DNA of 64,000 bases from positions 1-64,000 of the forward strand of contig NZ_JANODR010000017.1 of the NCBI RefSeq assembly GCF_031412795.1. Direction: 5' to 3'. The translations under genes were made by a program, and so were the position numbers. The stretch's first letter is position 1; each line of letters opens with the position of its first letter. Source of the stretch: Archangium sp. Its GTDB lineage: Bacteria > Myxococcota > Myxococcia > Myxococcales > Myxococcaceae. This document shows positions 1 to 64,000 of this stretch, piece by piece. The notes under the pieces were generated by a model, which was not told where the DNA came from, searched no databases, and worked only from the letters and a program-made list of their open reading frames with translations.

Positions 1-358
1 GTCCCAAGGGTTTGGCTGTTCGCCAATTAAAGCGGTACGCGAGCTGGGTTCAAAACGTCGTGAGACAGTTTGGTCCCTATCTGCTGTGGGCGTAGGATAC
101 TTGAGAGGCTCTGACCTTAGTACGAGAGGACCGGGTTGGAGACACCGCTGGTGTACCAGTTGTCTCGCCAGAGGCATCGCTGGGTAGCCATGTGTCGATT
201 GGATAACCGCTGAAAGCATCTAAGCGGGAAACCGACCTCAAGAATAGGTATCCCGGGCGCAAGCCCCAGAAGACCCGTCGAAGACTACGACGTTGATAGG
301 CCGGGTGTGTAAGCGTGGTAACACGTTGAGCTAACCGGTACTAATTGGTCGAGCGGCT
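1..358 (+). rRNA. rrl: 23S rRNA, 3' terminal portion (partial, continues upstream of window)
   Basis: Conserved 23S 3'-domain strings (GTACGAGAGGACCGG, sarcin-ricin loop region, ...GTTGAGCTAACCGGTACTAATTGGTCGAGCGGCTTAC at end). No protein-coding signal. Confidence 0.85.
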
Positions 359-528
359 TACTTCACCTCAATCTTTCGCGGGCCCTACCAGCAAGCCTGG
401 TGGGACGTGAGGATTCGAGTCCAAGGTCGAGGCCCCGAGCACACTCCCGAAGAGTGGTGCCGGCCCGAAAGAAGGCACTTCTAGCGGGAATTGAAATTCT
501 ACCCTTTGTATGTACAGTCACACCAGTT

Positions 529-644
<116 letters not shown>

Positions 645-700
645 TTTTTTTTGAAGGCCCCGAGTCCTCACGCAAGTGACGACTCGGGGCCTTCGCCTTT
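645..700 (+). terminator. rRNA operon terminator: T8 run directly after 5S, followed by an 11-bp perfect hairpin (GGCCCCGAGTC...GACTCGGGGCC)
   Basis: Inverted repeat and T-tract read directly in sequence. Confidence 0.5.
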
Positions 701-967
701 GCGGGCTTTGGAGCTCCTTACCAGGCGCTCGCCCGCGTGTTCGGGGTGCATCCGGTACGTTCTGGTACCTGGCTCGTGCTCGTTGCATCCGGGCAACGGT
801 ACGTGGGGCAGGTCCAAGTGGCTGGAACTGCTGAGGAATCCCTCATCGGGTGTGGTTTGACTCCCCGTCCGTGCACCGACTAAAGTCCCGGGTTCGTCCG
901 GTTTTTCCACCCACCGCCTCTTTGGGGCGGCAACTGTGGCCATCCGGGTACGGGCGGATCCCGCGCA

Positions 968-3739
<2,772 letters not shown>

Positions 3740-3742
3740 TCA

Positions 3743-3815
3743 CACAGTGGTTGCCCTCTTTCCATTGTTGGATAAAGAGGGACTCTCCGCCCGGGTGATT
3801 TCCCCCGGGCTTTCG
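3743..3815 (+). terminator. Two tandem hairpins after the kinase stop (CCCTCTTT-N12-AAAGAGGG; GCCCGGG-N8-CCCGGGC)
   Basis: Inverted repeats seen in sequence. No T-run, so function uncertain. Confidence 0.3.
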
Positions 3816-3834
3816 TTTTCCAAGGTGGATCGCC

Positions 3835-5205
3835 ATGACGACTCCCATCCGCGGCAAAGCCTCCTCGGCCGGCCCCGCGCAGCAGCCTTTTTCCTATCCG
3901 CTCCGCCGTGAGTTCGTGGAGCCCGACTGGAGGCGTCTGCCTGGCTTCAAGGACGTGACCCAGGCCGAGTGGGAGAGCTCCGTCTGGCAGCGCAAGCACA
4001 CCGTCAAGAACCTCAAGGAGCTCAAGGCCGTCCTCGGCGACCTCCTCCCCGAGGACCTCCTGGCCAGCATGGACCGCGATCAGCGCGAGCGCGCCACCAT
4101 GTCCATCCTCGTCCCGCCCCAGATGCTCAACACCCTGGACGAGACGGACCTGTGGAACGACCCCGTCCGCCGCTACATGCTCCCGGCCTTCGAGGACCGG
4201 CACCCCGAGTGGCCCAACCACCCCAAGGCCAGCCGCGACAGCCTCCACGAGGCCGAGATGTGGGCCGTCGAGGGGCTCACCCACCGCTACCCCACCAAGG
4301 TGCTGGCGGAGATGCTCCCCACCTGCCCCCAGTACTGCGGCCACTGCACCCGCATGGACCTCGTGGGCAATGACGTTCCCCAGGTCCAGAAGCACCGCTT
4401 CCAGCTCGGCCAGAAGGAGCGCTACGAGGCGATGCTCGACTACCTTCGCAAGACGCCCACCGTGCGAGACGTGGTCGTCAGCGGCGGCGACATCGCCAAT
4501 CTCCCCATCCAGGCCCTCGAGCCCTTCGTCAGCGCCCTGCTCGACATCCCCAACATCCGCGACATCCGCCTGGCCTCCAAGGGCCTCATGGCCATCCCCC
4601 AGCACTTCCTCCAGGACTCCGTCCTCCAGGGGCTGGAGCGGCTCGCCAAGAAGGCCAATGAGCGCGGCGTGGACCTCGCCCTCCACACCCACGTCAACAA
4701 CGCCCGTCAGCTCACGCCCCTCGTCGGCAAGGCCGTTCGCAAGCTGCTCGACATGGGCTTCCGCGACGTGCGCAACCAGGGTGTGCTGCTCCGCGGCATC
4801 AACGACACCCCCAAGGATCTCCTCGAGCTGTGCTTCACCCTGCTCGATCACGCGAAGATCCTCCCGTACTACTTCTACATGTGCGACATGATCCCCAACG
4901 CGGAGCACTGGCGCCTGTCCGTTGCCGAGGCCCAGCAGCTCCAGCACGACATCATGGGGTACATGCCCGGCTTCGCCACCCCGCGCATCGTCTGCGACGT
5001 GCCCTTCGTCGGGAAGCGGTGGATCCACCAGATCTCCGAGTACGACAAGGAGCGGGGCATCTCGTACTGGACCAAGAACTACCGCACCGGCATCGAGGGC
5101 AATGACCCCGACGCCCTCACCCGCAAGTACGAGTACTTCGACCCCATCTACACGCTGCCCGCGTCCGGTCAACAGTGGTGGCGCGATCAGGCCAAGGCGG
5201 CGTGA
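3835..5205 (+). CDS. KamA-family radical SAM 2,3-aminomutase-like protein (paralog 1, divergent cluster motif CPQYCGHCTRM)
   Basis: 456 aa. CxxxCxxC radical-SAM cluster motif in a KamA-like context, GGD motif (VVVSGGDIANLP). Stop overlaps the next start (ATGA). Confidence 0.8.
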   Translation: MTTPIRGKASSAGPAQQPFSYPLRREFVEPDWRRLPGFKDVTQAEWESSVWQRKHTVKNLKELKAVLGDLLPEDLLASMDRDQRERATMSILVPPQMLNTLDETDLWNDPVRRYMLPAFEDRHPEWPNHPKASRDSLHEAEMWAVEGLTHRYPTKVLAEMLPTCPQYCGHCTRMDLVGNDVPQVQKHRFQLGQKERYEAMLDYLRKTPTVRDVVVSGGDIANLPIQALEPFVSALLDIPNIRDIRLASKGLMAIPQHFLQDSVLQGLERLAKKANERGVDLALHTHVNNARQLTPLVGKAVRKLLDMGFRDVRNQGVLLRGINDTPKDLLELCFTLLDHAKILPYYFYMCDMIPNAEHWRLSVAEAQQLQHDIMGYMPGFATPRIVCDVPFVGKRWIHQISEYDKERGISYWTKNYRTGIEGNDPDALTRKYEYFDPIYTLPASGQQWWRDQAKAA

Positions 5206-6416
5206 TGCAGTCCCCAGTACCGCCCTCCAAGGGCGCTGCCTCGCGTCCGGCCTCCGAGGCCGGGCGCCGGGTCCTTTTCCCCGACGCCACCGACGCCGAG
5301 TGGGCTGACTGGCGCTGGCACCAGCGCCATGCCGTGCGCGGCCTCGCGCAGCTGGAGAAGTACGTCCCCCTCACGCCCGAGGAGCGCGCCGGCGTGCAGG
5401 AGACCTCCTCCCTCTTCCGCATCGGCATCAGCCCCTACTACCTGTCCCTCATCGACAGGCAGCACCCGTTCTGCCCCATCCGCATGCAGTCCATCCCCGT
5501 GCGCGCCGAGGCTCGCATCCGCCCCGGGGAGCTCGAGGACCCGCTCGGCGAGGACAAGACCCGGCCCGAGGAGGCCATCGTCCACAAGTACCCGGACCGC
5601 GTCCTCTTCCTCGCGCTCGACACGTGCTCCGTCTACTGCCGCCACTGCACCCGCCGCCGCATCACCAAGGGCGGCGAGGCCGAGCTCACCAAGGAGCAGA
5701 TGCGGCGGGGTCTCGACTACATCCGCCGTCACCCCGAGGTCCGTGACGTCCTCATCTCCGGTGGAGATCCGTTCCTCCTCTCCGAGGAGCGGCTGGAGGA
5801 GCTGCTCGCGCCCCTGCACGAGATTCCCCACGTGGAGATGGTCCGCATCGGCACCCGCGTCCCCGTGTGTCTGCCCATGCGTGTCACCGACTCGCTGGCC
5901 CGGCTGCTGCGCCGCTACGCCCCCGTCTACGTCGTCACCCACTTCAACCACCCGAAGGAAGTGACCCCCGAGGCCCGCGAGGCCTGCGAGCGGCTCGTGG
6001 ACCACGGCGTCCCCGTCGAGAACCAGGCCGTCCTCATGCGCCAGCTCAACTCGGACGCTCGCATCATCAAGGAGCTGTCCCACGCCCTGCTGCGCATCCG
6101 CGTCCGCCCCTACTACCTCCACCAGATGGATGTGGCTCAGGGCTGCGAGCACCTGCGCACGCCCCTCTCCAAGGGCATGGAGATCCTCCAGCAGCTGCGC
6201 GGCCATACCTCCGGGCTCGCCGTGCCTCACCTCGCCGTGGACCTCCCCGGCGGCGGTGGCAAGGTGACCCTCCAGCCGGATTACGTGCTCGAGCGCCACG
6301 AGCGCGGCACCGTGTTCCGCAACTTCAAGGGCGAGCGCTACTCCTACCCCGAGCCCGAAGAGACCGACTGCTCCTGCCCCTATGACTCCGAGTGGCAGGC
6401 CAGGCGCTGGGGGTAA
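5205..6416 (+). CDS. kamA: Lysine 2,3-aminomutase (canonical KamA-type; CSVYCRHCTRRR motif)
   Basis: Motif CSVYCRHCTRRRI matches the LAM signature CxxxCRHCTRRR. ISGGDPFLL PLP/GGD region. C-terminal Cys cluster (CSCPYD). Start ATG overlaps the stop of the upstream paralog. Confidence 0.7.
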   Translation: MQSPVPPSKGAASRPASEAGRRVLFPDATDAEWADWRWHQRHAVRGLAQLEKYVPLTPEERAGVQETSSLFRIGISPYYLSLIDRQHPFCPIRMQSIPVRAEARIRPGELEDPLGEDKTRPEEAIVHKYPDRVLFLALDTCSVYCRHCTRRRITKGGEAELTKEQMRRGLDYIRRHPEVRDVLISGGDPFLLSEERLEELLAPLHEIPHVEMVRIGTRVPVCLPMRVTDSLARLLRRYAPVYVVTHFNHPKEVTPEAREACERLVDHGVPVENQAVLMRQLNSDARIIKELSHALLRIRVRPYYLHQMDVAQGCEHLRTPLSKGMEILQQLRGHTSGLAVPHLAVDLPGGGGKVTLQPDYVLERHERGTVFRNFKGERYSYPEPEETDCSCPYDSEWQARRWG

Positions 6417-6425
6417 GGCAGGGGC

Positions 6426-6935
6426 TCATTCCCCCTCGGGCGCGGGGATTTGCTCTTCCGGCGGGATGCCGACCTCCACCGTCGGCTCCGCTCCCTCCTG
6501 CTCCTCCAGCGTCACCGGGTTGTCCTCGCCGAACCCCGCCTGGACCTGGATCTCCCCCGGCTCCTTCTTCGTCTTCGCGGCCTCCGCCGCCTGCTGCTTG
6601 TCCTGCTCCTCCAGGCGCTTGGACGCGGCCTCCACCGCCTCGTTCCCCTTCGGCCCCATCTTCGCCGTCTGCCGCGCGTAGTCCTTGCCGGACACGCCGT
6701 TCTTCTCCAGCGCCTCCTGCACCGCCTTCTGCTGCTCCTGGATGACCTGCCGCCTCTCCGCGTTGCTCATCTCCGACGGCTTCCGGTTTCCGTGCGCCGC
6801 GTTCACTCGATCCAGCGCCTCCTTCTCGTCTCGGCGCACTCGCGCGATCTGATCGGGCGTGAGTTCCCCCGCGAACCCGAGGCCCGGCAGGGTGAGACAG
6901 AGCGACAGCAACAGCAGGGATGGACGGCGGAACAT
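6426..6935 (-). CDS. Secreted hypothetical protein (signal peptide, charged helical; possible periplasmic stress/Spy-like)
   Basis: Start chosen at MFRRPSLLLLSLCLTLPGLGFA (signal peptide) rather than the upstream ORF start. Lys/Glu/Gln-rich. Confidence 0.5.
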   Translation of the reverse strand: MFRRPSLLLLSLCLTLPGLGFAGELTPDQIARVRRDEKEALDRVNAAHGNRKPSEMSNAERRQVIQEQQKAVQEALEKNGVSGKDYARQTAKMGPKGNEAVEAASKRLEEQDKQQAAEAAKTKKEPGEIQVQAGFGEDNPVTLEEQEGAEPTVEVGIPPEEQIPAPEGE

Positions 6936-7018
6936 GGGCACTCCTGGGTAGACCCTCTCCATCGTATGGGAGACAGGGGCACCGTGGGGAGAGGGGAGAG
7001 GGGCGTGTGCTGGTGGGC

Positions 7019-7345
7019 TCAGCGGGTACGACACCGCGTGCAGTTGTCCGTCCCCTCCGCGCAGGACTCCCTCGCCTGCGCGCACCGGGAGGGCAGGTCC
7101 GGCCGGTCCTCGTGCTGGCTCACCACCGCACACAACTCCTCTGCTACCGCACACGTCTGCTGGGTCAGCGTGCATCCCTCCTCGCACGAGATGCCCCTCA
7201 TCGATGCCCGGGACCTCAGTTCTTCCAGCCTCGCCTCGTAAAGGGCGAGCACTTCGTCATCCGTGCCGGCCACCCGGGTGTTGTCCACCTGCTTCGGACA
7301 TCCCATGAGCACCAGCGTCAGCAGGGCAAGCAGGGTTGCGCGCAT
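7019..7345 (-). CDS. Small Cys-rich lipoprotein
   Basis: Lipobox LVLMGC at N-terminus; 10 Cys in 108 aa. Confidence 0.5.
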   Translation of the reverse strand: MRATLLALLTLVLMGCPKQVDNTRVAGTDDEVLALYEARLEELRSRASMRGISCEEGCTLTQQTCAVAEELCAVVSQHEDRPDLPSRCAQARESCAEGTDNCTRCRTR

Positions 7346-7387
7346 GTCTCTCCCCTTATGCGCTGGCGCTCGGCTCGTCCAGCCGCC

Positions 7388-7948
7388 TCAGCGTCCTCTC
7401 GACCTCTCCTGGACAGGTCGCTCCCGCGGCTCCTCGGCCCGGTTGCAGTACAGGAACGCCGTCAGTCCCAGCAGCGCCACCACCGCCAGCTTTCGCAGCC
7501 AGTCCTCCCGCCGGCTCCTCGGGGACTGCTCCTCCTCGCGCTCCGCTGCCTCGAGCGTCTCCGCCACCTCCGTCCCCAACTGTCGCAGTCTCCTGCACAG
7601 CGCCACTGGCGTCGTCAGCGCCGCCGGCACCGTCGCCGTCTCCCGCTCCAGCGCCTCCGCCAGCGCTCGTGCCCACACGTCCTCCTCCGCTTCGTCCGCC
7701 GGAGGTCGGCAGGGCAGGGCCGCCGCCGTCGTCAGCTCCAGCGCCGCCCTCAGCAGGTGCACCGAGAAGGCCGCCGGGGTGATGCCGTAGAACGTCGCGC
7801 TCCCCTCCAGTGAGCGGCCCCGCACCAGCCGCCCCACCAGCAAGGCCGACTGGCGGTAGGGCAGGGCTCGCAGCGCCGCTCCGAGCTCGGCGGCCGAGAG
7901 ACGGGTGACGTCAGGGGCAGGGGACACGGGGCCCTCATTCTCCGCCAT
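7388..7948 (-). CDS. Hypothetical membrane-anchored protein with sigma-70 region-4-like HTH
   Basis: Segment LPYRQSALLVGRLVRGRSLEGSATFYGITPAAFSVHLLRA resembles ECF sigma region 4. C-terminal TM helix (LAVVALLGLTAFLY). Start moved to MAENEG (7948) to avoid a divergent overlap with the SpoIID start. Confidence 0.4.
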   Translation of the reverse strand: MAENEGPVSPAPDVTRLSAAELGAALRALPYRQSALLVGRLVRGRSLEGSATFYGITPAAFSVHLLRAALELTTAAALPCRPPADEAEEDVWARALAEALERETATVPAALTTPVALCRRLRQLGTEVAETLEAAEREEEQSPRSRREDWLRKLAVVALLGLTAFLYCNRAEEPRERPVQERSRGR

Positions 7949-7970
7949 TCGCCCGCCGATTTCTTGAGCC

Positions 7971-9098
7971 ATGAGCACCACCCCCTACACTCCGCTCACC
8001 ATGTGGCGACCTGTTGCACTCCTGCTGCTCCTGCTCGCGCCCCTCCCAGCGTTCGCCGTGGAGACGATGCGCATCGCCATGGGTGACTCCCACGGCCAGG
8101 TGCGCGTCGCCGGCTCGGCCCTCTCCTTCGGCCCCGATACCGAGGACGCCCGCTTCTCTCCGCTCGCCCAGGACAGCGTCGTCGTGCGGCGTCGTGGCGC
8201 TCGGCTGGAGCTCAACGGCGCCCCCGTCATCGGCAACGCGGTGCGCTTCCGCGCCGGCCAGGACTCCGAGGTGCCCGGCTCCTCGCCCCTGCGCGCCGGG
8301 GACATGCAGGTCCGCGGTGACGTCGTCGTTCGCCTCTACAAGGATGGGCTCCAGCTCATCAACGTCATCCCCCTCGAGGACTACCTCGCCGCCGTGCTCG
8401 GCAGCGAGATGCCCGTTTCCTTCCCCCTGGAGGCCCTCAAGGCCCAGGCCGTCGCCGCTCGCACCTACGCCCTCCAGAAGAAGCTCGAGACCTACGGCAG
8501 CCCCTTCCACATGGGCAGCAGCGTTCTCCACCAGGTCTACGGCGGCCTCAACCGCGAGGACGCCCGCACCCGCTCCGCCGTCGAGGCCACCCGGGGCGAG
8601 GTGCTCACCTACGAGCTCGCCCCCATCGAGGCCTACTTCCACGCCTCCTGCGGCGGTCGCACCGAGTCCGGCCAGGATGCCCTCGGGCGGAACCTTCCCT
8701 ACCTCCAGGCCGTGGACTGCCCGTGCGGCCGGCTGCCCGCCAGTCGCTGGAGCGCCACCCTCTCCAACTCCGAGCTGCACTCCGCCCTCGGCCAGTCCAC
8801 CGAGGGCTTCCGCGTCTCCTCCCGCACCGACACCCACCGGGTGAACCGCATCGCCACCGCCAGCGGCCTCTCGGTGGATGGGGTGACGCTTCGCCGGAAG
8901 CTCGGCTACACGAAGCTCAAGAGCCTCGGCTTCGACGTGGAGCGCACCTCCAGCGGTTGGCACTTCAACGGCCGCGGCTACGGCCACGGCGCCGGCCTCT
9001 GCCAGTGGGGCGCCAAGGCGCTCGCCGACGAGGGCCTCGCCTACCGCGACATCCTCCAGCACTACTACCCGGGGACCGAGCTCCAGCAGCTCTACTGA
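7971..9098 (+). CDS. SpoIID/LytB domain protein (secreted)
   Basis: Signal peptide. SpoIID-family motifs (VIPLEDYLAAVLGSEMP, ALKAQAVAARTYAL, FHASCGGRTESG). Confidence 0.85.
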   Translation: MSTTPYTPLTMWRPVALLLLLLAPLPAFAVETMRIAMGDSHGQVRVAGSALSFGPDTEDARFSPLAQDSVVVRRRGARLELNGAPVIGNAVRFRAGQDSEVPGSSPLRAGDMQVRGDVVVRLYKDGLQLINVIPLEDYLAAVLGSEMPVSFPLEALKAQAVAARTYALQKKLETYGSPFHMGSSVLHQVYGGLNREDARTRSAVEATRGEVLTYELAPIEAYFHASCGGRTESGQDALGRNLPYLQAVDCPCGRLPASRWSATLSNSELHSALGQSTEGFRVSSRTDTHRVNRIATASGLSVDGVTLRRKLGYTKLKSLGFDVERTSSGWHFNGRGYGHGAGLCQWGAKALADEGLAYRDILQHYYPGTELQQLY

Positions 9099-9146
9099 CG
9101 CATCCCGTTTCGCCGGGGCGCCCGGGCTGTTACAAGCCCTTCCCCC

Positions 9147-10232
9147 GTGTCGTCACTGCTCTCCGATTACGACTTCGAGCTCCCCGAGGCGCAGATCGCC
9201 CAGGCGCCCCTCGGCGCCCGCGATGCCTCCCGCCTCCTCGTGGTGAGCCGCTCCTCCGGTGCCCCGGAGCACCGCCACTTCGCCGACCTGCCCGGCCTGC
9301 TGCGCGAGGGCGACCTGCTCGTCGTCAACGACGCGCGGGTCATCCCCGCACGGCTCCTCGGCGCCAAGGTCGGCTCCGGCGGCCGAGTGGAGTTGCTCGT
9401 CGTCCGCCCGGCGGCCCCCACGCTCACCTCCCAGGCGCTCGGCGGAGCCACCGAGGCGCTCGAGTGGATCTGCCTCGGGCAGGCCTCCAAGGGGCTCAAG
9501 CCCGGGGCGCGCATCGCCTTCCCCGAGGGTCTGGAGGCCGAGGTGCTGGAGGCTCTCGGAGGCGGGGAGTACCGCGTCCGCTTCCACGCCGCGCCGGGCA
9601 CCTCCCTTGCGGAGCTGCTGGACAAGGCCGGTCGCCTGCCGCTGCCGCCCTACATCACCCGCGCCCCCGAGGCCTCGGACGCCGAGCGCTACCAGACGGT
9701 GTACGCACGGGCCTCGGGCGCGGTGGCGGCCCCCACCGCCGGGCTCCACTTCACCGATGCCACCTTCGCGGCCCTCGCCGCCAAGGGCATCCAGCGCGTC
9801 GAGGTGACGCTGGACGTGGGGCCGGGCACCTTCCTCCCCGTGCGCGAGGAGAACCTCGAGAAGCACCACATGCACCCGGAGCGCTACTTCGTCCCGGAGG
9901 CCACCGCCCGGGCCGTCAACGCCGCTCGGGCCGAGGGCCGCCGCATCGTCGCGGTGGGCACCACCGTGGTGCGCACCCTGGAGTCCGCCACGGACCCGGA
10001 CTCGCGCCACCTGCGTGCCGGTACCGGCGAGACGACGCTCTTCATCCGCCCCGGCTTCACCTTCCGGCAGGTGGACGTGCTGCTCACCAACTTCCACCTT
10101 CCGCGCTCCACGCTGGTGGTGCTGGTGAGCGCGCTGCTCGGCCGCGAGCGCACCCTCGCGGCCTACCGGGAGGCAGTCGCCGCCGGCTACCGGTTTTTCT
10201 CGTACGGCGACGCGATGTTGGTGACGGAGTAG
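9147..10232 (+). CDS. queA: S-adenosylmethionine:tRNA ribosyltransferase-isomerase
   Basis: N-terminus DYDFELPEAQIAQAPLGARDASRLLVV is the typical QueA opening. Length 361 aa. Conserved queA-tgt-yajC-secDF order. Confidence 0.9.
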   Translation: MSSLLSDYDFELPEAQIAQAPLGARDASRLLVVSRSSGAPEHRHFADLPGLLREGDLLVVNDARVIPARLLGAKVGSGGRVELLVVRPAAPTLTSQALGGATEALEWICLGQASKGLKPGARIAFPEGLEAEVLEALGGGEYRVRFHAAPGTSLAELLDKAGRLPLPPYITRAPEASDAERYQTVYARASGAVAAPTAGLHFTDATFAALAAKGIQRVEVTLDVGPGTFLPVREENLEKHHMHPERYFVPEATARAVNAARAEGRRIVAVGTTVVRTLESATDPDSRHLRAGTGETTLFIRPGFTFRQVDVLLTNFHLPRSTLVVLVSALLGRERTLAAYREAVAAGYRFFSYGDAMLVTE

Positions 10233-11432
<1,200 letters not shown>

Positions 11433-11606
11433 GAGGCCCGGAGGAGGGGGGGCGAGCACGATAAAGGACGGGAAGTCCGGGTCTTCCTCGCCGTTCTCTT
11501 GCCCGGGGTGCGTGGCCCCTGCTAAGAGGCCCCCCTTTGCGGTGCGTCAGTTGTCCGCTGGTGGACGGCGGCGCGGTCGGACCCTCTCTAAACGACGAGG
11601 CGGTTT

Positions 11607-11951
11607 GTGGCAGACAGCTTTCTGATCCTGGCTCAGGCGGCGGGCGGCGGCCCTGGCGGCGCGGTGAACATCCTGTTCATCGTCGCCCTGTTCGCCATCA
11701 TGTACTTCATGATGATCCGCCCCCAGCAGAAGCAGATGAAGGCGCACAAGGAGCTGCTCGCCGGGTTGAAGAAGGGTGACGAGGTCCTCACCCAGGGCGG
11801 GCTCATCGGGCGCATCCAGGTGATCACCGAGCGGGAAGTGACGCTCGAGGTCTCCAATGGGGTACGCATCCGCGTGCTCAAGACTTCCGTGGCAGGCAGG
11901 TATGCGGTGGGCCCCGAGGCCCCTGCTGCCGAGAAGAAGGAGGAGAAGTAA
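11607..11951 (+). CDS. yajC: Preprotein translocase subunit YajC
   Basis: Single TM, MMIRPQQKQ motif, 114 aa, directly upstream of secD. Confidence 0.85.
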   Translation: MADSFLILAQAAGGGPGGAVNILFIVALFAIMYFMMIRPQQKQMKAHKELLAGLKKGDEVLTQGGLIGRIQVITEREVTLEVSNGVRIRVLKTSVAGRYAVGPEAPAAEKKEEK

Positions 11952-13723
11952 TGGATCGCGGCTGGTACTGGAGGATGGGCCTGGTCATTGGCGTGACGCT
12001 GCTGACCATTTGGTTCCTGATCCCCTCCTATTATTCGCTCTTCGTGATGGAGCGCAGTGAGCGCAACAACCTGACGCTGCTCGAGCAGCGGATGCCCAGG
12101 TGGGCTCCCCCCGCGAAGTACCGCATCAACCTGGGGCTGGACCTGCAGGGCGGCATCCACATGGTGATGCGGGTGGACACCAAGACGGCGCTCCAGAAGC
12201 GCACCGAGCGTCGTGGTGACCAGATTGCCCGCTACATCAACGAGGACAAGAAGCTCGGCGAGGTGGCCGTGGACACGGACCCCGAGGCGCTGCGGCTCTC
12301 GCTGACCGCCAAGGATCCGGCCACCATGGACGCCATCGAGAAGGAGGTGCTCGCCACCTTCACCGACTTCGTCCGGGTGTCGCGTGACGGGCCCAAGCTG
12401 GTGCTCGCCCCGGACGAGGGCCAGGTGAACCGCTTCCGCGAGGAGTCGGTGGACCAGGCGATGCTCGTCATCCGCCGCCGCATCGACAAGTGGGGCGTGG
12501 CCGAGGTGGACGTGCGCAAGCTGGGCACCGACGCCATCCAGATCTCCCTGCCGGGCCGCAGCGACCCGGAGCAGGCCAAGGAGCTGGTGGGCACCACGGC
12601 GCAGCTGGAGTTCCGCATGGTGGACGACACCACGGACTTCTTCCGGCAGACGTACCAGACGACGCCGCCGCCCGAGGGCAGCAACATCACCCTGGACAGC
12701 GCCGAGGGCTTCCCCCAGCTGGTGGGCCCGGACCGCGAGGCCCTGCTGTCCTACGTGCAGGACAAGACGCCCGCGGATCGCCAGGTGCTGCTGGAGTGCA
12801 TCCCCAGCGCCACCCGCAAGGGCGTGTGCGACAGCTACCGCAGCTACCTGGTGGAGAAGAACGTGCCGCTCACGGGTGAGAGCCTGACGGGCGCGGACGC
12901 CAGCCTCAGCCAGCTCAACGAGCCCGAGGTGAACGTCAGCTTCGACGCCGCGGGCGCGCGCCAGTTCGAGGAGCTCACCGACAAGGGCACGGGCCGGCGC
13001 ATGGCCATCGTGCTGGACGAGTACGTGCAGTCGGCCCCGCGCATCAACGAGCGCATCGGGGGGGGCCGGGCGCGCATCACCATGGGCCGCTCCGGTGGCC
13101 GTCCGCTGGAGCAGTGGCTGGCCGACGCGCAGACGCTGGCGCTGGCCCTCAAGGCCGGCGCGCTGCCGGCGCCGGTGACCACGGGTGAAATCCGTCAGGT
13201 GGGCGCCTCGCTGGGCGACGAGCTCATCCGCAAGGGCAGCCTGGCGGCGATCGTCGGCCTGGCGCTCGTCATCGTCTTCATGGCCATCTACTACAAGGGC
13301 GCGGGCCTCATCGCCGACGTGGCGCTGGTGCTCAACGGCCTGCTCATCCTCGCCGGCCTGGCGCTCTTCAACGCCACGCTCACCCTGCCGGGCATCGCGG
13401 GCTTCGCGCTGACCCTGGGGGTCGCGGTGGACGCCAACGTGCTCATCAACGAGCGCATCCGCGAGGAGCTCGGCCATGGGAAGACCGCGAAGACCGCGGT
13501 GGACCAGGGCTACGACCGGGCCTTCTGGACCATCTTCGACGCCCACGTCACCGCGCTCATCGCCGGCTTCATCCTCTTCTTCACGGGGACGGGCCCGGTG
13601 CGCGGCTTCGCCACCACGATGATCATCGGCCTGCTGGCGTCGCTCTTCACGTCCATTCTCGTGACGCGCGTGATCATGAACTACTTCGTCCACGGCCGTG
13701 ACGCCAAGACGGTGTCCGTCTAG
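11951..13723 (+). CDS. secD: Protein translocase subunit SecD
   Basis: 590 aa. N-terminal TM then large periplasmic domain. C-terminal 5-TM SSD region. ATGG overlap with yajC stop. Confidence 0.9.
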   Translation: MDRGWYWRMGLVIGVTLLTIWFLIPSYYSLFVMERSERNNLTLLEQRMPRWAPPAKYRINLGLDLQGGIHMVMRVDTKTALQKRTERRGDQIARYINEDKKLGEVAVDTDPEALRLSLTAKDPATMDAIEKEVLATFTDFVRVSRDGPKLVLAPDEGQVNRFREESVDQAMLVIRRRIDKWGVAEVDVRKLGTDAIQISLPGRSDPEQAKELVGTTAQLEFRMVDDTTDFFRQTYQTTPPPEGSNITLDSAEGFPQLVGPDREALLSYVQDKTPADRQVLLECIPSATRKGVCDSYRSYLVEKNVPLTGESLTGADASLSQLNEPEVNVSFDAAGARQFEELTDKGTGRRMAIVLDEYVQSAPRINERIGGGRARITMGRSGGRPLEQWLADAQTLALALKAGALPAPVTTGEIRQVGASLGDELIRKGSLAAIVGLALVIVFMAIYYKGAGLIADVALVLNGLLILAGLALFNATLTLPGIAGFALTLGVAVDANVLINERIREELGHGKTAKTAVDQGYDRAFWTIFDAHVTALIAGFILFFTGTGPVRGFATTMIIGLLASLFTSILVTRVIMNYFVHGRDAKTVSV

Positions 13724-13743
13724 TAGCCCCCGGGGAAAAGCAG

Positions 13744-23726: not shown

Positions 23727-25259
23727 TCAGCCGACGGCGGCGAGCGCGGGCGGGCGGGCCTCCTGGTGGAAGGCCGTCCAGTCGGGGTGGCGGGTGCGGC
23801 GATCGAAGTCGGTGACGAAGCCGGACCAGTTGTTGGTGATCTTCCCCGAGGCCGTCTTGTACCAACTGCCGCAGTTGGCGGCCCAGACGGACGTGGAGAG
23901 CGCCTGCTGAAGCTCCGTGTTGAAGGCCGTCATCGTCTCGGGCCTGACGTCGAGCCAGAGCAGGTCCTTGTGCCGCAGGGCCTCCAGGCACTGGACGATG
24001 TAGCGCACCTGGCACTCGATCATGAAGATGATGGAGTTGTGCCCGAGGTTCGTGTTCGGGCCATAGAGCATGTAGAGGTTGGGGAAGCCCGACACGGCGA
24101 GGCCCAGATAGGCCTCCGCGCCGTCCTTCCACTGCTCGTGCAGCTCGCGTCCTCCGAGCCCCTGGATGCGCATGGGCGCCAGGAAGGAGGTGGCGTCGAA
24201 GCCGGTGGCGAAGATGAGCGTGTCGACCGCGTGGCGCCGGCCGTCCTGGGTGAGGAGGCTGTTGCCCTCGATGCGCTCGATGCCGCTGGTGACGAGCTCC
24301 ACGTTCTCGCGCTCCAGCGTGGGGTAGTAGTCGTCCGAGAGCAGGATGCGCTTGCACCCGACGGGGTAGTCCGGGGTCAGCGCCTCGCGCAGCCGGGGGT
24401 TGGAGATCTGCCGGCGGAGGTGGAACCGGGCGACCTGCTCGAAGAAGCCGCTCAGGAAGCTGTCGCGGCGGAAGGCGAAGAAGCGCGCCTCCAGCTCCCA
24501 GTAGATGGCGGCGCGGTGCAGGGCCGCCAGCGAGGGGAAGCGGCGCAACAGGCGCTTCTTCAGCTCGCCTACCTTCTGGTCCGACTTGGAGATGATCCAG
24601 TTGGGCGAGCGCTGGAAGACGAGCAGCTTGCCGAGCTGGGGGGCTATCTGGGGGATGAACTGGATGGCGCTCGCGCCGTTGCCGATGACCGCCACGGTCT
24701 TGCCGGACAGGTCATGCGCGTGGTTCCAGCGCGCCGAGTGGAACCAGGTGCCCTCGAAGGACTCCAGCCCCGGCAGGGGGGGCGTGTAGGGGCGGTTGAG
24801 CTGGCCCACCCCGGAGATGACAACGTCGGCCTCCAGTTCCTGGCCATCGCGGGTGCGCAGGCGCCACAGGCCGCGGGGCGCGTCGAAGCGCGTGCTCTCC
24901 ATCTCCGTGTGGAAGCGGATGTGCGAGCGCAGCTCGTACTTGTCCACGCAGTGCTCGAGGTACCGGAGAATCTCCGGCTGCGTGGCGTAGGTGCGGCTCC
25001 AGTCGGGGTTGGGCTCGAAGGAGAAGGAGTAGAGGTGCGAGCGGACGTCACAGGCGGCGCCGGGATAGGAGTTGTCGCGCCAGGTGCCGCCGATCCCGCC
25101 CGCCTTCTCGTAGAGGGTGAAGTCCTGGAACCCCGCCTTCTTGAGGTGGACGGCCATGCAGATGCCGGCGATACCGGCGCCGAGGATGGCCACGCGCGGA
25201 GAGCGACCGGGTTCGCTCGCCGTGCCGGACTTCGTCCTGGTGTCGACTGCTCGAATCAT
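23727..25259 (-). CDS. Flavin-containing monooxygenase (FMO/Baeyer-Villiger type)
   Basis: Two dinucleotide-binding motifs (ILGAGIAG; VIGNGASA). FMO-type motif region. 510 aa. Confidence 0.85.
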   Translation of the reverse strand: MIRAVDTRTKSGTASEPGRSPRVAILGAGIAGICMAVHLKKAGFQDFTLYEKAGGIGGTWRDNSYPGAACDVRSHLYSFSFEPNPDWSRTYATQPEILRYLEHCVDKYELRSHIRFHTEMESTRFDAPRGLWRLRTRDGQELEADVVISGVGQLNRPYTPPLPGLESFEGTWFHSARWNHAHDLSGKTVAVIGNGASAIQFIPQIAPQLGKLLVFQRSPNWIISKSDQKVGELKKRLLRRFPSLAALHRAAIYWELEARFFAFRRDSFLSGFFEQVARFHLRRQISNPRLREALTPDYPVGCKRILLSDDYYPTLERENVELVTSGIERIEGNSLLTQDGRRHAVDTLIFATGFDATSFLAPMRIQGLGGRELHEQWKDGAEAYLGLAVSGFPNLYMLYGPNTNLGHNSIIFMIECQVRYIVQCLEALRHKDLLWLDVRPETMTAFNTELQQALSTSVWAANCGSWYKTASGKITNNWSGFVTDFDRRTRHPDWTAFHQEARPPALAAVG

Positions 25260-25455
25260 GGGGATGACGGTTCAACCTTTCCGGGCTGGATCATAACCGG
25301 CATCCCCTGGCCCGCAGGAGGGCAGGGGCCCCGGCTCAACGTGTGACGAACATCCCCCAATACTCCGGGCGCGGAACGAGCGGGCAGGAGGGGAGGGCGC
25401 CAGGCCGGGCACCTTGCTTTGGACAGGGGCTCGCCCGTGAGTCACCATCCTGGCC

Positions 25456-26382
25456 ATGCCCACCTCCCCAGCCCCACGCGCTGCCCCCTGGTGGGTGGAA
25501 CGCGCCGAGCTTCTCCTGGCCTCGAAAGAGGCGCGAACGCTGGAGCTGGGCGCGCTGTGGGAGCTGTTCGAGCGGTTCTCCTTCGTGCGGGAGAACGTGG
25601 AGCCGGACCTGCTCGTTCTGGACGTGCGAGCCCGTCCGGAGCTCCAGGCCCTCTGGGATGCGCTGGAGGCACGTGCGGGCTCGGTGAACGACGCGCTGGA
25701 AGTGGCCGGAGAGGATGTCGCCGAGCAGCTTCGTACGGGAGCGCTCGTCCCGGCCCGCTTCCGGGCACGGTGGGAGGGGCTCGGCTTCACCGAGGCCTCG
25801 GATCGCGCGAGCACGGCGGCGGATGACTGGCTCGAGGGACTGCTGCGCATCTCCCGCCTCACCACCGGCCCGAACCGGCCCCCGTGCGGTCAGGTGAACC
25901 TGGCCTCGCGAGCGCAGCGCATCTCCGACTTCCTCTCCATCACGAGTCCCGGGCAGCACGACACGGTCTACGACCTGGGCTGTGGCAACGGGAAGTTCGC
26001 CATCACCGTGGCCGCGAGCTCCTCGGCCCGGGTCAAGGGCGTGGAGTACAGCCAGGCCTACGTCGAGTCCGCGCGCCGCAACGGCGAGCGCTTCGCCCTG
26101 TCGAATCTGGAGTTCATCCACGCGGATGTCCGCGACGTGGACCTGTCGGACGGCACGGCCTTCTACCTGTACTTCCCCTTCTGGGGAGAGGTGGCGCACG
26201 CGGTGGCCCGGATGCTCGGGCAGGCCGCGCGGGCGCGGGACATCACCGTGTATGCCTCGGGGCCTCGCAACGACTACGGCGAGCACTTCCTCGAGCAGGT
26301 GTCGCAGGGGGCGCTGGCGCTCTCGCCGCATCGCCTGGACTTCGCGGACGTGATGGTCCTGCGCAGCGCCGCCTTCGCGTGA
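25456..26382 (+). CDS. Class I SAM-dependent methyltransferase with N-terminal domain of unknown function
   Basis: Motif I VYDLGCGNGKF, motif II/post-I acidic residue, about 150-aa C-terminal MTase fold. Confidence 0.75.
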   Translation: MPTSPAPRAAPWWVERAELLLASKEARTLELGALWELFERFSFVRENVEPDLLVLDVRARPELQALWDALEARAGSVNDALEVAGEDVAEQLRTGALVPARFRARWEGLGFTEASDRASTAADDWLEGLLRISRLTTGPNRPPCGQVNLASRAQRISDFLSITSPGQHDTVYDLGCGNGKFAITVAASSSARVKGVEYSQAYVESARRNGERFALSNLEFIHADVRDVDLSDGTAFYLYFPFWGEVAHAVARMLGQAARARDITVYASGPRNDYGEHFLEQVSQGALALSPHRLDFADVMVLRSAAFA

Positions 26383-26480
26383 GGGCCCCGCGGTGCCTTG
26401 GATGTCGCTCGTGGTCGACTACGAGTGCTCGTCCTTCGACAACGGGAGGAGACGATAGGGGCACCCTGGCTGCTGCGGTC

Positions 26481-26575
26481 TCATTCCCCCAGCCAGTAGA
26501 GGCTACGCCGGGTGCGTAGCACCTGCTCCAAGAACTCCGAGAACGAGCTGGCGATCTGTGTGCAGTATTCCGGGT
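26481..26575 (-). pseudogene. Orphan 3' fragment of a SUKH/SMI1-KNR4 immunity gene (about 30 codons)
   Basis: Translates to ...NPEYCTQIASSFSEFLEQVLRTRRSLYWLGE*. This aligns to the C-terminus of the adjacent full-length immunity protein (NKEYTWPLASSFSEFLAKALRSGGHQFWLDQQGK*). Confidence 0.45.
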
Positions 26576-26638
26576 TGGGTGTTGTTGGGCTCCACCGGGT
26601 TGCCACCCTCCGGTGAGGTTCAGCATCAGCAGGGCCAC

Positions 26639-27121
26639 TTACTTTCCCTGCTGGTCCAACCAGAACTGGTGTCCGCCGCTCCGCAGCGCCTTGGCCAGGA
26701 ACTCGGAGAAGGAGGATGCGAGCGGCCAAGTGTATTCTTTGTTACGCCATGCCTCCTTCCAGCCGTCCAGGAGGGGGTAGCGGCCATCGAGCTGTCGACT
26801 CACGTCCACCATGACGTAATCGCCATCCTGCACATCACAGATCGCATAGATGGATTCAGGACCCCACTGGTCTTCATCCTCACCGAAGATCGCTGCCCGT
26901 CCTCTCTCGATTTCGGACAGCGGGAGGATTCTGAATGGGGCGAATGGAGGTGGCTCGAACAACCGTGCCCCATTGCAGTGCAGGTAGAAGGCCCGCAGGT
27001 CCAGGTCCAGTTTCCACCCCACCCGCCGCTCGAACTCTTCGATCTCCTCAGGCGTGGCAGGCGGGTGCGGGAAGTGGTCGCGGGAGACCTCTTCGAGCAG
27101 GTTGCTCATCGGGGTGGTCAT
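26639..27121 (-). CDS. SMI1/KNR4 (SUKH-1) family immunity protein
   Basis: 160 aa. SUKH-1 pattern (PATPEEIEEFERRVGWKLDLDLRAFYLHCNGARLF...). Start ATG overlaps the stop of the upstream lipoprotein gene (ATGA). Confidence 0.75.
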   Translation of the reverse strand: MTTPMSNLLEEVSRDHFPHPPATPEEIEEFERRVGWKLDLDLRAFYLHCNGARLFEPPPFAPFRILPLSEIERGRAAIFGEDEDQWGPESIYAICDVQDGDYVMVDVSRQLDGRYPLLDGWKEAWRNKEYTWPLASSFSEFLAKALRSGGHQFWLDQQGK

Positions 27122-27123
27122 TG

Positions 27124-27780
27124 TCAGTTGTCTGTATAGGGCAGGTTGGGACCCACCGAATTCCAGGGGGCCTGTCCATCGTAACACTTCGGATACTCTC
27201 GGTTGAATACATCGTGAACTGTTGGCTCCGCCGGGATGATGTTGTTCCCATCGAGCGGAGCACCCCAGTGCCAGAGGTCTCGGATGTGGTGCCCTGGCCA
27301 AGCCCTGCCGCTCTCGACGGGCCACTCTCCGAATTTCTCGCTCCACGCATTCCGAAAGGATCTCATGCCGTTGCGCCACTCATTGCGTGCAGCCTCATTC
27401 TCCACCTTCGTACGCGTGGGGAATTTGCAGCAGCAGTGATAGATGCCGTAACGGCTCCCAGCCCTGACGGGAACGGGCAAGGGGACGAGGCGTCCCTCCC
27501 AATCGAATTTGAGGTCGGCCAGCCACATGCAGCCCTTGAGCGCATGGCCCTCCCTGTCGCACTGCTTCTGGCAGTCATTCATGAACTCCCGGCGGCATTG
27601 CCAGGGGCCATAGTAGAGCGTCGTCTTCATCCGCCCGCCCAGCACGTCCAGCCAGGGTAGTTCCTTCTTCGTCGCGGGTTGGACTCCTGGAGAGGGCGAA
27701 GGGCCAGATCCACCCGTCCCCTGGTTTGTCGCGCATCCGGTGAGGACCATCAACGACACCAATGTTGCGGCCAGCTTCAT
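27124..27780 (-). CDS. Cys/Trp-rich lipoprotein, candidate polymorphic toxin (SitA-like) cognate to the downstream SUKH protein
   Basis: Lipobox LMVLTGC; 218 aa; 10 Cys including CCC. No recognisable enzymatic motif by eye. Assignment rests on genetic coupling to the SUKH gene. Confidence 0.5.
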   Translation of the reverse strand: MKLAATLVSLMVLTGCATNQGTGGSGPSPSPGVQPATKKELPWLDVLGGRMKTTLYYGPWQCRREFMNDCQKQCDREGHALKGCMWLADLKFDWEGRLVPLPVPVRAGSRYGIYHCCCKFPTRTKVENEAARNEWRNGMRSFRNAWSEKFGEWPVESGRAWPGHHIRDLWHWGAPLDGNNIIPAEPTVHDVFNREYPKCYDGQAPWNSVGPNLPYTDN

Positions 27781-27870
27781 GGAGACCCTCTTGAGGATGG
27801 CACCCCTGATGGGTAGCCATTCCGATAAACTACCCGGCGGGTCCGACAAGCAGCGCCGAAGCGCCAGGCC

Positions 27871-28896
27871 TCACGGGAAGGTCACGTTGCCGAGGGTGAC
27901 GACACGCTTTCCGCTCTCGTCCCACAGCTTCAAGGTGAAGGGGCCTCGGGCTTCCCGGGCCGTCAGCTCCGTCTCCACCACGACCACTCCCGGCCGCTTT
28001 GGGTTGGGTGGGATGGGTGAGGGCTGCCAGATGAGCCTGAGCGGCTTCACCTCCTGATTCTTCCCCACCAGCACCGCACCGTTGACCGTCCAGGGCAGCA
28101 TGCCCGGGTTCGTCAGCTCCACCGCCACGGCCACCCGCACCACGTCCACCACACGTGTGGTGAAGCGATAGCTGATGGCCTTGTGGAGGCCGAGGGCGTT
28201 GCTCGGGGCCTTGATGACGCTCCTCTCGATGTCCTCGGCCTTCGTACTCTGGTCGCCCACGACCAGCGCCCCGCTGTCAATCAGCCCCGCGATACCGCCC
28301 GGCCCCTGCTCCAACCGCATCCGCTCCAACTCCTGGCCGAGCCGCCGGGACTTCTCGCGCTCCTCCTGGAGTTCCTTCTGGTAGTCCTCCACGGTGCGCT
28401 TGTGGCGGTACACGTCCACCTGCCGTGCCCCGAGCGCGGGGTGGCCCACCAGTTCGAAGGTGGCGCCCGTCGGAGCCGCACCATCCGCGAAGCGGACCGT
28501 CACCTTGAACCGCTCGCCGGGTTGAAGGTCCGCTGGGGGGAGGATGCTGAAGCTCCGCTTCCCGGGCGCCACGTCCTCGAAACGCTCAGGCTGCTGTAGC
28601 TCCAGCGAGCCCGGCACCAGCAATGAATCGAAGCGGAAGGTGGTGGACAGCTCCGGGCTGATGCACACCGCCTGCGGCTTGCCGGTGGGTTCCGCTGGCA
28701 GCTCCAGTCGGGACGAGGACGCTTCGCAGTCCGGCGGATGCGGCTGGGCGGTGGCGCCGGCCCCCGCGAAGAGCACCAGCGACAGGAGAGCGGCGGGAGA
28801 CAAGACGGACACGGAGTGGAGACCTCTCGCAAGGGGAATGAAACCGCGAACGTGGTCTCTACTACACCTTCCTCTCGGGTAGGGCGTGGCCCCCAT
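27871..28896 (-). CDS. DUF2381 (TIGR02268-like) family secreted protein, kinase-associated
   Basis: Signal peptide. Family-typical architecture with a coiled-coil (KELQEEREKSRRLGQELERMRLEQ) between beta-rich halves. Lies immediately downstream of a Ser/Thr kinase. Confidence 0.65.
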   Translation of the reverse strand: MGATPYPRGRCSRDHVRGFIPLARGLHSVSVLSPAALLSLVLFAGAGATAQPHPPDCEASSSRLELPAEPTGKPQAVCISPELSTTFRFDSLLVPGSLELQQPERFEDVAPGKRSFSILPPADLQPGERFKVTVRFADGAAPTGATFELVGHPALGARQVDVYRHKRTVEDYQKELQEEREKSRRLGQELERMRLEQGPGGIAGLIDSGALVVGDQSTKAEDIERSVIKAPSNALGLHKAISYRFTTRVVDVVRVAVAVELTNPGMLPWTVNGAVLVGKNQEVKPLRLIWQPSPIPPNPKRPGVVVVETELTAREARGPFTLKLWDESGKRVVTLGNVTFP

Positions 28897-28930
28897 TCAG
28901 GGTGCGGCCCGCTCCATCCCCGGGCCGGTC

Positions 28931-30775
28931 CTACTCGAAGCGGTCCACCACCTTCACATTCGGGGAGGAGTGAATCTTGACGGTCTCCTTCCCGGAGCCG
29001 GGCTCCATTTCAGCTCCGCGCTTGCTCTCCTGCCACATCTCCAGGCAGACCTTGTACGTGTCACCTTGGGGCGTCCGGGCCTCGGTGAAGCGGCCATGGA
29101 CCCGACCTTCCCCGAAGAGGAGACGCCCCTGGAGGAGGGTGCCCTCCGGCAGCTTCCCCCACGGGCCCAGAATCTCCACCGAGGTGAAGCCCTCGCGTAC
29201 GGGGATTCGCTGAGGCTCCATGTCGAGGGGGAGAAATTCGATGCCATGCGTCCAATCGATGCGGATGCCGAGCGTGTTGGTCATGGTCTCGACGGCCCCC
29301 GCCGGGCACGGCTCTGGCTCGGGGGTGGTGCGCACCTGGGCACCGGGACAGGCCGTGTTGGCGGCGGCGGCGGCACCGAGACACCACTTCGCCATGGGTG
29401 AGAGGGTCCCCTTCTGCTTCGTGTCCCCCTGGGGGTTGGGGGCCTGCGGCTTCTTCAAGGCGTCGTCCTTGGGTCGCGTCACCAGCGAGGCGACGACCGC
29501 GGGGGGTTGCTTCGCCGGGGGCGGAGCTGCGGCTCGTTCAGCTTCCGGCGGCGGCCACGCGGGCGCCACTTCCTGGCCCGGAAGCAAGCTCAACGTCGGG
29601 GAGGGGGGAGACGACGCCAGGGGTGGGGGCTGTGGCGTGGGCTTCCACCGCTGCGCGAGCCACCACCCGGCCAGGGCAACACCCACCAGCACGGTCATCC
29701 ACACCAACGCACGGCGGAGCGCCTGGAGCGCCATGTCCCGCAGGGGCAGGTCGGCCACCGTGGCCGGGGTCGGTTTCGCCGGAGCGGGCTCCACCGGTGG
29801 CGCGGCGGCCTCGGGCTTCTTCTTCCGTGCCGCGGCCCCCCGGCGGCCTCTCCTCGGTACACGGGGGCCTTCATGCAGCGGCACCCGCCAGGAAGCATCC
29901 GCACGGGCCAGCAGGTGCGTCAGCTCCTTCCCCAGCTCCAAGACACTCGGGTAACGCTTCTCCGGCGTCTTCTCCAGCAGCCTCATGCACACGTCACTCA
30001 CCACCAGCGGCACGTGGGGGTTGACGATGTGCGGCGGCAGCGGCTCCTTGTGGATGACGGCCTTCACCGAGGCCTCGTCATCCCATGCCACCTCGAAGGG
30101 GAAACGATGGGTGAGCAGCCGGTAGAGCACCACGCCCAGGGCATATTGGTCATCCGCCTTCCCGGGCCGGTAGGTGACTCGCCGCTCGTTCCAGTGCTCC
30201 AGGCCGAAGCGCCACGCCTCGGGGCTGCGGTAGTGGGGCGTCCCCGGGGGGAACATGCCCTCGGTGATGGTGGCCTGTCCCTCACGCTTGGCGGACCCGA
30301 AGTCCAACAGCACCGGCTCGCCATCCTCGTCGCGCACGACGATGTTGGCTTCCTTCACGTCCCGGTGGACGACATTCTCGTCATGCACCACGGCCAGCCC
30401 CCGCACCACCCCCACCATCTTGCCCACCACGGCCAGCGTGTCGGGGTTCTCTTCCCAGGCCCACACGTCGAGCGGACGGCCCTCGACGTAGAGCATCTTC
30501 AAGCAGAAGAACTCGGGCAGCACGGGCGGCCAGTAGCTGAAGCCCACCTGCCGCACGAGGTTCTTGTGCTGGAAGGACATGGCGAGGGTGCCCTCGCGCT
30601 CGGCCCACTGCCTGGCCCGGTGGAGCGGGACGAACTTGAGGGCCAACAGGGTGCCACTCAGCTTGTCCCGTGCCCGGTACACGGTGCCGTAGCCCCCTCT
30701 ATCCACCAGCTCTTCGATGATCGCGCCGTTGACGCTCGTGCCGGGCGGCAGGTCCGGCGTGTCTCGCTCGCTCAT
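28931..30775 (-). CDS. Ser/Thr protein kinase with TM segment and C-terminal extracytoplasmic domain
   Basis: GGYGTVYRARD, ALK, HRDVKEANIVV, DFGSAK. TM (LVWMTVLVGVALAGWWL). Pro-rich linker. Confidence 0.9.
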   Translation of the reverse strand: MSERDTPDLPPGTSVNGAIIEELVDRGGYGTVYRARDKLSGTLLALKFVPLHRARQWAEREGTLAMSFQHKNLVRQVGFSYWPPVLPEFFCLKMLYVEGRPLDVWAWEENPDTLAVVGKMVGVVRGLAVVHDENVVHRDVKEANIVVRDEDGEPVLLDFGSAKREGQATITEGMFPPGTPHYRSPEAWRFGLEHWNERRVTYRPGKADDQYALGVVLYRLLTHRFPFEVAWDDEASVKAVIHKEPLPPHIVNPHVPLVVSDVCMRLLEKTPEKRYPSVLELGKELTHLLARADASWRVPLHEGPRVPRRGRRGAAARKKKPEAAAPPVEPAPAKPTPATVADLPLRDMALQALRRALVWMTVLVGVALAGWWLAQRWKPTPQPPPLASSPPSPTLSLLPGQEVAPAWPPPEAERAAAPPPAKQPPAVVASLVTRPKDDALKKPQAPNPQGDTKQKGTLSPMAKWCLGAAAAANTACPGAQVRTTPEPEPCPAGAVETMTNTLGIRIDWTHGIEFLPLDMEPQRIPVREGFTSVEILGPWGKLPEGTLLQGRLLFGEGRVHGRFTEARTPQGDTYKVCLEMWQESKRGAEMEPGSGKETVKIHSSPNVKVVDRFE

Positions 30776-31042
30776 GGCGCCTCACGCTAACAGTTGTCCG
30801 GGTCGGATACCTACCTGTCGAGGCCCCCACGCGGCGCCAACTTTTCGGGGAGGAAAGCACCGCTCCAGGACGCGGCGCATGAGCCCTGGACGTAGAGTCC
30901 AGTCGTAGTCGACTACGATTGCTCGTCCGCCTGGTGCGTCGCCGACCAACAGGCGCACCGCTCTGTGCCGTGCGCGCTCCGGCCCCTTCCCAGCACCCGT
31001 CGAGATGCAGACGCTTCCCAGGAACGCTTCACGGAGGCGAGC

Positions 31043-31477
31043 ATGCAGAGCGCCAGCGTCCTGGAGAAGCATCGCCAGGCTCTCGGAATCCTTTATGTGG
31101 TGTTCAGTGCCCTGATGGCCTTCGCGGGCATCGCGGTGTTCGCCGCCTTCGTGCTCGGCGCCTTGTCCGTGAACGACCCGGACTCGCCCGTCATGCTGGG
31201 GCTCGGTGGCGCGCTGGCGGCCTTCCTCCTGCTGCTCTCCCTGCCCGGGTTCATCGGTGGCATCGGCCTGCTGAGGCGGCGCCCCTGGTCGAAGGTGCTG
31301 ACCCTCATCGTCGCCATGCCGAACCTGGCCAGCTTCCCGGTGGGCACGGCCCTGGGTCTCTACACCATCTGGTTCTGGGTGCAGCCCAACGTCGAGCGGC
31401 TCTTCCATTTCCGGGGGCGCGAACCTCGTGACTCCGAGCTGGGAGGGCCGGGCTTCCGGCGTCCGCTGATCTCCTGA
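31043..31477 (+). CDS. Small polytopic membrane protein (hypothetical)
   Basis: 3-4 predicted TM helices; start at MQSASV. Confidence 0.45.
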   Translation: MQSASVLEKHRQALGILYVVFSALMAFAGIAVFAAFVLGALSVNDPDSPVMLGLGGALAAFLLLLSLPGFIGGIGLLRRRPWSKVLTLIVAMPNLASFPVGTALGLYTIWFWVQPNVERLFHFRGREPRDSELGGPGFRRPLIS

Positions 31478-31569
31478 CAGGCGGGTGCAGGAACTTCACC
31501 ACGAGGCCCATGTGCGTGACATAAGGGCCGCCCGCCGCCCGAGGCTGGCGGCAACCCCGAGGAGGGTTC

Positions 31570-32052
31570 ATGGAAATCACGAAGGACCGTGTCGTCTCCA
31601 TCGAGTACAAGCTGCACCTGGGCGACGGGAATCTCATCGACGAGAGCGATCCGGGGGACCCGCTCGTCTACCTGCACGGGTATGAGGAGATCGTCCCCGG
31701 GCTGGAGAACGCGCTCGCGGGCAAGAAGGCGGGCGACTCCTTGAAGGTCCAGGTCAAGCCCGAGGACGGCTACGGGGAGTACGACCCGGACGGCGTGGAG
31801 GAAGTGCCCCGCGAGGAGTTCCCGCCGGACATGGAGCTGGAGGAGGGCGGCGTGGTGACGGCCACCGACGAGGATGACGAGGAGGTGGAGTTCCTCGTCA
31901 AGAAGCTGAACGAGAAGACGGTGGTGGTGGACTTCAACCACCCGCTGGCCGGCAAGACGCTCCACTTCGAGGTGTCGGTGCGCGAGGTGCGCGCGGCCAC
32001 CGCGGAGGAACTGGAGCACGGCCACGCGCACGCTCCGGGCCACGAGCACTGA
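31570..32052 (+). CDS. slyD: FKBP-type peptidyl-prolyl isomerase SlyD with His-rich tail
   Basis: SIEYKLHLGDGNLIDES...LVYLHGYEEIVPGLENALAGKKAGDS. IF-domain. C-terminal HGHAHAPGHEH. Confidence 0.85.
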   Translation: MEITKDRVVSIEYKLHLGDGNLIDESDPGDPLVYLHGYEEIVPGLENALAGKKAGDSLKVQVKPEDGYGEYDPDGVEEVPREEFPPDMELEEGGVVTATDEDDEEVEFLVKKLNEKTVVVDFNHPLAGKTLHFEVSVREVRAATAEELEHGHAHAPGHEH

Positions 32053-32082
32053 GGCCGGGCCCGGCATCGCCTCGCGCGCCGC

Positions 32083-32850
32083 CTAGAAGGCGGTGCCGAG
32101 GCTGGCGCCCACGAAGGTGTCGTCCAGGTAGCCGCGGCGGAAGCGCATCAGCTCGACGCGCCAGGCCAGCCGCACGTTGGACTCGGAGGACACCTTCGTG
32201 CGGCCGCGCAGGCCCACGCCGTACTGGATGAGCGACTTGAGGCCGTCCACCGACGTCAGCTTGTCACCCACCGTCAGCGCGGTGTCCGTGTACGCGACGC
32301 CGCCGCCCACCTGCACGTAGGCGCCGTAGTCCTTGCTCTGCCCGAAGGTCAGCTCGTACGCCGGCGCGATGGTGGCGTAGTGCAGCCGCGTGTCGCCGAT
32401 GATGAGCCTGGTGCCCTCGCGCACGCTGGCGTACGTGTAGCGCACGTCGAACCAGAGCGCCTCGCGCAGCGCCTCCACGTTGAGCAGGCGCCCGTACTCC
32501 CAGGTGAAGCGCCCGCCCATGGCCGGCAGCACGTCAGCGAACTGTCCCTTCGGGCTGCTCAGCAGCATGGCGCCGCCGAGCACCTCGAAGGCGACGCCCG
32601 TGTTCGGATCATCCAGGCCCGCCAACCGGTCGAAGTCCTTGTCCTCCTCGTCCTCCTCCTCGGAGGTGCGGCGGAAGTCGTCCGGGGTGTCCTCGGGCTG
32701 GGAGCGGCGGCGCGGGCTCTCCTCCTCGCTCTTCTCCTCGTCCGGGTAGGCGTAGGGCGCGTCCTCGTCCTGGGCGAGCGCGGGCGCGGAGAGGGCGAGC
32801 CCTCCCAGAAGGCAGGGCAGGAGCCAGGAACTCGAGGCGGCGGTCTTCAT
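32083..32850 (-). CDS. Outer-membrane beta-barrel protein (hypothetical)
   Basis: Signal peptide. Acidic low-complexity N-region. Alternating amphipathic beta strands. C-terminal ...GTAF. Confidence 0.6.
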   Translation of the reverse strand: MKTAASSSWLLPCLLGGLALSAPALAQDEDAPYAYPDEEKSEEESPRRRSQPEDTPDDFRRTSEEEDEEDKDFDRLAGLDDPNTGVAFEVLGGAMLLSSPKGQFADVLPAMGGRFTWEYGRLLNVEALREALWFDVRYTYASVREGTRLIIGDTRLHYATIAPAYELTFGQSKDYGAYVQVGGGVAYTDTALTVGDKLTSVDGLKSLIQYGVGLRGRTKVSSESNVRLAWRVELMRFRRGYLDDTFVGASLGTAF

Positions 32851-34118
32851 GGGGTGGTGGTCCCGCAGGTGGAGGGATTGGTGCTGGCCGGGCAGGCGTC
32901 CGTACCTTGGGAGAGCTCGGGGACGGGAACCAGCAGGTGGGTGGCGAGCTGGGTGCACAGCTTGTTGCGCAGATCGAACGCCTCGCGCGGGAGGTGCTGG
33001 ACGATGGCCCGGACGGCCACGCCCAGGGTGAAGTTCGACTGGTTGGCCAGGTTGTTGCGCGTGAGCTGGGCGAGGCCGGGCTTGGCCACGTTCGTGTCCG
33101 AGTAGGCGTCCGCCACCGCCTTCGCCAGCACCTGCCGCTCCGCCTGGTTGCCGGCGGACTTGAAGAGCGCCGTCGCGATCATCGTGCCCACCTGGTACTC
33201 GCGGCCGCTGAACGCGGTGAAGTTGGTGAGCTGCAGCTGCTGGTACAGCTCCTGCGTCATGCAGTTGCGCGGATTCGTCAGGTCACGGTCGTCCACCGTG
33301 GAGCCCTCGAAGGAGCTGGACAGGATGCGCGTGTTGCAGCCGAAGCGGCTCTCGCACGAGGCCGCGTAGGCGTGGAAGTCCGCCAGGCCCTCGTCCATGG
33401 ACTTGAGGACGTTGAGGCCCGGGGTGGACTGACCCCCGGCGAGCGACCAGGACAGGATGGCCTGGGGCAGGGCGCTGCCGCCATACACCCGGCGGTTGAA
33501 GACGAGGTGCGCGTACTCGTGCGTGAGGATGGAGGCGTTGATGGCCAGCGGTGCGGTCTGCACCTCCTCGAAGGGCAGCACCAGGAAGGACTTCGTCGGC
33601 GCGAAGAAGAGCGCGTTGTCCAGCTGCGGGTCGGCGCTCACGTCGGCGAGGACGAACTCGGGGAAGTAGTAGGCCGTCGTCTGGGGCAGCTCCTCCTCGC
33701 GCACCCCCGTGGTGGTGCGGAAGTAGTCCCAGGCGCGCTCGAAGTTGTAATACGTGGTGACGAGGTTCCACGTGTGGAAGTCCGCCGGCCACAGCACGCC
33801 CTGTGCGTCGGTGATGTAGCTGGCGGCGACGGGGCGTCCCTCCTTCTTCAACAGCGCCTTGCCCACGGCCTCCTCGGTGGTGGCGGCCTGGAGCTCGGGA
33901 TCATTCGAATCCAACTGGATGCTCGCGCCGCCCACGAGTCGGGCGACCTTGCCCTCCAGGGAGACGATGTTGGTGACCGTCTTGAGCTCCACTTCCTGGG
34001 GCTCGTACGCGCCATTGCTGGAGCGCACGAGCGCTCGCACCTTCACGGGGGCCTGGGTCTCCGGCGCGCAGGAGGCGAGCATCGCGAGCGCGGCGACGGC
34101 TGTCAGCTTTCGGACCAT
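32847..34118 (-). CDS. Lipoprotein, putative zinc metalloprotease (HExxH)
   Basis: Lipobox LASC. HEYAHLVF zincin motif. ATGA overlap with the downstream OMP gene. Confidence 0.65.
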   Translation of the reverse strand: MVRKLTAVAALAMLASCAPETQAPVKVRALVRSSNGAYEPQEVELKTVTNIVSLEGKVARLVGGASIQLDSNDPELQAATTEEAVGKALLKKEGRPVAASYITDAQGVLWPADFHTWNLVTTYYNFERAWDYFRTTTGVREEELPQTTAYYFPEFVLADVSADPQLDNALFFAPTKSFLVLPFEEVQTAPLAINASILTHEYAHLVFNRRVYGGSALPQAILSWSLAGGQSTPGLNVLKSMDEGLADFHAYAASCESRFGCNTRILSSSFEGSTVDDRDLTNPRNCMTQELYQQLQLTNFTAFSGREYQVGTMIATALFKSAGNQAERQVLAKAVADAYSDTNVAKPGLAQLTRNNLANQSNFTLGVAVRAIVQHLPREAFDLRNKLCTQLATHLLVPVPELSQGTDACPASTNPSTCGTTTP

Positions 34119-34250
34119 GGGGCCCTTCTTACTATGGGACCGGTGGGCACCTGAAGCCGGGGGGGGCCCCCTCTCGGATTCCTTGACGCACCGTTTCCAC
34201 GCTCTCTATGGTGCCCCCCTTCAACCCCCCCCCTCAGTGCAGGCGGTGTC

Positions 34251-36071
34251 ATGGCGGTCCCGTTCATTACCGAGGTCAAGCGTACCCATACTTGCGGGCA
34301 GCTCACCAAGGCCAACATCGGCGAGGAGGTCGTCCTCTTCGGCTGGGTCCAGAACCGTCGAGACCACGGCGGCGCGGTCTTCATCGACCTGCGTGACCGG
34401 GAGGGTCTCACCCAGGTGGTCTTCGAGCCGGACATCGCCAAGGAGGCGCACGAGCTGGCGGGTCAGCTGCGCCTCGAGTACTGCATCGGCATCAAGGGCA
34501 AGGTCGCCTCGCGCGGCACCCAGGTCAACCCCAAGCTCAAGACGGGGGAGATCGAGATCAAGGCCTCGGACCTGACCATCTTCAACCGCTCCGAGCCCAC
34601 GCCCTTCCTCGTCGAGGACAACATCGACACGGCGGAGGAGAAGCGCCTGGCGTACCGCTTCCTGGATCTGCGCCGGAAGCCCCTGCAGCAGTCGCTGATG
34701 ACGCGTTCCAAGATGAACGCCATCACCCGCTCCTACATGGTGGACAACCGCTTCCTGGAGCTGGAGACGCCCTTCATGGGCAAGTACACGCCGGGTGGCG
34801 CGCGCAACTTCCTCGTCCCCAGCCGGCTCAACCCAGGCAAGTTCTACGCCCTGGCCGAGAGCCCCCAGCTCTACAAGCAGCTCTTCATGGTGGCGGGCTT
34901 CGACCGCTACTTCCAGATCGTCAAGTGCTTCCGCGACGAGGACCTGCGCCTGGACCGGCAGCCCGAGTTCACGCAGATCGACGTGGAGATGAGCTTCGTC
35001 ACCCAGGACGACATCTTCACCATCATCGAGGGGCTCATCAAGAAGCTGTGGGGCGAGGTGCTCGGCATCGACATCCCCACGCCCTTCATGCGGATGGACT
35101 TCTATGAGTCCATGGCGAAGTACGGCAACGACAAGCCGGACCTGCGCTTCGGGCTGGAGCACGTCGTCCTCACGGACCTCATCCGCGAGCACGGCGCTGG
35201 CGGTGGCGTGCCGATGATGCTGGAGGCGGTGCAGGACAAGGGCATCGTCAAGGCCATGGTCATTCCCGGCGACAAGCCGATGAGCCGCGCCGAGAGCGAC
35301 AAGCTGGAGGAGTTCGCCAAGCAGAACGGCGCCAAGGGCCTGGCCCGCGCCAAGGTGGGCGAGGGCGGTGAGTGGACGCAGTCCCCGCTGTCCAAGACGA
35401 TCTCCCCGCCGCTGCGCCAGGCCATCAACCAGGCGTGCAACGCGAAGACGGGCGACCTGCTGGTGTTCCAGTTCGGCCGCGAGTCGCTGGTGCACACGGT
35501 GATGGCGAACCTGCGCGTGCACGTGGCCAAGAAGCTCGGGCTCATCCCCGAGTACGGAAGCGGCGGCGTGTGGAAGTTCCTCTGGGTCGTCAACCCGCCC
35601 CTCTTCGAGTACGACGAGGAGAGCAAGACGTGGGCGGCGGCGCACCACGCCTTCACCCGGCCGCACGACGGGGACGTGCAGTACCTGCTGACGGATCCGG
35701 GTCGCGTGAAGTGCCACCGCTACGACGTGGTGCTCAACGGCTTCGAGATCGGCGGCGGCTCCATCCGTCTGCATGACCCCAAGGTGCAGGCGGAGGTGTT
35801 CAGGGCGCTGGGCATCTCGGACGAGGACGCGAAGGCGAAGTTCGGCTTCCTGCTGGACGCGCTCAAGTTCGGCGCGCCGCCGCACGGTGGCATCGCGCTG
35901 GGCATGGACCGGCTGGTGATGCTGCTGACGGGCGCCGAGTCCCTGCGTGACGTCATCCCGTTCCCCAAGACGAAGACGGGCACGGACACGATGACGGGCG
36001 CTCCGGGAGACGTGGACGAGAAGCAGCTGCGCGAGGTCCACGTGCGCACCGTGCCGCTGCCGCAGAAGTGA
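34251..36071 (+). CDS. aspS: Aspartate--tRNA ligase
   Basis: 606 aa. Class II aaRS motifs (FRDEDLRLDRQPEFTQID; GGGSIR). N-terminal OB anticodon-binding domain. Confidence 0.95.
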   Translation: MAVPFITEVKRTHTCGQLTKANIGEEVVLFGWVQNRRDHGGAVFIDLRDREGLTQVVFEPDIAKEAHELAGQLRLEYCIGIKGKVASRGTQVNPKLKTGEIEIKASDLTIFNRSEPTPFLVEDNIDTAEEKRLAYRFLDLRRKPLQQSLMTRSKMNAITRSYMVDNRFLELETPFMGKYTPGGARNFLVPSRLNPGKFYALAESPQLYKQLFMVAGFDRYFQIVKCFRDEDLRLDRQPEFTQIDVEMSFVTQDDIFTIIEGLIKKLWGEVLGIDIPTPFMRMDFYESMAKYGNDKPDLRFGLEHVVLTDLIREHGAGGGVPMMLEAVQDKGIVKAMVIPGDKPMSRAESDKLEEFAKQNGAKGLARAKVGEGGEWTQSPLSKTISPPLRQAINQACNAKTGDLLVFQFGRESLVHTVMANLRVHVAKKLGLIPEYGSGGVWKFLWVVNPPLFEYDEESKTWAAAHHAFTRPHDGDVQYLLTDPGRVKCHRYDVVLNGFEIGGGSIRLHDPKVQAEVFRALGISDEDAKAKFGFLLDALKFGAPPHGGIALGMDRLVMLLTGAESLRDVIPFPKTKTGTDTMTGAPGDVDEKQLREVHVRTVPLPQK

Positions 36072-36123
36072 GCGGAGCGGCGCGGACCGCCTCCCGGAGC
36101 CCGGGAGGCGGGGGAGTCCGGCA

Positions 36124-36672
36124 TTAGCGCTTGAAGGTCAGCGACAGGTTCACCGAGCCCGTGTAGTCGGCGGTCGGAGGGGCGTCGAACTTGACCTGGG
36201 TGCTCCCGTTGAAGCCCTGGTAGTTGAGGTTGCCGCCCGTGTTCGTCGGGCTGGGCACCGAGTCGAGCGTCAGCGACGCCGTGCCGATGTCCCCGCCGAA
36301 GCCCAGCTGGACGTCGTACTGCTTGTCCGCATCCGTCGAGAAGACGGAGCCGGTGGCGTTCTTCATGGTGGCGCCCGTGAAGGTGCCCGTCTTGACGTCG
36401 CCCGTGAGGGTGATGATGAGGTTGTCGACGCTCTTGAGGGTGCCGCTGCCCGTCGCGGGCGTGAGCTCGATGGTGAAGTCGACCTCGTTGTTGTTGGCGA
36501 ACTTCGTCGCCTCGACGGTGCAGGAGCGGACAGTGCCGGTGATGGCGCCGCTGAAGGTGCCCGTGCACGTCCCCGTGGTGTTGCCCCCGCCGCCGTCGCC
36601 GCCGTTTTCTTCCGTGCAGGCGGCCAACGATAGCGCCACCACTGCTCCCAGAATCCGCCAGGTGTTCTTCAT
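36124..36672 (-). CDS. Gly/Thr-rich lipoprotein (hypothetical)
   Basis: Lipobox LSLAAC with GGAGG RBS. Beta-rich. Confidence 0.55.
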   Translation of the reverse strand: MKNTWRILGAVVALSLAACTEENGGDGGGGNTTGTCTGTFSGAITGTVRSCTVEATKFANNNEVDFTIELTPATGSGTLKSVDNLIITLTGDVKTGTFTGATMKNATGSVFSTDADKQYDVQLGFGGDIGTASLTLDSVPSPTNTGGNLNYQGFNGSTQVKFDAPPTADYTGSVNLSLTFKR

Positions 36673-36796
36673 GGGTGTTCCTCCGGACGGGCAACAGCGC
36701 CCGCGTCCCACCTCATGCGCACCGCGGAGCCGCACGTCAACAAGATGATGGGCGGCTCGTGCTAAAGAGACACCCTCCTCAGGAGGGCAAGGGTCG

Positions 36797-37714
36797 ATGA
36801 AGACGTTCCTCGTGGTGAATCCGCACAGCGCCGGTGGGCAGACGGGCAAGCGTTGGGCCGAAATCTCCGGCCACGTCACCCGGAAGATCGGCGACTTTGG
36901 CTTCGGGTTCACCGAGCGTGCCATGGATGCCGTCCGCCTGACGCGCGATGCGCTCACGGATGGCTATGAGTGCATCGCCGCCGTTGGAGGCGACGGCACC
37001 ATCAACGAGGTCGTCAACGGCTTCTTCCGCGAGGGCAAGGCCCTCAACCCGAACGCGGCCCTGGGGCTCATTCCGCGCGGCACCGGCGGTGACTTCCGGC
37101 GGGCCTTCGGGTGGGACCTGGAGCTGGAGTCCGCCCTGGAGCGGCTGCGCTCCGACAAGACGGAGCCCTTCGACGTGGGGCTCGCCGAGTACCTCAACCA
37201 CCAGGGGCAGAAGGAGTCGCGCTACTTCGCCAACATCGCCTCCTTCGGCGTGAGCGCCGCGGTGGCCCACGAGGTGAACACGGGCAGCAAGGCGCTCGGT
37301 GGCAACCTGAGCTTCCTGTGGGGCACGGTGAAGACCCTGGCCCGCTACAAGGACCTCACGGTGCGCCTGCGCGTGGACGGGGGCGAGCCCGAGGAGATGG
37401 GCATCACCGTCGTCGCCGCCTCCAACGGGCGCTACTTCGGCAGTGGCATGTGCGTGGCCCCCAAGGCCGTCACCCACGACGGGCTCTTCGACCTGACGCT
37501 CTGGCACGACTACGGCCTGTCCGACTTCATCATCAAGTCCAAGGGCGTCTACAACGGTGACCACATCACCTGGAAGAAGACGCGTTACTCCCAGTGCCGC
37601 TCCCTGGAGGCCGAGAGCGACCAGGAAGTGTTCCTGGAGATGGACGGCGAGGTGCCCGGCAAGCTGCCGTGCCGCATCTCCATCCTTCCCGGCGCCATCC
37701 GCCTGAAGGTCTAG
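36797..37714 (+). CDS. Diacylglycerol-kinase-family lipid kinase (YegS-like)
   Basis: VVNPHSAGG...; AVGGDGTINEVVNG DAGK catalytic motif. Confidence 0.85.
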   Translation: MKTFLVVNPHSAGGQTGKRWAEISGHVTRKIGDFGFGFTERAMDAVRLTRDALTDGYECIAAVGGDGTINEVVNGFFREGKALNPNAALGLIPRGTGGDFRRAFGWDLELESALERLRSDKTEPFDVGLAEYLNHQGQKESRYFANIASFGVSAAVAHEVNTGSKALGGNLSFLWGTVKTLARYKDLTVRLRVDGGEPEEMGITVVAASNGRYFGSGMCVAPKAVTHDGLFDLTLWHDYGLSDFIIKSKGVYNGDHITWKKTRYSQCRSLEAESDQEVFLEMDGEVPGKLPCRISILPGAIRLKV

Positions 37715-37845
37715 CCGAGCAGTGCGCTGACGTGCTGGCGCCGGGCCTGACTGCCTGGCGACCGGCCCTTCATTTTTTCGCGACTTTACCTTGGAAGTTC
37801 TACGATTCCGGCTTACTTTTAAAATAGAGTCAGCCGGAGCGTGCC

Positions 37846-38895
37846 ATGTCGGAGCGGGACCCCTCACAAATCGATCTCTTCACCGGGGCGCCGAGCGCCA
37901 CGCCAGCTCGTGGACGCCGACGCGGTCAGGAAGAGCCCGTGGGCCCCGCCGAGCAGCCCGAGGACGTGAGGGCGCTCGGCCAGCAGCTCCACCCGGGGCT
38001 CTACCTGGGCACCTCGTCCTGGACCTTCCCGGGCTGGAAGGGGCTGGTCTACGACCGTGGGGCCACCCCGTCGCGTCTGGCCCGCGAGGGGCTCGCCGCC
38101 TATGCCCAACACCCCGTGCTGCGCACGGTGGGCGTGGACCGGACCTTCTACGCCCCCATTCCGGCCTCCACCTTCGCCGAGTACGCCGCCCAGGTGCCCG
38201 AGGGCTTCCGTTTCCTCGTGAAGGCCCACGAGGCCTGCACCCTCGCGCGCTGGCCCCTGCACCAGCGCTATGGCGACCTGCGAGGTCAGTTCAATGACCG
38301 CTTCCTGGATGCGGCCTATGCGAGGGATCTCGTGGTGGCCCCCTTCGTCGAGGGCCTCGGGGAGAAGGCCGGGCCGCTCGTATTCCAACTGCCCCCGCAG
38401 GATCCGAGGGACCTCGGTGGGGTAGGGCCCTTCGTGGAGCGGCTGCACACCTTCCTCGCCGCGCTGCCTCGGGGGCCGCTGTATGCCGTCGAGCTGCGCA
38501 ACGAGGCCCTGCTCACGGACACCCTGGCCCAGGCGCTCTCGGACGTGGGCGTGTGCCCCGTGCTCGCGGCCTGGAAGGACATGCCTCAGGTGGAGCTCCA
38601 GGCCGTCCGGATGCGCGCCCTTCAGGCGCCGGCCCTGGTGGTGCGCTGGATGTTGCCGCCTCACCTCGACTACGAGGAGGCCCGCAAGCGCTACTTCCCC
38701 TTCGACCGGCTGGTGGAGGAGGACGTGCGCACGCGCGAGGCCATCGCCCGTGCCTCCGTCGCCGCCCTGGGCGCGGGCAAGCCCGTCTTCGTCACGCTCA
38801 ACAACAAGGCCGAGGGCAGCGCACCGCTTTCCGCCGTCCTTCTGGCGCGCAGCGTCATGTCGCGTACACGAAACACGCCCCATGTGGACTCTTGA
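37846..38895 (+). CDS. DUF72 family protein
   Basis: LYLGTSSWTFPGWKGLVY...FYAP signature of DUF72; about 55-aa N-terminal extension. Confidence 0.8.
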   Translation: MSERDPSQIDLFTGAPSATPARGRRRGQEEPVGPAEQPEDVRALGQQLHPGLYLGTSSWTFPGWKGLVYDRGATPSRLAREGLAAYAQHPVLRTVGVDRTFYAPIPASTFAEYAAQVPEGFRFLVKAHEACTLARWPLHQRYGDLRGQFNDRFLDAAYARDLVVAPFVEGLGEKAGPLVFQLPPQDPRDLGGVGPFVERLHTFLAALPRGPLYAVELRNEALLTDTLAQALSDVGVCPVLAAWKDMPQVELQAVRMRALQAPALVVRWMLPPHLDYEEARKRYFPFDRLVEEDVRTREAIARASVAALGAGKPVFVTLNNKAEGSAPLSAVLLARSVMSRTRNTPHVDS

Positions 38896-38970
38896 TCAGT
38901 CATACTGTGCGCGTAAGGTAGGGAATGTGGTGGCAGTGAACACCGGCGAGCCTGAGCACGCGACTTGCTA

Positions 38971-39234
38971 GGAGGGGCTGTCATGAAATCGGTCCTCATT
39001 GCAGCGCTCTTTGTCCGCATGTCAGCGGCCGGAGGGGCGGGCGTCGGTGCCGAGGGCGAGGGGCAACGTCCGGAAGCGACAGATTCCTGGGAAGACGTGC
39101 GTAAACATTTCTCCGCCCTGCGTAGCGAGCTTTCCACCTTGGAGACCGAATTTCAGGCGGCTCGGGAAAAGCACCGCGTCGACGCGGAGCGTCAGCAGCA
39201 GCAGTTGGAGAAGCAACGTCGTGGGCAGCCCTGA
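38971..39234 (+). CDS. Small ORF (hypothetical). Possibly the frameshifted N-terminal part of the Smr gene
   Basis: Only ORF-level evidence; coiled-coil-like; overlaps the Smr frame by 14 nt. Confidence 0.2.
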
Positions 39235-39553
39235 GTCGGAGGGCCCGGACGACGCGGAGTTCGACCCTGAAGCACCGGTGGAGCTTCCCGTGGATGGGAA
39301 CCTCGACCTGCACCTGTTCCACCCACGAGATGTGAAGGACGTGGTGACCGAGTACCTCTGGGCCTGCCGTCAGGAGGGTGTGCTCGAGGTTCGCATCATC
39401 CACGGCAAGGGCACGGGGGCCTTGAGGCGCACCGTGCAGTCCCTGCTCCCGAAGTTGCCCGAAGTGGAGTCGTTCCGCTCCGCCTCCGAGGCCGATGGCG
39501 GGTGGGGCGCCACCTGGGTCCAGCTGAAACCGCTGGAGCCTGGAGCGCGGTGA
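39221..39553 (+). CDS. Smr-domain protein
   Basis: [42 protein letters not shown] is the Smr domain core. GTG start in frame; an upstream start is not excluded. Confidence 0.65.
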
Positions 39554-40971
39554 GCGCGCAGCCGCACGGGCGGCGACTCCGGAGCGGGAAGAATCCAGCG
39601 CTTGGGCGCCACTCCCTCCTCCTCCCGGGCGAGGTCCACCTCCGGGTCCACGAAGAGCACCGCGGGCCGCCCGTTGAGCGACACCCGCGCGTCGGCCCGC
39701 ACCTCGACCGGACCCAGGCCCCTGGCCTCGAAGTCGCGCGCGATGCGGTGGGCGAGCTGCAGGATGAGGTCGGGCTGTACGGACATCTCCCGCTCCTGGA
39801 GGCGGGTGAGGTACTCCCGGGGAGACACGTGCCACTCCCTGCCGGTGGCCGGAGCGCGGACCACGAACGTGACGCTGCCGTTCTTCTCCCGCGCCATCAC
39901 CCGCCACGAGAAACGCATGCCCTGCTCGTGCCACAGGACGTTGCCGCCGTAGAGGTGCGCCCTCAGCGGGAGCAGCAGCTGCAGCAGCCCGTAGGCCACC
40001 GCCACCCCGAGCCCCATCCGCCCCTTCCAGCCCGGTGAGGCCCCACCGCCGGAGGACTCGGGCACCGGGAGTGGCTCGGGCCGCGGACGCCTCGTGACGA
40101 GCGCCCTCAGGCGCGCCACCAGCCGTCTTGGCCAGGAGGGCTCGAAGAAGGCCAGCGCCGCGGTGCTCATGATGACGGGGAACATGCCGATCGGAAACAG
40201 CACCGAGGTGGCCGCGTGGAAGCCCAGCACCGCCCCGTACGCGAACGGGCGCAGCCGGCGCACCAGCATGAAGGCGACGATGGTGGTGTCGAAGAGGAAG
40301 CCCGCCCAGGCCGCGCCGTACGCCACCCAGCGCTGCTCGAGCAGCGGGCCCACCAGCGGCAGGCTCGTGCGCGCCGACAGCCAGATGTGGAGCGGCTGGG
40401 CGTGCAGCAGCCAGTCGGAGGTGAGCTTCGCCAGCCCCGCGTTCACGTACACCACGGCCACCTGGAAGCGCAGCAGGTACGTGCACCACGCCGGCAGCCA
40501 GTCGCGGCGCAGTCCCGGCCTCCGCCACGCATCCACGGAGAAGGCCCCGTGCGCCGGGATGAAGAACAGGAGCCCCAGCAGCAGGCTCACCAGGTAGTAG
40601 TGGTTGAGGTAGTTGCTCACGTCCACGAGCTGCACGTACGTGAACGCGACGAAGAGCAGCGCCACCGTCAGCCGGTAGAAGAGGCCCACCGCCAGGAACA
40701 CGCCCAGCACTCCCACGGCCGCGAAGACGGCGTGCAGCCACGGCGCGGGCAGCGCGTGCACCCAGCCAAAACCCCAATACGTGAAGTGGAACGCGGGCCG
40801 GGCGAAGAGGCTGTCCACCCAGCCGAAGGCGAGCAGGCGCGCCATCGACACGGCCACCATCAACCCCAGCGCCACCCGGAAGAACACCAGCGCCGCGAGG
40901 TCCCGCGGCGCCAGCAGCCAGTCCCAGACGCGCCGGGGCGCTCGCGGCGCCACCTCAGTCGTTGTCCCCAT
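39370..40971 (-). CDS. HTTM-domain (vitamin K-dependent gamma-carboxylase-like) membrane protein
   Basis: N-terminal HTTM signature ([14 protein letters not shown]..., [30 protein letters not shown]). The 3' 184 nt overlap the convergent Smr gene and the tail is low-complexity, so the true stop is uncertain. Confidence 0.8.
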
Positions 40972-42175
40972 CCGTTCCCTCGGGCAGCTCCAGGTCCAGC
41001 ACGGTGACGAACTCCGTCTTGAGCACGTCCGTCACGCCCTTCACCGCGTCGTAGAGCGCGCGCATCGAGGCCTTGTCCTGGTCGAGCGCGTCGCGCAGGT
41101 CCGCCTCCTCGATGGCCGCGAGCGCCGCCTCGGCCGCCACCGCCCGCTCGCGCAGCTTCGTCGCGAGCGTCTCGGAGCCCACCGCCACCAGCACGTCGTC
41201 GAACCCCGTCCCCGCGTAGCCCGCGCCACAGCCCTCGGTCAGGCGCCGCAGGCCCACCAGGTTGGCGCGCAGGTTCGCCTTCGATCGCCCGGTGAAGGGC
41301 GACTCCAGCGCCTCCGGGCACGTGTCGCCCGCGCAGTCCCGGAGGCCGAGCGGCACCGCCAGCTTCTTGTCCTTCACCTCCGTCTCTACGTAGAAGAGGG
41401 CGTCGCTCAGCGCGTTGAGCGCGGCCTGCGTCGTGGGGAACACCGCGTTGCCCGTGCCAGCCGTCTCGAGCGTGCGCGAGAAGCCTCCCTTGTCCGTCTC
41501 CCACGCCTCCACGAGCCGCGCCGCGCGTCGGCGCACGTCGGCGGCCAGCACCGCGGCATAGGCCCGCTTGCGCGCCGCCAGCTCCTCGGCCGACAGCGCC
41601 GCCCACCCGCCCCCCGACACCACCGGAGAGCTCGCCGGGCACGCCGTGTCCCCCCCCTCGTGGAAGAGCAGGTACTCGAGCGGGAACAGCCCCCGCCGGT
41701 TCACCAGCGGAGCCGTCGGGAAGTCCGCCGACTCGTAGCCGCGCGAGACGAGCTGCTCCTCGACGGCGCAGCGGCTCACCAGCGGCCACGAGTAGATGTT
41801 GTCGCGCACGTCCGCGCCCCCGGGCAGGGCGCGCCGGGCCGCCGGCCCCACCTGCATCACCTCCACCACCTGCCAGGCCTCCATGGCCCGGTGGTACGCC
41901 GCGCGCGCGGCCTCGCGCGTACGGGCCTCGGGCCGGGCCGCCAGCGCCGCCACCGCCGTGTCCAGCTCCACCGCCGCGGCCTGGAACTCCCGCGCCGTCG
42001 TCAGCACGCACGCCCCGGCCGCACCCAGCAGCTCCGTGCGCGCCGTGGCCCCGGGCACCACCACCGGCGGCTTCGTCCCTCCCTCCCGGCACGCCGGCAG
42101 CAGCGTGAGGACGGCCAGCAGCAACATGCCCGCGGTGCGGCGGGCGGCTCTCGGATGGCTTCGCGTGTGCTCCAT
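40955..42175 (-). CDS. Imelysin-like (peptidase M75/IrpA-like) lipoprotein
   Basis: Lipobox LLPAC. Imelysin-like blocks (FPLEYLLFHEGG; ALNALSDALFYVETEVKDKKLAVPLG). 16-nt overlap with the downstream HTTM gene. Confidence 0.75.
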   Translation of the reverse strand: MEHTRSHPRAARRTAGMLLLAVLTLLPACREGGTKPPVVVPGATARTELLGAAGACVLTTAREFQAAAVELDTAVAALAARPEARTREAARAAYHRAMEAWQVVEVMQVGPAARRALPGGADVRDNIYSWPLVSRCAVEEQLVSRGYESADFPTAPLVNRRGLFPLEYLLFHEGGDTACPASSPVVSGGGWAALSAEELAARKRAYAAVLAADVRRRAARLVEAWETDKGGFSRTLETAGTGNAVFPTTQAALNALSDALFYVETEVKDKKLAVPLGLRDCAGDTCPEALESPFTGRSKANLRANLVGLRRLTEGCGAGYAGTGFDDVLVAVGSETLATKLRERAVAAEAALAAIEEADLRDALDQDKASMRALYDAVKGVTDVLKTEFVTVLDLELPEGTDGDND

Positions 42176-42278
42176 GCCTCGGCCCCTATCAGACGATTCT
42201 GAAAGTGACAACCATTCGCAAAATCGAGTCCGGCTTGACATTTCCAACTGTCCCAGTGTACCAAGCCGACCAAAATCT

Positions 42279-42303
42279 GCAATCGATAATCATTCTCAAT
42301 TGC
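42279..42303. promoter_or_regulatory. Fur-box-like palindrome (GCAATCGATAATCATTCTCAATTGC) in an AT-rich divergent promoter region
   Basis: GATAATCATTCTC matches 12 of 13 positions of the Fur consensus half GATAATCATTATC. Flanked by the inverted repeat GCAAT...ATTGC. A TTGACA -35-like hexamer lies about 40 bp upstream. Confidence 0.4.
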
Positions 42304-42336
42304 GGAGCGCGACTTTCGGATTTCCAACGAGAGGGC

Positions 42337-43782
42337 ATGGGACAGATGGTGACGAAGCTGACGAGCGCGGTGGTGTTGGCGATGGCCCTGACGTACCTGG
42401 GCGGCTGCGGTGAGGAGCCGGTGGACATCATTCCGGACGCGGGCACCGGCGGCACGGAGGACGCGGGGACGAACAACCCCACCTCCGACGCGGGCACCAG
42501 GCCGGTGGACAGCGACATCGCGCTGGTGCGGCTCAACGCGGACGGCAGCCTGGACACCACCTTCGGCACCAACGGCATCACCCGGGTGGACCTGGGGCCC
42601 GGCGTAGGCAGTGTGCGTGACGCCGTGTGGGGCCTGGAGCGCGACGCGTCCAACCGCCTGGTGGTGTTCGGCTCGAAGAAGGGCGAGGGGGACCGCAACG
42701 ACATGGACCGCGTGGTGGTGCGCGTGAGCGCCAACGGCACGCTGGACGAGACGTTCGGCACCAAGGGCGTGCACACCCTCAACATGAGCGGCCTGACGGA
42801 TCAGCCCAAGCACGGCATCGTGCAGCCGGACGGGAAGATCGTCGCCTCGGGCTACGTGTCCACGCCGACGGGCGTGGGGGCGCAGTCGGCCAACCGGGTG
42901 GTGCTGCTGCGGCTCAACGAGAACGGCACGGCGGACAACACGTTCGGCTCCAAGGGCGTGGTGACCTCGGCGCCCTTCACGTCGGCGGACCCCCAGCGCA
43001 TCGAGTGGGGCATGGCCGAGGCCTACGCCGTGGACCGGCAGTCGACGGGCAAGTACGTCACCACTGGCTACGGCCGCACCGCCGCCTCGGGCGCGGTGGA
43101 CGTGGTGTCCTTCCGCTACACCGCCGACGGCCAGCTCGACACCACCTGGGGCACCACTGGCTCCTTCGTGCTGGACGTGTCGGGCGACAACGACCGCGGC
43201 CGCGACATGAGCGTGCTGGCCGATGACCGCGTGGCCATGGTGGGCAGCGGCATCCCCTCGCCGCAGAACCTCGACGCCATGCTGGTGATGCTCACGTCGG
43301 AGGGCGCGCCCGACACGAGCCTCGGCACCAACGGCTACAAGCTCTATGACTTCGGCCGCCCCGATGAGGCGTTCTTCGGCTCGGCCGTCTCCTCGGATGG
43401 TCAGTGGCTGGCGGCGGCGGGCTACCGCGCCGGTGGCAGCCAGAACGATGACGGCATCCTGCTGCTCAAGCCGGTGGGCAGCGGCGGCGGCACCGAGTTC
43501 GCCCAGGCCGTGCCGCTGTCCGACTCGGCCAACGACCGCTTCTGGAGCGTCGCCTTCGACGCCGCGGGCAAGGTGTACGCCGCGGGCTACATCACCGAGG
43601 GCGGGGACAACCGCATGGCCGTGGCGCGCTTCAACGCGAACGGCACGCGTGACACCACCTTCGGCACCAACGGTGTCGTCACCGTCAACGTCATCGCGCG
43701 CGGCACGGAGGAGATGGCCCGCGGCGTCATCGTGCAGTCCGACGGCAAGGTCGTGCTGGCGGGCCCTGTCGAGTCGCTCTGA
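42337..43782 (+). CDS. Delta-60-repeat-domain lipoprotein
   Basis: Lipobox YLGGC. Repeated LNxDGSLDTTFGTNG / LNENGTADNTFGSKG / FNANGTRDTTFGTNG motifs typical of delta-60 repeats. Confidence 0.75.
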   Translation: MGQMVTKLTSAVVLAMALTYLGGCGEEPVDIIPDAGTGGTEDAGTNNPTSDAGTRPVDSDIALVRLNADGSLDTTFGTNGITRVDLGPGVGSVRDAVWGLERDASNRLVVFGSKKGEGDRNDMDRVVVRVSANGTLDETFGTKGVHTLNMSGLTDQPKHGIVQPDGKIVASGYVSTPTGVGAQSANRVVLLRLNENGTADNTFGSKGVVTSAPFTSADPQRIEWGMAEAYAVDRQSTGKYVTTGYGRTAASGAVDVVSFRYTADGQLDTTWGTTGSFVLDVSGDNDRGRDMSVLADDRVAMVGSGIPSPQNLDAMLVMLTSEGAPDTSLGTNGYKLYDFGRPDEAFFGSAVSSDGQWLAAAGYRAGGSQNDDGILLLKPVGSGGGTEFAQAVPLSDSANDRFWSVAFDAAGKVYAAGYITEGGDNRMAVARFNANGTRDTTFGTNGVVTVNVIARGTEEMARGVIVQSDGKVVLAGPVESL

Positions 43783-43804
43783 TCCCAACCAGTAGACGCA
43801 GCAT

Positions 43805-43863
43805 CCCGGAGCCGGTGAGAGGGGGACCCGTTCACGGTGGGTCTCTGCTCCACCGGCTCCGGC
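43805..43863 (+). terminator. Long perfect stem-loop (CCGGAGCCGGTG ... CACCGGCTCCGG) between the lipoprotein gene and the TonB-dependent receptor
   Basis: 12-bp perfect inverted repeat with an about 33-nt partly self-complementary loop. Terminator or attenuator. Confidence 0.35.
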
Positions 43864-43894
43864 CGTCGTATACCCGGCACGTTTCATCCCAGGA

Positions 43895-46213
43895 GTGAGC
43901 TCTTCCATGTGCGCACGGATGGCAGTCGCGGTCCTCTTCCTCTCGGCCGCACCGGTGGTGGCGGCCCAGCCCGCGCCCCAGGAGGACCCGGCCCCCGGCG
44001 CCGCGGTGGCCAGCCCCCCCGAGCCTCCCGCCCCACCCGAAGCCACCCCGCCCGGGCCCGAGGCCACGCCTCCGCTCGAGGCGCCCGTGCCGGAGACGGC
44101 GGCCGCGCCCGAGCCGCCGCCCGCGCCGAAGTTCGAGAGCGTGGTGGTGGGCACCTCGGAGGCGCGCACGAGCGGCGCGGTGCACGTCCTCACGCCGGAG
44201 AAGCTCCAGCGCTTCGAGCAGGATGATCCCCAGGCCGTGCTGCAGACGGTGCCCGGCGTCTACGCGCGCGGCGAGGACGGCTTCGGGCTGCGGCCGAACG
44301 TGGGCCTGCGCGGGGCCAACCCCGACCGGAGCAAGAAGGTGACGCTGCTGGAGGATGGCGTCCTCTTCGGCCCGGCGCCCTACTCGGCGCCGGCGGCCTA
44401 TTACTTCCCGCTCATCACCCGCATGCAGTCGGTGCGCGTGCTCAAGGGGCCCTCGGCCATCCAGCAGGGTCCTCAGACGGTGGGCGGCTCGGTGGAGCTG
44501 CTCACCCGCGACATCCCCTCCACCGAGACCTTCGGGCTGGACCTGGCTGGCGGCGAGTACTTCTACCGCAAGGGCCACGGCTTCTTCGGCGCGAGCACCG
44601 AGCGCGCCGGCTTCCTGGTGGAGGGCGTCCACCTGGGCAGCAACGGCTTCAAGGAGCTGGATGGCGGAGGCGACACGGGCTTCACCCGCAACGAGTGGAT
44701 GGCCAAGGCCCGCTACTGGCTCGTGCCAGAGGGCCCGGTCCGCCAGAGGCTCCAGCTCAAGCTGGGCTACTCCGACGAGGCCTCCAACGAGACGTACCTG
44801 GGCCTGACGGACGAGGACTTCCGCGCCAACCCGCTGCGCCGCTACGGTGCGAGCCGCCTGGACCGGATGGAGTGGCGCCGCACACAGCTCGTCCTCGGCC
44901 ACGTGCTCGAGTCCGGCAGCCTGGCGGTGACGACGAGCGCCTACCGCCAGGACTTCGACCGGGTGTGGCGCAAGGTGAACCGCTTCCGCGGTACCCCCAT
45001 CGCCGAGGTGCTCGCGGACCCGCGGAGCGCGCGCAACGCCATCTACTACGGCGTCCTGACGGGGCAGCTCGACTCCTCGACGAGCCAGGAGGCGCTGCTG
45101 ATCGGCCCCAATGACCGCACTTTCGTCGCGCAGGGCGTGCAGAGCGTGGCGCGCTGGAGCACCACCACCGGCCCGCTGAGCCACAGCCTGGAAGCCGGGG
45201 CGCGCTATCACTACGACAGCATCCACCGGCGCCACACCGAGGACGCCTTCCGGATGGTGGGCGGAGCGCTCGTGCCCGAGGGCACGCCCACGGCCACCAC
45301 CGCCAACAACAAGGACTCCACGCACGCCGTCTCGCTGCACGTGACGGACGCCATCGCCTGGGGCCCGCTGGTGGTGACGCCGGGAGTCCGGCTCGAGGTC
45401 ATCCGCTCGCACTCGGTGGACCGGCTGGCCAGCACGGATCAGCGCGGTGCGCTCGAGGTGCTCCTGCCGGGCGTGGGCGTGCATGGCGCGCTCACCCGCT
45501 CGCTGGGCCTCTTCGGCGGGGTGTACCAGGGCTTCTCGCCGCCCGCGCCGGGTCAGCCCTCGGCGGTGCTCCCGGAGAAGAGCGTCAACTACGAGGCCGG
45601 TGCCCGCTGGATGCGCCGGGGCGAGCGCCTCGAGGTGGTGGGCTTCTTCAACGACTACGCCAACCTCACGGACATCTGCACCTTCTCCAACGGCTGTCTG
45701 GACGACAACCTCGACCGGCAGGTGGACGCGGGCGAAGCCCACATCCATGGCGTGGAGGCCTTCGCGGAGAAGACCTTCCGTCCCGGCGGCGGCGTGACGT
45801 TCCCCGTCACCGTGGCCTACACCTTCACCCAGACGCGGCTGCTGGAAGCCTTCCGCTCGGCGGACCCGCAGTTCGGCCAGGTGGAGGCCGGGGACGAGCT
45901 GCCCTACGTGCCCCGCCATCAGGTCTTCGCCTCGGCGGGCGTGGAGACCGCCTTTGGTGGCCTTTACGTGAACACCACCTTCATCGACACCATGCGCGAG
46001 GAGGCCGGTCAGGGCGAGGTGCCCGAGGGCCTGAAGACGGACCCCCTGCTGACGTTCGACGTGAACGCCAACTGGAGCGTCACGCGCTGGGGCCAGCTCT
46101 ACCTGAGCGCACGCAACGTGCTGGATGCCGACACCATCGTCTCGCGTCGGCCCTATGGGGCCCGGCCCAACGCTCCGCGCACCGTCATTCTCGGCTTCAA
46201 GCTCTCGCTCTGA
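43895..46213 (+). CDS. TonB-dependent outer-membrane receptor
   Basis: Signal peptide. Pro/Ala-rich linker. Plug domain (VVVGTS...LQTVPGVYA, RGANPDRSKKVTLLEDGVLFGP). 22-strand-barrel-length C-terminal region. Confidence 0.9.
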   Translation: MSSSMCARMAVAVLFLSAAPVVAAQPAPQEDPAPGAAVASPPEPPAPPEATPPGPEATPPLEAPVPETAAAPEPPPAPKFESVVVGTSEARTSGAVHVLTPEKLQRFEQDDPQAVLQTVPGVYARGEDGFGLRPNVGLRGANPDRSKKVTLLEDGVLFGPAPYSAPAAYYFPLITRMQSVRVLKGPSAIQQGPQTVGGSVELLTRDIPSTETFGLDLAGGEYFYRKGHGFFGASTERAGFLVEGVHLGSNGFKELDGGGDTGFTRNEWMAKARYWLVPEGPVRQRLQLKLGYSDEASNETYLGLTDEDFRANPLRRYGASRLDRMEWRRTQLVLGHVLESGSLAVTTSAYRQDFDRVWRKVNRFRGTPIAEVLADPRSARNAIYYGVLTGQLDSSTSQEALLIGPNDRTFVAQGVQSVARWSTTTGPLSHSLEAGARYHYDSIHRRHTEDAFRMVGGALVPEGTPTATTANNKDSTHAVSLHVTDAIAWGPLVVTPGVRLEVIRSHSVDRLASTDQRGALEVLLPGVGVHGALTRSLGLFGGVYQGFSPPAPGQPSAVLPEKSVNYEAGARWMRRGERLEVVGFFNDYANLTDICTFSNGCLDDNLDRQVDAGEAHIHGVEAFAEKTFRPGGGVTFPVTVAYTFTQTRLLEAFRSADPQFGQVEAGDELPYVPRHQVFASAGVETAFGGLYVNTTFIDTMREEAGQGEVPEGLKTDPLLTFDVNANWSVTRWGQLYLSARNVLDADTIVSRRPYGARPNAPRTVILGFKLSL

Positions 46214-46231
46214 GAGCAGACCAGGCGCTCG

Positions 46232-46552
46232 ATGCGGCTGTTCTCCTGGAGAGACTTCCTCGGGCTGGGTTGTGGCCTCGCCCTCGTCCTCTTCTGGGGG
46301 CTCGTGGCGCTCCGCGTCGCCACCGATTCCGGCAACCACATCGCGGTGAGCGTGCTGTGGGTCATTCCCCTGGCGTTGGTGGCGATGCTCGCGGGAGCGC
46401 TGTGGTGGGGCGCTCGGCTTCGGCGCGCGGGCATGGCGCTGCTGGTGCTGGGCCTGCTCACGGTGGTGGGCGTCGTGTTGCTCGACCGGCTCAACGTGCT
46501 GGTCGAGTACGAGGCTTGGTTGGACCGCGGTATGCCCGAGCGCCCTTTTTAG
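46232..46552 (+). CDS. Small membrane protein (hypothetical)
   Basis: Three hydrophobic helices; ORF-level only. Confidence 0.4.
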   Translation: MRLFSWRDFLGLGCGLALVLFWGLVALRVATDSGNHIAVSVLWVIPLALVAMLAGALWWGARLRRAGMALLVLGLLTVVGVVLLDRLNVLVEYEAWLDRGMPERPF

Positions 46553-46557
46553 AGGGG

Positions 46558-49413
46558 CTAAGACAGCCAGAAGTAGGCGGAGGCGATCAGCGTGCGCTTG
46601 TCCGTCACCTTCGACTTGTTCGCCAGGTCCGCCACCTGCCGGTCCTTCGCCGCGTAGCGCTTCTCCTCCTCGTTGCGCAGCGAGGCCAGCTTCTTGCGGT
46701 ACTCGCGCTCCAGGCGCTCCGCGTGCCCTCGGGCCTTCACTCGCTCCGCCGGGTCTTCCTGCGCGCACACCACCTTGCGCGCCTCCTGCCACGCCTCGCG
46801 CGCCTTCTCCACCTGCTCGCGCGACTCCAGCAGGCAGTCCTCCGCGTACCGGTCCGCCCGCTCCCGCGCCATGTCCAGCTCCAGCGCGTTGCGCCGCTCC
46901 GCCGCCCGGCTGATCTCCTCCTTGGCCGCCATCAGCGCCTGCTCCTGCATCAGCTGCACCGACACCGGGGCCGGCTGACGGCGCCGCTCCTCCTTCGCCA
47001 CCAGCTTCACGAAGTGCTCGCTGTCCGCCAGCGGCAGCACCCGGAATCCCTTGCCGTCTCGCTCCAGCACCAGCACCAGGTGCACCATCTTCTCTTCGGC
47101 CTTCAGGCCCGTCGTCTCGAACTTGTAGACGAACCACCAGCCCTCGCTGCCCGCCAGTCGCGCCAGCCTCGCCGGCAGCCCCGCCGCGTTGAGCTGCAGG
47201 TAGTTCACCGCGTCGTGCGTGCGGTCCTTCACCGCGTACGCCGCCTTGGCCACCTGGATGCGGCCCGAGGCGCTGCTGTTGCCCAGCACCGAGCCCGTCA
47301 GCGCCTTCGCGCCCTGCTGGCGCTTCTCCAGCGCCTCCTTCGTCATCGCGCTGGCCATGCGCAGCCGCCGCCGCACGTCCCCGTCGAAGCGCTCCATGAG
47401 CGTCGAGCGCGCTTCCGTCATCCGCGCGCTGATGCGCCCCTCCATGTCCGAGCGCAGCTTGTCGAAGGCCTTGTTGATGTCGTCCGGGTGTCGGCAGGAC
47501 TGGTAGATGTCCAGCACCCGCCGCTCGAAGTCCACGCCGCTCTCCAGCGCCCCGAGAATCTCGTCCGACGCGCCGAACACGCCGTCGAAGAGGTTCAGCT
47601 TCTTCTCCAGCAGCTCGTACAGCCGCGCGTCCGCGGCGTTCTGCCGGTTGAGGAAGTTGATGACGAGCACGTCCCGCTGCTGGCCGTAGCGGTGGCACCG
47701 GCCGATGCGCTGCTCCACCCGCTGCGGGTTCCATGGCAAGTCGTAGTTCACCACCAGGTTGCAGAACTGGAGGTTGAGTCCCTCGGCGCCCGCCTCGGTG
47801 CAGATGAGGATCTGCGTCTTGTCGCGGAACTCGTTCACCAGCGCGCGGCGCTCCTCCGGTCCTCCTCCCGAGTCTCCCGACAGCAGGGAGATCTTCCCCG
47901 CGTAGCCATTGGCCGCCAGCAGGTTGAAGAGGTACTGCTGCGTGCGCTTGGACTCGGTGAAGATGAGCGCCTTCTCCGGCCAGCCCTGGCCCTTCATCAC
48001 CTTGAAGGTGCGATCCAACGCGCGCGTGAGGGCCTCGCCCTTGGCGTTCACCTTGATGGAGTCGGCCAGGTCCGCGTACTGCTTCAGCTCCCACATCTCG
48101 TTCTCGAGCGTGCGGATGCTGACGGGCTTGGCCGGATCATCGGCCCACTCCTCGCCCTCCTCGACGAACTGCCTGGCCTCCTCGGGCTCGAACATCTCCA
48201 AGGCCCGCTGGCCCAGGCGCGCCGCCTCCAGCCGCTTGGTGAGGTTGTCCGAGAGCCGCCGCAGCGTGGGCGCGATGGCGTACGTGGAGGAGGCCAGCAG
48301 CTTGCGGTAGCAGAGCGTGAGCAGCGTCTTCTTGCCCGGCTCGATCGCCGCCACCTCGGAGCGCTGCAGGTACTCACTGACCTTCTCGTAGAGGTCCTGC
48401 TCCTCGGGCGAGGGCGCGAAGTCCTCCACGATGGAGCGGCGGTTGGTGTAGCGCACGTACTCGCGCACCTGCCGGCGCAGCGTGCGCTGGACCACCGGGG
48501 CCAGCCGCTCCTTGAGCTCGTTGCTGGCGTCCGTCTGCAGCCCGCCCGTCTCCGCCTCCAGCCGGTAGCGGCTGCGGAAGGCGTGCTCGGGGCCCAGAAT
48601 CTGCTCGTCCAGCAGCGTCACCAGCCCGAACAGCTCCATCAAGTCATTCTGGAGCGGCGTGGCGGTGAGCAGCAGCTTGGGACGGCCGGTGAGCGCCGAG
48701 CGGAGCGCCTGGCCCGTCTTGTGGCTCGCACGGTAGGCGTTCCGCAGGCGGTGGGCCTCGTCGATGATGACGACATCCCAGGGGATTTCCGCCACCAGCT
48801 GCGCCTTGTTGGCGGCGAACGGGTGCGAGCAGATGACGGGGAAGGGCTGATCGAAGCAGTTGCCCGTGGCGCGCACCGTGCGCCCGTCCACCATCACCGA
48901 CTCCAGGTCGAACTTCTCACGCAGCTCGCTGTTCCACTGCGCGCGCAGCACGGCCGGGGCGAGGATGAGGATGCGCGTCTTGCCCTCGGCCACGAGCTGG
49001 GCGATGACCATGCCCGCTTCAATCGTCTTCCCCAGGCCCACCTCGTCCGCGAGCATGCAGCCGCCGCGCGACAGCGAGTCCATGGCGAAGCACGCCGCCT
49101 CGAGCTGGTGGGGGTTGAGATCCACCTTGGCCTCGGCGAGCGCTCCCGCGAGCCGCTCCCGCGAGTCCGAGCTCTTGATGGTGAGCTCCTCGGCCAACAA
49201 CCGCTCGTGAAAGGCGGTGAGCGGCTGACCCTGCTGCCCGGCATTCGTCCGGTCCTCGGACCCCGACGCCACCGCCGCCGCCGCCGCATCCGCCGCCACC
49301 CGCAGCTCCCTGAACTCCCTCGCGACCTCCGGCAAGACCCTGTCTCCGTCCGTGAATCCAACGTGCTCACACAGGCGTGTAGCACGGAAGAGGCGCCATT
49401 TTGTTGACGGCAA
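46558..49413 (-). CDS. SNF2-family helicase with long C-terminal coiled-coil domain
   Basis: LNPHQ, DEVGLGKT (Walker A), DEAH box (VIIDEAHRLRN), LLLTATPLQN, helicase-C motifs (LIFTES...QRIGRCHRYGQ). Confidence 0.85.
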   Translation of the reverse strand: MPSTKWRLFRATRLCEHVGFTDGDRVLPEVAREFRELRVAADAAAAAVASGSEDRTNAGQQGQPLTAFHERLLAEELTIKSSDSRERLAGALAEAKVDLNPHQLEAACFAMDSLSRGGCMLADEVGLGKTIEAGMVIAQLVAEGKTRILILAPAVLRAQWNSELREKFDLESVMVDGRTVRATGNCFDQPFPVICSHPFAANKAQLVAEIPWDVVIIDEAHRLRNAYRASHKTGQALRSALTGRPKLLLTATPLQNDLMELFGLVTLLDEQILGPEHAFRSRYRLEAETGGLQTDASNELKERLAPVVQRTLRRQVREYVRYTNRRSIVEDFAPSPEEQDLYEKVSEYLQRSEVAAIEPGKKTLLTLCYRKLLASSTYAIAPTLRRLSDNLTKRLEAARLGQRALEMFEPEEARQFVEEGEEWADDPAKPVSIRTLENEMWELKQYADLADSIKVNAKGEALTRALDRTFKVMKGQGWPEKALIFTESKRTQQYLFNLLAANGYAGKISLLSGDSGGGPEERRALVNEFRDKTQILICTEAGAEGLNLQFCNLVVNYDLPWNPQRVEQRIGRCHRYGQQRDVLVINFLNRQNAADARLYELLEKKLNLFDGVFGASDEILGALESGVDFERRVLDIYQSCRHPDDINKAFDKLRSDMEGRISARMTEARSTLMERFDGDVRRRLRMASAMTKEALEKRQQGAKALTGSVLGNSSASGRIQVAKAAYAVKDRTHDAVNYLQLNAAGLPARLARLAGSEGWWFVYKFETTGLKAEEKMVHLVLVLERDGKGFRVLPLADSEHFVKLVAKEERRRQPAPVSVQLMQEQALMAAKEEISRAAERRNALELDMARERADRYAEDCLLESREQVEKAREAWQEARKVVCAQEDPAERVKARGHAERLEREYRKKLASLRNEEEKRYAAKDRQVADLANKSKVTDKRTLIASAYFWLS

Positions 49414-49545
49414 CGGACGTGTAAAGGGGGTCTTCGCGGAGGCCGAAAAATCGGCCTCGGAGCGATTGGCACGCTTTTTCTTCGGGAGCGTCGTCGCGAA
49501 AGCGTGTGTGTGCGGGGAAGAGCGTGGGGGACTTGACGGATACGA

Positions 49546-50867
49546 TTACAGCAGTCCACGCGCCTTCACGTGCAGATAGGTGTTGACGGCGGCGGCGCCG
49601 AACCGCTTTGCCGAAGCCCGCACCACGAGTGCTCCCGCGTCCCGGAGTGTGATGGCGGTGCGCTGGTAGTCCTCCTCGAGGCGCGAGGCGGCCTGGCGCG
49701 AGTAGGCGTCCTGCACGGTGTCGGGCACGTCGAGGGCGGCGGCCCGGAGATCCTCGTCCAGCAGCGAGGCCACCACGGGCAGGTGTCGGGGGCGCAGCGC
49801 CAGCGTGCGGGCCAGCAGCGTGCCCGAGGCATCCGGGTCCACCAGGTCCGTGAAGAGCACCACCAGCGAGCGCCGCGAGGAGCGGGCGAAGGCGAAGTCG
49901 TAGGCGCGACCGTAGTCGCTCTCCTCGAGCACGGCCTCGGCGCGGTAGAGGGACTCGGTGAGCAGACGCAGGTGCTCGTGGCCCTTGCGCGGCGGGAGGT
50001 AGGTGCGCACGTCGCTGGCGAAGGTGAGCACGCCCACCATGTCGCCCGCGTCCAGGCTCACCTTGGCCAGCCTCAGTGCCGCGTCCACCGCGTGGTCCAG
50101 CTTGCGGCGGCCGTCCACCCGGCCCGCCATGTGGCGCCCGCAGTCGAGCAGCAGCAGCACGGGCTGGTTCCGCTCGGGCTGGTACACGCGCACCATGGTG
50201 CGGCCCCGGCGCGCCGACGCCTTCCAGTCCACGGTGCGGTAGTCGTCGCCGGTGCGGTACTCGCGCAGGGACTCGAACTCGCGGCCCTCGGCGGAGCGGC
50301 GCAGGGTGCGCTCGGCGGGCACGTCCGAGGCCACCGCGAGCGCCAGGGCCTCCTTCGTGAGCGCGGTGAGGTCCGGGTACACCTTCACGTCCTGGCCCGC
50401 CGGCACCTGTACCTGACGCGCGCACAGGCCCAGAGGGCCCAGCAGGCGCAGGTGCACGTCCCCGAGGCGCAGGTCTCCCCGAGCGGGCGGCGTGAGGGTG
50501 TAGGAGATGGTGGCGCGGGAGGCCCGGGGCGTGAGGGCGAAGGGCTGCTCGTGCCCGCGCACCTCCTGGTCCGGGGGCACCTCGTCACGCACGCGCCCGC
50601 GCACGGGCCGCTGGCCGGACAGGTGAAGCTCCAGCCGCACCGGGTTGGCCACGCCCGAGGAGAGCACGGGCTCCACCACCCGGCGCACCTCCAGGTCCGA
50701 GGCGCGAGGGGCGGAGAAGAAGTCCAGCGCGCACAGCAGCACCACCGCCGCGTCCAGGGCGACGGCGAGCCACACGAAGGCGGGGCTGGCGACGGCGAGC
50801 GCGGCGGGCACGAGGGCCGCGGCGACGAGCGCCACGGCGAGCCCGGTGGGGACTGGCCGGCCGAGGC

Positions 50868-50873
<6 letters not shown>
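49546..50873 (-). CDS. DUF58 (vWA-like) protein, MoxR partner
   Basis: Two N-terminal TM helices, then [20 protein letters not shown] and [10 protein letters not shown] blocks typical of DUF58. GTG start overlapping the MoxR stop. Confidence 0.8.
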
Positions 50874-51838
<965 letters not shown>

Positions 51839-51842
<4 letters not shown>

Positions 51843-52834
51843 GACGCGGGCTTCTCCTTGAGTCCCATCAGCGTGCCCCCGAGGCAGGCCAGCGAACCCA
51901 CGATCCCCATGTACGCGCCCATGCTGGGCGAGGAGTTCATCACGGTCGCGTTGCCCATGAGCGAGGGCACCGCGGAGGCATCGGTCGAGATCTTCATGAA
52001 CACGATGCACCAGACGACGCAGAAGATGGACAGGGCGAGCTGACCCAGCCAGGGGATGAGCACGTTGACGTTGGGCAGCATCCGGCGCACGCGCAGGGTG
52101 ATGGTGCCCAGGATGGCGAGGGCGGCCACGATGCAGACGAGCCCCAGGCTCATCAGTCCGAGGATGTCTCCCTCGGCGGCCGTCTCCTTCCACGGGAAGA
52201 AGCTGGAGAGGATGATGATCCCCACGCCACCGAGGGCCACCTTGTCGGAGAAGCCCATGAGGCTGACGAACTGGCGGAACTCCTCGAACACGTCCTCGGG
52301 CGCGGCGAACAGCCCGCCCTCGTTGCCACTGCTGGTGCCACGGGACGGCTGGTAGCTCACGTCGGCCGGGTCGAGCTCGGTCTCCCGCGCACGCCGGGGC
52401 GGGGGGGCCGCCGGCCGGGGCGCAGTGCCACCGGCGCGCGGCGCGACGGGGCGGGCGTTGGGGTTGGACTTGCCAGCCGCGGGACCCGCGGGACGAGGAG
52501 GCGCGTTGCGCATGATCTCGTCCATGCTCTTGATGTTGGTGGCGTCCTCGTTGGCGGCCGGCGGCGCGACGGGGCGTGCGCGCGCATTGGTGCTCGGGCG
52601 GCCGGAGGAGGAACGGGCCCCGGGGGCACGAGCCGGGCGAGACGGGGGCGCCTGCTCATCGTCATCCTGGGGGGCGTCCGTCGAGATGAACGAGGCGTCG
52701 ATGATGTAGTCGCAAGACGGGCAGATGGTCGTGCCATCCGCGACCTTTTTGCCACAGCCAGGGCAGTTCAGGACGGTGCTCCTTGAGGCGGGAAAGCGCC
52801 GCGCATCTTCCGGCGACCGAGTGGCCCAAGTCAA
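51839..52834 (-). CDS. Zinc-ribbon / Pro-rich linker / C-terminal polytopic membrane domain protein
   Basis: CPGCGKK...CPSCDY zinc ribbon. About 120-aa Pro/Ala-rich linker. 4-5 TM helices. Stop overlaps the MoxR start (ATGA). Confidence 0.55.
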
Positions 52835-52890
52835 ACGGGTTACGGGCTAACCCCTGGATTTTCGCGGGGAATTGGCCTAGGCGGCGGTCC

Positions 52891-54906
52891 ATGCGCTCTC
52901 CACGTGTCGCCATGTTCGCCTCCCTGTTCTGGGTCCTCGTGCTCTCGGGTTGTGTCCGCGCCGTGTCGCCGACGGCCGAGTCGGAAGGCTCGCGCGAGGT
53001 GGCCGTCTGGGAGGATCGCCGCTCGTTGGCGGACGGGCGACTCGTGGCGCTCGCGACGGGAGGCTCCGCGCCGGAGCGGGTGAGGGCCCTGCGCGCGCTG
53101 GCCCGCATCCAGGACCTGTCCACGCTGGAGACGGTGCTGGCCGGACTCCGGGCCCCGGAGGTGCCCGTGCGGGACGAGGCCGCCTTCGCCGCGGGGGTGC
53201 TGGCGCTCTCGTGGGAGCCGCTCACGGACGCGGAGAAGGCCCGCATGACGGAGGTGCTGCTCGCCGCCGAAGCCACGGAGCCGGACGAGGGCGTGCGTCG
53301 CACCCTGCTCGAGTCCCTGGGCAAGCTGGCCACACCGGGCGCGGTGAAGCGCCTCTCGGAGCGGCTCACGGATGGGCGCGCGGGTGTCCCGGAACGTGCG
53401 GCGCTGGCACTCGGCGTTTCGGCACGCCGGGGGGCCTCGCTGGCGGAGGTGCCACTGCCCGCGGGCGCGGCGCTGCTCCGGCCGGGCCAGTCCGAGGAGG
53501 CGCGCTATGGAGGCGCCTACCTCCTGGCGAGCGCGAAGCGTCCCGAGGCGTTGCCGTTCCTGCGGCGTTGTCTCGGGGACGAGGCTCCGGATGTCCGGGC
53601 GCTGTGCGCGAAGGGCATGGGCGACGTGGGGGGTCCGGAGGACGCGACCGTGGTGGGCCGGCTGCTGCGGGACGAGACGCCACGCGTGGCGGCCGAGTCG
53701 GCGCGGGCGCTCGCGAAGCTGGCCGCGCGGTGCAGCGGGGAGTGCGCGCCGATGGATGAGCTCCGGACGCTGGCCCAGCGCGTTTCCACCTCCGGCCATG
53801 CGGTGCTCGCGCTGGCGCAGCAGGGCCTGCCCGAGGCCGGGCGTCCGGTGCTGGTGGCGCTGCGGCGTGCGCTCCAGGAGGCGGCCCCGGGCGTGGACCT
53901 GATGAACCTCGACTGCCGGTTGGCGGCGGCGTTGGATCGACAGACGGGGACGCTCGACGAGGTGCTGCGCTGTGGTGGAGGCCAGGTGCCGGAGGTGCGG
54001 CGGCTGGCGCTCGGGCTGCGCGAGGTGGCGCAGTCGAAGGGGAAGGGTGGGGCGAGCGGCGCGGTGCCGTATCTCTCGCACGCGGACTCACGGGTGCGGC
54101 TGGCCGCGCTGGACGCGGTGTCGTCGCGTCCCGTGCCCGAGGCCGCCGGGCCCGTCCGGGCGCTGCTGGGCGAGAGCGATCTCGTGGTGGCTGCCTCGGC
54201 GGCGAGCACGGCCGGGACGCTGAAGGACGCGGAGGCGCTGCCCGGGGTGCGCAAGCTGGCCGAGCGCGTACCCTCGGAGCCGGACATGGCCGAGCCCGTG
54301 GCGGGAGGGCTGGTGGCGCTCGCGGGGAAGGACGCGGAGCCGGTGTTGCGGACGTGGCTCCAGCACCCGCACGCCAACGTGCGCCGGGTGGCGGCCGCGT
54401 CCCTCGCCGGACTCACGGGTCAGCCCGTGCGCGCCCCCCATGTGGAACTGCCGGCGGACGCGCGCCGCCCCGAGGCCTCCCCCGCGGGGACGACGCTCAC
54501 CTTCCGGACGAACAAGGGGGAGTTCACCGTCGCGCTGGATGCGGAGGCGCCGCTCACCTCGGGCAACCTCGCCGCGCTCGCGCGCCAGGGCTACTTCCGC
54601 GGCATCACCTTCCACCGCGTGGTGCCGGACTTCGTGGCGCAGGCGGGAGATCCGCGCGGAGACGGGGAGGGGGGTCCGGGCTACTCCATCCGCTGTGAGA
54701 TGACGCGCCGGCCCTACGGGCGCGGGGTCCTCGGGATGGCGCTGTCGGGAAAGGACACCGGCGGGAGCCAGTTCTTCTTCACCCACTCACCGCAGCCGCA
54801 CCTGGATGGCCGCTACACGGCCTTCGGCGAGGTGACGCGCGGGATGGAGGTGGTGGATCGCCTCCTCGAAGGCGACACCCTCCAGGAGGTGGAGGTGTCG
54901 CCGTGA
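52891..54906 (+). CDS. Lipoprotein with N-terminal HEAT/ARM-like repeats fused to C-terminal cyclophilin-type peptidyl-prolyl isomerase domain
   Basis: Lipobox VLVLSGC. Repeated Arg/Ala/Leu helical repeats. C-terminal cyclophilin block (FHRVVPDFVAQAGDPRGDGEGGPGY, GVLGMALSGKDTGGSQFFFT). Confidence 0.8.
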   Translation: MRSPRVAMFASLFWVLVLSGCVRAVSPTAESEGSREVAVWEDRRSLADGRLVALATGGSAPERVRALRALARIQDLSTLETVLAGLRAPEVPVRDEAAFAAGVLALSWEPLTDAEKARMTEVLLAAEATEPDEGVRRTLLESLGKLATPGAVKRLSERLTDGRAGVPERAALALGVSARRGASLAEVPLPAGAALLRPGQSEEARYGGAYLLASAKRPEALPFLRRCLGDEAPDVRALCAKGMGDVGGPEDATVVGRLLRDETPRVAAESARALAKLAARCSGECAPMDELRTLAQRVSTSGHAVLALAQQGLPEAGRPVLVALRRALQEAAPGVDLMNLDCRLAAALDRQTGTLDEVLRCGGGQVPEVRRLALGLREVAQSKGKGGASGAVPYLSHADSRVRLAALDAVSSRPVPEAAGPVRALLGESDLVVAASAASTAGTLKDAEALPGVRKLAERVPSEPDMAEPVAGGLVALAGKDAEPVLRTWLQHPHANVRRVAAASLAGLTGQPVRAPHVELPADARRPEASPAGTTLTFRTNKGEFTVALDAEAPLTSGNLAALARQGYFRGITFHRVVPDFVAQAGDPRGDGEGGPGYSIRCEMTRRPYGRGVLGMALSGKDTGGSQFFFTHSPQPHLDGRYTAFGEVTRGMEVVDRLLEGDTLQEVEVSP

Positions 54907-54915
54907 GGTGATGCT

Positions 54916-55491
54916 TCACCGGATGGGCGTTGCTCCCGCCTGGAATCCCGTCTGGGTGCGCACATCCGCGAGTGCCTTCAGGAGTCCTTCCCGAAGCCGG
55001 TTGCCGCGAGCGAGGCGGAGAACGCTCCGTTCGACTTCATCCAGCATGCGCCTCGCCTGGTGGTCATCGTGCTCCGGGTGCCGCCTGCACCATTGTGCGT
55101 AGAGACAGGCAACGTGGTAGCGGCGCTCGACATTCGAGTAGCCCAGTCGCTGGATGCGTCGCAGCGTGGGACCGAAGATCGGCCATGGACAGTTGCGCCC
55201 GTATGCTTCGGTGAAAAGCGTTTCCGCAATCCGCCGCCGTATCTCCTGTCGCTCGTATTGGGTCTTCGCCACCGAACGCAGCAATCCGCGCTCCAACGCC
55301 TTGAACTTGGGCTCCAGCTCCGCGAAGGAGTCTTCGAAGGTCTTCACCATCAGCTGGTCCACCGCTCGTGCGACTTCCATGAAGCGGCGCTCCGAGCTTT
55401 CGGACAGCCTCACCGACACGGTCTCCCGTCCCGGAGCCGAGCCGGCCATACCCCGTTTCCCTGCATGCAAACGTCCTGGCAGATGTGGCAC
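54916..55491 (-). CDS. Hypothetical protein
   Basis: ORF only; Arg-rich helical; start uncertain. Confidence 0.3.
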   Translation of the reverse strand: MPHLPGRLHAGKRGMAGSAPGRETVSVRLSESSERRFMEVARAVDQLMVKTFEDSFAELEPKFKALERGLLRSVAKTQYERQEIRRRIAETLFTEAYGRNCPWPIFGPTLRRIQRLGYSNVERRYHVACLYAQWCRRHPEHDDHQARRMLDEVERSVLRLARGNRLREGLLKALADVRTQTGFQAGATPIR

Positions 55492-55592
55492 AGGCTATGT
55501 CCACTGGTTCCGCTCCGAATGCTCTGGATGGGGGAGTCCAGGCATTGCGCGAATGCTTGATAACACCGCTTTTGAACTTCTTCGTACGGCAA

Positions 55593-55719
55593 TCAGGCCT
55601 CGACGTTCTTGCCTGTCCCCTCGAGAAACTCGTCCTCCTCGGTGCAGCCCGTTGCCAGTGCCAGGATCGCAGCCGACAGTAGGGCAGAGCGCAGCGGCGC
55701 ATGCTTCCCGAAGTGCATT
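55593..55719 (-). CDS. Candidate small lipoprotein (about 41 aa)
   Basis: Lipobox LALATGC then acidic tail. A GTG start with GGGAGGAG RBS is possible 12 nt upstream. Confidence 0.2.
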
Positions 55720-55847
55720 GGATCGCCCACGCTTTTCTCCTCCCGCTGGCGACCAATCTCGAACAGACCGGACATTCGTCGCAATCGGCGGACACTCCTG
55801 CTGGCTATCCTGCGTGGGGTGGTCGACAAACTGGAGTTCGGGTCTCG

Positions 55848-57083
55848 ATGATGATGGGGATGACGCGAAGAAAGCTCCTCTGGAGTCTGGGCCTCGCGAC
55901 ATCGCTCTTCGCTGTCTCTCGGAGTTCCTCCCTCTGGAGTTCCCGGTCAGCGCGGAGGCCCCCCGACTCAGAAGTGACCACCGCCCGCGCGTTGCTCGTT
56001 CTCGCGTGCAACGCGCTGGAGGCGGGCGAGCTCCACGAGGCACGGGACGTCATCGTCCGGTTGCGAGCCCTGGCACCCGAGCAACCAGAGCCATGGATTC
56101 TGGAGAAGCTGTTGGTGCATCGCCAGCGTGAGAACCCGGAAGGCTGGGGGCAGGTCTTCCTCGACGCCTGGATACAAAAGGGTCGCCCTGATCTCCAGCG
56201 GAGCGTCCTGTTGCCGGAGGTCGGGTTCGCGGGCATTGAGGAACTGGAGCTCGAGAGCGCCTGGCGCCGCGCCACTTCTTCACGGGCACGCATTTCCATG
56301 GCGCTGCTGTTCCCGAAAGCTTCCGAGGCCCGGATACGTCAGGTTCTCCAGATGCTGCCGGAGCTGGATGAGCCCGCGCTGCTCGTCGCGGCCTTCGACC
56401 TGCTCACCGACAAGCGATTGGCGGCGTCACTCCGTCAGGAGGCCGCGCTCGTCCTGCGCCAGCAGCTCTCCCGGCTCGCCGAGGCTTCCCCTGGAACCAT
56501 GCGGTTTCGCCTGCTCCAGCTCCTGGCGGGCACCGAGGGGGACGTGCCGCTCGGTCCTCGGGAGTTGGACGCGCTCGAGGCCCTCTCGGTGCTCCCCACC
56601 TGGAAGGACGACTCCTTCACACGGCAGTTCCTCGAGACCCGTCGATGTTTGGAGGAGCTGGCGCTATCTGGCGCCAGCGGGGCGGCCTTCACGGTGGCGG
56701 AGCGGGCCCTCGGCCATCGCGCCGTGCTCCACTTGCTCCGTCGCGTCGAGACCACCCGTGAGCACCTCTCCGAGGACGTGCTCCGGAGGATGGGGCGCAT
56801 GCTCTGGCGCATCGGCGGCCACCTGTCGGAGCAGTCCTCGCTCCTGGAGTGTACGGTGGGGGCCTTGCTCATGGCCGCTGGCGCCACCCACCTGCGGCAC
56901 GGCCGGAATCAACGAGAGGCCTTCGCGCGCGAGGACGCGCTGCACCAGGCCGTCATCACCTCGCTCCGGGCCGCGCTCGACCGATGGCCGCTGCGCTCAC
57001 TCACGGAGCACCTGCTGGAGTCACGGGCGCGCAGCGAGGTGACCTGGCTGCGCGCCTTCGTGGGCAAATCCACGTTCCCGTGA
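55848..57083 (+). CDS. Exported alpha-helical protein with Tat-like signal (TRRKLLWSLGLA)
   Basis: MMMGMTRRKLLWSLGLATSLFAVS signal; leucine-rich helical repeats; function unknown. Confidence 0.5.
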   Translation: MMMGMTRRKLLWSLGLATSLFAVSRSSSLWSSRSARRPPDSEVTTARALLVLACNALEAGELHEARDVIVRLRALAPEQPEPWILEKLLVHRQRENPEGWGQVFLDAWIQKGRPDLQRSVLLPEVGFAGIEELELESAWRRATSSRARISMALLFPKASEARIRQVLQMLPELDEPALLVAAFDLLTDKRLAASLRQEAALVLRQQLSRLAEASPGTMRFRLLQLLAGTEGDVPLGPRELDALEALSVLPTWKDDSFTRQFLETRRCLEELALSGASGAAFTVAERALGHRAVLHLLRRVETTREHLSEDVLRRMGRMLWRIGGHLSEQSSLLECTVGALLMAAGATHLRHGRNQREAFAREDALHQAVITSLRAALDRWPLRSLTEHLLESRARSEVTWLRAFVGKSTFP

Positions 57084-57093
57084 GGGAACGTGC

Positions 57094-58200
57094 TCAGCTC
57101 GCCACGCGGTTGGGCACCTTGCCCGGCGTGAAGCCGGCCCAGAGCGCGTTCTCCGCGTTCTCCATGTCCTCGACCTTCTTGCGGATGCGCTGCCACTCGG
57201 CATCCGGAATCCGCAGGAAGGCATCGGACAGCTCGGGGTCGAACTGCGTACCCGAGCAGCGCTTGATCTCATCACGGGCCACGGACATCGGCCGACCCTT
57301 GCGGTACGGACGGTCCGAGGTGATGGCGTCCACCGTGTCGGCGATGGCGAAGATGCGCGCGCCGATGACGATGTCCTTGCCCTTGAGACCCTGCGGATAG
57401 CCCTTGCCGTCCCACCGCTCCTGGTGGTGCAGCACGATGAGCGACGCATCGTGCAGGTAGGGCATCTTCGCGAGAATCTTGTACCCGTACTCGGGATGCT
57501 TGCGCATCTCCACCCACTCCTCGGGGGAGAGCGGGCCGGGCTTGAGCAGGATGGTGTCGCTCACGCCAATCTTGCCGATGTCGTGCAGCAGCGCTCCCTG
57601 CTCCACCACCTCGAGCTGCTCGGCCGTGAGGCCGATCTCCTCGCCGATGCGGCGCGAGTAGAGGGACACTCGACGCGAGTGCCACTGCGTCTCGGTGTCG
57701 CGGTAGTCGAGCGCGCTGATGAGGCCATCGAGCAGACCGTTGGTGCGCTCCACCACCATCCGCTCGAGATCGCGGTTGATGGTGGTGAGCTCCGCGTTCT
57801 TCTGAGCCACCTCACGGGTGAGCCGCTCGTTGGACTCCACCAGCTTGTAGTGCTCGAAGGCCTGCCGCACGGCACTGGTCAGCTCGCTGAGCGACCAGGG
57901 CTTGCCCAGCAGACGGAACACCTCGCCCCGATTGACGGCCTCGGAGGCGGTGCGGAAGTCCGCGGCGGCGGTGAGCATCAGTCGCACGGCGCGCGGGTTT
58001 TTCTCCCGCAGCGTGCGCAGCAGCTCCACGCCGTTGAGCAACGGCATCATGAAGTCCGTCAGGACCACCTGGAAACCTTCTTCCTTGGCGGCCGTAGAGG
58101 GATCCGTGTGGGTGACGACCTCGTAGCCCTCGGACTGGAGGATGCGCGACAGCGCGGCGAGAATGAGGGGATCGTCATCCACTACAAGGATGCGGTCCAT
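57094..58200 (-). CDS. Response regulator with HD-GYP phosphodiesterase domain
   Basis: Receiver domain (ILVVDDD...D at about position 57...K). HD-GYP motifs HDIGK and HHERWDGKGYP. Confidence 0.85.
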   Translation of the reverse strand: MDRILVVDDDPLILAALSRILQSEGYEVVTHTDPSTAAKEEGFQVVLTDFMMPLLNGVELLRTLREKNPRAVRLMLTAAADFRTASEAVNRGEVFRLLGKPWSLSELTSAVRQAFEHYKLVESNERLTREVAQKNAELTTINRDLERMVVERTNGLLDGLISALDYRDTETQWHSRRVSLYSRRIGEEIGLTAEQLEVVEQGALLHDIGKIGVSDTILLKPGPLSPEEWVEMRKHPEYGYKILAKMPYLHDASLIVLHHQERWDGKGYPQGLKGKDIVIGARIFAIADTVDAITSDRPYRKGRPMSVARDEIKRCSGTQFDPELSDAFLRIPDAEWQRIRKKVEDMENAENALWAGFTPGKVPNRVAS

Positions 58201-58450
58201 GGACCTGGCCTCCCAACCCTTCAAATGTGAGGGACGGACGTTGAAGAACCGGGCCGTTATACACGGCTTCTGGCTGGAAGGTCACACCCGCTCGGTATGA
58301 GTCGTGCCTTCTTGCTTGGAGGCCAACCCCTCGAAACCTTTCCTGTTTCTAGAGGGAGTCGTGCTGCCGACCTCAAGAGTCGCTTGCCTGTCCGGCTAGG
58401 GGTGGTCTATGGTGCGCCACCGTGCTGCATGTGGTGTAACTCCTTGATTT

Positions 58451-59467
58451 TTGGAGAGTTCTCCGATGCCTAGAGCCTCCGCAGGGCCGGTCCCGGTGGT
58501 GGTCATGGGGTTGGGAGTCATCGGGCAGGAGATCGCCAAGGCCGCTCAGCTCTCCCCAGAGGTGGAGCTGATCGGCGCGATGGATGCCAACCCTCAGTTG
58601 GTGGGACGCCCCCTGGCGGAAGTCATCGGGGTGCCTGGCCTCACAGGAAAGGTAGCCGGCACGCTCGAGGCGGCCGTGGGACGGCGCAAGGGCGTCGTGC
58701 TGCTGCATGCCACGGGCTCCAGGCTCGAGCAGGTGATGGACCAGCTGCTCGACGCGCTCAAGCTCGGGCTGCCGGTGGTCTCCACCTGTGAGGAGCTGGC
58801 CTTCCCCTTCCTCAAATACCCGGAGCTGGCCGACAAGCTGGACCGCGCGGCGCAGAAGGCCGGGGTGGCGGTGCTCGGCACCGGCGTCAACCCGGGCTTC
58901 GTGATGGACCGCCTGGTGGCCACGGCCGGCCAGGTGTGCGGCCCCGTGCGCCGCGCCACTGTCACCCGCGTGGTGGACGCCCGCACCCGCCGTGAAGCGC
59001 TCCAGCGCAAGGTGGGCGCCGGCCTGACCGAGGACGAGTTCTTCGCCCTGGTGGACAAGGACCAGCTCGGCCACGTGGGCCTGGTGGAGAGCGCCGCCCT
59101 GTGTGCGCTGGGGCTCGGGCTGGAGTGCGATGATTATGAGGAGGAGATCGTCCCCGTCTTCGCCGAGGAGGACATCACCGGGGGCGCCTTCCCGGTGAAG
59201 AAGGGGCGGGTGGCGGGAATCTTCCAGTCCGCGGTGGGTCTGGACGAGGGGCAGGAGCGGGTGAGGTTGGAGCTCACCATCGCGGTGGGAGCGGACGAGC
59301 CGGGGGACCGCATCGAGCTGGACGCGGACCCGAAGCTCGTCCTGGAGATTCGCGGCGGCATCCCCGGCGACAGGGCCACGGCCCAGACGCTGGTGAATGC
59401 CGCTCCGCGCGTGACGGCCGCCGAGGCCGGGCTTTTGACCGTGCTCGAGTTGCCAGCCGGTCGTTAA
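58451..59467 (+). CDS. DapB-like NAD(P)-binding amine dehydrogenase / dihydrodipicolinate-reductase-family protein
   Basis: N-terminal Rossmann VVVMGLGVIGQEI; VLGTGVNPGF block typical of this family. Confidence 0.55.
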   Translation: MESSPMPRASAGPVPVVVMGLGVIGQEIAKAAQLSPEVELIGAMDANPQLVGRPLAEVIGVPGLTGKVAGTLEAAVGRRKGVVLLHATGSRLEQVMDQLLDALKLGLPVVSTCEELAFPFLKYPELADKLDRAAQKAGVAVLGTGVNPGFVMDRLVATAGQVCGPVRRATVTRVVDARTRREALQRKVGAGLTEDEFFALVDKDQLGHVGLVESAALCALGLGLECDDYEEEIVPVFAEEDITGGAFPVKKGRVAGIFQSAVGLDEGQERVRLELTIAVGADEPGDRIELDADPKLVLEIRGGIPGDRATAQTLVNAAPRVTAAEAGLLTVLELPAGR

Positions 59468-59478
59468 GGGGAGAGGAC

Positions 59479-59928
59479 ATGCTGGACAAGAACGCCATCG
59501 GCCGGGCTTCGCCGCCGTTCCTGAACGAGGTCGAGAAGGGCGCCATCCGGCGCTTCGCCGAGTCTCTCGGCGACTATAACCCCATCTATTACGACGAGGA
59601 GTACGCGCGGGCCTCGGGCTACCCCACCGTGGTGGCACCGCCCACGTTCCCCGCCTCGTTCAGCTCGGCGGCGGACTTGCGCGAGCTGCTGGGCGTGGGC
59701 ATCAAGAGCCTGCTGCACGCCGAGCAGTCCTTCGAGTACGAGCGCCCCATCTTCGCCGGCGACCGCATCTTCGTCGCCACCCGGGTGGCCGACGTGCTCG
59801 AGCGCACCGGCCCGGCGGGGAAGATGGACGTCGCCGTCATCGAGGACGAGGGCAGGGACGAGGAGGGCAACCTCGTGTTCCGCGCCCGCCGGACGCTCAT
59901 CGTCCGTGCTTCCAAGGAGAATCAGTAA
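59479..59928 (+). CDS. MaoC-like hotdog protein, non-catalytic-type subunit (HadA-like)
   Basis: Hotdog fold with degenerate hydratase motif (GDYNPIYYD, no His). Confidence 0.7.
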   Translation: MLDKNAIGRASPPFLNEVEKGAIRRFAESLGDYNPIYYDEEYARASGYPTVVAPPTFPASFSSAADLRELLGVGIKSLLHAEQSFEYERPIFAGDRIFVATRVADVLERTGPAGKMDVAVIEDEGRDEEGNLVFRARRTLIVRASKENQ

Positions 59929-60569
59929 TGCCCGCGCGCAAGCTCTACTTCGAAGGTCTCCGCGTTGGTGACGAGCTGCCGGCGCTGGCCAAGGCTCCCA
60001 TCGACCGCGTCCAGCTGTCCCGGTACGCCGGGGCCTCCGGTGACTTCAACCCCGTGCACGTGGACGAGCTCTACGCCAAGAGCGTGGGCATGCCCTCCGT
60101 GTATGCCCCGGGCATGCTCGTCATGGGCATGCTGGGCCAGCTCATCAGCGACTGGGCCCGCGGTGGCCAGCTGCGGCGCTACCACGTGCGCTTCATCAAG
60201 ATGGTGTGGCCCGGTGACACCGTCGTCTGCAAGGGCCGCGTGAGCGACCGGCACGGCGAGGGGGGCCGCTACTTCGTCGACGTGGAGCTGTGGGCGGAGA
60301 ACCAGCGCGGTGAGCTGGTGATGAAGGGCAACTCCACCATCCAGCTCTTCTACTCGCTGGAGGACGAGAACCGGCAGCGCTCCGGCCAGGCCCCCATCGT
60401 CGTGGAGGTGCCTCGCGAGAGCCTCCTCAACGCCGCGGCCACCGCCTCCCCCGAGGAGTCGGAGGAGGACGAGGAGCGCAAGGCGGCCGGCATGGGCGCC
60501 AAGAAGGCAGGCGCCAAGTCGGCTCCCGCCGCCGCCGCTGCCCCCGCCGCGAAGAAGGCGAAGAAGTAG
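59928..60569 (+). CDS. MaoC-family (R)-specific enoyl-CoA hydratase/dehydratase with Lys/Ala-rich C-terminal tail
   Basis: Catalytic motif SGDFNPVHVD; TAATG overlap with the upstream hotdog gene. C-terminal AKKAGAKSAPAAAAAPAAKKAKK. Confidence 0.8.
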   Translation: MPARKLYFEGLRVGDELPALAKAPIDRVQLSRYAGASGDFNPVHVDELYAKSVGMPSVYAPGMLVMGMLGQLISDWARGGQLRRYHVRFIKMVWPGDTVVCKGRVSDRHGEGGRYFVDVELWAENQRGELVMKGNSTIQLFYSLEDENRQRSGQAPIVVEVPRESLLNAAATASPEESEEDEERKAAGMGAKKAGAKSAPAAAAAPAAKKAKK

Positions 60570-60742
60570 GTTCTTCTCCCCCTTGATCGTCGGCCAGGCG
60601 GCGAGTCGTTCCTCGCCGCCCAACGCGAGGCGTCATTCGGGATTGACTCTAGAATCAATCGACGTAACCTTTCCCCGTCCCATCAGGGGGCCACGGACCG
60701 TCGATTTTGGTGGCCGTGAGTCCTCTACCTACGGGAGGGGCC

Positions 60743-62581
<1,839 letters not shown>

Positions 62582-62692
62582 GAACGCACAAGCGCAGTAA
62601 ACACCCTGCCAATTTCCCCTCTCCCCCTGGGAGAGGGACGGGGTGAGGGTATCGGGGCCACACGGGTTCACGCCCGTGGAGGCCCCGAGCCG

Positions 62693-63145
62693 TTACTGGG
62701 AGTCGCGAACGCCGATGGCGAGCTGTCCGAGGCCCACGCTCTTGGCCAGCTCCATGACCTGGACGACGGTGCCGTGGGGGACGCCCTCATCGGCCTGGAC
62801 GATGACGATGGTGTCCGGGTTCTTCTGCTGGGCGTCGTTGAAGGCGCGCTTGAGCTCGTCCTCGTTGACGACGTTGCCGGCGAGGACGAAGCGGCCGTCG
62901 GAGAGGATGGCCACGGACATGTCGGTGGAGCGAGCGGTGATGTCGGTGGCGCCGCCCTTGGGCAGGTTCACCTTGAGGCCCGCCTGTGCTCCACCGCCGG
63001 GGGCCTGGACGATGACCGAGCTCGTCACCATGAAGATGATGAGGAGCACGAGGAAGATGTCGGTGAGCGGGGTGATGTTGATCTCAGCGAAGCCGACGTC
63101 CTCGCCGTTGCCGTCACCATCCCCTGGAGCCTTGCCCATCGCCAT
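62693..63145 (-). CDS. ExbD/TolR-family biopolymer transport protein
   Basis: Single N-terminal TM (INITPLTDIFLVLLIIFMV) then periplasmic ExbD domain. Confidence 0.85.
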   Translation of the reverse strand: MAMGKAPGDGDGNGEDVGFAEINITPLTDIFLVLLIIFMVTSSVIVQAPGGGAQAGLKVNLPKGGATDITARSTDMSVAILSDGRFVLAGNVVNEDELKRAFNDAQQKNPDTIVIVQADEGVPHGTVVQVMELAKSVGLGQLAIGVRDSQ

Positions 63146-63157
63146 GTGAGAGGACCT

Positions 63158-63874
63158 CTAGGCTTCCGGCTGGGGGCGGGAGTCCACCGAGGCCGGAGCA
63201 GCGGCGGTGGGCGCGGTGGCGGAGGGGGCGTTGAGGGGACGCTCGCGCAGCAGCTCGACGAACTCCTCCCCCAACAGGCGCAGCTCCACGAGTACGCGGG
63301 ACAGCCGCGCCTGGAAGTAGTTGTAGAAGGCCATGGCCTGCACGGCGACGAGGATGCCCACGGCGGTGGCCACGAGGGCCTCGGAGATACCCGTCATCAC
63401 GGCGGCGGTACCGCCGGTGCCGCCGGCCTGCACGTCCAGGCCGAGGTCCTTGAAGGAGCGCATGATGCCCGCCACGGTGCCGAAGAGGCCCACGAAGGGG
63501 GTCAGCGAGCCGATGGTGGCCAGGATCCACAGGTTGCGGCGCAGGCGCAGGCCCACCTGGGCGCGCTCGCGCTCCACGGCCGAGTCCACCCCGTCACAGG
63601 TGCCCCGGGTGCGCTCGAAGCGGTCGAAGCCGGCGAGGAACATGTCGGCCACGGCGGCGTCCGAGCGCTCGGAGGCGGTGCGGGCGGCCATGACATCCCC
63701 CCGCAGCAGGTGCTTGGTGACCGTGTCCCCCAGGGCCCGCGAGCGCTCGCTCACTGCCCAGAGGGCGATCAGCCGCTCGATGGCCACGCCCAGGGCAACG
63801 ATGGACGCGAGGATGAGGAGGGCGAGGGTGACGCCGCCGATGCGCAGGTAGTGGAGGATTTCGGAAAGACTCAT
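63158..63874 (-). CDS. MotA/TolQ/ExbB-family proton-channel protein
   Basis: 3 TM; conserved TLGSLTPFVGLFGTVAGIMRSF block. Confidence 0.85.
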   Translation of the reverse strand: MSLSEILHYLRIGGVTLALLILASIVALGVAIERLIALWAVSERSRALGDTVTKHLLRGDVMAARTASERSDAAVADMFLAGFDRFERTRGTCDGVDSAVERERAQVGLRLRRNLWILATIGSLTPFVGLFGTVAGIMRSFKDLGLDVQAGGTGGTAAVMTGISEALVATAVGILVAVQAMAFYNYFQARLSRVLVELRLLGEEFVELLRERPLNAPSATAPTAAAPASVDSRPQPEA

Positions 63875-63946
63875 GCAATGGTGGCCAAGGAAGGGCGGCT
63901 GGCGCGAGACTTAAGCCATGAACCGCGCAGCCGCAGCAATCTTCCT

Positions 63947-64000
63947 GGCGCTCCTTTGTTCTGGGTGCCCCAAGCGACTGGATTTTGGCCCTCGGGGGCA
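63947..64000 (+). CDS. 5' end of a lipoprotein gene (partial, runs off window)
   Basis: MNRAAAAIFLALLCSGCPK: signal peptide plus lipobox. Only 18 codons visible. Confidence 0.3.

Follow-up and report, generated by a model that had tools for sequence, protein, structure and literature searches.

The closest described systems to the locus analysed here are an operon of Myxococcus xanthus and several kinds of KamA-family enzyme. In M. xanthus, MXAN_4699 and MXAN_4698 form an operon in which both genes encode putative lysine 2,3-aminomutases, and the phenotype seen when both are disrupted is not obtained by disrupting MXAN_4698 only (bioRxiv 10.64898/2026.05.15.725110). Canonical enzymes of the family include the lysine 2,3-aminomutase (LAM, KamA) of Clostridium subterminale, with the solved structure 2A5H, and KamA/AblA of Bacillus. 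EpmB (YjeK) belongs to the same enzyme family; a passage in bioRxiv 10.64898/2026.07.07.736966, citing Behshad 2006, gives its product as (R)-beta-lysine and that of clostridial KamA as (S)-beta-lysine. Other relatives are LAM genes in Streptomyces clusters for beta-lysine antibiotics, with no second KamA gene beside them, and alpha-proteobacterial KamA genes of the TIGR03822 (AblA_like_2) type, which adjoin epmA and efp.

The window, a 64-kb stretch of Archangium DNA, contains two adjacent genes, here called P1 and P2 (Table 1), whose open reading frames and matches to 2A5H bear out a preliminary description of two neighbouring KamA-family radical-SAM genes, the upstream one of 456 aa. MXAN_4699 and MXAN_4698 represent their orthologues in another genus (84% and 83% identical, respectively), with the same gene order, 1-nt overlap and flanking genes. 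The P1–P2 pair is no new kind of system but a myxobacterial operon that is conserved and has been annotated before, and our analysis provides context for the MXAN_4699 mutations selected in M. xanthus under prey adaptation. We consider it rather likely that the operon encodes two independent lysine 2,3-aminomutase isozymes drawn from different KamA branches, with the sinks for their product located elsewhere in the genome.

Both reading frames carry a strong coding signal (GC3 of 0.95 for P1 and 0.93 for P2). Their junction reads gcgGTGATGcag, with an overlap of 1 nt (TGATG) in place of the ATGA overlap first described. If translation began instead at an in-frame GTG at 5202, the overlap would be 4 nt (GTGA); because the M. 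xanthus junction is TAATG and lacks the GTG, the ATG at 5205 is the likely start of P2. The overlap of -1 recurs in M. xanthus and in one metagenomic locus (L075). The GTG at 5175, listed as the start by the open-reading-frame program, is probably not the true one. P1 and P2 form a tight unit of two genes, probably with translational coupling.

Table 1. Features of the aminomutase locus, in positions of the window.
Feature	Position	Strand	Remarks
Leader hairpin 1, GCCCTCTTTCC...GGATAAAGAGGG	3754-3781	+	within the 95 nt that separate P1 from the kinase gene upstream of it
Terminator-like GC hairpin (3789-3810) with T-rich tail	3789-3820	+	consensus scan; ends ~15 nt short of the P1 ATG
Shine-Dalgarno-like AAGGTGGA	3822-3829	+	5 nt 5' of the P1 ATG; read off the sequence
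P1	3835-5205	+	456 aa; KamA-family radical-SAM/PLP aminomutase gene
P1 [4Fe-4S] motif CPQYCGHC (C164, C168, C171)	4324-4347	+	columns invariant in alignments A1 and A3
P1 PLP loop DVPFVGK	4996-5016	+	D388 = LAM Asp330, K394 = LAM Lys337
Coupling junction	5193-5207	+	Shine-Dalgarno-like AAGGCGG within the last P1 codons, then TGA 5203-5205 overlapping P2 ATG 5205-5207
P2	5205-6416	+	403 aa; KamA-family radical-SAM/PLP aminomutase gene
P2 [4Fe-4S] motif CSVYCRHC	5625-5648	+	sequence/alignment
P2 PLP loop DLPGGGGK	6240-6263	+	holds the Asp330 and Lys337 equivalents
Terminator-like hairpin with T-rich tail	6434-6457	+	directly past the P2 stop; consensus scan

By its sequence, P2 falls among the canonical lysine 2,3-aminomutases (EC 5.4.3.2) of the clostridial and Bacillus KamA/AblA type. 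It matches 2A5H with E=6e-128 and 49.5% identity, carries CSVYCRHCTRRR and, as the preliminary description had it, the canonical cluster motif; it shares with these enzymes the CxxxCRHCTRRR and SGGD motifs, Asp293, Asp330, the PGGGGK loop and the LAM_C domain, and Pfam assigns it Radical_SAM and LAM_C (PF12544, E=3e-21). It passes the cutoff of the general KamA model (TIGR00238, 346.0 bits against 199.2) and falls short of those of the AblA (TIGR03820, 475.1 against 525.4), EpmB (TIGR03821, 242.7 against 369.3), glutamate 2,3-aminomutase (TIGR04368, 415.9 against 650) and arginine 2,3-aminomutase (TIGR04468, 381.1 against 600) models, the AblA equivalog nonetheless being the best-scoring one. 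Unlike its clostridial and Bacillus counterparts, P2 has no ablB or kamDE neighbour, and unlike C. subterminale LAM it lacks Cys268, replaced by Asp, as well as one of the C-terminal zinc cysteines, so that only two of the latter are left of C268/C375/C377/C380, which we take to be the inter-subunit zinc site of LAM. The TIGR03822-type enzymes fall in the same superclade and are 39-41% identical to P2, but they are shorter and lack LAM_C, and P2 scores 315 on their model against a cutoff of 396.

P1 matches 2A5H with E=6e-46 and 30% identity, and is 28.5% identical to P2. It has no Pfam match and stays below the cutoffs for KamA (182.7 bits against 199.2), AblA (184.4 against 525.4, still its best-scoring model) and EpmB (132.6 against 369.3). 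Its AF2 model (pLDDT 90.4) nevertheless finds 2A5H as the best fold match (E=7e-29, over 414 columns), and predicted fold and motifs place P1 in the KamA superfamily despite the TIGR00238 score. It has the fold and all catalytic positions of C. subterminale LAM, from which it differs by R130G, R135M and R136D, a shorter PLP loop and a C-terminal domain with a YxDP motif in place of LAM_C. The cluster motif, within residues 164-178 (CPQYCGHCTRMDLVG), is indeed divergent, with Gly at the position of LAM Arg130. The PLP loop is one residue shorter than DAPGGGGK of LAM, with D388, G393 and K394 invariant in alignment A3. The distinct N-terminal extension that had been described is present, but amounts to only ~29 aa relative to the clostridial enzyme, residues 1-13 being predicted as disordered; internal insertions and the different C-terminal domain account for the bulk of the extra length.

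Among solved structures, LAM is the sole match of both proteins. Cys125/129/132, Arg134, SGGD, Tyr287/288, Asp293, Asp330 and Lys337 (LAM numbering) are kept in P1 and P2, and the CxxxCxxC motif, the SGGD SAM motif and the PLP lysine are also invariant across the P1-type sequences defined below. Loss of the SAM-binding residues or the PLP lysine had been named beforehand as the mark of a pseudo-enzyme; with the Cys triad, SGGD and the lysine all retained, neither P1 nor P2 is predicted to be one. For P1 in particular the idea is ruled out, with every catalytic position conserved and 72-94% identity across very different genomes. In the phylogenetic placement that the preliminary description had proposed, P2 groups with LAM at 90% support, and the P1-type clade is monophyletic (99% bootstrap) and lies in a different superclade from P2 and LAM. 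The tree and alignments thus make P1 a deep paralogue of P2, from a distinct, monophyletic and highly conserved subfamily.

Arg134, Asp293 and Asp330 (2A5H numbering), presumably the lysine-binding residues of LAM, are conserved in P1, in P2 and in every aligned P1-type sequence, and the two aspartates are, we assume, those expected for a cationic side chain. This bears on the suggestion that the two enzymes act on different substrates, P2 on lysine and P1 on, for example, arginine, ornithine, glutamate, D-lysine or beta-lysine. The P1-type enzymes do read TRMD where LAM has TRRR beside the substrate-carboxylate arginine, their PLP loop differs, and P1 lies under all curated family cutoffs. 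Set against these differences are the retained lysine-binding residues, the glutamate and arginine 2,3-aminomutase scores of P1, far under their cutoffs (127.5 against 650 and 139.1 against 600 bits), the beta-lysine-using contexts of P1-type genes, and EpmB, which also lacks the Gly-rich loop and acts on lysine. We therefore regard a split between lysine and glutamate or arginine, or any other such division, as improbable. The specificity of P1-type enzymes may still be shifted from that of LAM, given the consistent differences at Arg130 (Gly), Arg135/136 (Met/Asp), the PLP loop and the C-terminal domain.

How unusual is P1? We defined the P1-type subfamily, for which there is no dedicated curated model, as a monophyletic group whose proteins have Gly at 130 within an CPQYCGHCTRMD-type motif, a D-x-P-x-x-G-K loop of reduced length and YxDP as a C-terminal motif. 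This signature is common to members from Streptomyces globosus, Streptomyces sp. SAT1, Amycolatopsis and metagenomes, and P1 orthologues are 81-94% identical across many Myxococcaceae genera; there is nothing abnormal about the "divergent" upstream gene, which belongs to a lysine 2,3-aminomutase subfamily that is widespread and strongly conserved. The Streptomyces antibiotic-cluster LAM genes belong to it as well, but lie in biosynthetic clusters, whereas P1 stands next to a canonical LAM gene amid housekeeping synteny. On the S. globosus plasmid NZ_CP030864, a P1-type gene lies inside a streptothricin-type cluster (a single instance); its product is 62% identical to P1, with the same CPQYCGHCTRMDLV motif and a DVPxxGK loop. 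In another single instance (L073), a P1-type gene stands head-to-head with kamD-kamE-kdd, the neighbours scoring above the equivalog cutoffs of lysine 5,6-aminomutase alpha and beta and of 3,5-diaminohexanoate dehydrogenase. Further P1-type genes occur in ATP-grasp/PGM1-ligase clusters in Streptomyces and on one metagenomic contig. Members of the subfamily would thus serve as beta-lysine suppliers in other organisms.

Most P1-type genes stand by themselves: 68 of the 80 metagenomic loci are solitary, without a P2-type gene, and the only conserved functional neighbours of these solitary genes, Hsp20, LemA/TPM and an M28 peptidase, are uninformative. A P2-type neighbour is found in none of the 41 low-GC loci whose downstream sequence is long enough to judge, and most high-GC loci and the Streptomyces clusters lack one too. 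The P1–P2 tandem is confined to high-GC, Myxococcaceae-like contigs, where we count 10 metagenomic tandems in addition to that of M. xanthus. Their junctions mostly range from -1 to +16 nt (-4 in L103 and +48 in L102), the seven more divergent tandem loci having gaps of 8-16 nt. In two loci, L144 and L154, the P1-type and P2-type genes lie on opposite strands, 3.6-4 kb apart. None of the genes between or beside them in L144, L154, L124 and L130 is clearly tied to beta-lysine; these extra genes encode Ig-like surface proteins, an M50 peptidase, a HemG-like flavodoxin and an unclassified GNAT protein.

The stop/start overlap or very short gap across 12 tandem loci suggests stoichiometric co-expression, LAM is oligomeric, and neither P1, which lacks the zinc site altogether, nor P2 has a complete LAM zinc site; these features would suit an obligate hetero-oligomeric aminomutase built of both proteins, as had been proposed. 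Such a complex is, in our judgement, very improbable. P1-type genes do without a P2-type neighbour in all informative low-GC loci, most high-GC ones and the Streptomyces clusters, the two genes are separated and on opposite strands in L144 and L154, canonical LAMs work alone in Clostridium and Bacillus, and the single disruption of MXAN_4698 is unlike the double disruption. Under the isozyme reading that we favour, P1 and P2 would each be a radical-SAM, [4Fe-4S] and PLP enzyme, probably forming separate homo-oligomers and expected from sequence to convert L-lysine to beta-lysine. Against it speak the lack of an obvious benefit from two enzymes for one reaction in a single, tightly coupled operon, and the scores of P1 and P2, which stay below the KamA (182.7 against 199.2) and AblA (475 against 525) cutoffs, respectively.

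Where, then, would beta-lysine be consumed? Consistent with the preliminary description, no gene for EF-P, EpmA, AblB or lysine 5,6-aminomutase (KamDE) adjoins the pair, nor does any occur in the entire 64-kb window. The conclusion drawn from this, that the pair fits none of the known contexts, considered adjacency alone. Corallococcus (with a complete chromosome among its genomes), Myxococcus sp. CA023 and MAGs of Archangium carry an unlinked gene for EpmA, which scores 360-372 bits against a cutoff of 286.9 and passes both NCBIfam EpmA equivalog cutoffs; no KamA gene lies beside it in the related Myxococcaceae genomes, and in other Myxococcota the orthologous EpmA adjoins an efp gene encoding a VKPGKG loop. 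The M. xanthus annotation includes a lysine 5,6-aminomutase subunit. Known sinks for beta-lysine therefore exist, though not adjacent to the operon. We propose that beta-lysine would pass to the unlinked EpmA for beta-lysylation of EF-P, a lysine 5,6-aminomutase catabolic route probably being the other consumer. EpmA-bearing myxobacteria show no obvious canonical EpmB beside EpmA, which makes their supply of beta-lysine for EF-P modification a matter that can be tested directly, with the P1–P2 operon as the prime candidate.

It is conceivable that the two enzymes are specialised by enantiomer or sink, one acting as a functional EpmB that supplies (R)-beta-lysine for EF-P through the unlinked EpmA, the other producing (S)-beta-lysine for catabolism or another use. 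The different products of EpmB and clostridial KamA are in keeping with this, as are the bona fide EpmA lacking a KamA neighbour in relatives, the sister clade of the P1-type (A2), which is translationally coupled to an EpmA-like ligase, a P1-type gene head-to-head with an EpmB-like KamA gene (L074), and the differing phenotypes of the M. xanthus mutants. Streptothricin contains (3S)-beta-lysine, which is also the substrate of lysine 5,6-aminomutase, and hence both P1-type contexts of known product imply this enantiomer; P2, for its part, falls in the tree with the clostridial enzyme that forms (S)-beta-lysine. Although EpmB is of the same family and the relatives' EpmA needs a beta-lysine source, P1 and P2 are longer than EpmB, lie below its equivalog cutoff and are not beside epmA or efp, so that of the earlier proviso, identity of one copy with EpmB and an EF-P/EpmA pair elsewhere, only an unlinked EpmA in relatives was found. 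We accordingly hold the specialised pair to be unlikely, if deserving of serious thought; that one aminomutase is the missing EpmB of Myxococcaceae for the unlinked EpmA, with the other feeding catabolism or a free beta-lysine pool, we likewise doubt, and slightly more so. A specialised pair would mean a single lysine-dependent operon behind both translation and metabolism, its one transcript co-regulating translation capacity and lysine catabolism, and either the P1-type subfamily or a LAM-type enzyme would represent a new class of EF-P modification enzyme.

P1-type genes within streptothricin-type and ATP-grasp/PGM1-ligase clusters lend some substance to the earlier thought that the operon might provide beta-lysine for building a myxobacterial natural product. 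That use holds for Streptomyces, but here the pair is set in a housekeeping neighbourhood (kinase, SpoIID, queA, tgt, yajC and secDF) whose synteny is conserved from the window to M. xanthus, the flanking genes examined (968-14925) show no sign of secondary-metabolite biosynthesis, genes for a P450, for an FMO-like oxidoreductase and for a methyltransferase being ~16 kb away, and identity of 81-94% across many Myxococcaceae genera is unlike typical strain-specific clusters. We think this role quite improbable for the present locus.

Since Rfam families have no match in 3400-7000, the leader of P1 holds no lysine riboswitch, and the consensus scan found no sigma-70 promoter. The hairpin at 3789-3820 is probably the terminator of the kinase gene, or possibly an attenuator; past P2, a convergent minus-strand gene ends at 6426, close to the second terminator-like hairpin. 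The RNA of 3738-3840 folds with -38.6 kcal/mol (z=-2.4), and leader hairpin 1 is kept in L075 and also in M. xanthus, with altered stem bases in the latter.

The two KamA-family genes, encoding P1 upstream and P2 downstream, are best explained as two independent lysine 2,3-aminomutase (LAM) isozymes that would be co-transcribed and whose beta-lysine would feed sinks encoded at unlinked loci. GC at third codon positions (0.95 for P1, 0.93 for P2) identifies both as genuine coding frames. The cluster motifs quoted in the preliminary description, CPQYCGHCTRMDLVG for P1 and CSVYCRHCTRRR for P2, are correct. Its observation of a coupled pair is real with one small correction: instead of an ATGA overlap, the junction reads GTGATG, in which the TGA stop (5203-5205) and the ATG (5205-5207) share a single base. 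Its interpretation was right only in part. An SD-like AAGGCGG lies within the final codons of P1. Myxococcus xanthus has the same gene order, flanking genes and 1-nt overlap, with TAATG at the equivalent position; tandem loci that are more divergent have gaps of 8-16 nt (n=7), -4 nt (n=1) or 48 nt (n=1). Conservation extends to the tight linkage of P1 and P2 but not to the precise overlap.

The 95-nt gap between the upstream kinase gene and P1 is filled by two hairpins, the first of which is preserved in M. xanthus with altered stem bases. The T-rich tail of the second, terminator-like one stops roughly 15 nt short of the P1 ATG; since this leaves no space for a promoter beyond it, the hairpin may serve as an attenuator or read-through control. 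No Rfam family, including the lysine riboswitch, matched 3400-7000. Given the kinase and leader on one side and the convergent gene and terminator-like hairpin on the other, P1-P2 forms a self-contained two-gene unit. EF-P, EpmA, AblB and lysine 5,6-aminomutase, already noted as missing next to the pair, were found nowhere in the 64-kb window, the remainder of which holds SpoIID, queA, tgt, secDF, recJ, aspS and miscellaneous genes.

Coordinates of features in the window and in comparison loci
Feature	Sequence	Position	Strand	Length
Ser/Thr kinase with PEGA domain, upstream of P1	window	968-3739		
Leader with two hairpins	window	3754-3820	+	
Second leader hairpin, terminator-like, T-rich tail	window	3789-3810		
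P1 ORF	window	3835-5205	+	456 aa
P2 ORF, conserved ATG to end of stop	window	5205-6416	+	403 aa
Convergent gene downstream of the pair	window	ends 6426	-	
Terminator-like hairpin downstream of P2	window	6434-6447		
Vault protein homologue	window	17417-19738	-	773 aa
DUF2381 protein gene adjoining a second Ser/Thr kinase	window	27871-30775	-	
HTTM protein and imelysin genes	window	39370-42247	-	
HEAT repeats-cyclophilin fusion	window	52783-54906	+	707 aa
Ord-like gene and following genes	window	58451-62581	+	
P1-type cluster, Streptomyces sp. SAT1	L155, plasmid NZ_CP016083	736022-749969		
P1-type cluster, metagenomic	L072	1533-8410		
P1-type gene with EpmB-like KamA	L074	4356-6857		
A2 KamA with EpmA-like ligase, uncultured bacterium	L003	8001-10384		
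A2 KamA with EpmA-like ligase, uncultured bacterium	L004	1337-3572		

P2 contains Radical_SAM and LAM_C domains and matches 2A5H, the solved LAM of C. subterminale, at 49.5% identity (E=6e-128). Its top NCBIfam model is AblA (475 bits, below the cutoff of 525), and its closest annotated relatives in a plasmid collection are LAM/AblA proteins of Fusobacterium, Bacillus/Cytobacillus and Acetoanaerobium (46-49% identity). P1 is far more diverged, with 30% identity to LAM and 28.5% to P2; it matches no Pfam domain and scores 182.7 with TIGR00238, slightly below the cutoff of 199.2. Its confident AF2 model (pLDDT 90.4, pTM 0.88) matches 2A5H across 414 columns (E=7e-29), and all other radical-SAM structures align to it in the core barrel only.

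Is P1 an active enzyme, and does it use the same substrate as P2? Cys125/129/132, Arg134, SGGD, Tyr287/288/290, Asp293, Asp330 and Lys337 (2A5H numbering) are retained in P1 and in every one of its relatives; we take the functional roles of these positions to be those described in the 2A5H literature. These proteins consistently carry R130 as Gly, R135 as Met and R136 as Asp, and lack the zinc-site cysteines; the PLP loop of P1's subfamily (P1-type) has one residue fewer than that of LAM (DVPFVGK in P1, DAPGGGGK in LAM). EpmB, a proven enzyme, likewise has no glycine-rich loop, so these changes are no sign of a dead enzyme, a possibility that the retained catalytic positions also rule out at the sequence level. 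Two observations disfavour the proposal that P1 and P2 use different substrates: the residues that bind lysine are conserved, and P1-type genes occur in beta-lysine contexts.

On a Streptomyces globosus plasmid (NZ_CP030864), a P1-type gene 62% identical to P1, with the same CPQYCGHCTRMDLV motif, lies among vioC- and vioD-like genes, a carbamoyltransferase, stand-alone adenylation and condensation domains, a PIG-L deacetylase and a glycosyltransferase. This gene set is that of a streptothricin-type cluster; streptothricin contains beta-lysine. In Streptomyces sp. SAT1 and in L072, a metagenomic locus, P1-type genes accompany ATP-grasp or PGM1-type ligases along with a class-I tRNA-ligase-like gene and an MFS transporter, seemingly as part of an uncharacterised cluster that makes a beta-lysine peptide. 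The SAT1 cluster additionally has a PGM1-type peptide ligase, a SidA-type N-hydroxylase and a GNAT. Supply of a natural-product building block, suggested in the preliminary description, is a real role for P1-type enzymes in Streptomyces, but is not supported here because the Archangium locus lies in conserved housekeeping synteny. In locus L073, the gene for a protein 72% identical to P1 is head-to-head with genes for lysine 5,6-aminomutase alpha and beta (717 and 333 against NCBIfam equivalog cutoffs of 600 and 280) and L-erythro-3,5-diaminohexanoate dehydrogenase (251 against 200).

Cluster representatives were searched exhaustively and the hits aligned, which divided the relatives of P1 into three groups: P1-type proper (53-80% identity to P1, including named Amycolatopsis and Kineosporiaceae proteins), a sister clade A2 (33-38%, Asp293 replaced by Glu) and a broader group B, whose motif is CPxYCRFCTRSY and whose PGGGGK loop is normal. 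Orthologues 81-94% identical to P1 occur in Myxococcus, Corallococcus, Pyxidicoccus, Stigmatella, Hyalangium, Archangium and Cystobacter. In a neighbour-joining tree with 100 bootstraps, support was 99% for P1-type monophyly, 92% for P1-type with A2, 90% for LAM with P2, and 100% for a superclade that unites LAM and P2 with the alpha-proteobacterial TIGR03822 type and EpmB. Placement in separate supported clades marks P1 and P2 as ancient paralogues, not recent duplicates.

The preliminary description also raised a hetero-oligomeric aminomutase. An obligate P1-P2 complex is made less likely by where P1-type genes occur, as in 80 metagenomic loci (72-93% identity; 44 at GC 0.54-0.61 and 36 high-GC). 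A second KamA gene was present in none of the 44 (41 with enough downstream sequence to judge); the tandem occurs in 10 of the 36 high-GC loci, and two others have a P2-type gene on the opposite strand, 3.6-4 kb away. P1-type genes are also solitary in L071, L005 and the P0127 locus, the L071 copy lying beside an AsnC-type regulator. In the 80 loci, conserved neighbours of the solitary genes were uninformative, and kamDE, kdd, EpmA and EF-P were absent within reach throughout. The solitary genes of L081, L083, L084, L092, L127 and about 40 other loci belong to the GC 0.54-0.61 lineage, from soil metagenomes; their 75-80% identity to P1 of GC 0.67 myxobacteria, across very different genomes, reflects either unusually high conservation or horizontal transfer. 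In L074, a gene 68% identical to P1 is head-to-head with a 338-aa EpmB-like KamA (CSMNCRYCFRKS motif, DDPSERFK loop), a second, independent pairing with another KamA paralogue.

M. xanthus genetics likewise speaks against an obligate complex. MXAN_4699, at 456 aa the same length as P1, and MXAN_4698 are described as an operon, each with a lysine 2,3-aminomutase annotation; MXAN_4699 mutations arose in two populations that had adapted to B. subtilis prey, and an MXAN_4699 insertion polar on MXAN_4698 strongly reduced evolved swarming (10.64898/2026.05.15.725110). An insertion in MXAN_4698 only left swarming on B. subtilis undiminished, with partial effects on some other prey, and both mutants were viable (10.64898/2026.05.15.725110). 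These differing phenotypes argue against a complex that needs both subunits for one activity.

Where would beta-lysine from two independent isozymes go? Scanning species-representative genomes with Myxococcaceae EpmA recovered orthologues (67-77% identity) in several Corallococcus, including the complete C. exercitus chromosome, Myxococcus sp. CA023 and Archangium MAGs. These pass both EpmA equivalog cutoffs (e.g., 360-372 bits versus 286.9), and neither KamA nor efp lies within 6 kb of their genes, for which pgi-epmA-ppa is the usual arrangement. In Haliangium and other Myxococcota MAGs, orthologous epmA adjoins an efp with a lysine-type VKPGKG loop. Members of the Myxococcota are listed under the lysine-EpmAB EF-P type (Brewer and Wagner 2024, PMC11388002), and MXAN_4388 is tabulated as subunit alpha of a D-lysine 5,6-aminomutase (PMC5131308). 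Myxococcaceae therefore possess known outlets for beta-lysine, unlinked to the aminomutase genes. EpmA prefers (R)-beta-lysine, the product of EpmB, and clostridial KamA yields (S)-beta-lysine (10.64898/2026.07.07.736966, citing Behshad 2006). For P1-type genes, those contexts whose product is known imply (S)-beta-lysine, and P2 groups in the tree with the (S)-forming clostridial enzyme. One of three options must therefore hold: P1 or P2 has switched stereochemistry, EpmA of this group takes (S)-beta-lysine, or these genomes contain a third KamA gene.

In two independent contigs, an A2 KamA gene is translationally coupled to a divergent EpmA-like ligase gene (231-246 bits versus a cutoff of 286.9), whose start it overlaps, and the two may constitute a variant EF-P modification module. 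Close relatives of this ligase (L067, L069) have no KamA neighbour. Some 52 kb away from P1-P2, a gene for a distant 2,4-diaminopentanoate dehydrogenase homologue (Ord model, 214 bits versus a cutoff of 400) precedes those for HadA/HadB-like dehydratases and a 624-aa acyl-CoA dehydrogenase; together they may form a diamino-acid catabolic operon.

P1 and P2 are ordinary members of known enzyme kinds, and the M. xanthus pair had already been annotated and noted; a modest residual interest attaches to the uncharacterised P1-type subfamily and to the source of beta-lysine for myxobacterial EF-P modification. Elsewhere in the window, the bacterial homologue of the eukaryotic major vault protein matched no NCBIfam model and has Vault repeats 1-4 and an MVP shoulder domain (E=1e-44). 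The HTTM membrane protein resembles vitamin-K-dependent gamma-carboxylase, lumenal domain included, and its gene adjoins that of the imelysin (Peptidase_M75).

Follow-up and report, generated by a model that had tools for sequence, protein, structure and literature searches.

The lipoprotein and SUKH genes

The window is the whole stretch of DNA analyzed, 64,000 nucleotides of contig NZ_JANODR010000017.1 from an Archangium sp. It contains a cassette of two co-oriented genes on the minus strand, located exactly at the positions first given for them. The first gene (27124..27780, 218 aa plus stop, from the open reading frame and its translation) encodes a lipoprotein whose start, MKLAATLVSLMVLTGC, contains the lipobox LTGC. 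The second gene (26639..27121, 160 aa plus stop) encodes a SUKH-1 (SMI1/KNR4) protein without a signal peptide. This protein matches the Pfam SMI1_KNR4/SUKH-1 model PF09346 with an E-value of 4.1e-20 and 73.1 bits against a cut-off of 25.4, covering profile positions 1-124 of 125. Both products agree with the description in the earlier note, as do the Trp richness of the lipoprotein (11 W) and its CCC triplet (C116-118). The Cys count is 9, and not the 10 given there. The two genes had also been thought to share an ATGA start/stop overlap. Instead, the minus strand reads GAC AAC TGA CA ATG ACC, and the SUKH gene starts 2 nt past the toxin stop. Similarly tight spacing is seen in nearly all related loci.

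The lipoprotein has 141 homologues (best E-value 2.5e-135), and the SUKH protein has 367 (best E-value 2e-95), SUKH clusters being more numerous than toxin clusters; these counts indicate that both genes are real. The best lipoprotein homologue, F0U60_54370 of Archangium minus, is 86% identical, and a look-up by exact protein sequence gives no record of the window toxin. An SD-like GAGGG is located 5 nt upstream of the lipoprotein ATG. Promoter, terminator, and tRNA scans find no feature near the cassette, and blastn of the module against a plasmid collection gives no match. The cassette has a GC content of 60.6% and a GC3 of 0.74-0.76, compared to 68-70% and 0.86-0.95 in the neighbouring genes.

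The lipoprotein begins with a type II signal peptide ending in the lipobox L-T-G-C (aa 1-16, 27733..27780, minus strand), as read directly from the sequence. This is followed by a Gly/Ser/Pro-rich tether (aa 17-49, 27634..27732, minus strand), which places ~33 low-complexity residues between the lipidated Cys and the toxin domain. The tether is variable, with a high column entropy, and is modelled with low confidence. The AF2 model of the lipoprotein has a mean pLDDT of 85 and is below 50 for residues 1-25. Next is a Cys-rich N-terminal toxin subdomain (aa 50-118, 27427..27633, minus strand) composed of a beta-sheet plus helix by secondary structure, where the pLDDT is above 90. Its cysteines C62, C70, C74, C84, and C116-118 are invariant, and fold searches identify no significant structural neighbour for it. 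The remainder (aa 119-218, 27127..27426, minus strand) is made up of a long variable helix and the core of an HNH (beta-beta-alpha-Me) DNase. Together, the globular residues ~50-218 are well supported by sequence and model as a single toxin module, predicted to be a metal-dependent DNase.

At least 90% of 67 homologues retain residues G15 and C16, and a canonical lipobox is present in 54/68 paired family copies. In the paired copies, the lipid Cys is separated from a YGPW motif by a median of 39 residues (range 33-45). The +2 residue is A, G, V, or S across the family and never K; in the window it is Ala. The absence of Lys at +2 is the M. xanthus outer-membrane sorting rule (cited in PMC5562445), and from its sequence, the window lipoprotein is predicted to be sorted to the outer membrane. 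The lipidated Cys is lost in ~6/68 copies, four of the Cys-less copies being in one genome. The closest homologue, that of A. minus, is among those lacking it and has LTGS. Not every family member can therefore depend on a lipid anchor.

The HNH domain and its relatives

The earlier note held that the toxin domain was not recognisable by eye and possibly novel, and proposed a fold or profile check of the C-terminal part of the lipoprotein. This check recovers an HNH nuclease. By fold and profile, the C-terminal half is an HNH (beta-beta-alpha-Me) DNase of the colicin/pyocin/Rhs2-CT kind, and neither the lack of a recognisable domain nor its novelty is borne out. The segment PGHHIRDLWHWGAPLDGNNIIPAEPTVHDVFN is the HNH motif, supported by both fold and profile searches. 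All 67 sequences compared have H164, H165, N180, and H189, and D168 is invariant as well. In the AF2 model, strands 163-165 and 181-183 precede a helix at 186-200, which puts the motif on the beta-hairpin and helix typical of the fold, with a likeness to solved HNH nucleases. The family profile is in register with colicin E9, pyocin AP41, McrA, and Rhs2-CT. The catalytic residues of the window toxin are intact. Its allele has W at position 172, where G172 is otherwise near-invariant; among distant active-type homologues, the position is variable.

No Pfam or NCBIfam model covers the toxin domain of the family. The HNH region of the window is below every Pfam threshold and gives no match in a Pfam scan. 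PF01844 gives a sub-threshold match in just 2/67 members (E-value 0.0065), and the Rhs-linked homologue P0142 barely passes a Pfam HNH-type model, at 21.6 versus 21.4 bits. Matches to PCSK9_C2, an Lpp-like signal peptide, MLKL, and NDUFB7 in single-sequence Pfam, NCBIfam, and PDB searches were rejected as chance matches of Cys-rich or low-complexity segments. Family members are currently labelled 'hypothetical protein', 'lipoprotein', or 'SMI1/KNR4 family protein'. What emerges is an HNH toxin family that has so far gone unannotated, together with a SUKH subfamily dedicated to it.

Residues ~50-218 are also the C-terminal toxin tip of Rhs/YD-repeat proteins (P0135, P0142, P0166, and others), directly after the DPxG core end. 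In these homologues, the Cys-rich subdomain accompanies the HNH half, and the HNH half alone is found on CBM96 proteins of ~1450 aa. The same SUKH subfamily is encoded immediately downstream at all four Rhs loci examined. At three of them, the called gene matches the SUKH family HMM (E-values 5e-21, 9e-18, and 1e-14), and at the fourth (L082), an uncalled SUKH-like reading frame was recognised by eye and is unscored. The genomes with the Rhs form are non-myxobacterial, with a GC content of 48-54%. Both modules, toxin and immunity, are common to the family and to Rhs effectors from unrelated bacteria, and one toxin domain is carried on differing delivery scaffolds (lipoprotein and Rhs/YD), as is characteristic of polymorphic toxins.

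The closest solved relative of the window toxin is Rhs2-CT of Serratia marcescens, with its partner RhsI2 (PDB 8cm0, 9t38). Rhs2-CT has been shown experimentally to be an atypical metal-dependent HNH DNase effector of interbacterial competition, and RhsI2 has a novel alpha-helical fold (bioRxiv 10.1101/2025.10.28.685041), whereas the window partner is a SUKH protein. Like the Rhs-linked homologues of the window toxin, Rhs2-CT is an Rhs C-terminal tip. It is delivered by a T6SS inside the Rhs cage, whereas the window toxin is a lipoprotein, and it does not possess the Cys-rich N-terminal subdomain. Identity between the two is just ~20-26% over 66-81 residues. Rhs2-CT and the colicin/pyocin DNases are the closest matches to the C-terminal half of the toxin.

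The DNases of colicin E7/E9 and pyocin S2/AP41 have the HNH motif in register with the window family, in the form HH...GG...N...P...H. At the last motif position, the lipoprotein family has Asn (N193), whereas colicin E9 has His131. Colicin and pyocin DNases are metal-dependent bacteriocins, each neutralised by the product of a downstream gene, an immunity protein that binds its own allele tightly. Unlike the window lipoprotein, colicins are soluble and multi-domain, with separate domains for receptor binding and for translocation, and the Im partner is a four-helix bundle instead of a SUKH protein.

SUKH is the classic immunity partner of Aravind-type HNH/EndoVII toxin domains (GH-E, GHH, AHH, LHH, and WHH). 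The family resembles these toxins in its PGHH signature and the preceding R..W..R..W helix. No family member reaches an Aravind-type HNH/EndoVII Pfam model. By eye, the most distant profile matches, e.g., WPGEHTPSLKEGGDP, are presumably of the GH-E type; a Pfam scan of distant matches P0192 and P0209 gave RHS_repeat only and no GH-E. As far as this is testable, the Cys-rich subdomain before the HNH core appears foreign to the Aravind-type families.

Pairing, allelic variation, and mobility

Lipoprotein-SUKH loci number 151, and the best 78 of these, with 68 paired copies, were compared in detail. Nearly all of the best 78 are from records titled Archangium, Cystobacter, Vitiosangium, Hyalangium, Myxococcus, Corallococcus, or Myxococcaceae, and three are from one MAG titled just 'uncultured delta proteobacterium'. 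These three apart, the lipoprotein form among the best 78 loci belongs by title to Archangiaceae/Myxococcaceae records, with no M. xanthus or M. fulvus locus among them. Some genomes in this set carry at least 5-6 copies, and paralogues within a genome are just 48-82% identical. Family variation is allelic, with identities of 42-99%. All 141 lipoprotein homologues can be aligned over their full length and have the same toxin domain, and a conserved N-terminus with unrelated, swappable C-terminal toxins is not seen among them.

In every untruncated locus among the 78 myxobacterial loci, the SUKH gene is a few nucleotides downstream of the toxin gene. Toxin identities rise and fall together with those of SUKH (Mantel r 0.755, p 0.001), the SUKH protein being slightly more conserved, with a mean pairwise identity of 69% versus 62% for the toxin. 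Among the three closest alleles, Nei-Gojobori dN/dS is 0.16-0.38, variable helix included, which indicates purifying selection and gives no signal of diversifying selection. Against close alleles, the window toxin has a dN/dS of 0.24-0.28. A model built on a natural toxin-SUKH fusion protein (P0079) has a pTM of 0.49 with a low-confidence SUKH half; it yields no confident complex and no interface information. This pTM, the purifying selection, the higher conservation of SUKH, the copies that have lost the lipid Cys, and the sub-Pfam HNH match are counted as points against the main explanation given below.

The cassette is found in differing surroundings. The extent common to its closest relatives is 26598..27882 by blastn: the match to L001 (A. 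minus) covers 26598-27882 at 88% identity, and that to L002 covers 26598-27818 at 87%. None of the window flanking products (STPK, DUF2381, methyltransferase, and monooxygenase) is found in L001 by tblastn, and the closest relative of the cassette is thus in a different genomic context. Distant members are found within a prophage tail module and beside an IS630-type transposase.

The 78 loci include SUKH genes that are orphaned but full-length, as well as toxin 3' fragments and tandem modules, and frameshifted toxin copies occur in the family. The SUKH allele of the window is itself found as an orphan in L027 (90%) and L052 (87%). The window also contains a remnant of a second, orphan SUKH gene (26484..26585, minus strand), comprising the final 34 codons of another allele. 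By tblastn, 34 aa of this remnant align with the C-terminal end of the L013 SUKH protein at 97% identity. At the DNA level, it is 95-100% identical to the SUKH 3' ends of L019, L034, L006, and L027 and to that of the second SUKH gene of L022, because these belong to one widespread SUKH allele group. A conserved recombination arm at the SUKH 3' ends was considered and rejected, as a sliding-window scan of 68 modules found no general excess of near-identical 3' ends.

As expected of polymorphic toxins, the immunity gene accompanies the toxin, and orphan SUKH genes and toxin fragments accumulate. The reading as a toxin-immunity module, put forward in the earlier note for the lipoprotein and its SUKH partner, is well supported by this comparative evidence, namely the shared Rhs scaffolds, the multiple divergent paralogues, co-divergence, orphans and fragments, and copies on mobile elements. 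The cassette is very probably a toxin-immunity pair with an HNH DNase as the toxin.

Delivery and comparison with SitA/SitI

Outer-membrane exchange (OME) transfers outer-membrane lipoproteins efficiently. SitA1 is a lipoprotein nuclease delivered by OME, and SitI1, its immunity protein, is also a SUKH protein (PMC5562445, PMC12390754). The window pair resembles SitA1/SitI1 in having a lipoprotein toxin, predicted to be in the outer membrane, with a C-terminal HNH-superfamily nuclease (PMC5562445, PMC8546572, PMC12390754). The window family also resembles SitA/SitI in having the immunity gene directly downstream and in its many divergent loci per genome, often with mobile elements, in Cystobacterineae. 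The lipobox, the outer-membrane sorting rule, the C-terminal nuclease, and the downstream immunity gene of SitA systems are all found in the window pair.

The six SitA families are defined by N-terminal escort domains of ~375 aa, which the toxins need for cytoplasmic entry (PMC8546572). The window protein is 218 aa in total, and the tether leaves only ~33 residues between the anchor and the toxin; an escort domain of this size is therefore absent. The whole mature protein is one co-varying module, rather than a conserved N-terminus with swapped C-termini. Its allelic variation is like that of SitA4, SitA6, and SitA7, which are non-modular and show allelic variation only (PMC8546572). The label 'SitA/SitI-like' used at first consequently holds for the logic of the pair but not for family membership. 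We file the window pair as uncharacterised, SitA-like but escort-less, and as set apart from SitA4-7 by their published description.

On balance, we lean towards reading the cassette as a competition system composed of a lipoprotein HNH DNase and a SUKH immunity protein, with delivery by OME. The first steps are well supported: the lipoprotein is predicted to be exported by Sec and lipidated at C16, and the sorting signal (Ala at +2, no Lys) would anchor it in the outer membrane by the flexible tether of ~33 residues. Equally well supported, residues ~50-218 comprise the Cys-rich beta/alpha subdomain, the long helix, and the HNH core (H164/H165, N180, and H189). The SUKH-1 protein is predicted to be cytoplasmic and would bind and neutralise the cognate toxin allele. 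The lipoprotein may then reach neighbouring myxobacteria during TraAB-mediated exchange, carried along in the bulk cargo of outer-membrane lipoproteins. It would reach the recipient cytoplasm without a SitA-type escort domain, possibly aided by the Cys-rich subdomain, and would degrade DNA in any cell without the matching SUKH allele. Divergent pairs and orphan SUKH genes in each genome could thereby form a strain-specific compatibility code.

Taken alone, delivery by OME is nearly as likely as not, a little on the doubtful side. The conserved lipobox, a +2 residue that is never Lys, the SitA1/SitI1 precedent, and loci nearly all titled Archangiaceae/Myxococcaceae make it plausible. The escort domain needed by SitA (PMC8546572) is absent, so there is no known import route after OME. 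A further proposal is that the family is a seventh, minimal class of OME-delivered kin-discrimination toxins, reduced to an anchoring lipid, a short tether, and a toxin module taken over from Rhs effectors, in which aa 50-118 replace the escort. This we consider unlikely. If true, the ~70-residue Cys-rich subdomain would take toxins across the inner membrane as a compact device that does not depend on the delivery system. In the current view of SitA, an OME-delivered lipoprotein toxin relies on a large family-specific escort domain to get from the outer membrane to the cytoplasm. Should the window protein be OME-delivered and toxic, a much smaller module can do entry, providing a tractable import system of 200 aa. 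Otherwise, it would indicate that myxobacteria also use lipoprotein toxins in a second way that is independent of OME. If it is merely another HNH/SUKH pair delivered like SitA, the result is a useful annotation and unsurprising. Counting lipoprotein-HNH/SUKH pairs would enlarge the self-identity repertoire of Archangiaceae genomes.

The alternative that survives best, itself rather unlikely, is that the same pair uses a route other than OME. The toxin would be a vesicle-packed or surface-exposed nuclease acting against competitors or prey, and SUKH would guard the producer and its kin from re-entering or mislocalised toxin. The absent escort domain is consistent with this, as are several copies in which the lipid Cys is missing but the signal peptide is retained and the toxin-SUKH pair is intact, and the use of the same module on Rhs scaffolds in non-myxobacterial genomes of 48-54% GC. 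However, the lipobox is conserved in most copies, and the titles of nearly all the best 78 loci place the lipoprotein form in Archangiaceae/Myxococcaceae records. So many divergent paralogues and orphaned immunity genes in close species point to conflict between relatives rather than the killing of prey.

It is improbable that the lipoprotein is an envelope nuclease with a housekeeping role, degrading extracellular or periplasmic DNA for nutrition while SUKH, as its protective inhibitor, only guards the cytoplasm of the producer before export, on the model of NucA-NuiA or barnase-barstar. A predicted exported HNH DNase adjoining a cytoplasmic putative binding partner, both under purifying selection, would fit such a role. 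Copies numbering at least 5 per genome and mutually divergent, orphan inhibitors, fragments, and prophage or IS sites would be unexpected for it; moreover, the domain also tips Rhs polymorphic toxins, and the closest relative of the cassette is in another genomic context.

We likewise give little credence to a locus that now serves mainly immunity, its toxin inactive or undelivered and its SUKH genes kept against the toxins of neighbours. Orphan SUKH genes are common, some toxin copies are frameshifted or without the lipobox Cys, and W replaces the near-invariant G172 in the window, all as this would predict. The window toxin is nevertheless full-length, with the lipobox and all invariant catalytic residues intact, its dN/dS indicates that it is still under purifying selection, and position 172 varies in distant active-type homologues.

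Very improbable is regular membership of a described SitA family, e.g., the non-modular, allelically varying SitA4, SitA6, or SitA7 (PMC8546572): the lipobox, nuclease C-terminus, downstream immunity gene, and multi-copy distribution fit, but all six families have the ~375-aa escort (PMC8546572) where the folded part of this 218-aa protein is an Rhs-type toxin module, the tested SitA4/SitA6 alleles carry AHH nucleases (PF14412) that 0/67 family members match at E-values up to 1, and no M. xanthus or M. fulvus locus is among the best 78.

The gene upstream of the window pair was also considered as a candidate SitB. SitB is reported without a match to a known domain (PMC5562445), and the candidate was rejected; the window locus differs from SitA loci in having no upstream sitB, and the gene in that position is a DUF2381 gene, a clear member of PF09544.

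The gene pair and its predicted toxin domain

The cassette is composed of two minus-strand genes, a 218-aa lipoprotein toxin (27780..27124, start MKLAATLVSLMVLTGC) and a 160-aa SUKH-1 (SMI1/KNR4) protein (27121..26639). Both open reading frames lie where an earlier note had placed a pair, at 26639-27780. The lipoprotein ATG has an SD-like GAGGG 5 nt upstream, as read from the sequence. The SUKH protein matches Pfam PF09346 over its full length (E 4e-20, 73 bits, cut-off 25). Homologues number 141 for the toxin (best E 2.5e-135, 86% identity, Archangium minus) and 367 for SUKH at E up to 1e-10, and both frames are real genes. The toxin stop and SUKH start are separated by a 2-nt spacer (minus strand ...GAC AAC TGA CA ATG ACC...) instead of the ATGA overlap described earlier, and the lipoprotein contains 9 Cys (16, 62, 70, 74, 84, 116-118, and 199), not 10, as well as 11 Trp.

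The lipoprotein alone has no meaningful match in Pfam, NCBIfam, or the PDB. An AlphaFold2 model was built from an alignment of 67 homologues (A1), with a mean pLDDT of 85 and values >90 across most of residues 50-218. Residues 1-~35 form a disordered signal peptide and tether. These are followed by a beta-sheet and helix subdomain (strands 49-61, 81-97, and 104-118; helix 64-76), a long helix (125-150), and a beta-beta-alpha unit (strands 163-165 and 181-183; helix 186-200). Invariant residues in A1 are H164, H165, D168, N180, and H189, along with C62, C70, C74, C84, and C199; C116-118 are near-invariant.

By structure search, the C-terminal half is an HNH nuclease. The best Foldseek match of the model is Rhs2-CT, the C-terminal toxin domain of Serratia Rhs2 (probability 1.0, 26% identity, 66 columns). 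A profile of the helix-plus-HNH half that includes distant homologues (A5) was searched against PDB sequences and matches Rhs2-CT (E 6e-8), the pyocin AP41 DNase (E 6e-6), EcoKMcrA (E 3e-4), and the colicin E9 DNase (E 9e-4), with the HNH motif in register with all four. H164/H165 correspond to H102/H103 of colicin E9, N180 to N118, and H189 to H127; N193 occupies the position of E9 H131. Rhs2-CT is an experimentally demonstrated metal-dependent DNase effector (bioRxiv 10.1101/2025.10.28.685041). Described in the earlier note as not recognisable by eye and possibly novel, the toxin domain is thus recognisable, by fold and profile, as a predicted HNH DNase that lies outside every curated family model so far. 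PF01844 gives a sub-threshold match in 2 of the 67 family members, and AHH, GHH, and related models match none of them.

Rhs-linked relatives and the Cys-rich subdomain

A profile search of the toxin module against 1.8 billion representative proteins found 100 relatives. In several, the entire region ~50-217 is the C-terminal tip of an Rhs/YD-repeat protein (P0135, 677 aa; P0142, P0154, P0156, P0166, P0168, and P0132) and begins directly after the DPxG that closes the Rhs core. The HNH half alone (residues ~119-194) tips other Rhs proteins and ~1450-aa CBM96 proteins. At three of the four Rhs loci examined, the called gene that follows encodes a full-length protein of the window-type SUKH subfamily (family HMM, E 5e-21, 9e-18, and 1e-14); the fourth, L082, has an uncalled downstream frame that was recognised as SUKH-like by eye and is unscored. 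Three of the four Rhs-locus contigs have a GC content of 48-54% and are therefore not myxobacterial. The contig of P0135 (L081, 4687-6561) contains more Rhs fragments with other toxin tips (LHH nuclease) and is a typical Rhs orphan array.

Polymorphic toxin systems are defined by a scaffold-hopping toxin domain that carries its own immunity gene. The toxin module behaves as such a warhead. From its occurrence, whole, as an Rhs tip, the window lipoprotein amounts in essence to a lipid anchor, a ~33-residue Gly/Ser/Pro tether, and a putative warhead.

The Cys-rich subdomain (aa 50-118) occurs together with the HNH core on Rhs scaffolds and is missing from HNH-only relatives, which marks it as a separable unit. 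Structure searches returned no significant structural neighbour for it; it could bind DNA, bind metal, or mediate membrane entry. Rhs forms are synthesised in the cytoplasm, and lipoprotein forms fold in the periplasm. In the Rhs-linked P0135 (residues ~520-560), the equivalents of C62 and C84 are both Ala and the remaining Cys are kept. Their joint loss, seen in this one homologue of a family with 8 conserved Cys, hints that the two residues are partners, in a disulfide or at a shared metal site.

Distribution, proposed mechanism, and relation to SitA/SitI

Scanning one genome per species gave 151 loci, of which 78 were kept. These belong to Archangium, Cystobacter, Vitiosangium, Hyalangium, Myxococcus, Corallococcus, unnamed Myxococcaceae, and one MAG titled only 'uncultured delta proteobacterium', and individual genomes encode at least 5-6 copies. 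The SUKH gene lies a few nt 3' of the toxin gene in every untruncated locus. Toxin and SUKH divergence are correlated over 68 pairs (Mantel r 0.755, p 0.001), with mean pairwise identities of 62% and 69%, respectively. Same-genome paralogues are always divergent (toxin identity 48-82%), and toxin variation is greatest in the tether and across the long helix ahead of the catalytic core (residues 121-160). Between close alleles, dN/dS is 0.16-0.38, i.e., purifying selection. Debris is present at many loci, namely additional full-length SUKH genes, pieces of SUKH genes, or 3' fragments of the toxin gene ahead of a SUKH gene; modules also occur in tandem, three in L018 and two in L062.

Two metagenome proteins, P0079 and P0110, are natural toxin-SUKH read-through or frameshift fusions. 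They are probably sequencing or mutational artefacts, are useful as alignment bridges, and, in the case of P0079, have a toxin part that on inspection is apparently identical to P0002. Structure modelling of a natural toxin-SUKH fusion yielded no usable interface.

The earlier toxin-immunity reading holds, given the HNH warhead, the co-diverging SUKH, and the Rhs tips with the same SUKH subfamily. Sequence rules and the conserved lipobox provide good support for the window toxin as an exported lipoprotein, and sequence and model together do so for its HNH DNase warhead. Also well supported are SUKH as a dedicated, co-diverging cytoplasmic partner and the genomic signatures of inter-strain conflict in the cassette family. 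The toxin would attack DNA in the cytoplasm of cells without a matching SUKH, which would bind and block its cognate toxin allele.

More tentatively, the toxin may be passed from cell to cell by TraAB-mediated outer-membrane exchange (OME). OME transfers outer-membrane lipoproteins in bulk. This route is favoured by such transfer, by a lipobox +2 residue that is never Lys across family copies, and by the precedent of SitA1/SitI1. The latter is a proven OME-delivered HNH-superfamily lipoprotein with SUKH immunity (PMC5562445, PMC12390754). Cytoplasmic entry of SitA toxins uses an N-terminal escort domain (PMC8546572). The lack of this domain, the purifying selection, and the loss of the lipid Cys in about 6 of 68 copies argue against OME or do not decide the matter. 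The copies without the lipid Cys include the closest homologue and four in one genome. Otherwise intact copies with a replaced Cys are found in L001 (6001-6654), L033, L036, L044, L046, and L056; the closest homologue, A. minus F0U60_54370, has LTGS, and the four copies are from Myxococcaceae bacterium GXIMD 01537. From these replacements, part of the lipoprotein family may be secreted without a lipid anchor or be decaying.

The cassette would work like a SitA/SitI pair, and likewise like the colicin/pyocin DNase-Im pairs, with a catalytic half closest to Rhs2-CT. Of the SitA/SitI-like label in the earlier note, the pair logic stands and SitA membership does not. The six SitA families are defined by a ~375-aa escort domain, absent from the window lipoprotein, which is set apart from SitA4-7 by published descriptions; the tested SitA4 and SitA6 alleles have an AHH domain, which the window toxin family lacks (PMC8546572). 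The gene upstream of the cassette encodes a DUF2381 protein and not SitB (PMC5562445). No description of an escort-less SitA class was found in the later literature searched. SitA-like in its working but lacking escort, AHH, and SitB, the cassette is rated an uncharacterised variant, a putative family of HNH toxins and SUKH immunity proteins that in myxobacteria takes the form of a minimal lipoprotein. It would be of greater interest if killing proved to depend on OME in spite of the missing escort.

Allele groups, the window array, and neighbouring genes

Alleles fall into discrete groups common to several species. Group 'A' includes the window pair, L001, and L002. Group 'B' (L019, L013, L006, L027, and L034) is widespread, and its SUKH proteins are 94-99% identical. 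The window contains the intact A pair and, just downstream of its SUKH gene, the final 34 codons of another SUKH gene, of B type (26484-26585, minus strand). At the DNA level this remnant is 95-100% identical to L019, L034, L006, and L027; its identity to the second SUKH of L022 (Cystobacter fuscus) is 95%. It is the relic of a truncated orphan immunity gene. A-type SUKH is found as an orphan in the Archangium MAG contigs L027 (90%) and L052 (87%), directly after another module's own SUKH gene; the L027 contig also has a B-type module elsewhere.

The cassette has 60.6% GC and a GC3 of 0.74-0.76, against 68-70% and 0.86-0.95 in its neighbours. Similarity to the closest relative spans 26598-27882, and the genomic context of that relative differs. 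Directly upstream and co-oriented, at 27871-30775 on the minus strand, are genes for a Ser/Thr protein kinase (STPK) of 614 aa, whose C-terminal part is extracytoplasmic, and for a DUF2381 protein (PF09544). The order STPK-DUF2381-toxin-SUKH is syntenic in L022, at 80% DNA identity. Compared with L022, dS is 0.80 and 1.07 for the cassette genes, 2-4 times the values of 0.28 and 0.40 for the kinase and DUF2381 genes next to them. The low GC and GC3 and the raised dS suggest that alleles have been replaced at a conserved site; weaker codon bias could also contribute to the high dS. Paralogous STPK-DUF2381 pairs lie beside cassettes in several other loci (L017, L018, L021, L026, and L052); the two may be functionally linked to the cassette, or the site may be a hot spot for insertion.

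Eight more distant toxin-SUKH pairs are located on predicted prophage contigs. One lies within a prophage tail module, between the tape-measure gene, a Bro-N/P63C gene, and tail protein L, and another distant pair adjoins an IS630-type transposase (DDE_3 plus HTH) and a DNA methylase. Distant pair members in L085 (11-10467) and L086 (7168-9170) have 40-43% identity. Downstream of the cassette, the window (19882-26382) encodes an MMPL/RND-type transporter (813 aa), a cytochrome P450, a flavin monooxygenase, and a SAM methyltransferase, which may form a cluster for modifying or exporting a small molecule and appear unrelated to the cassette.
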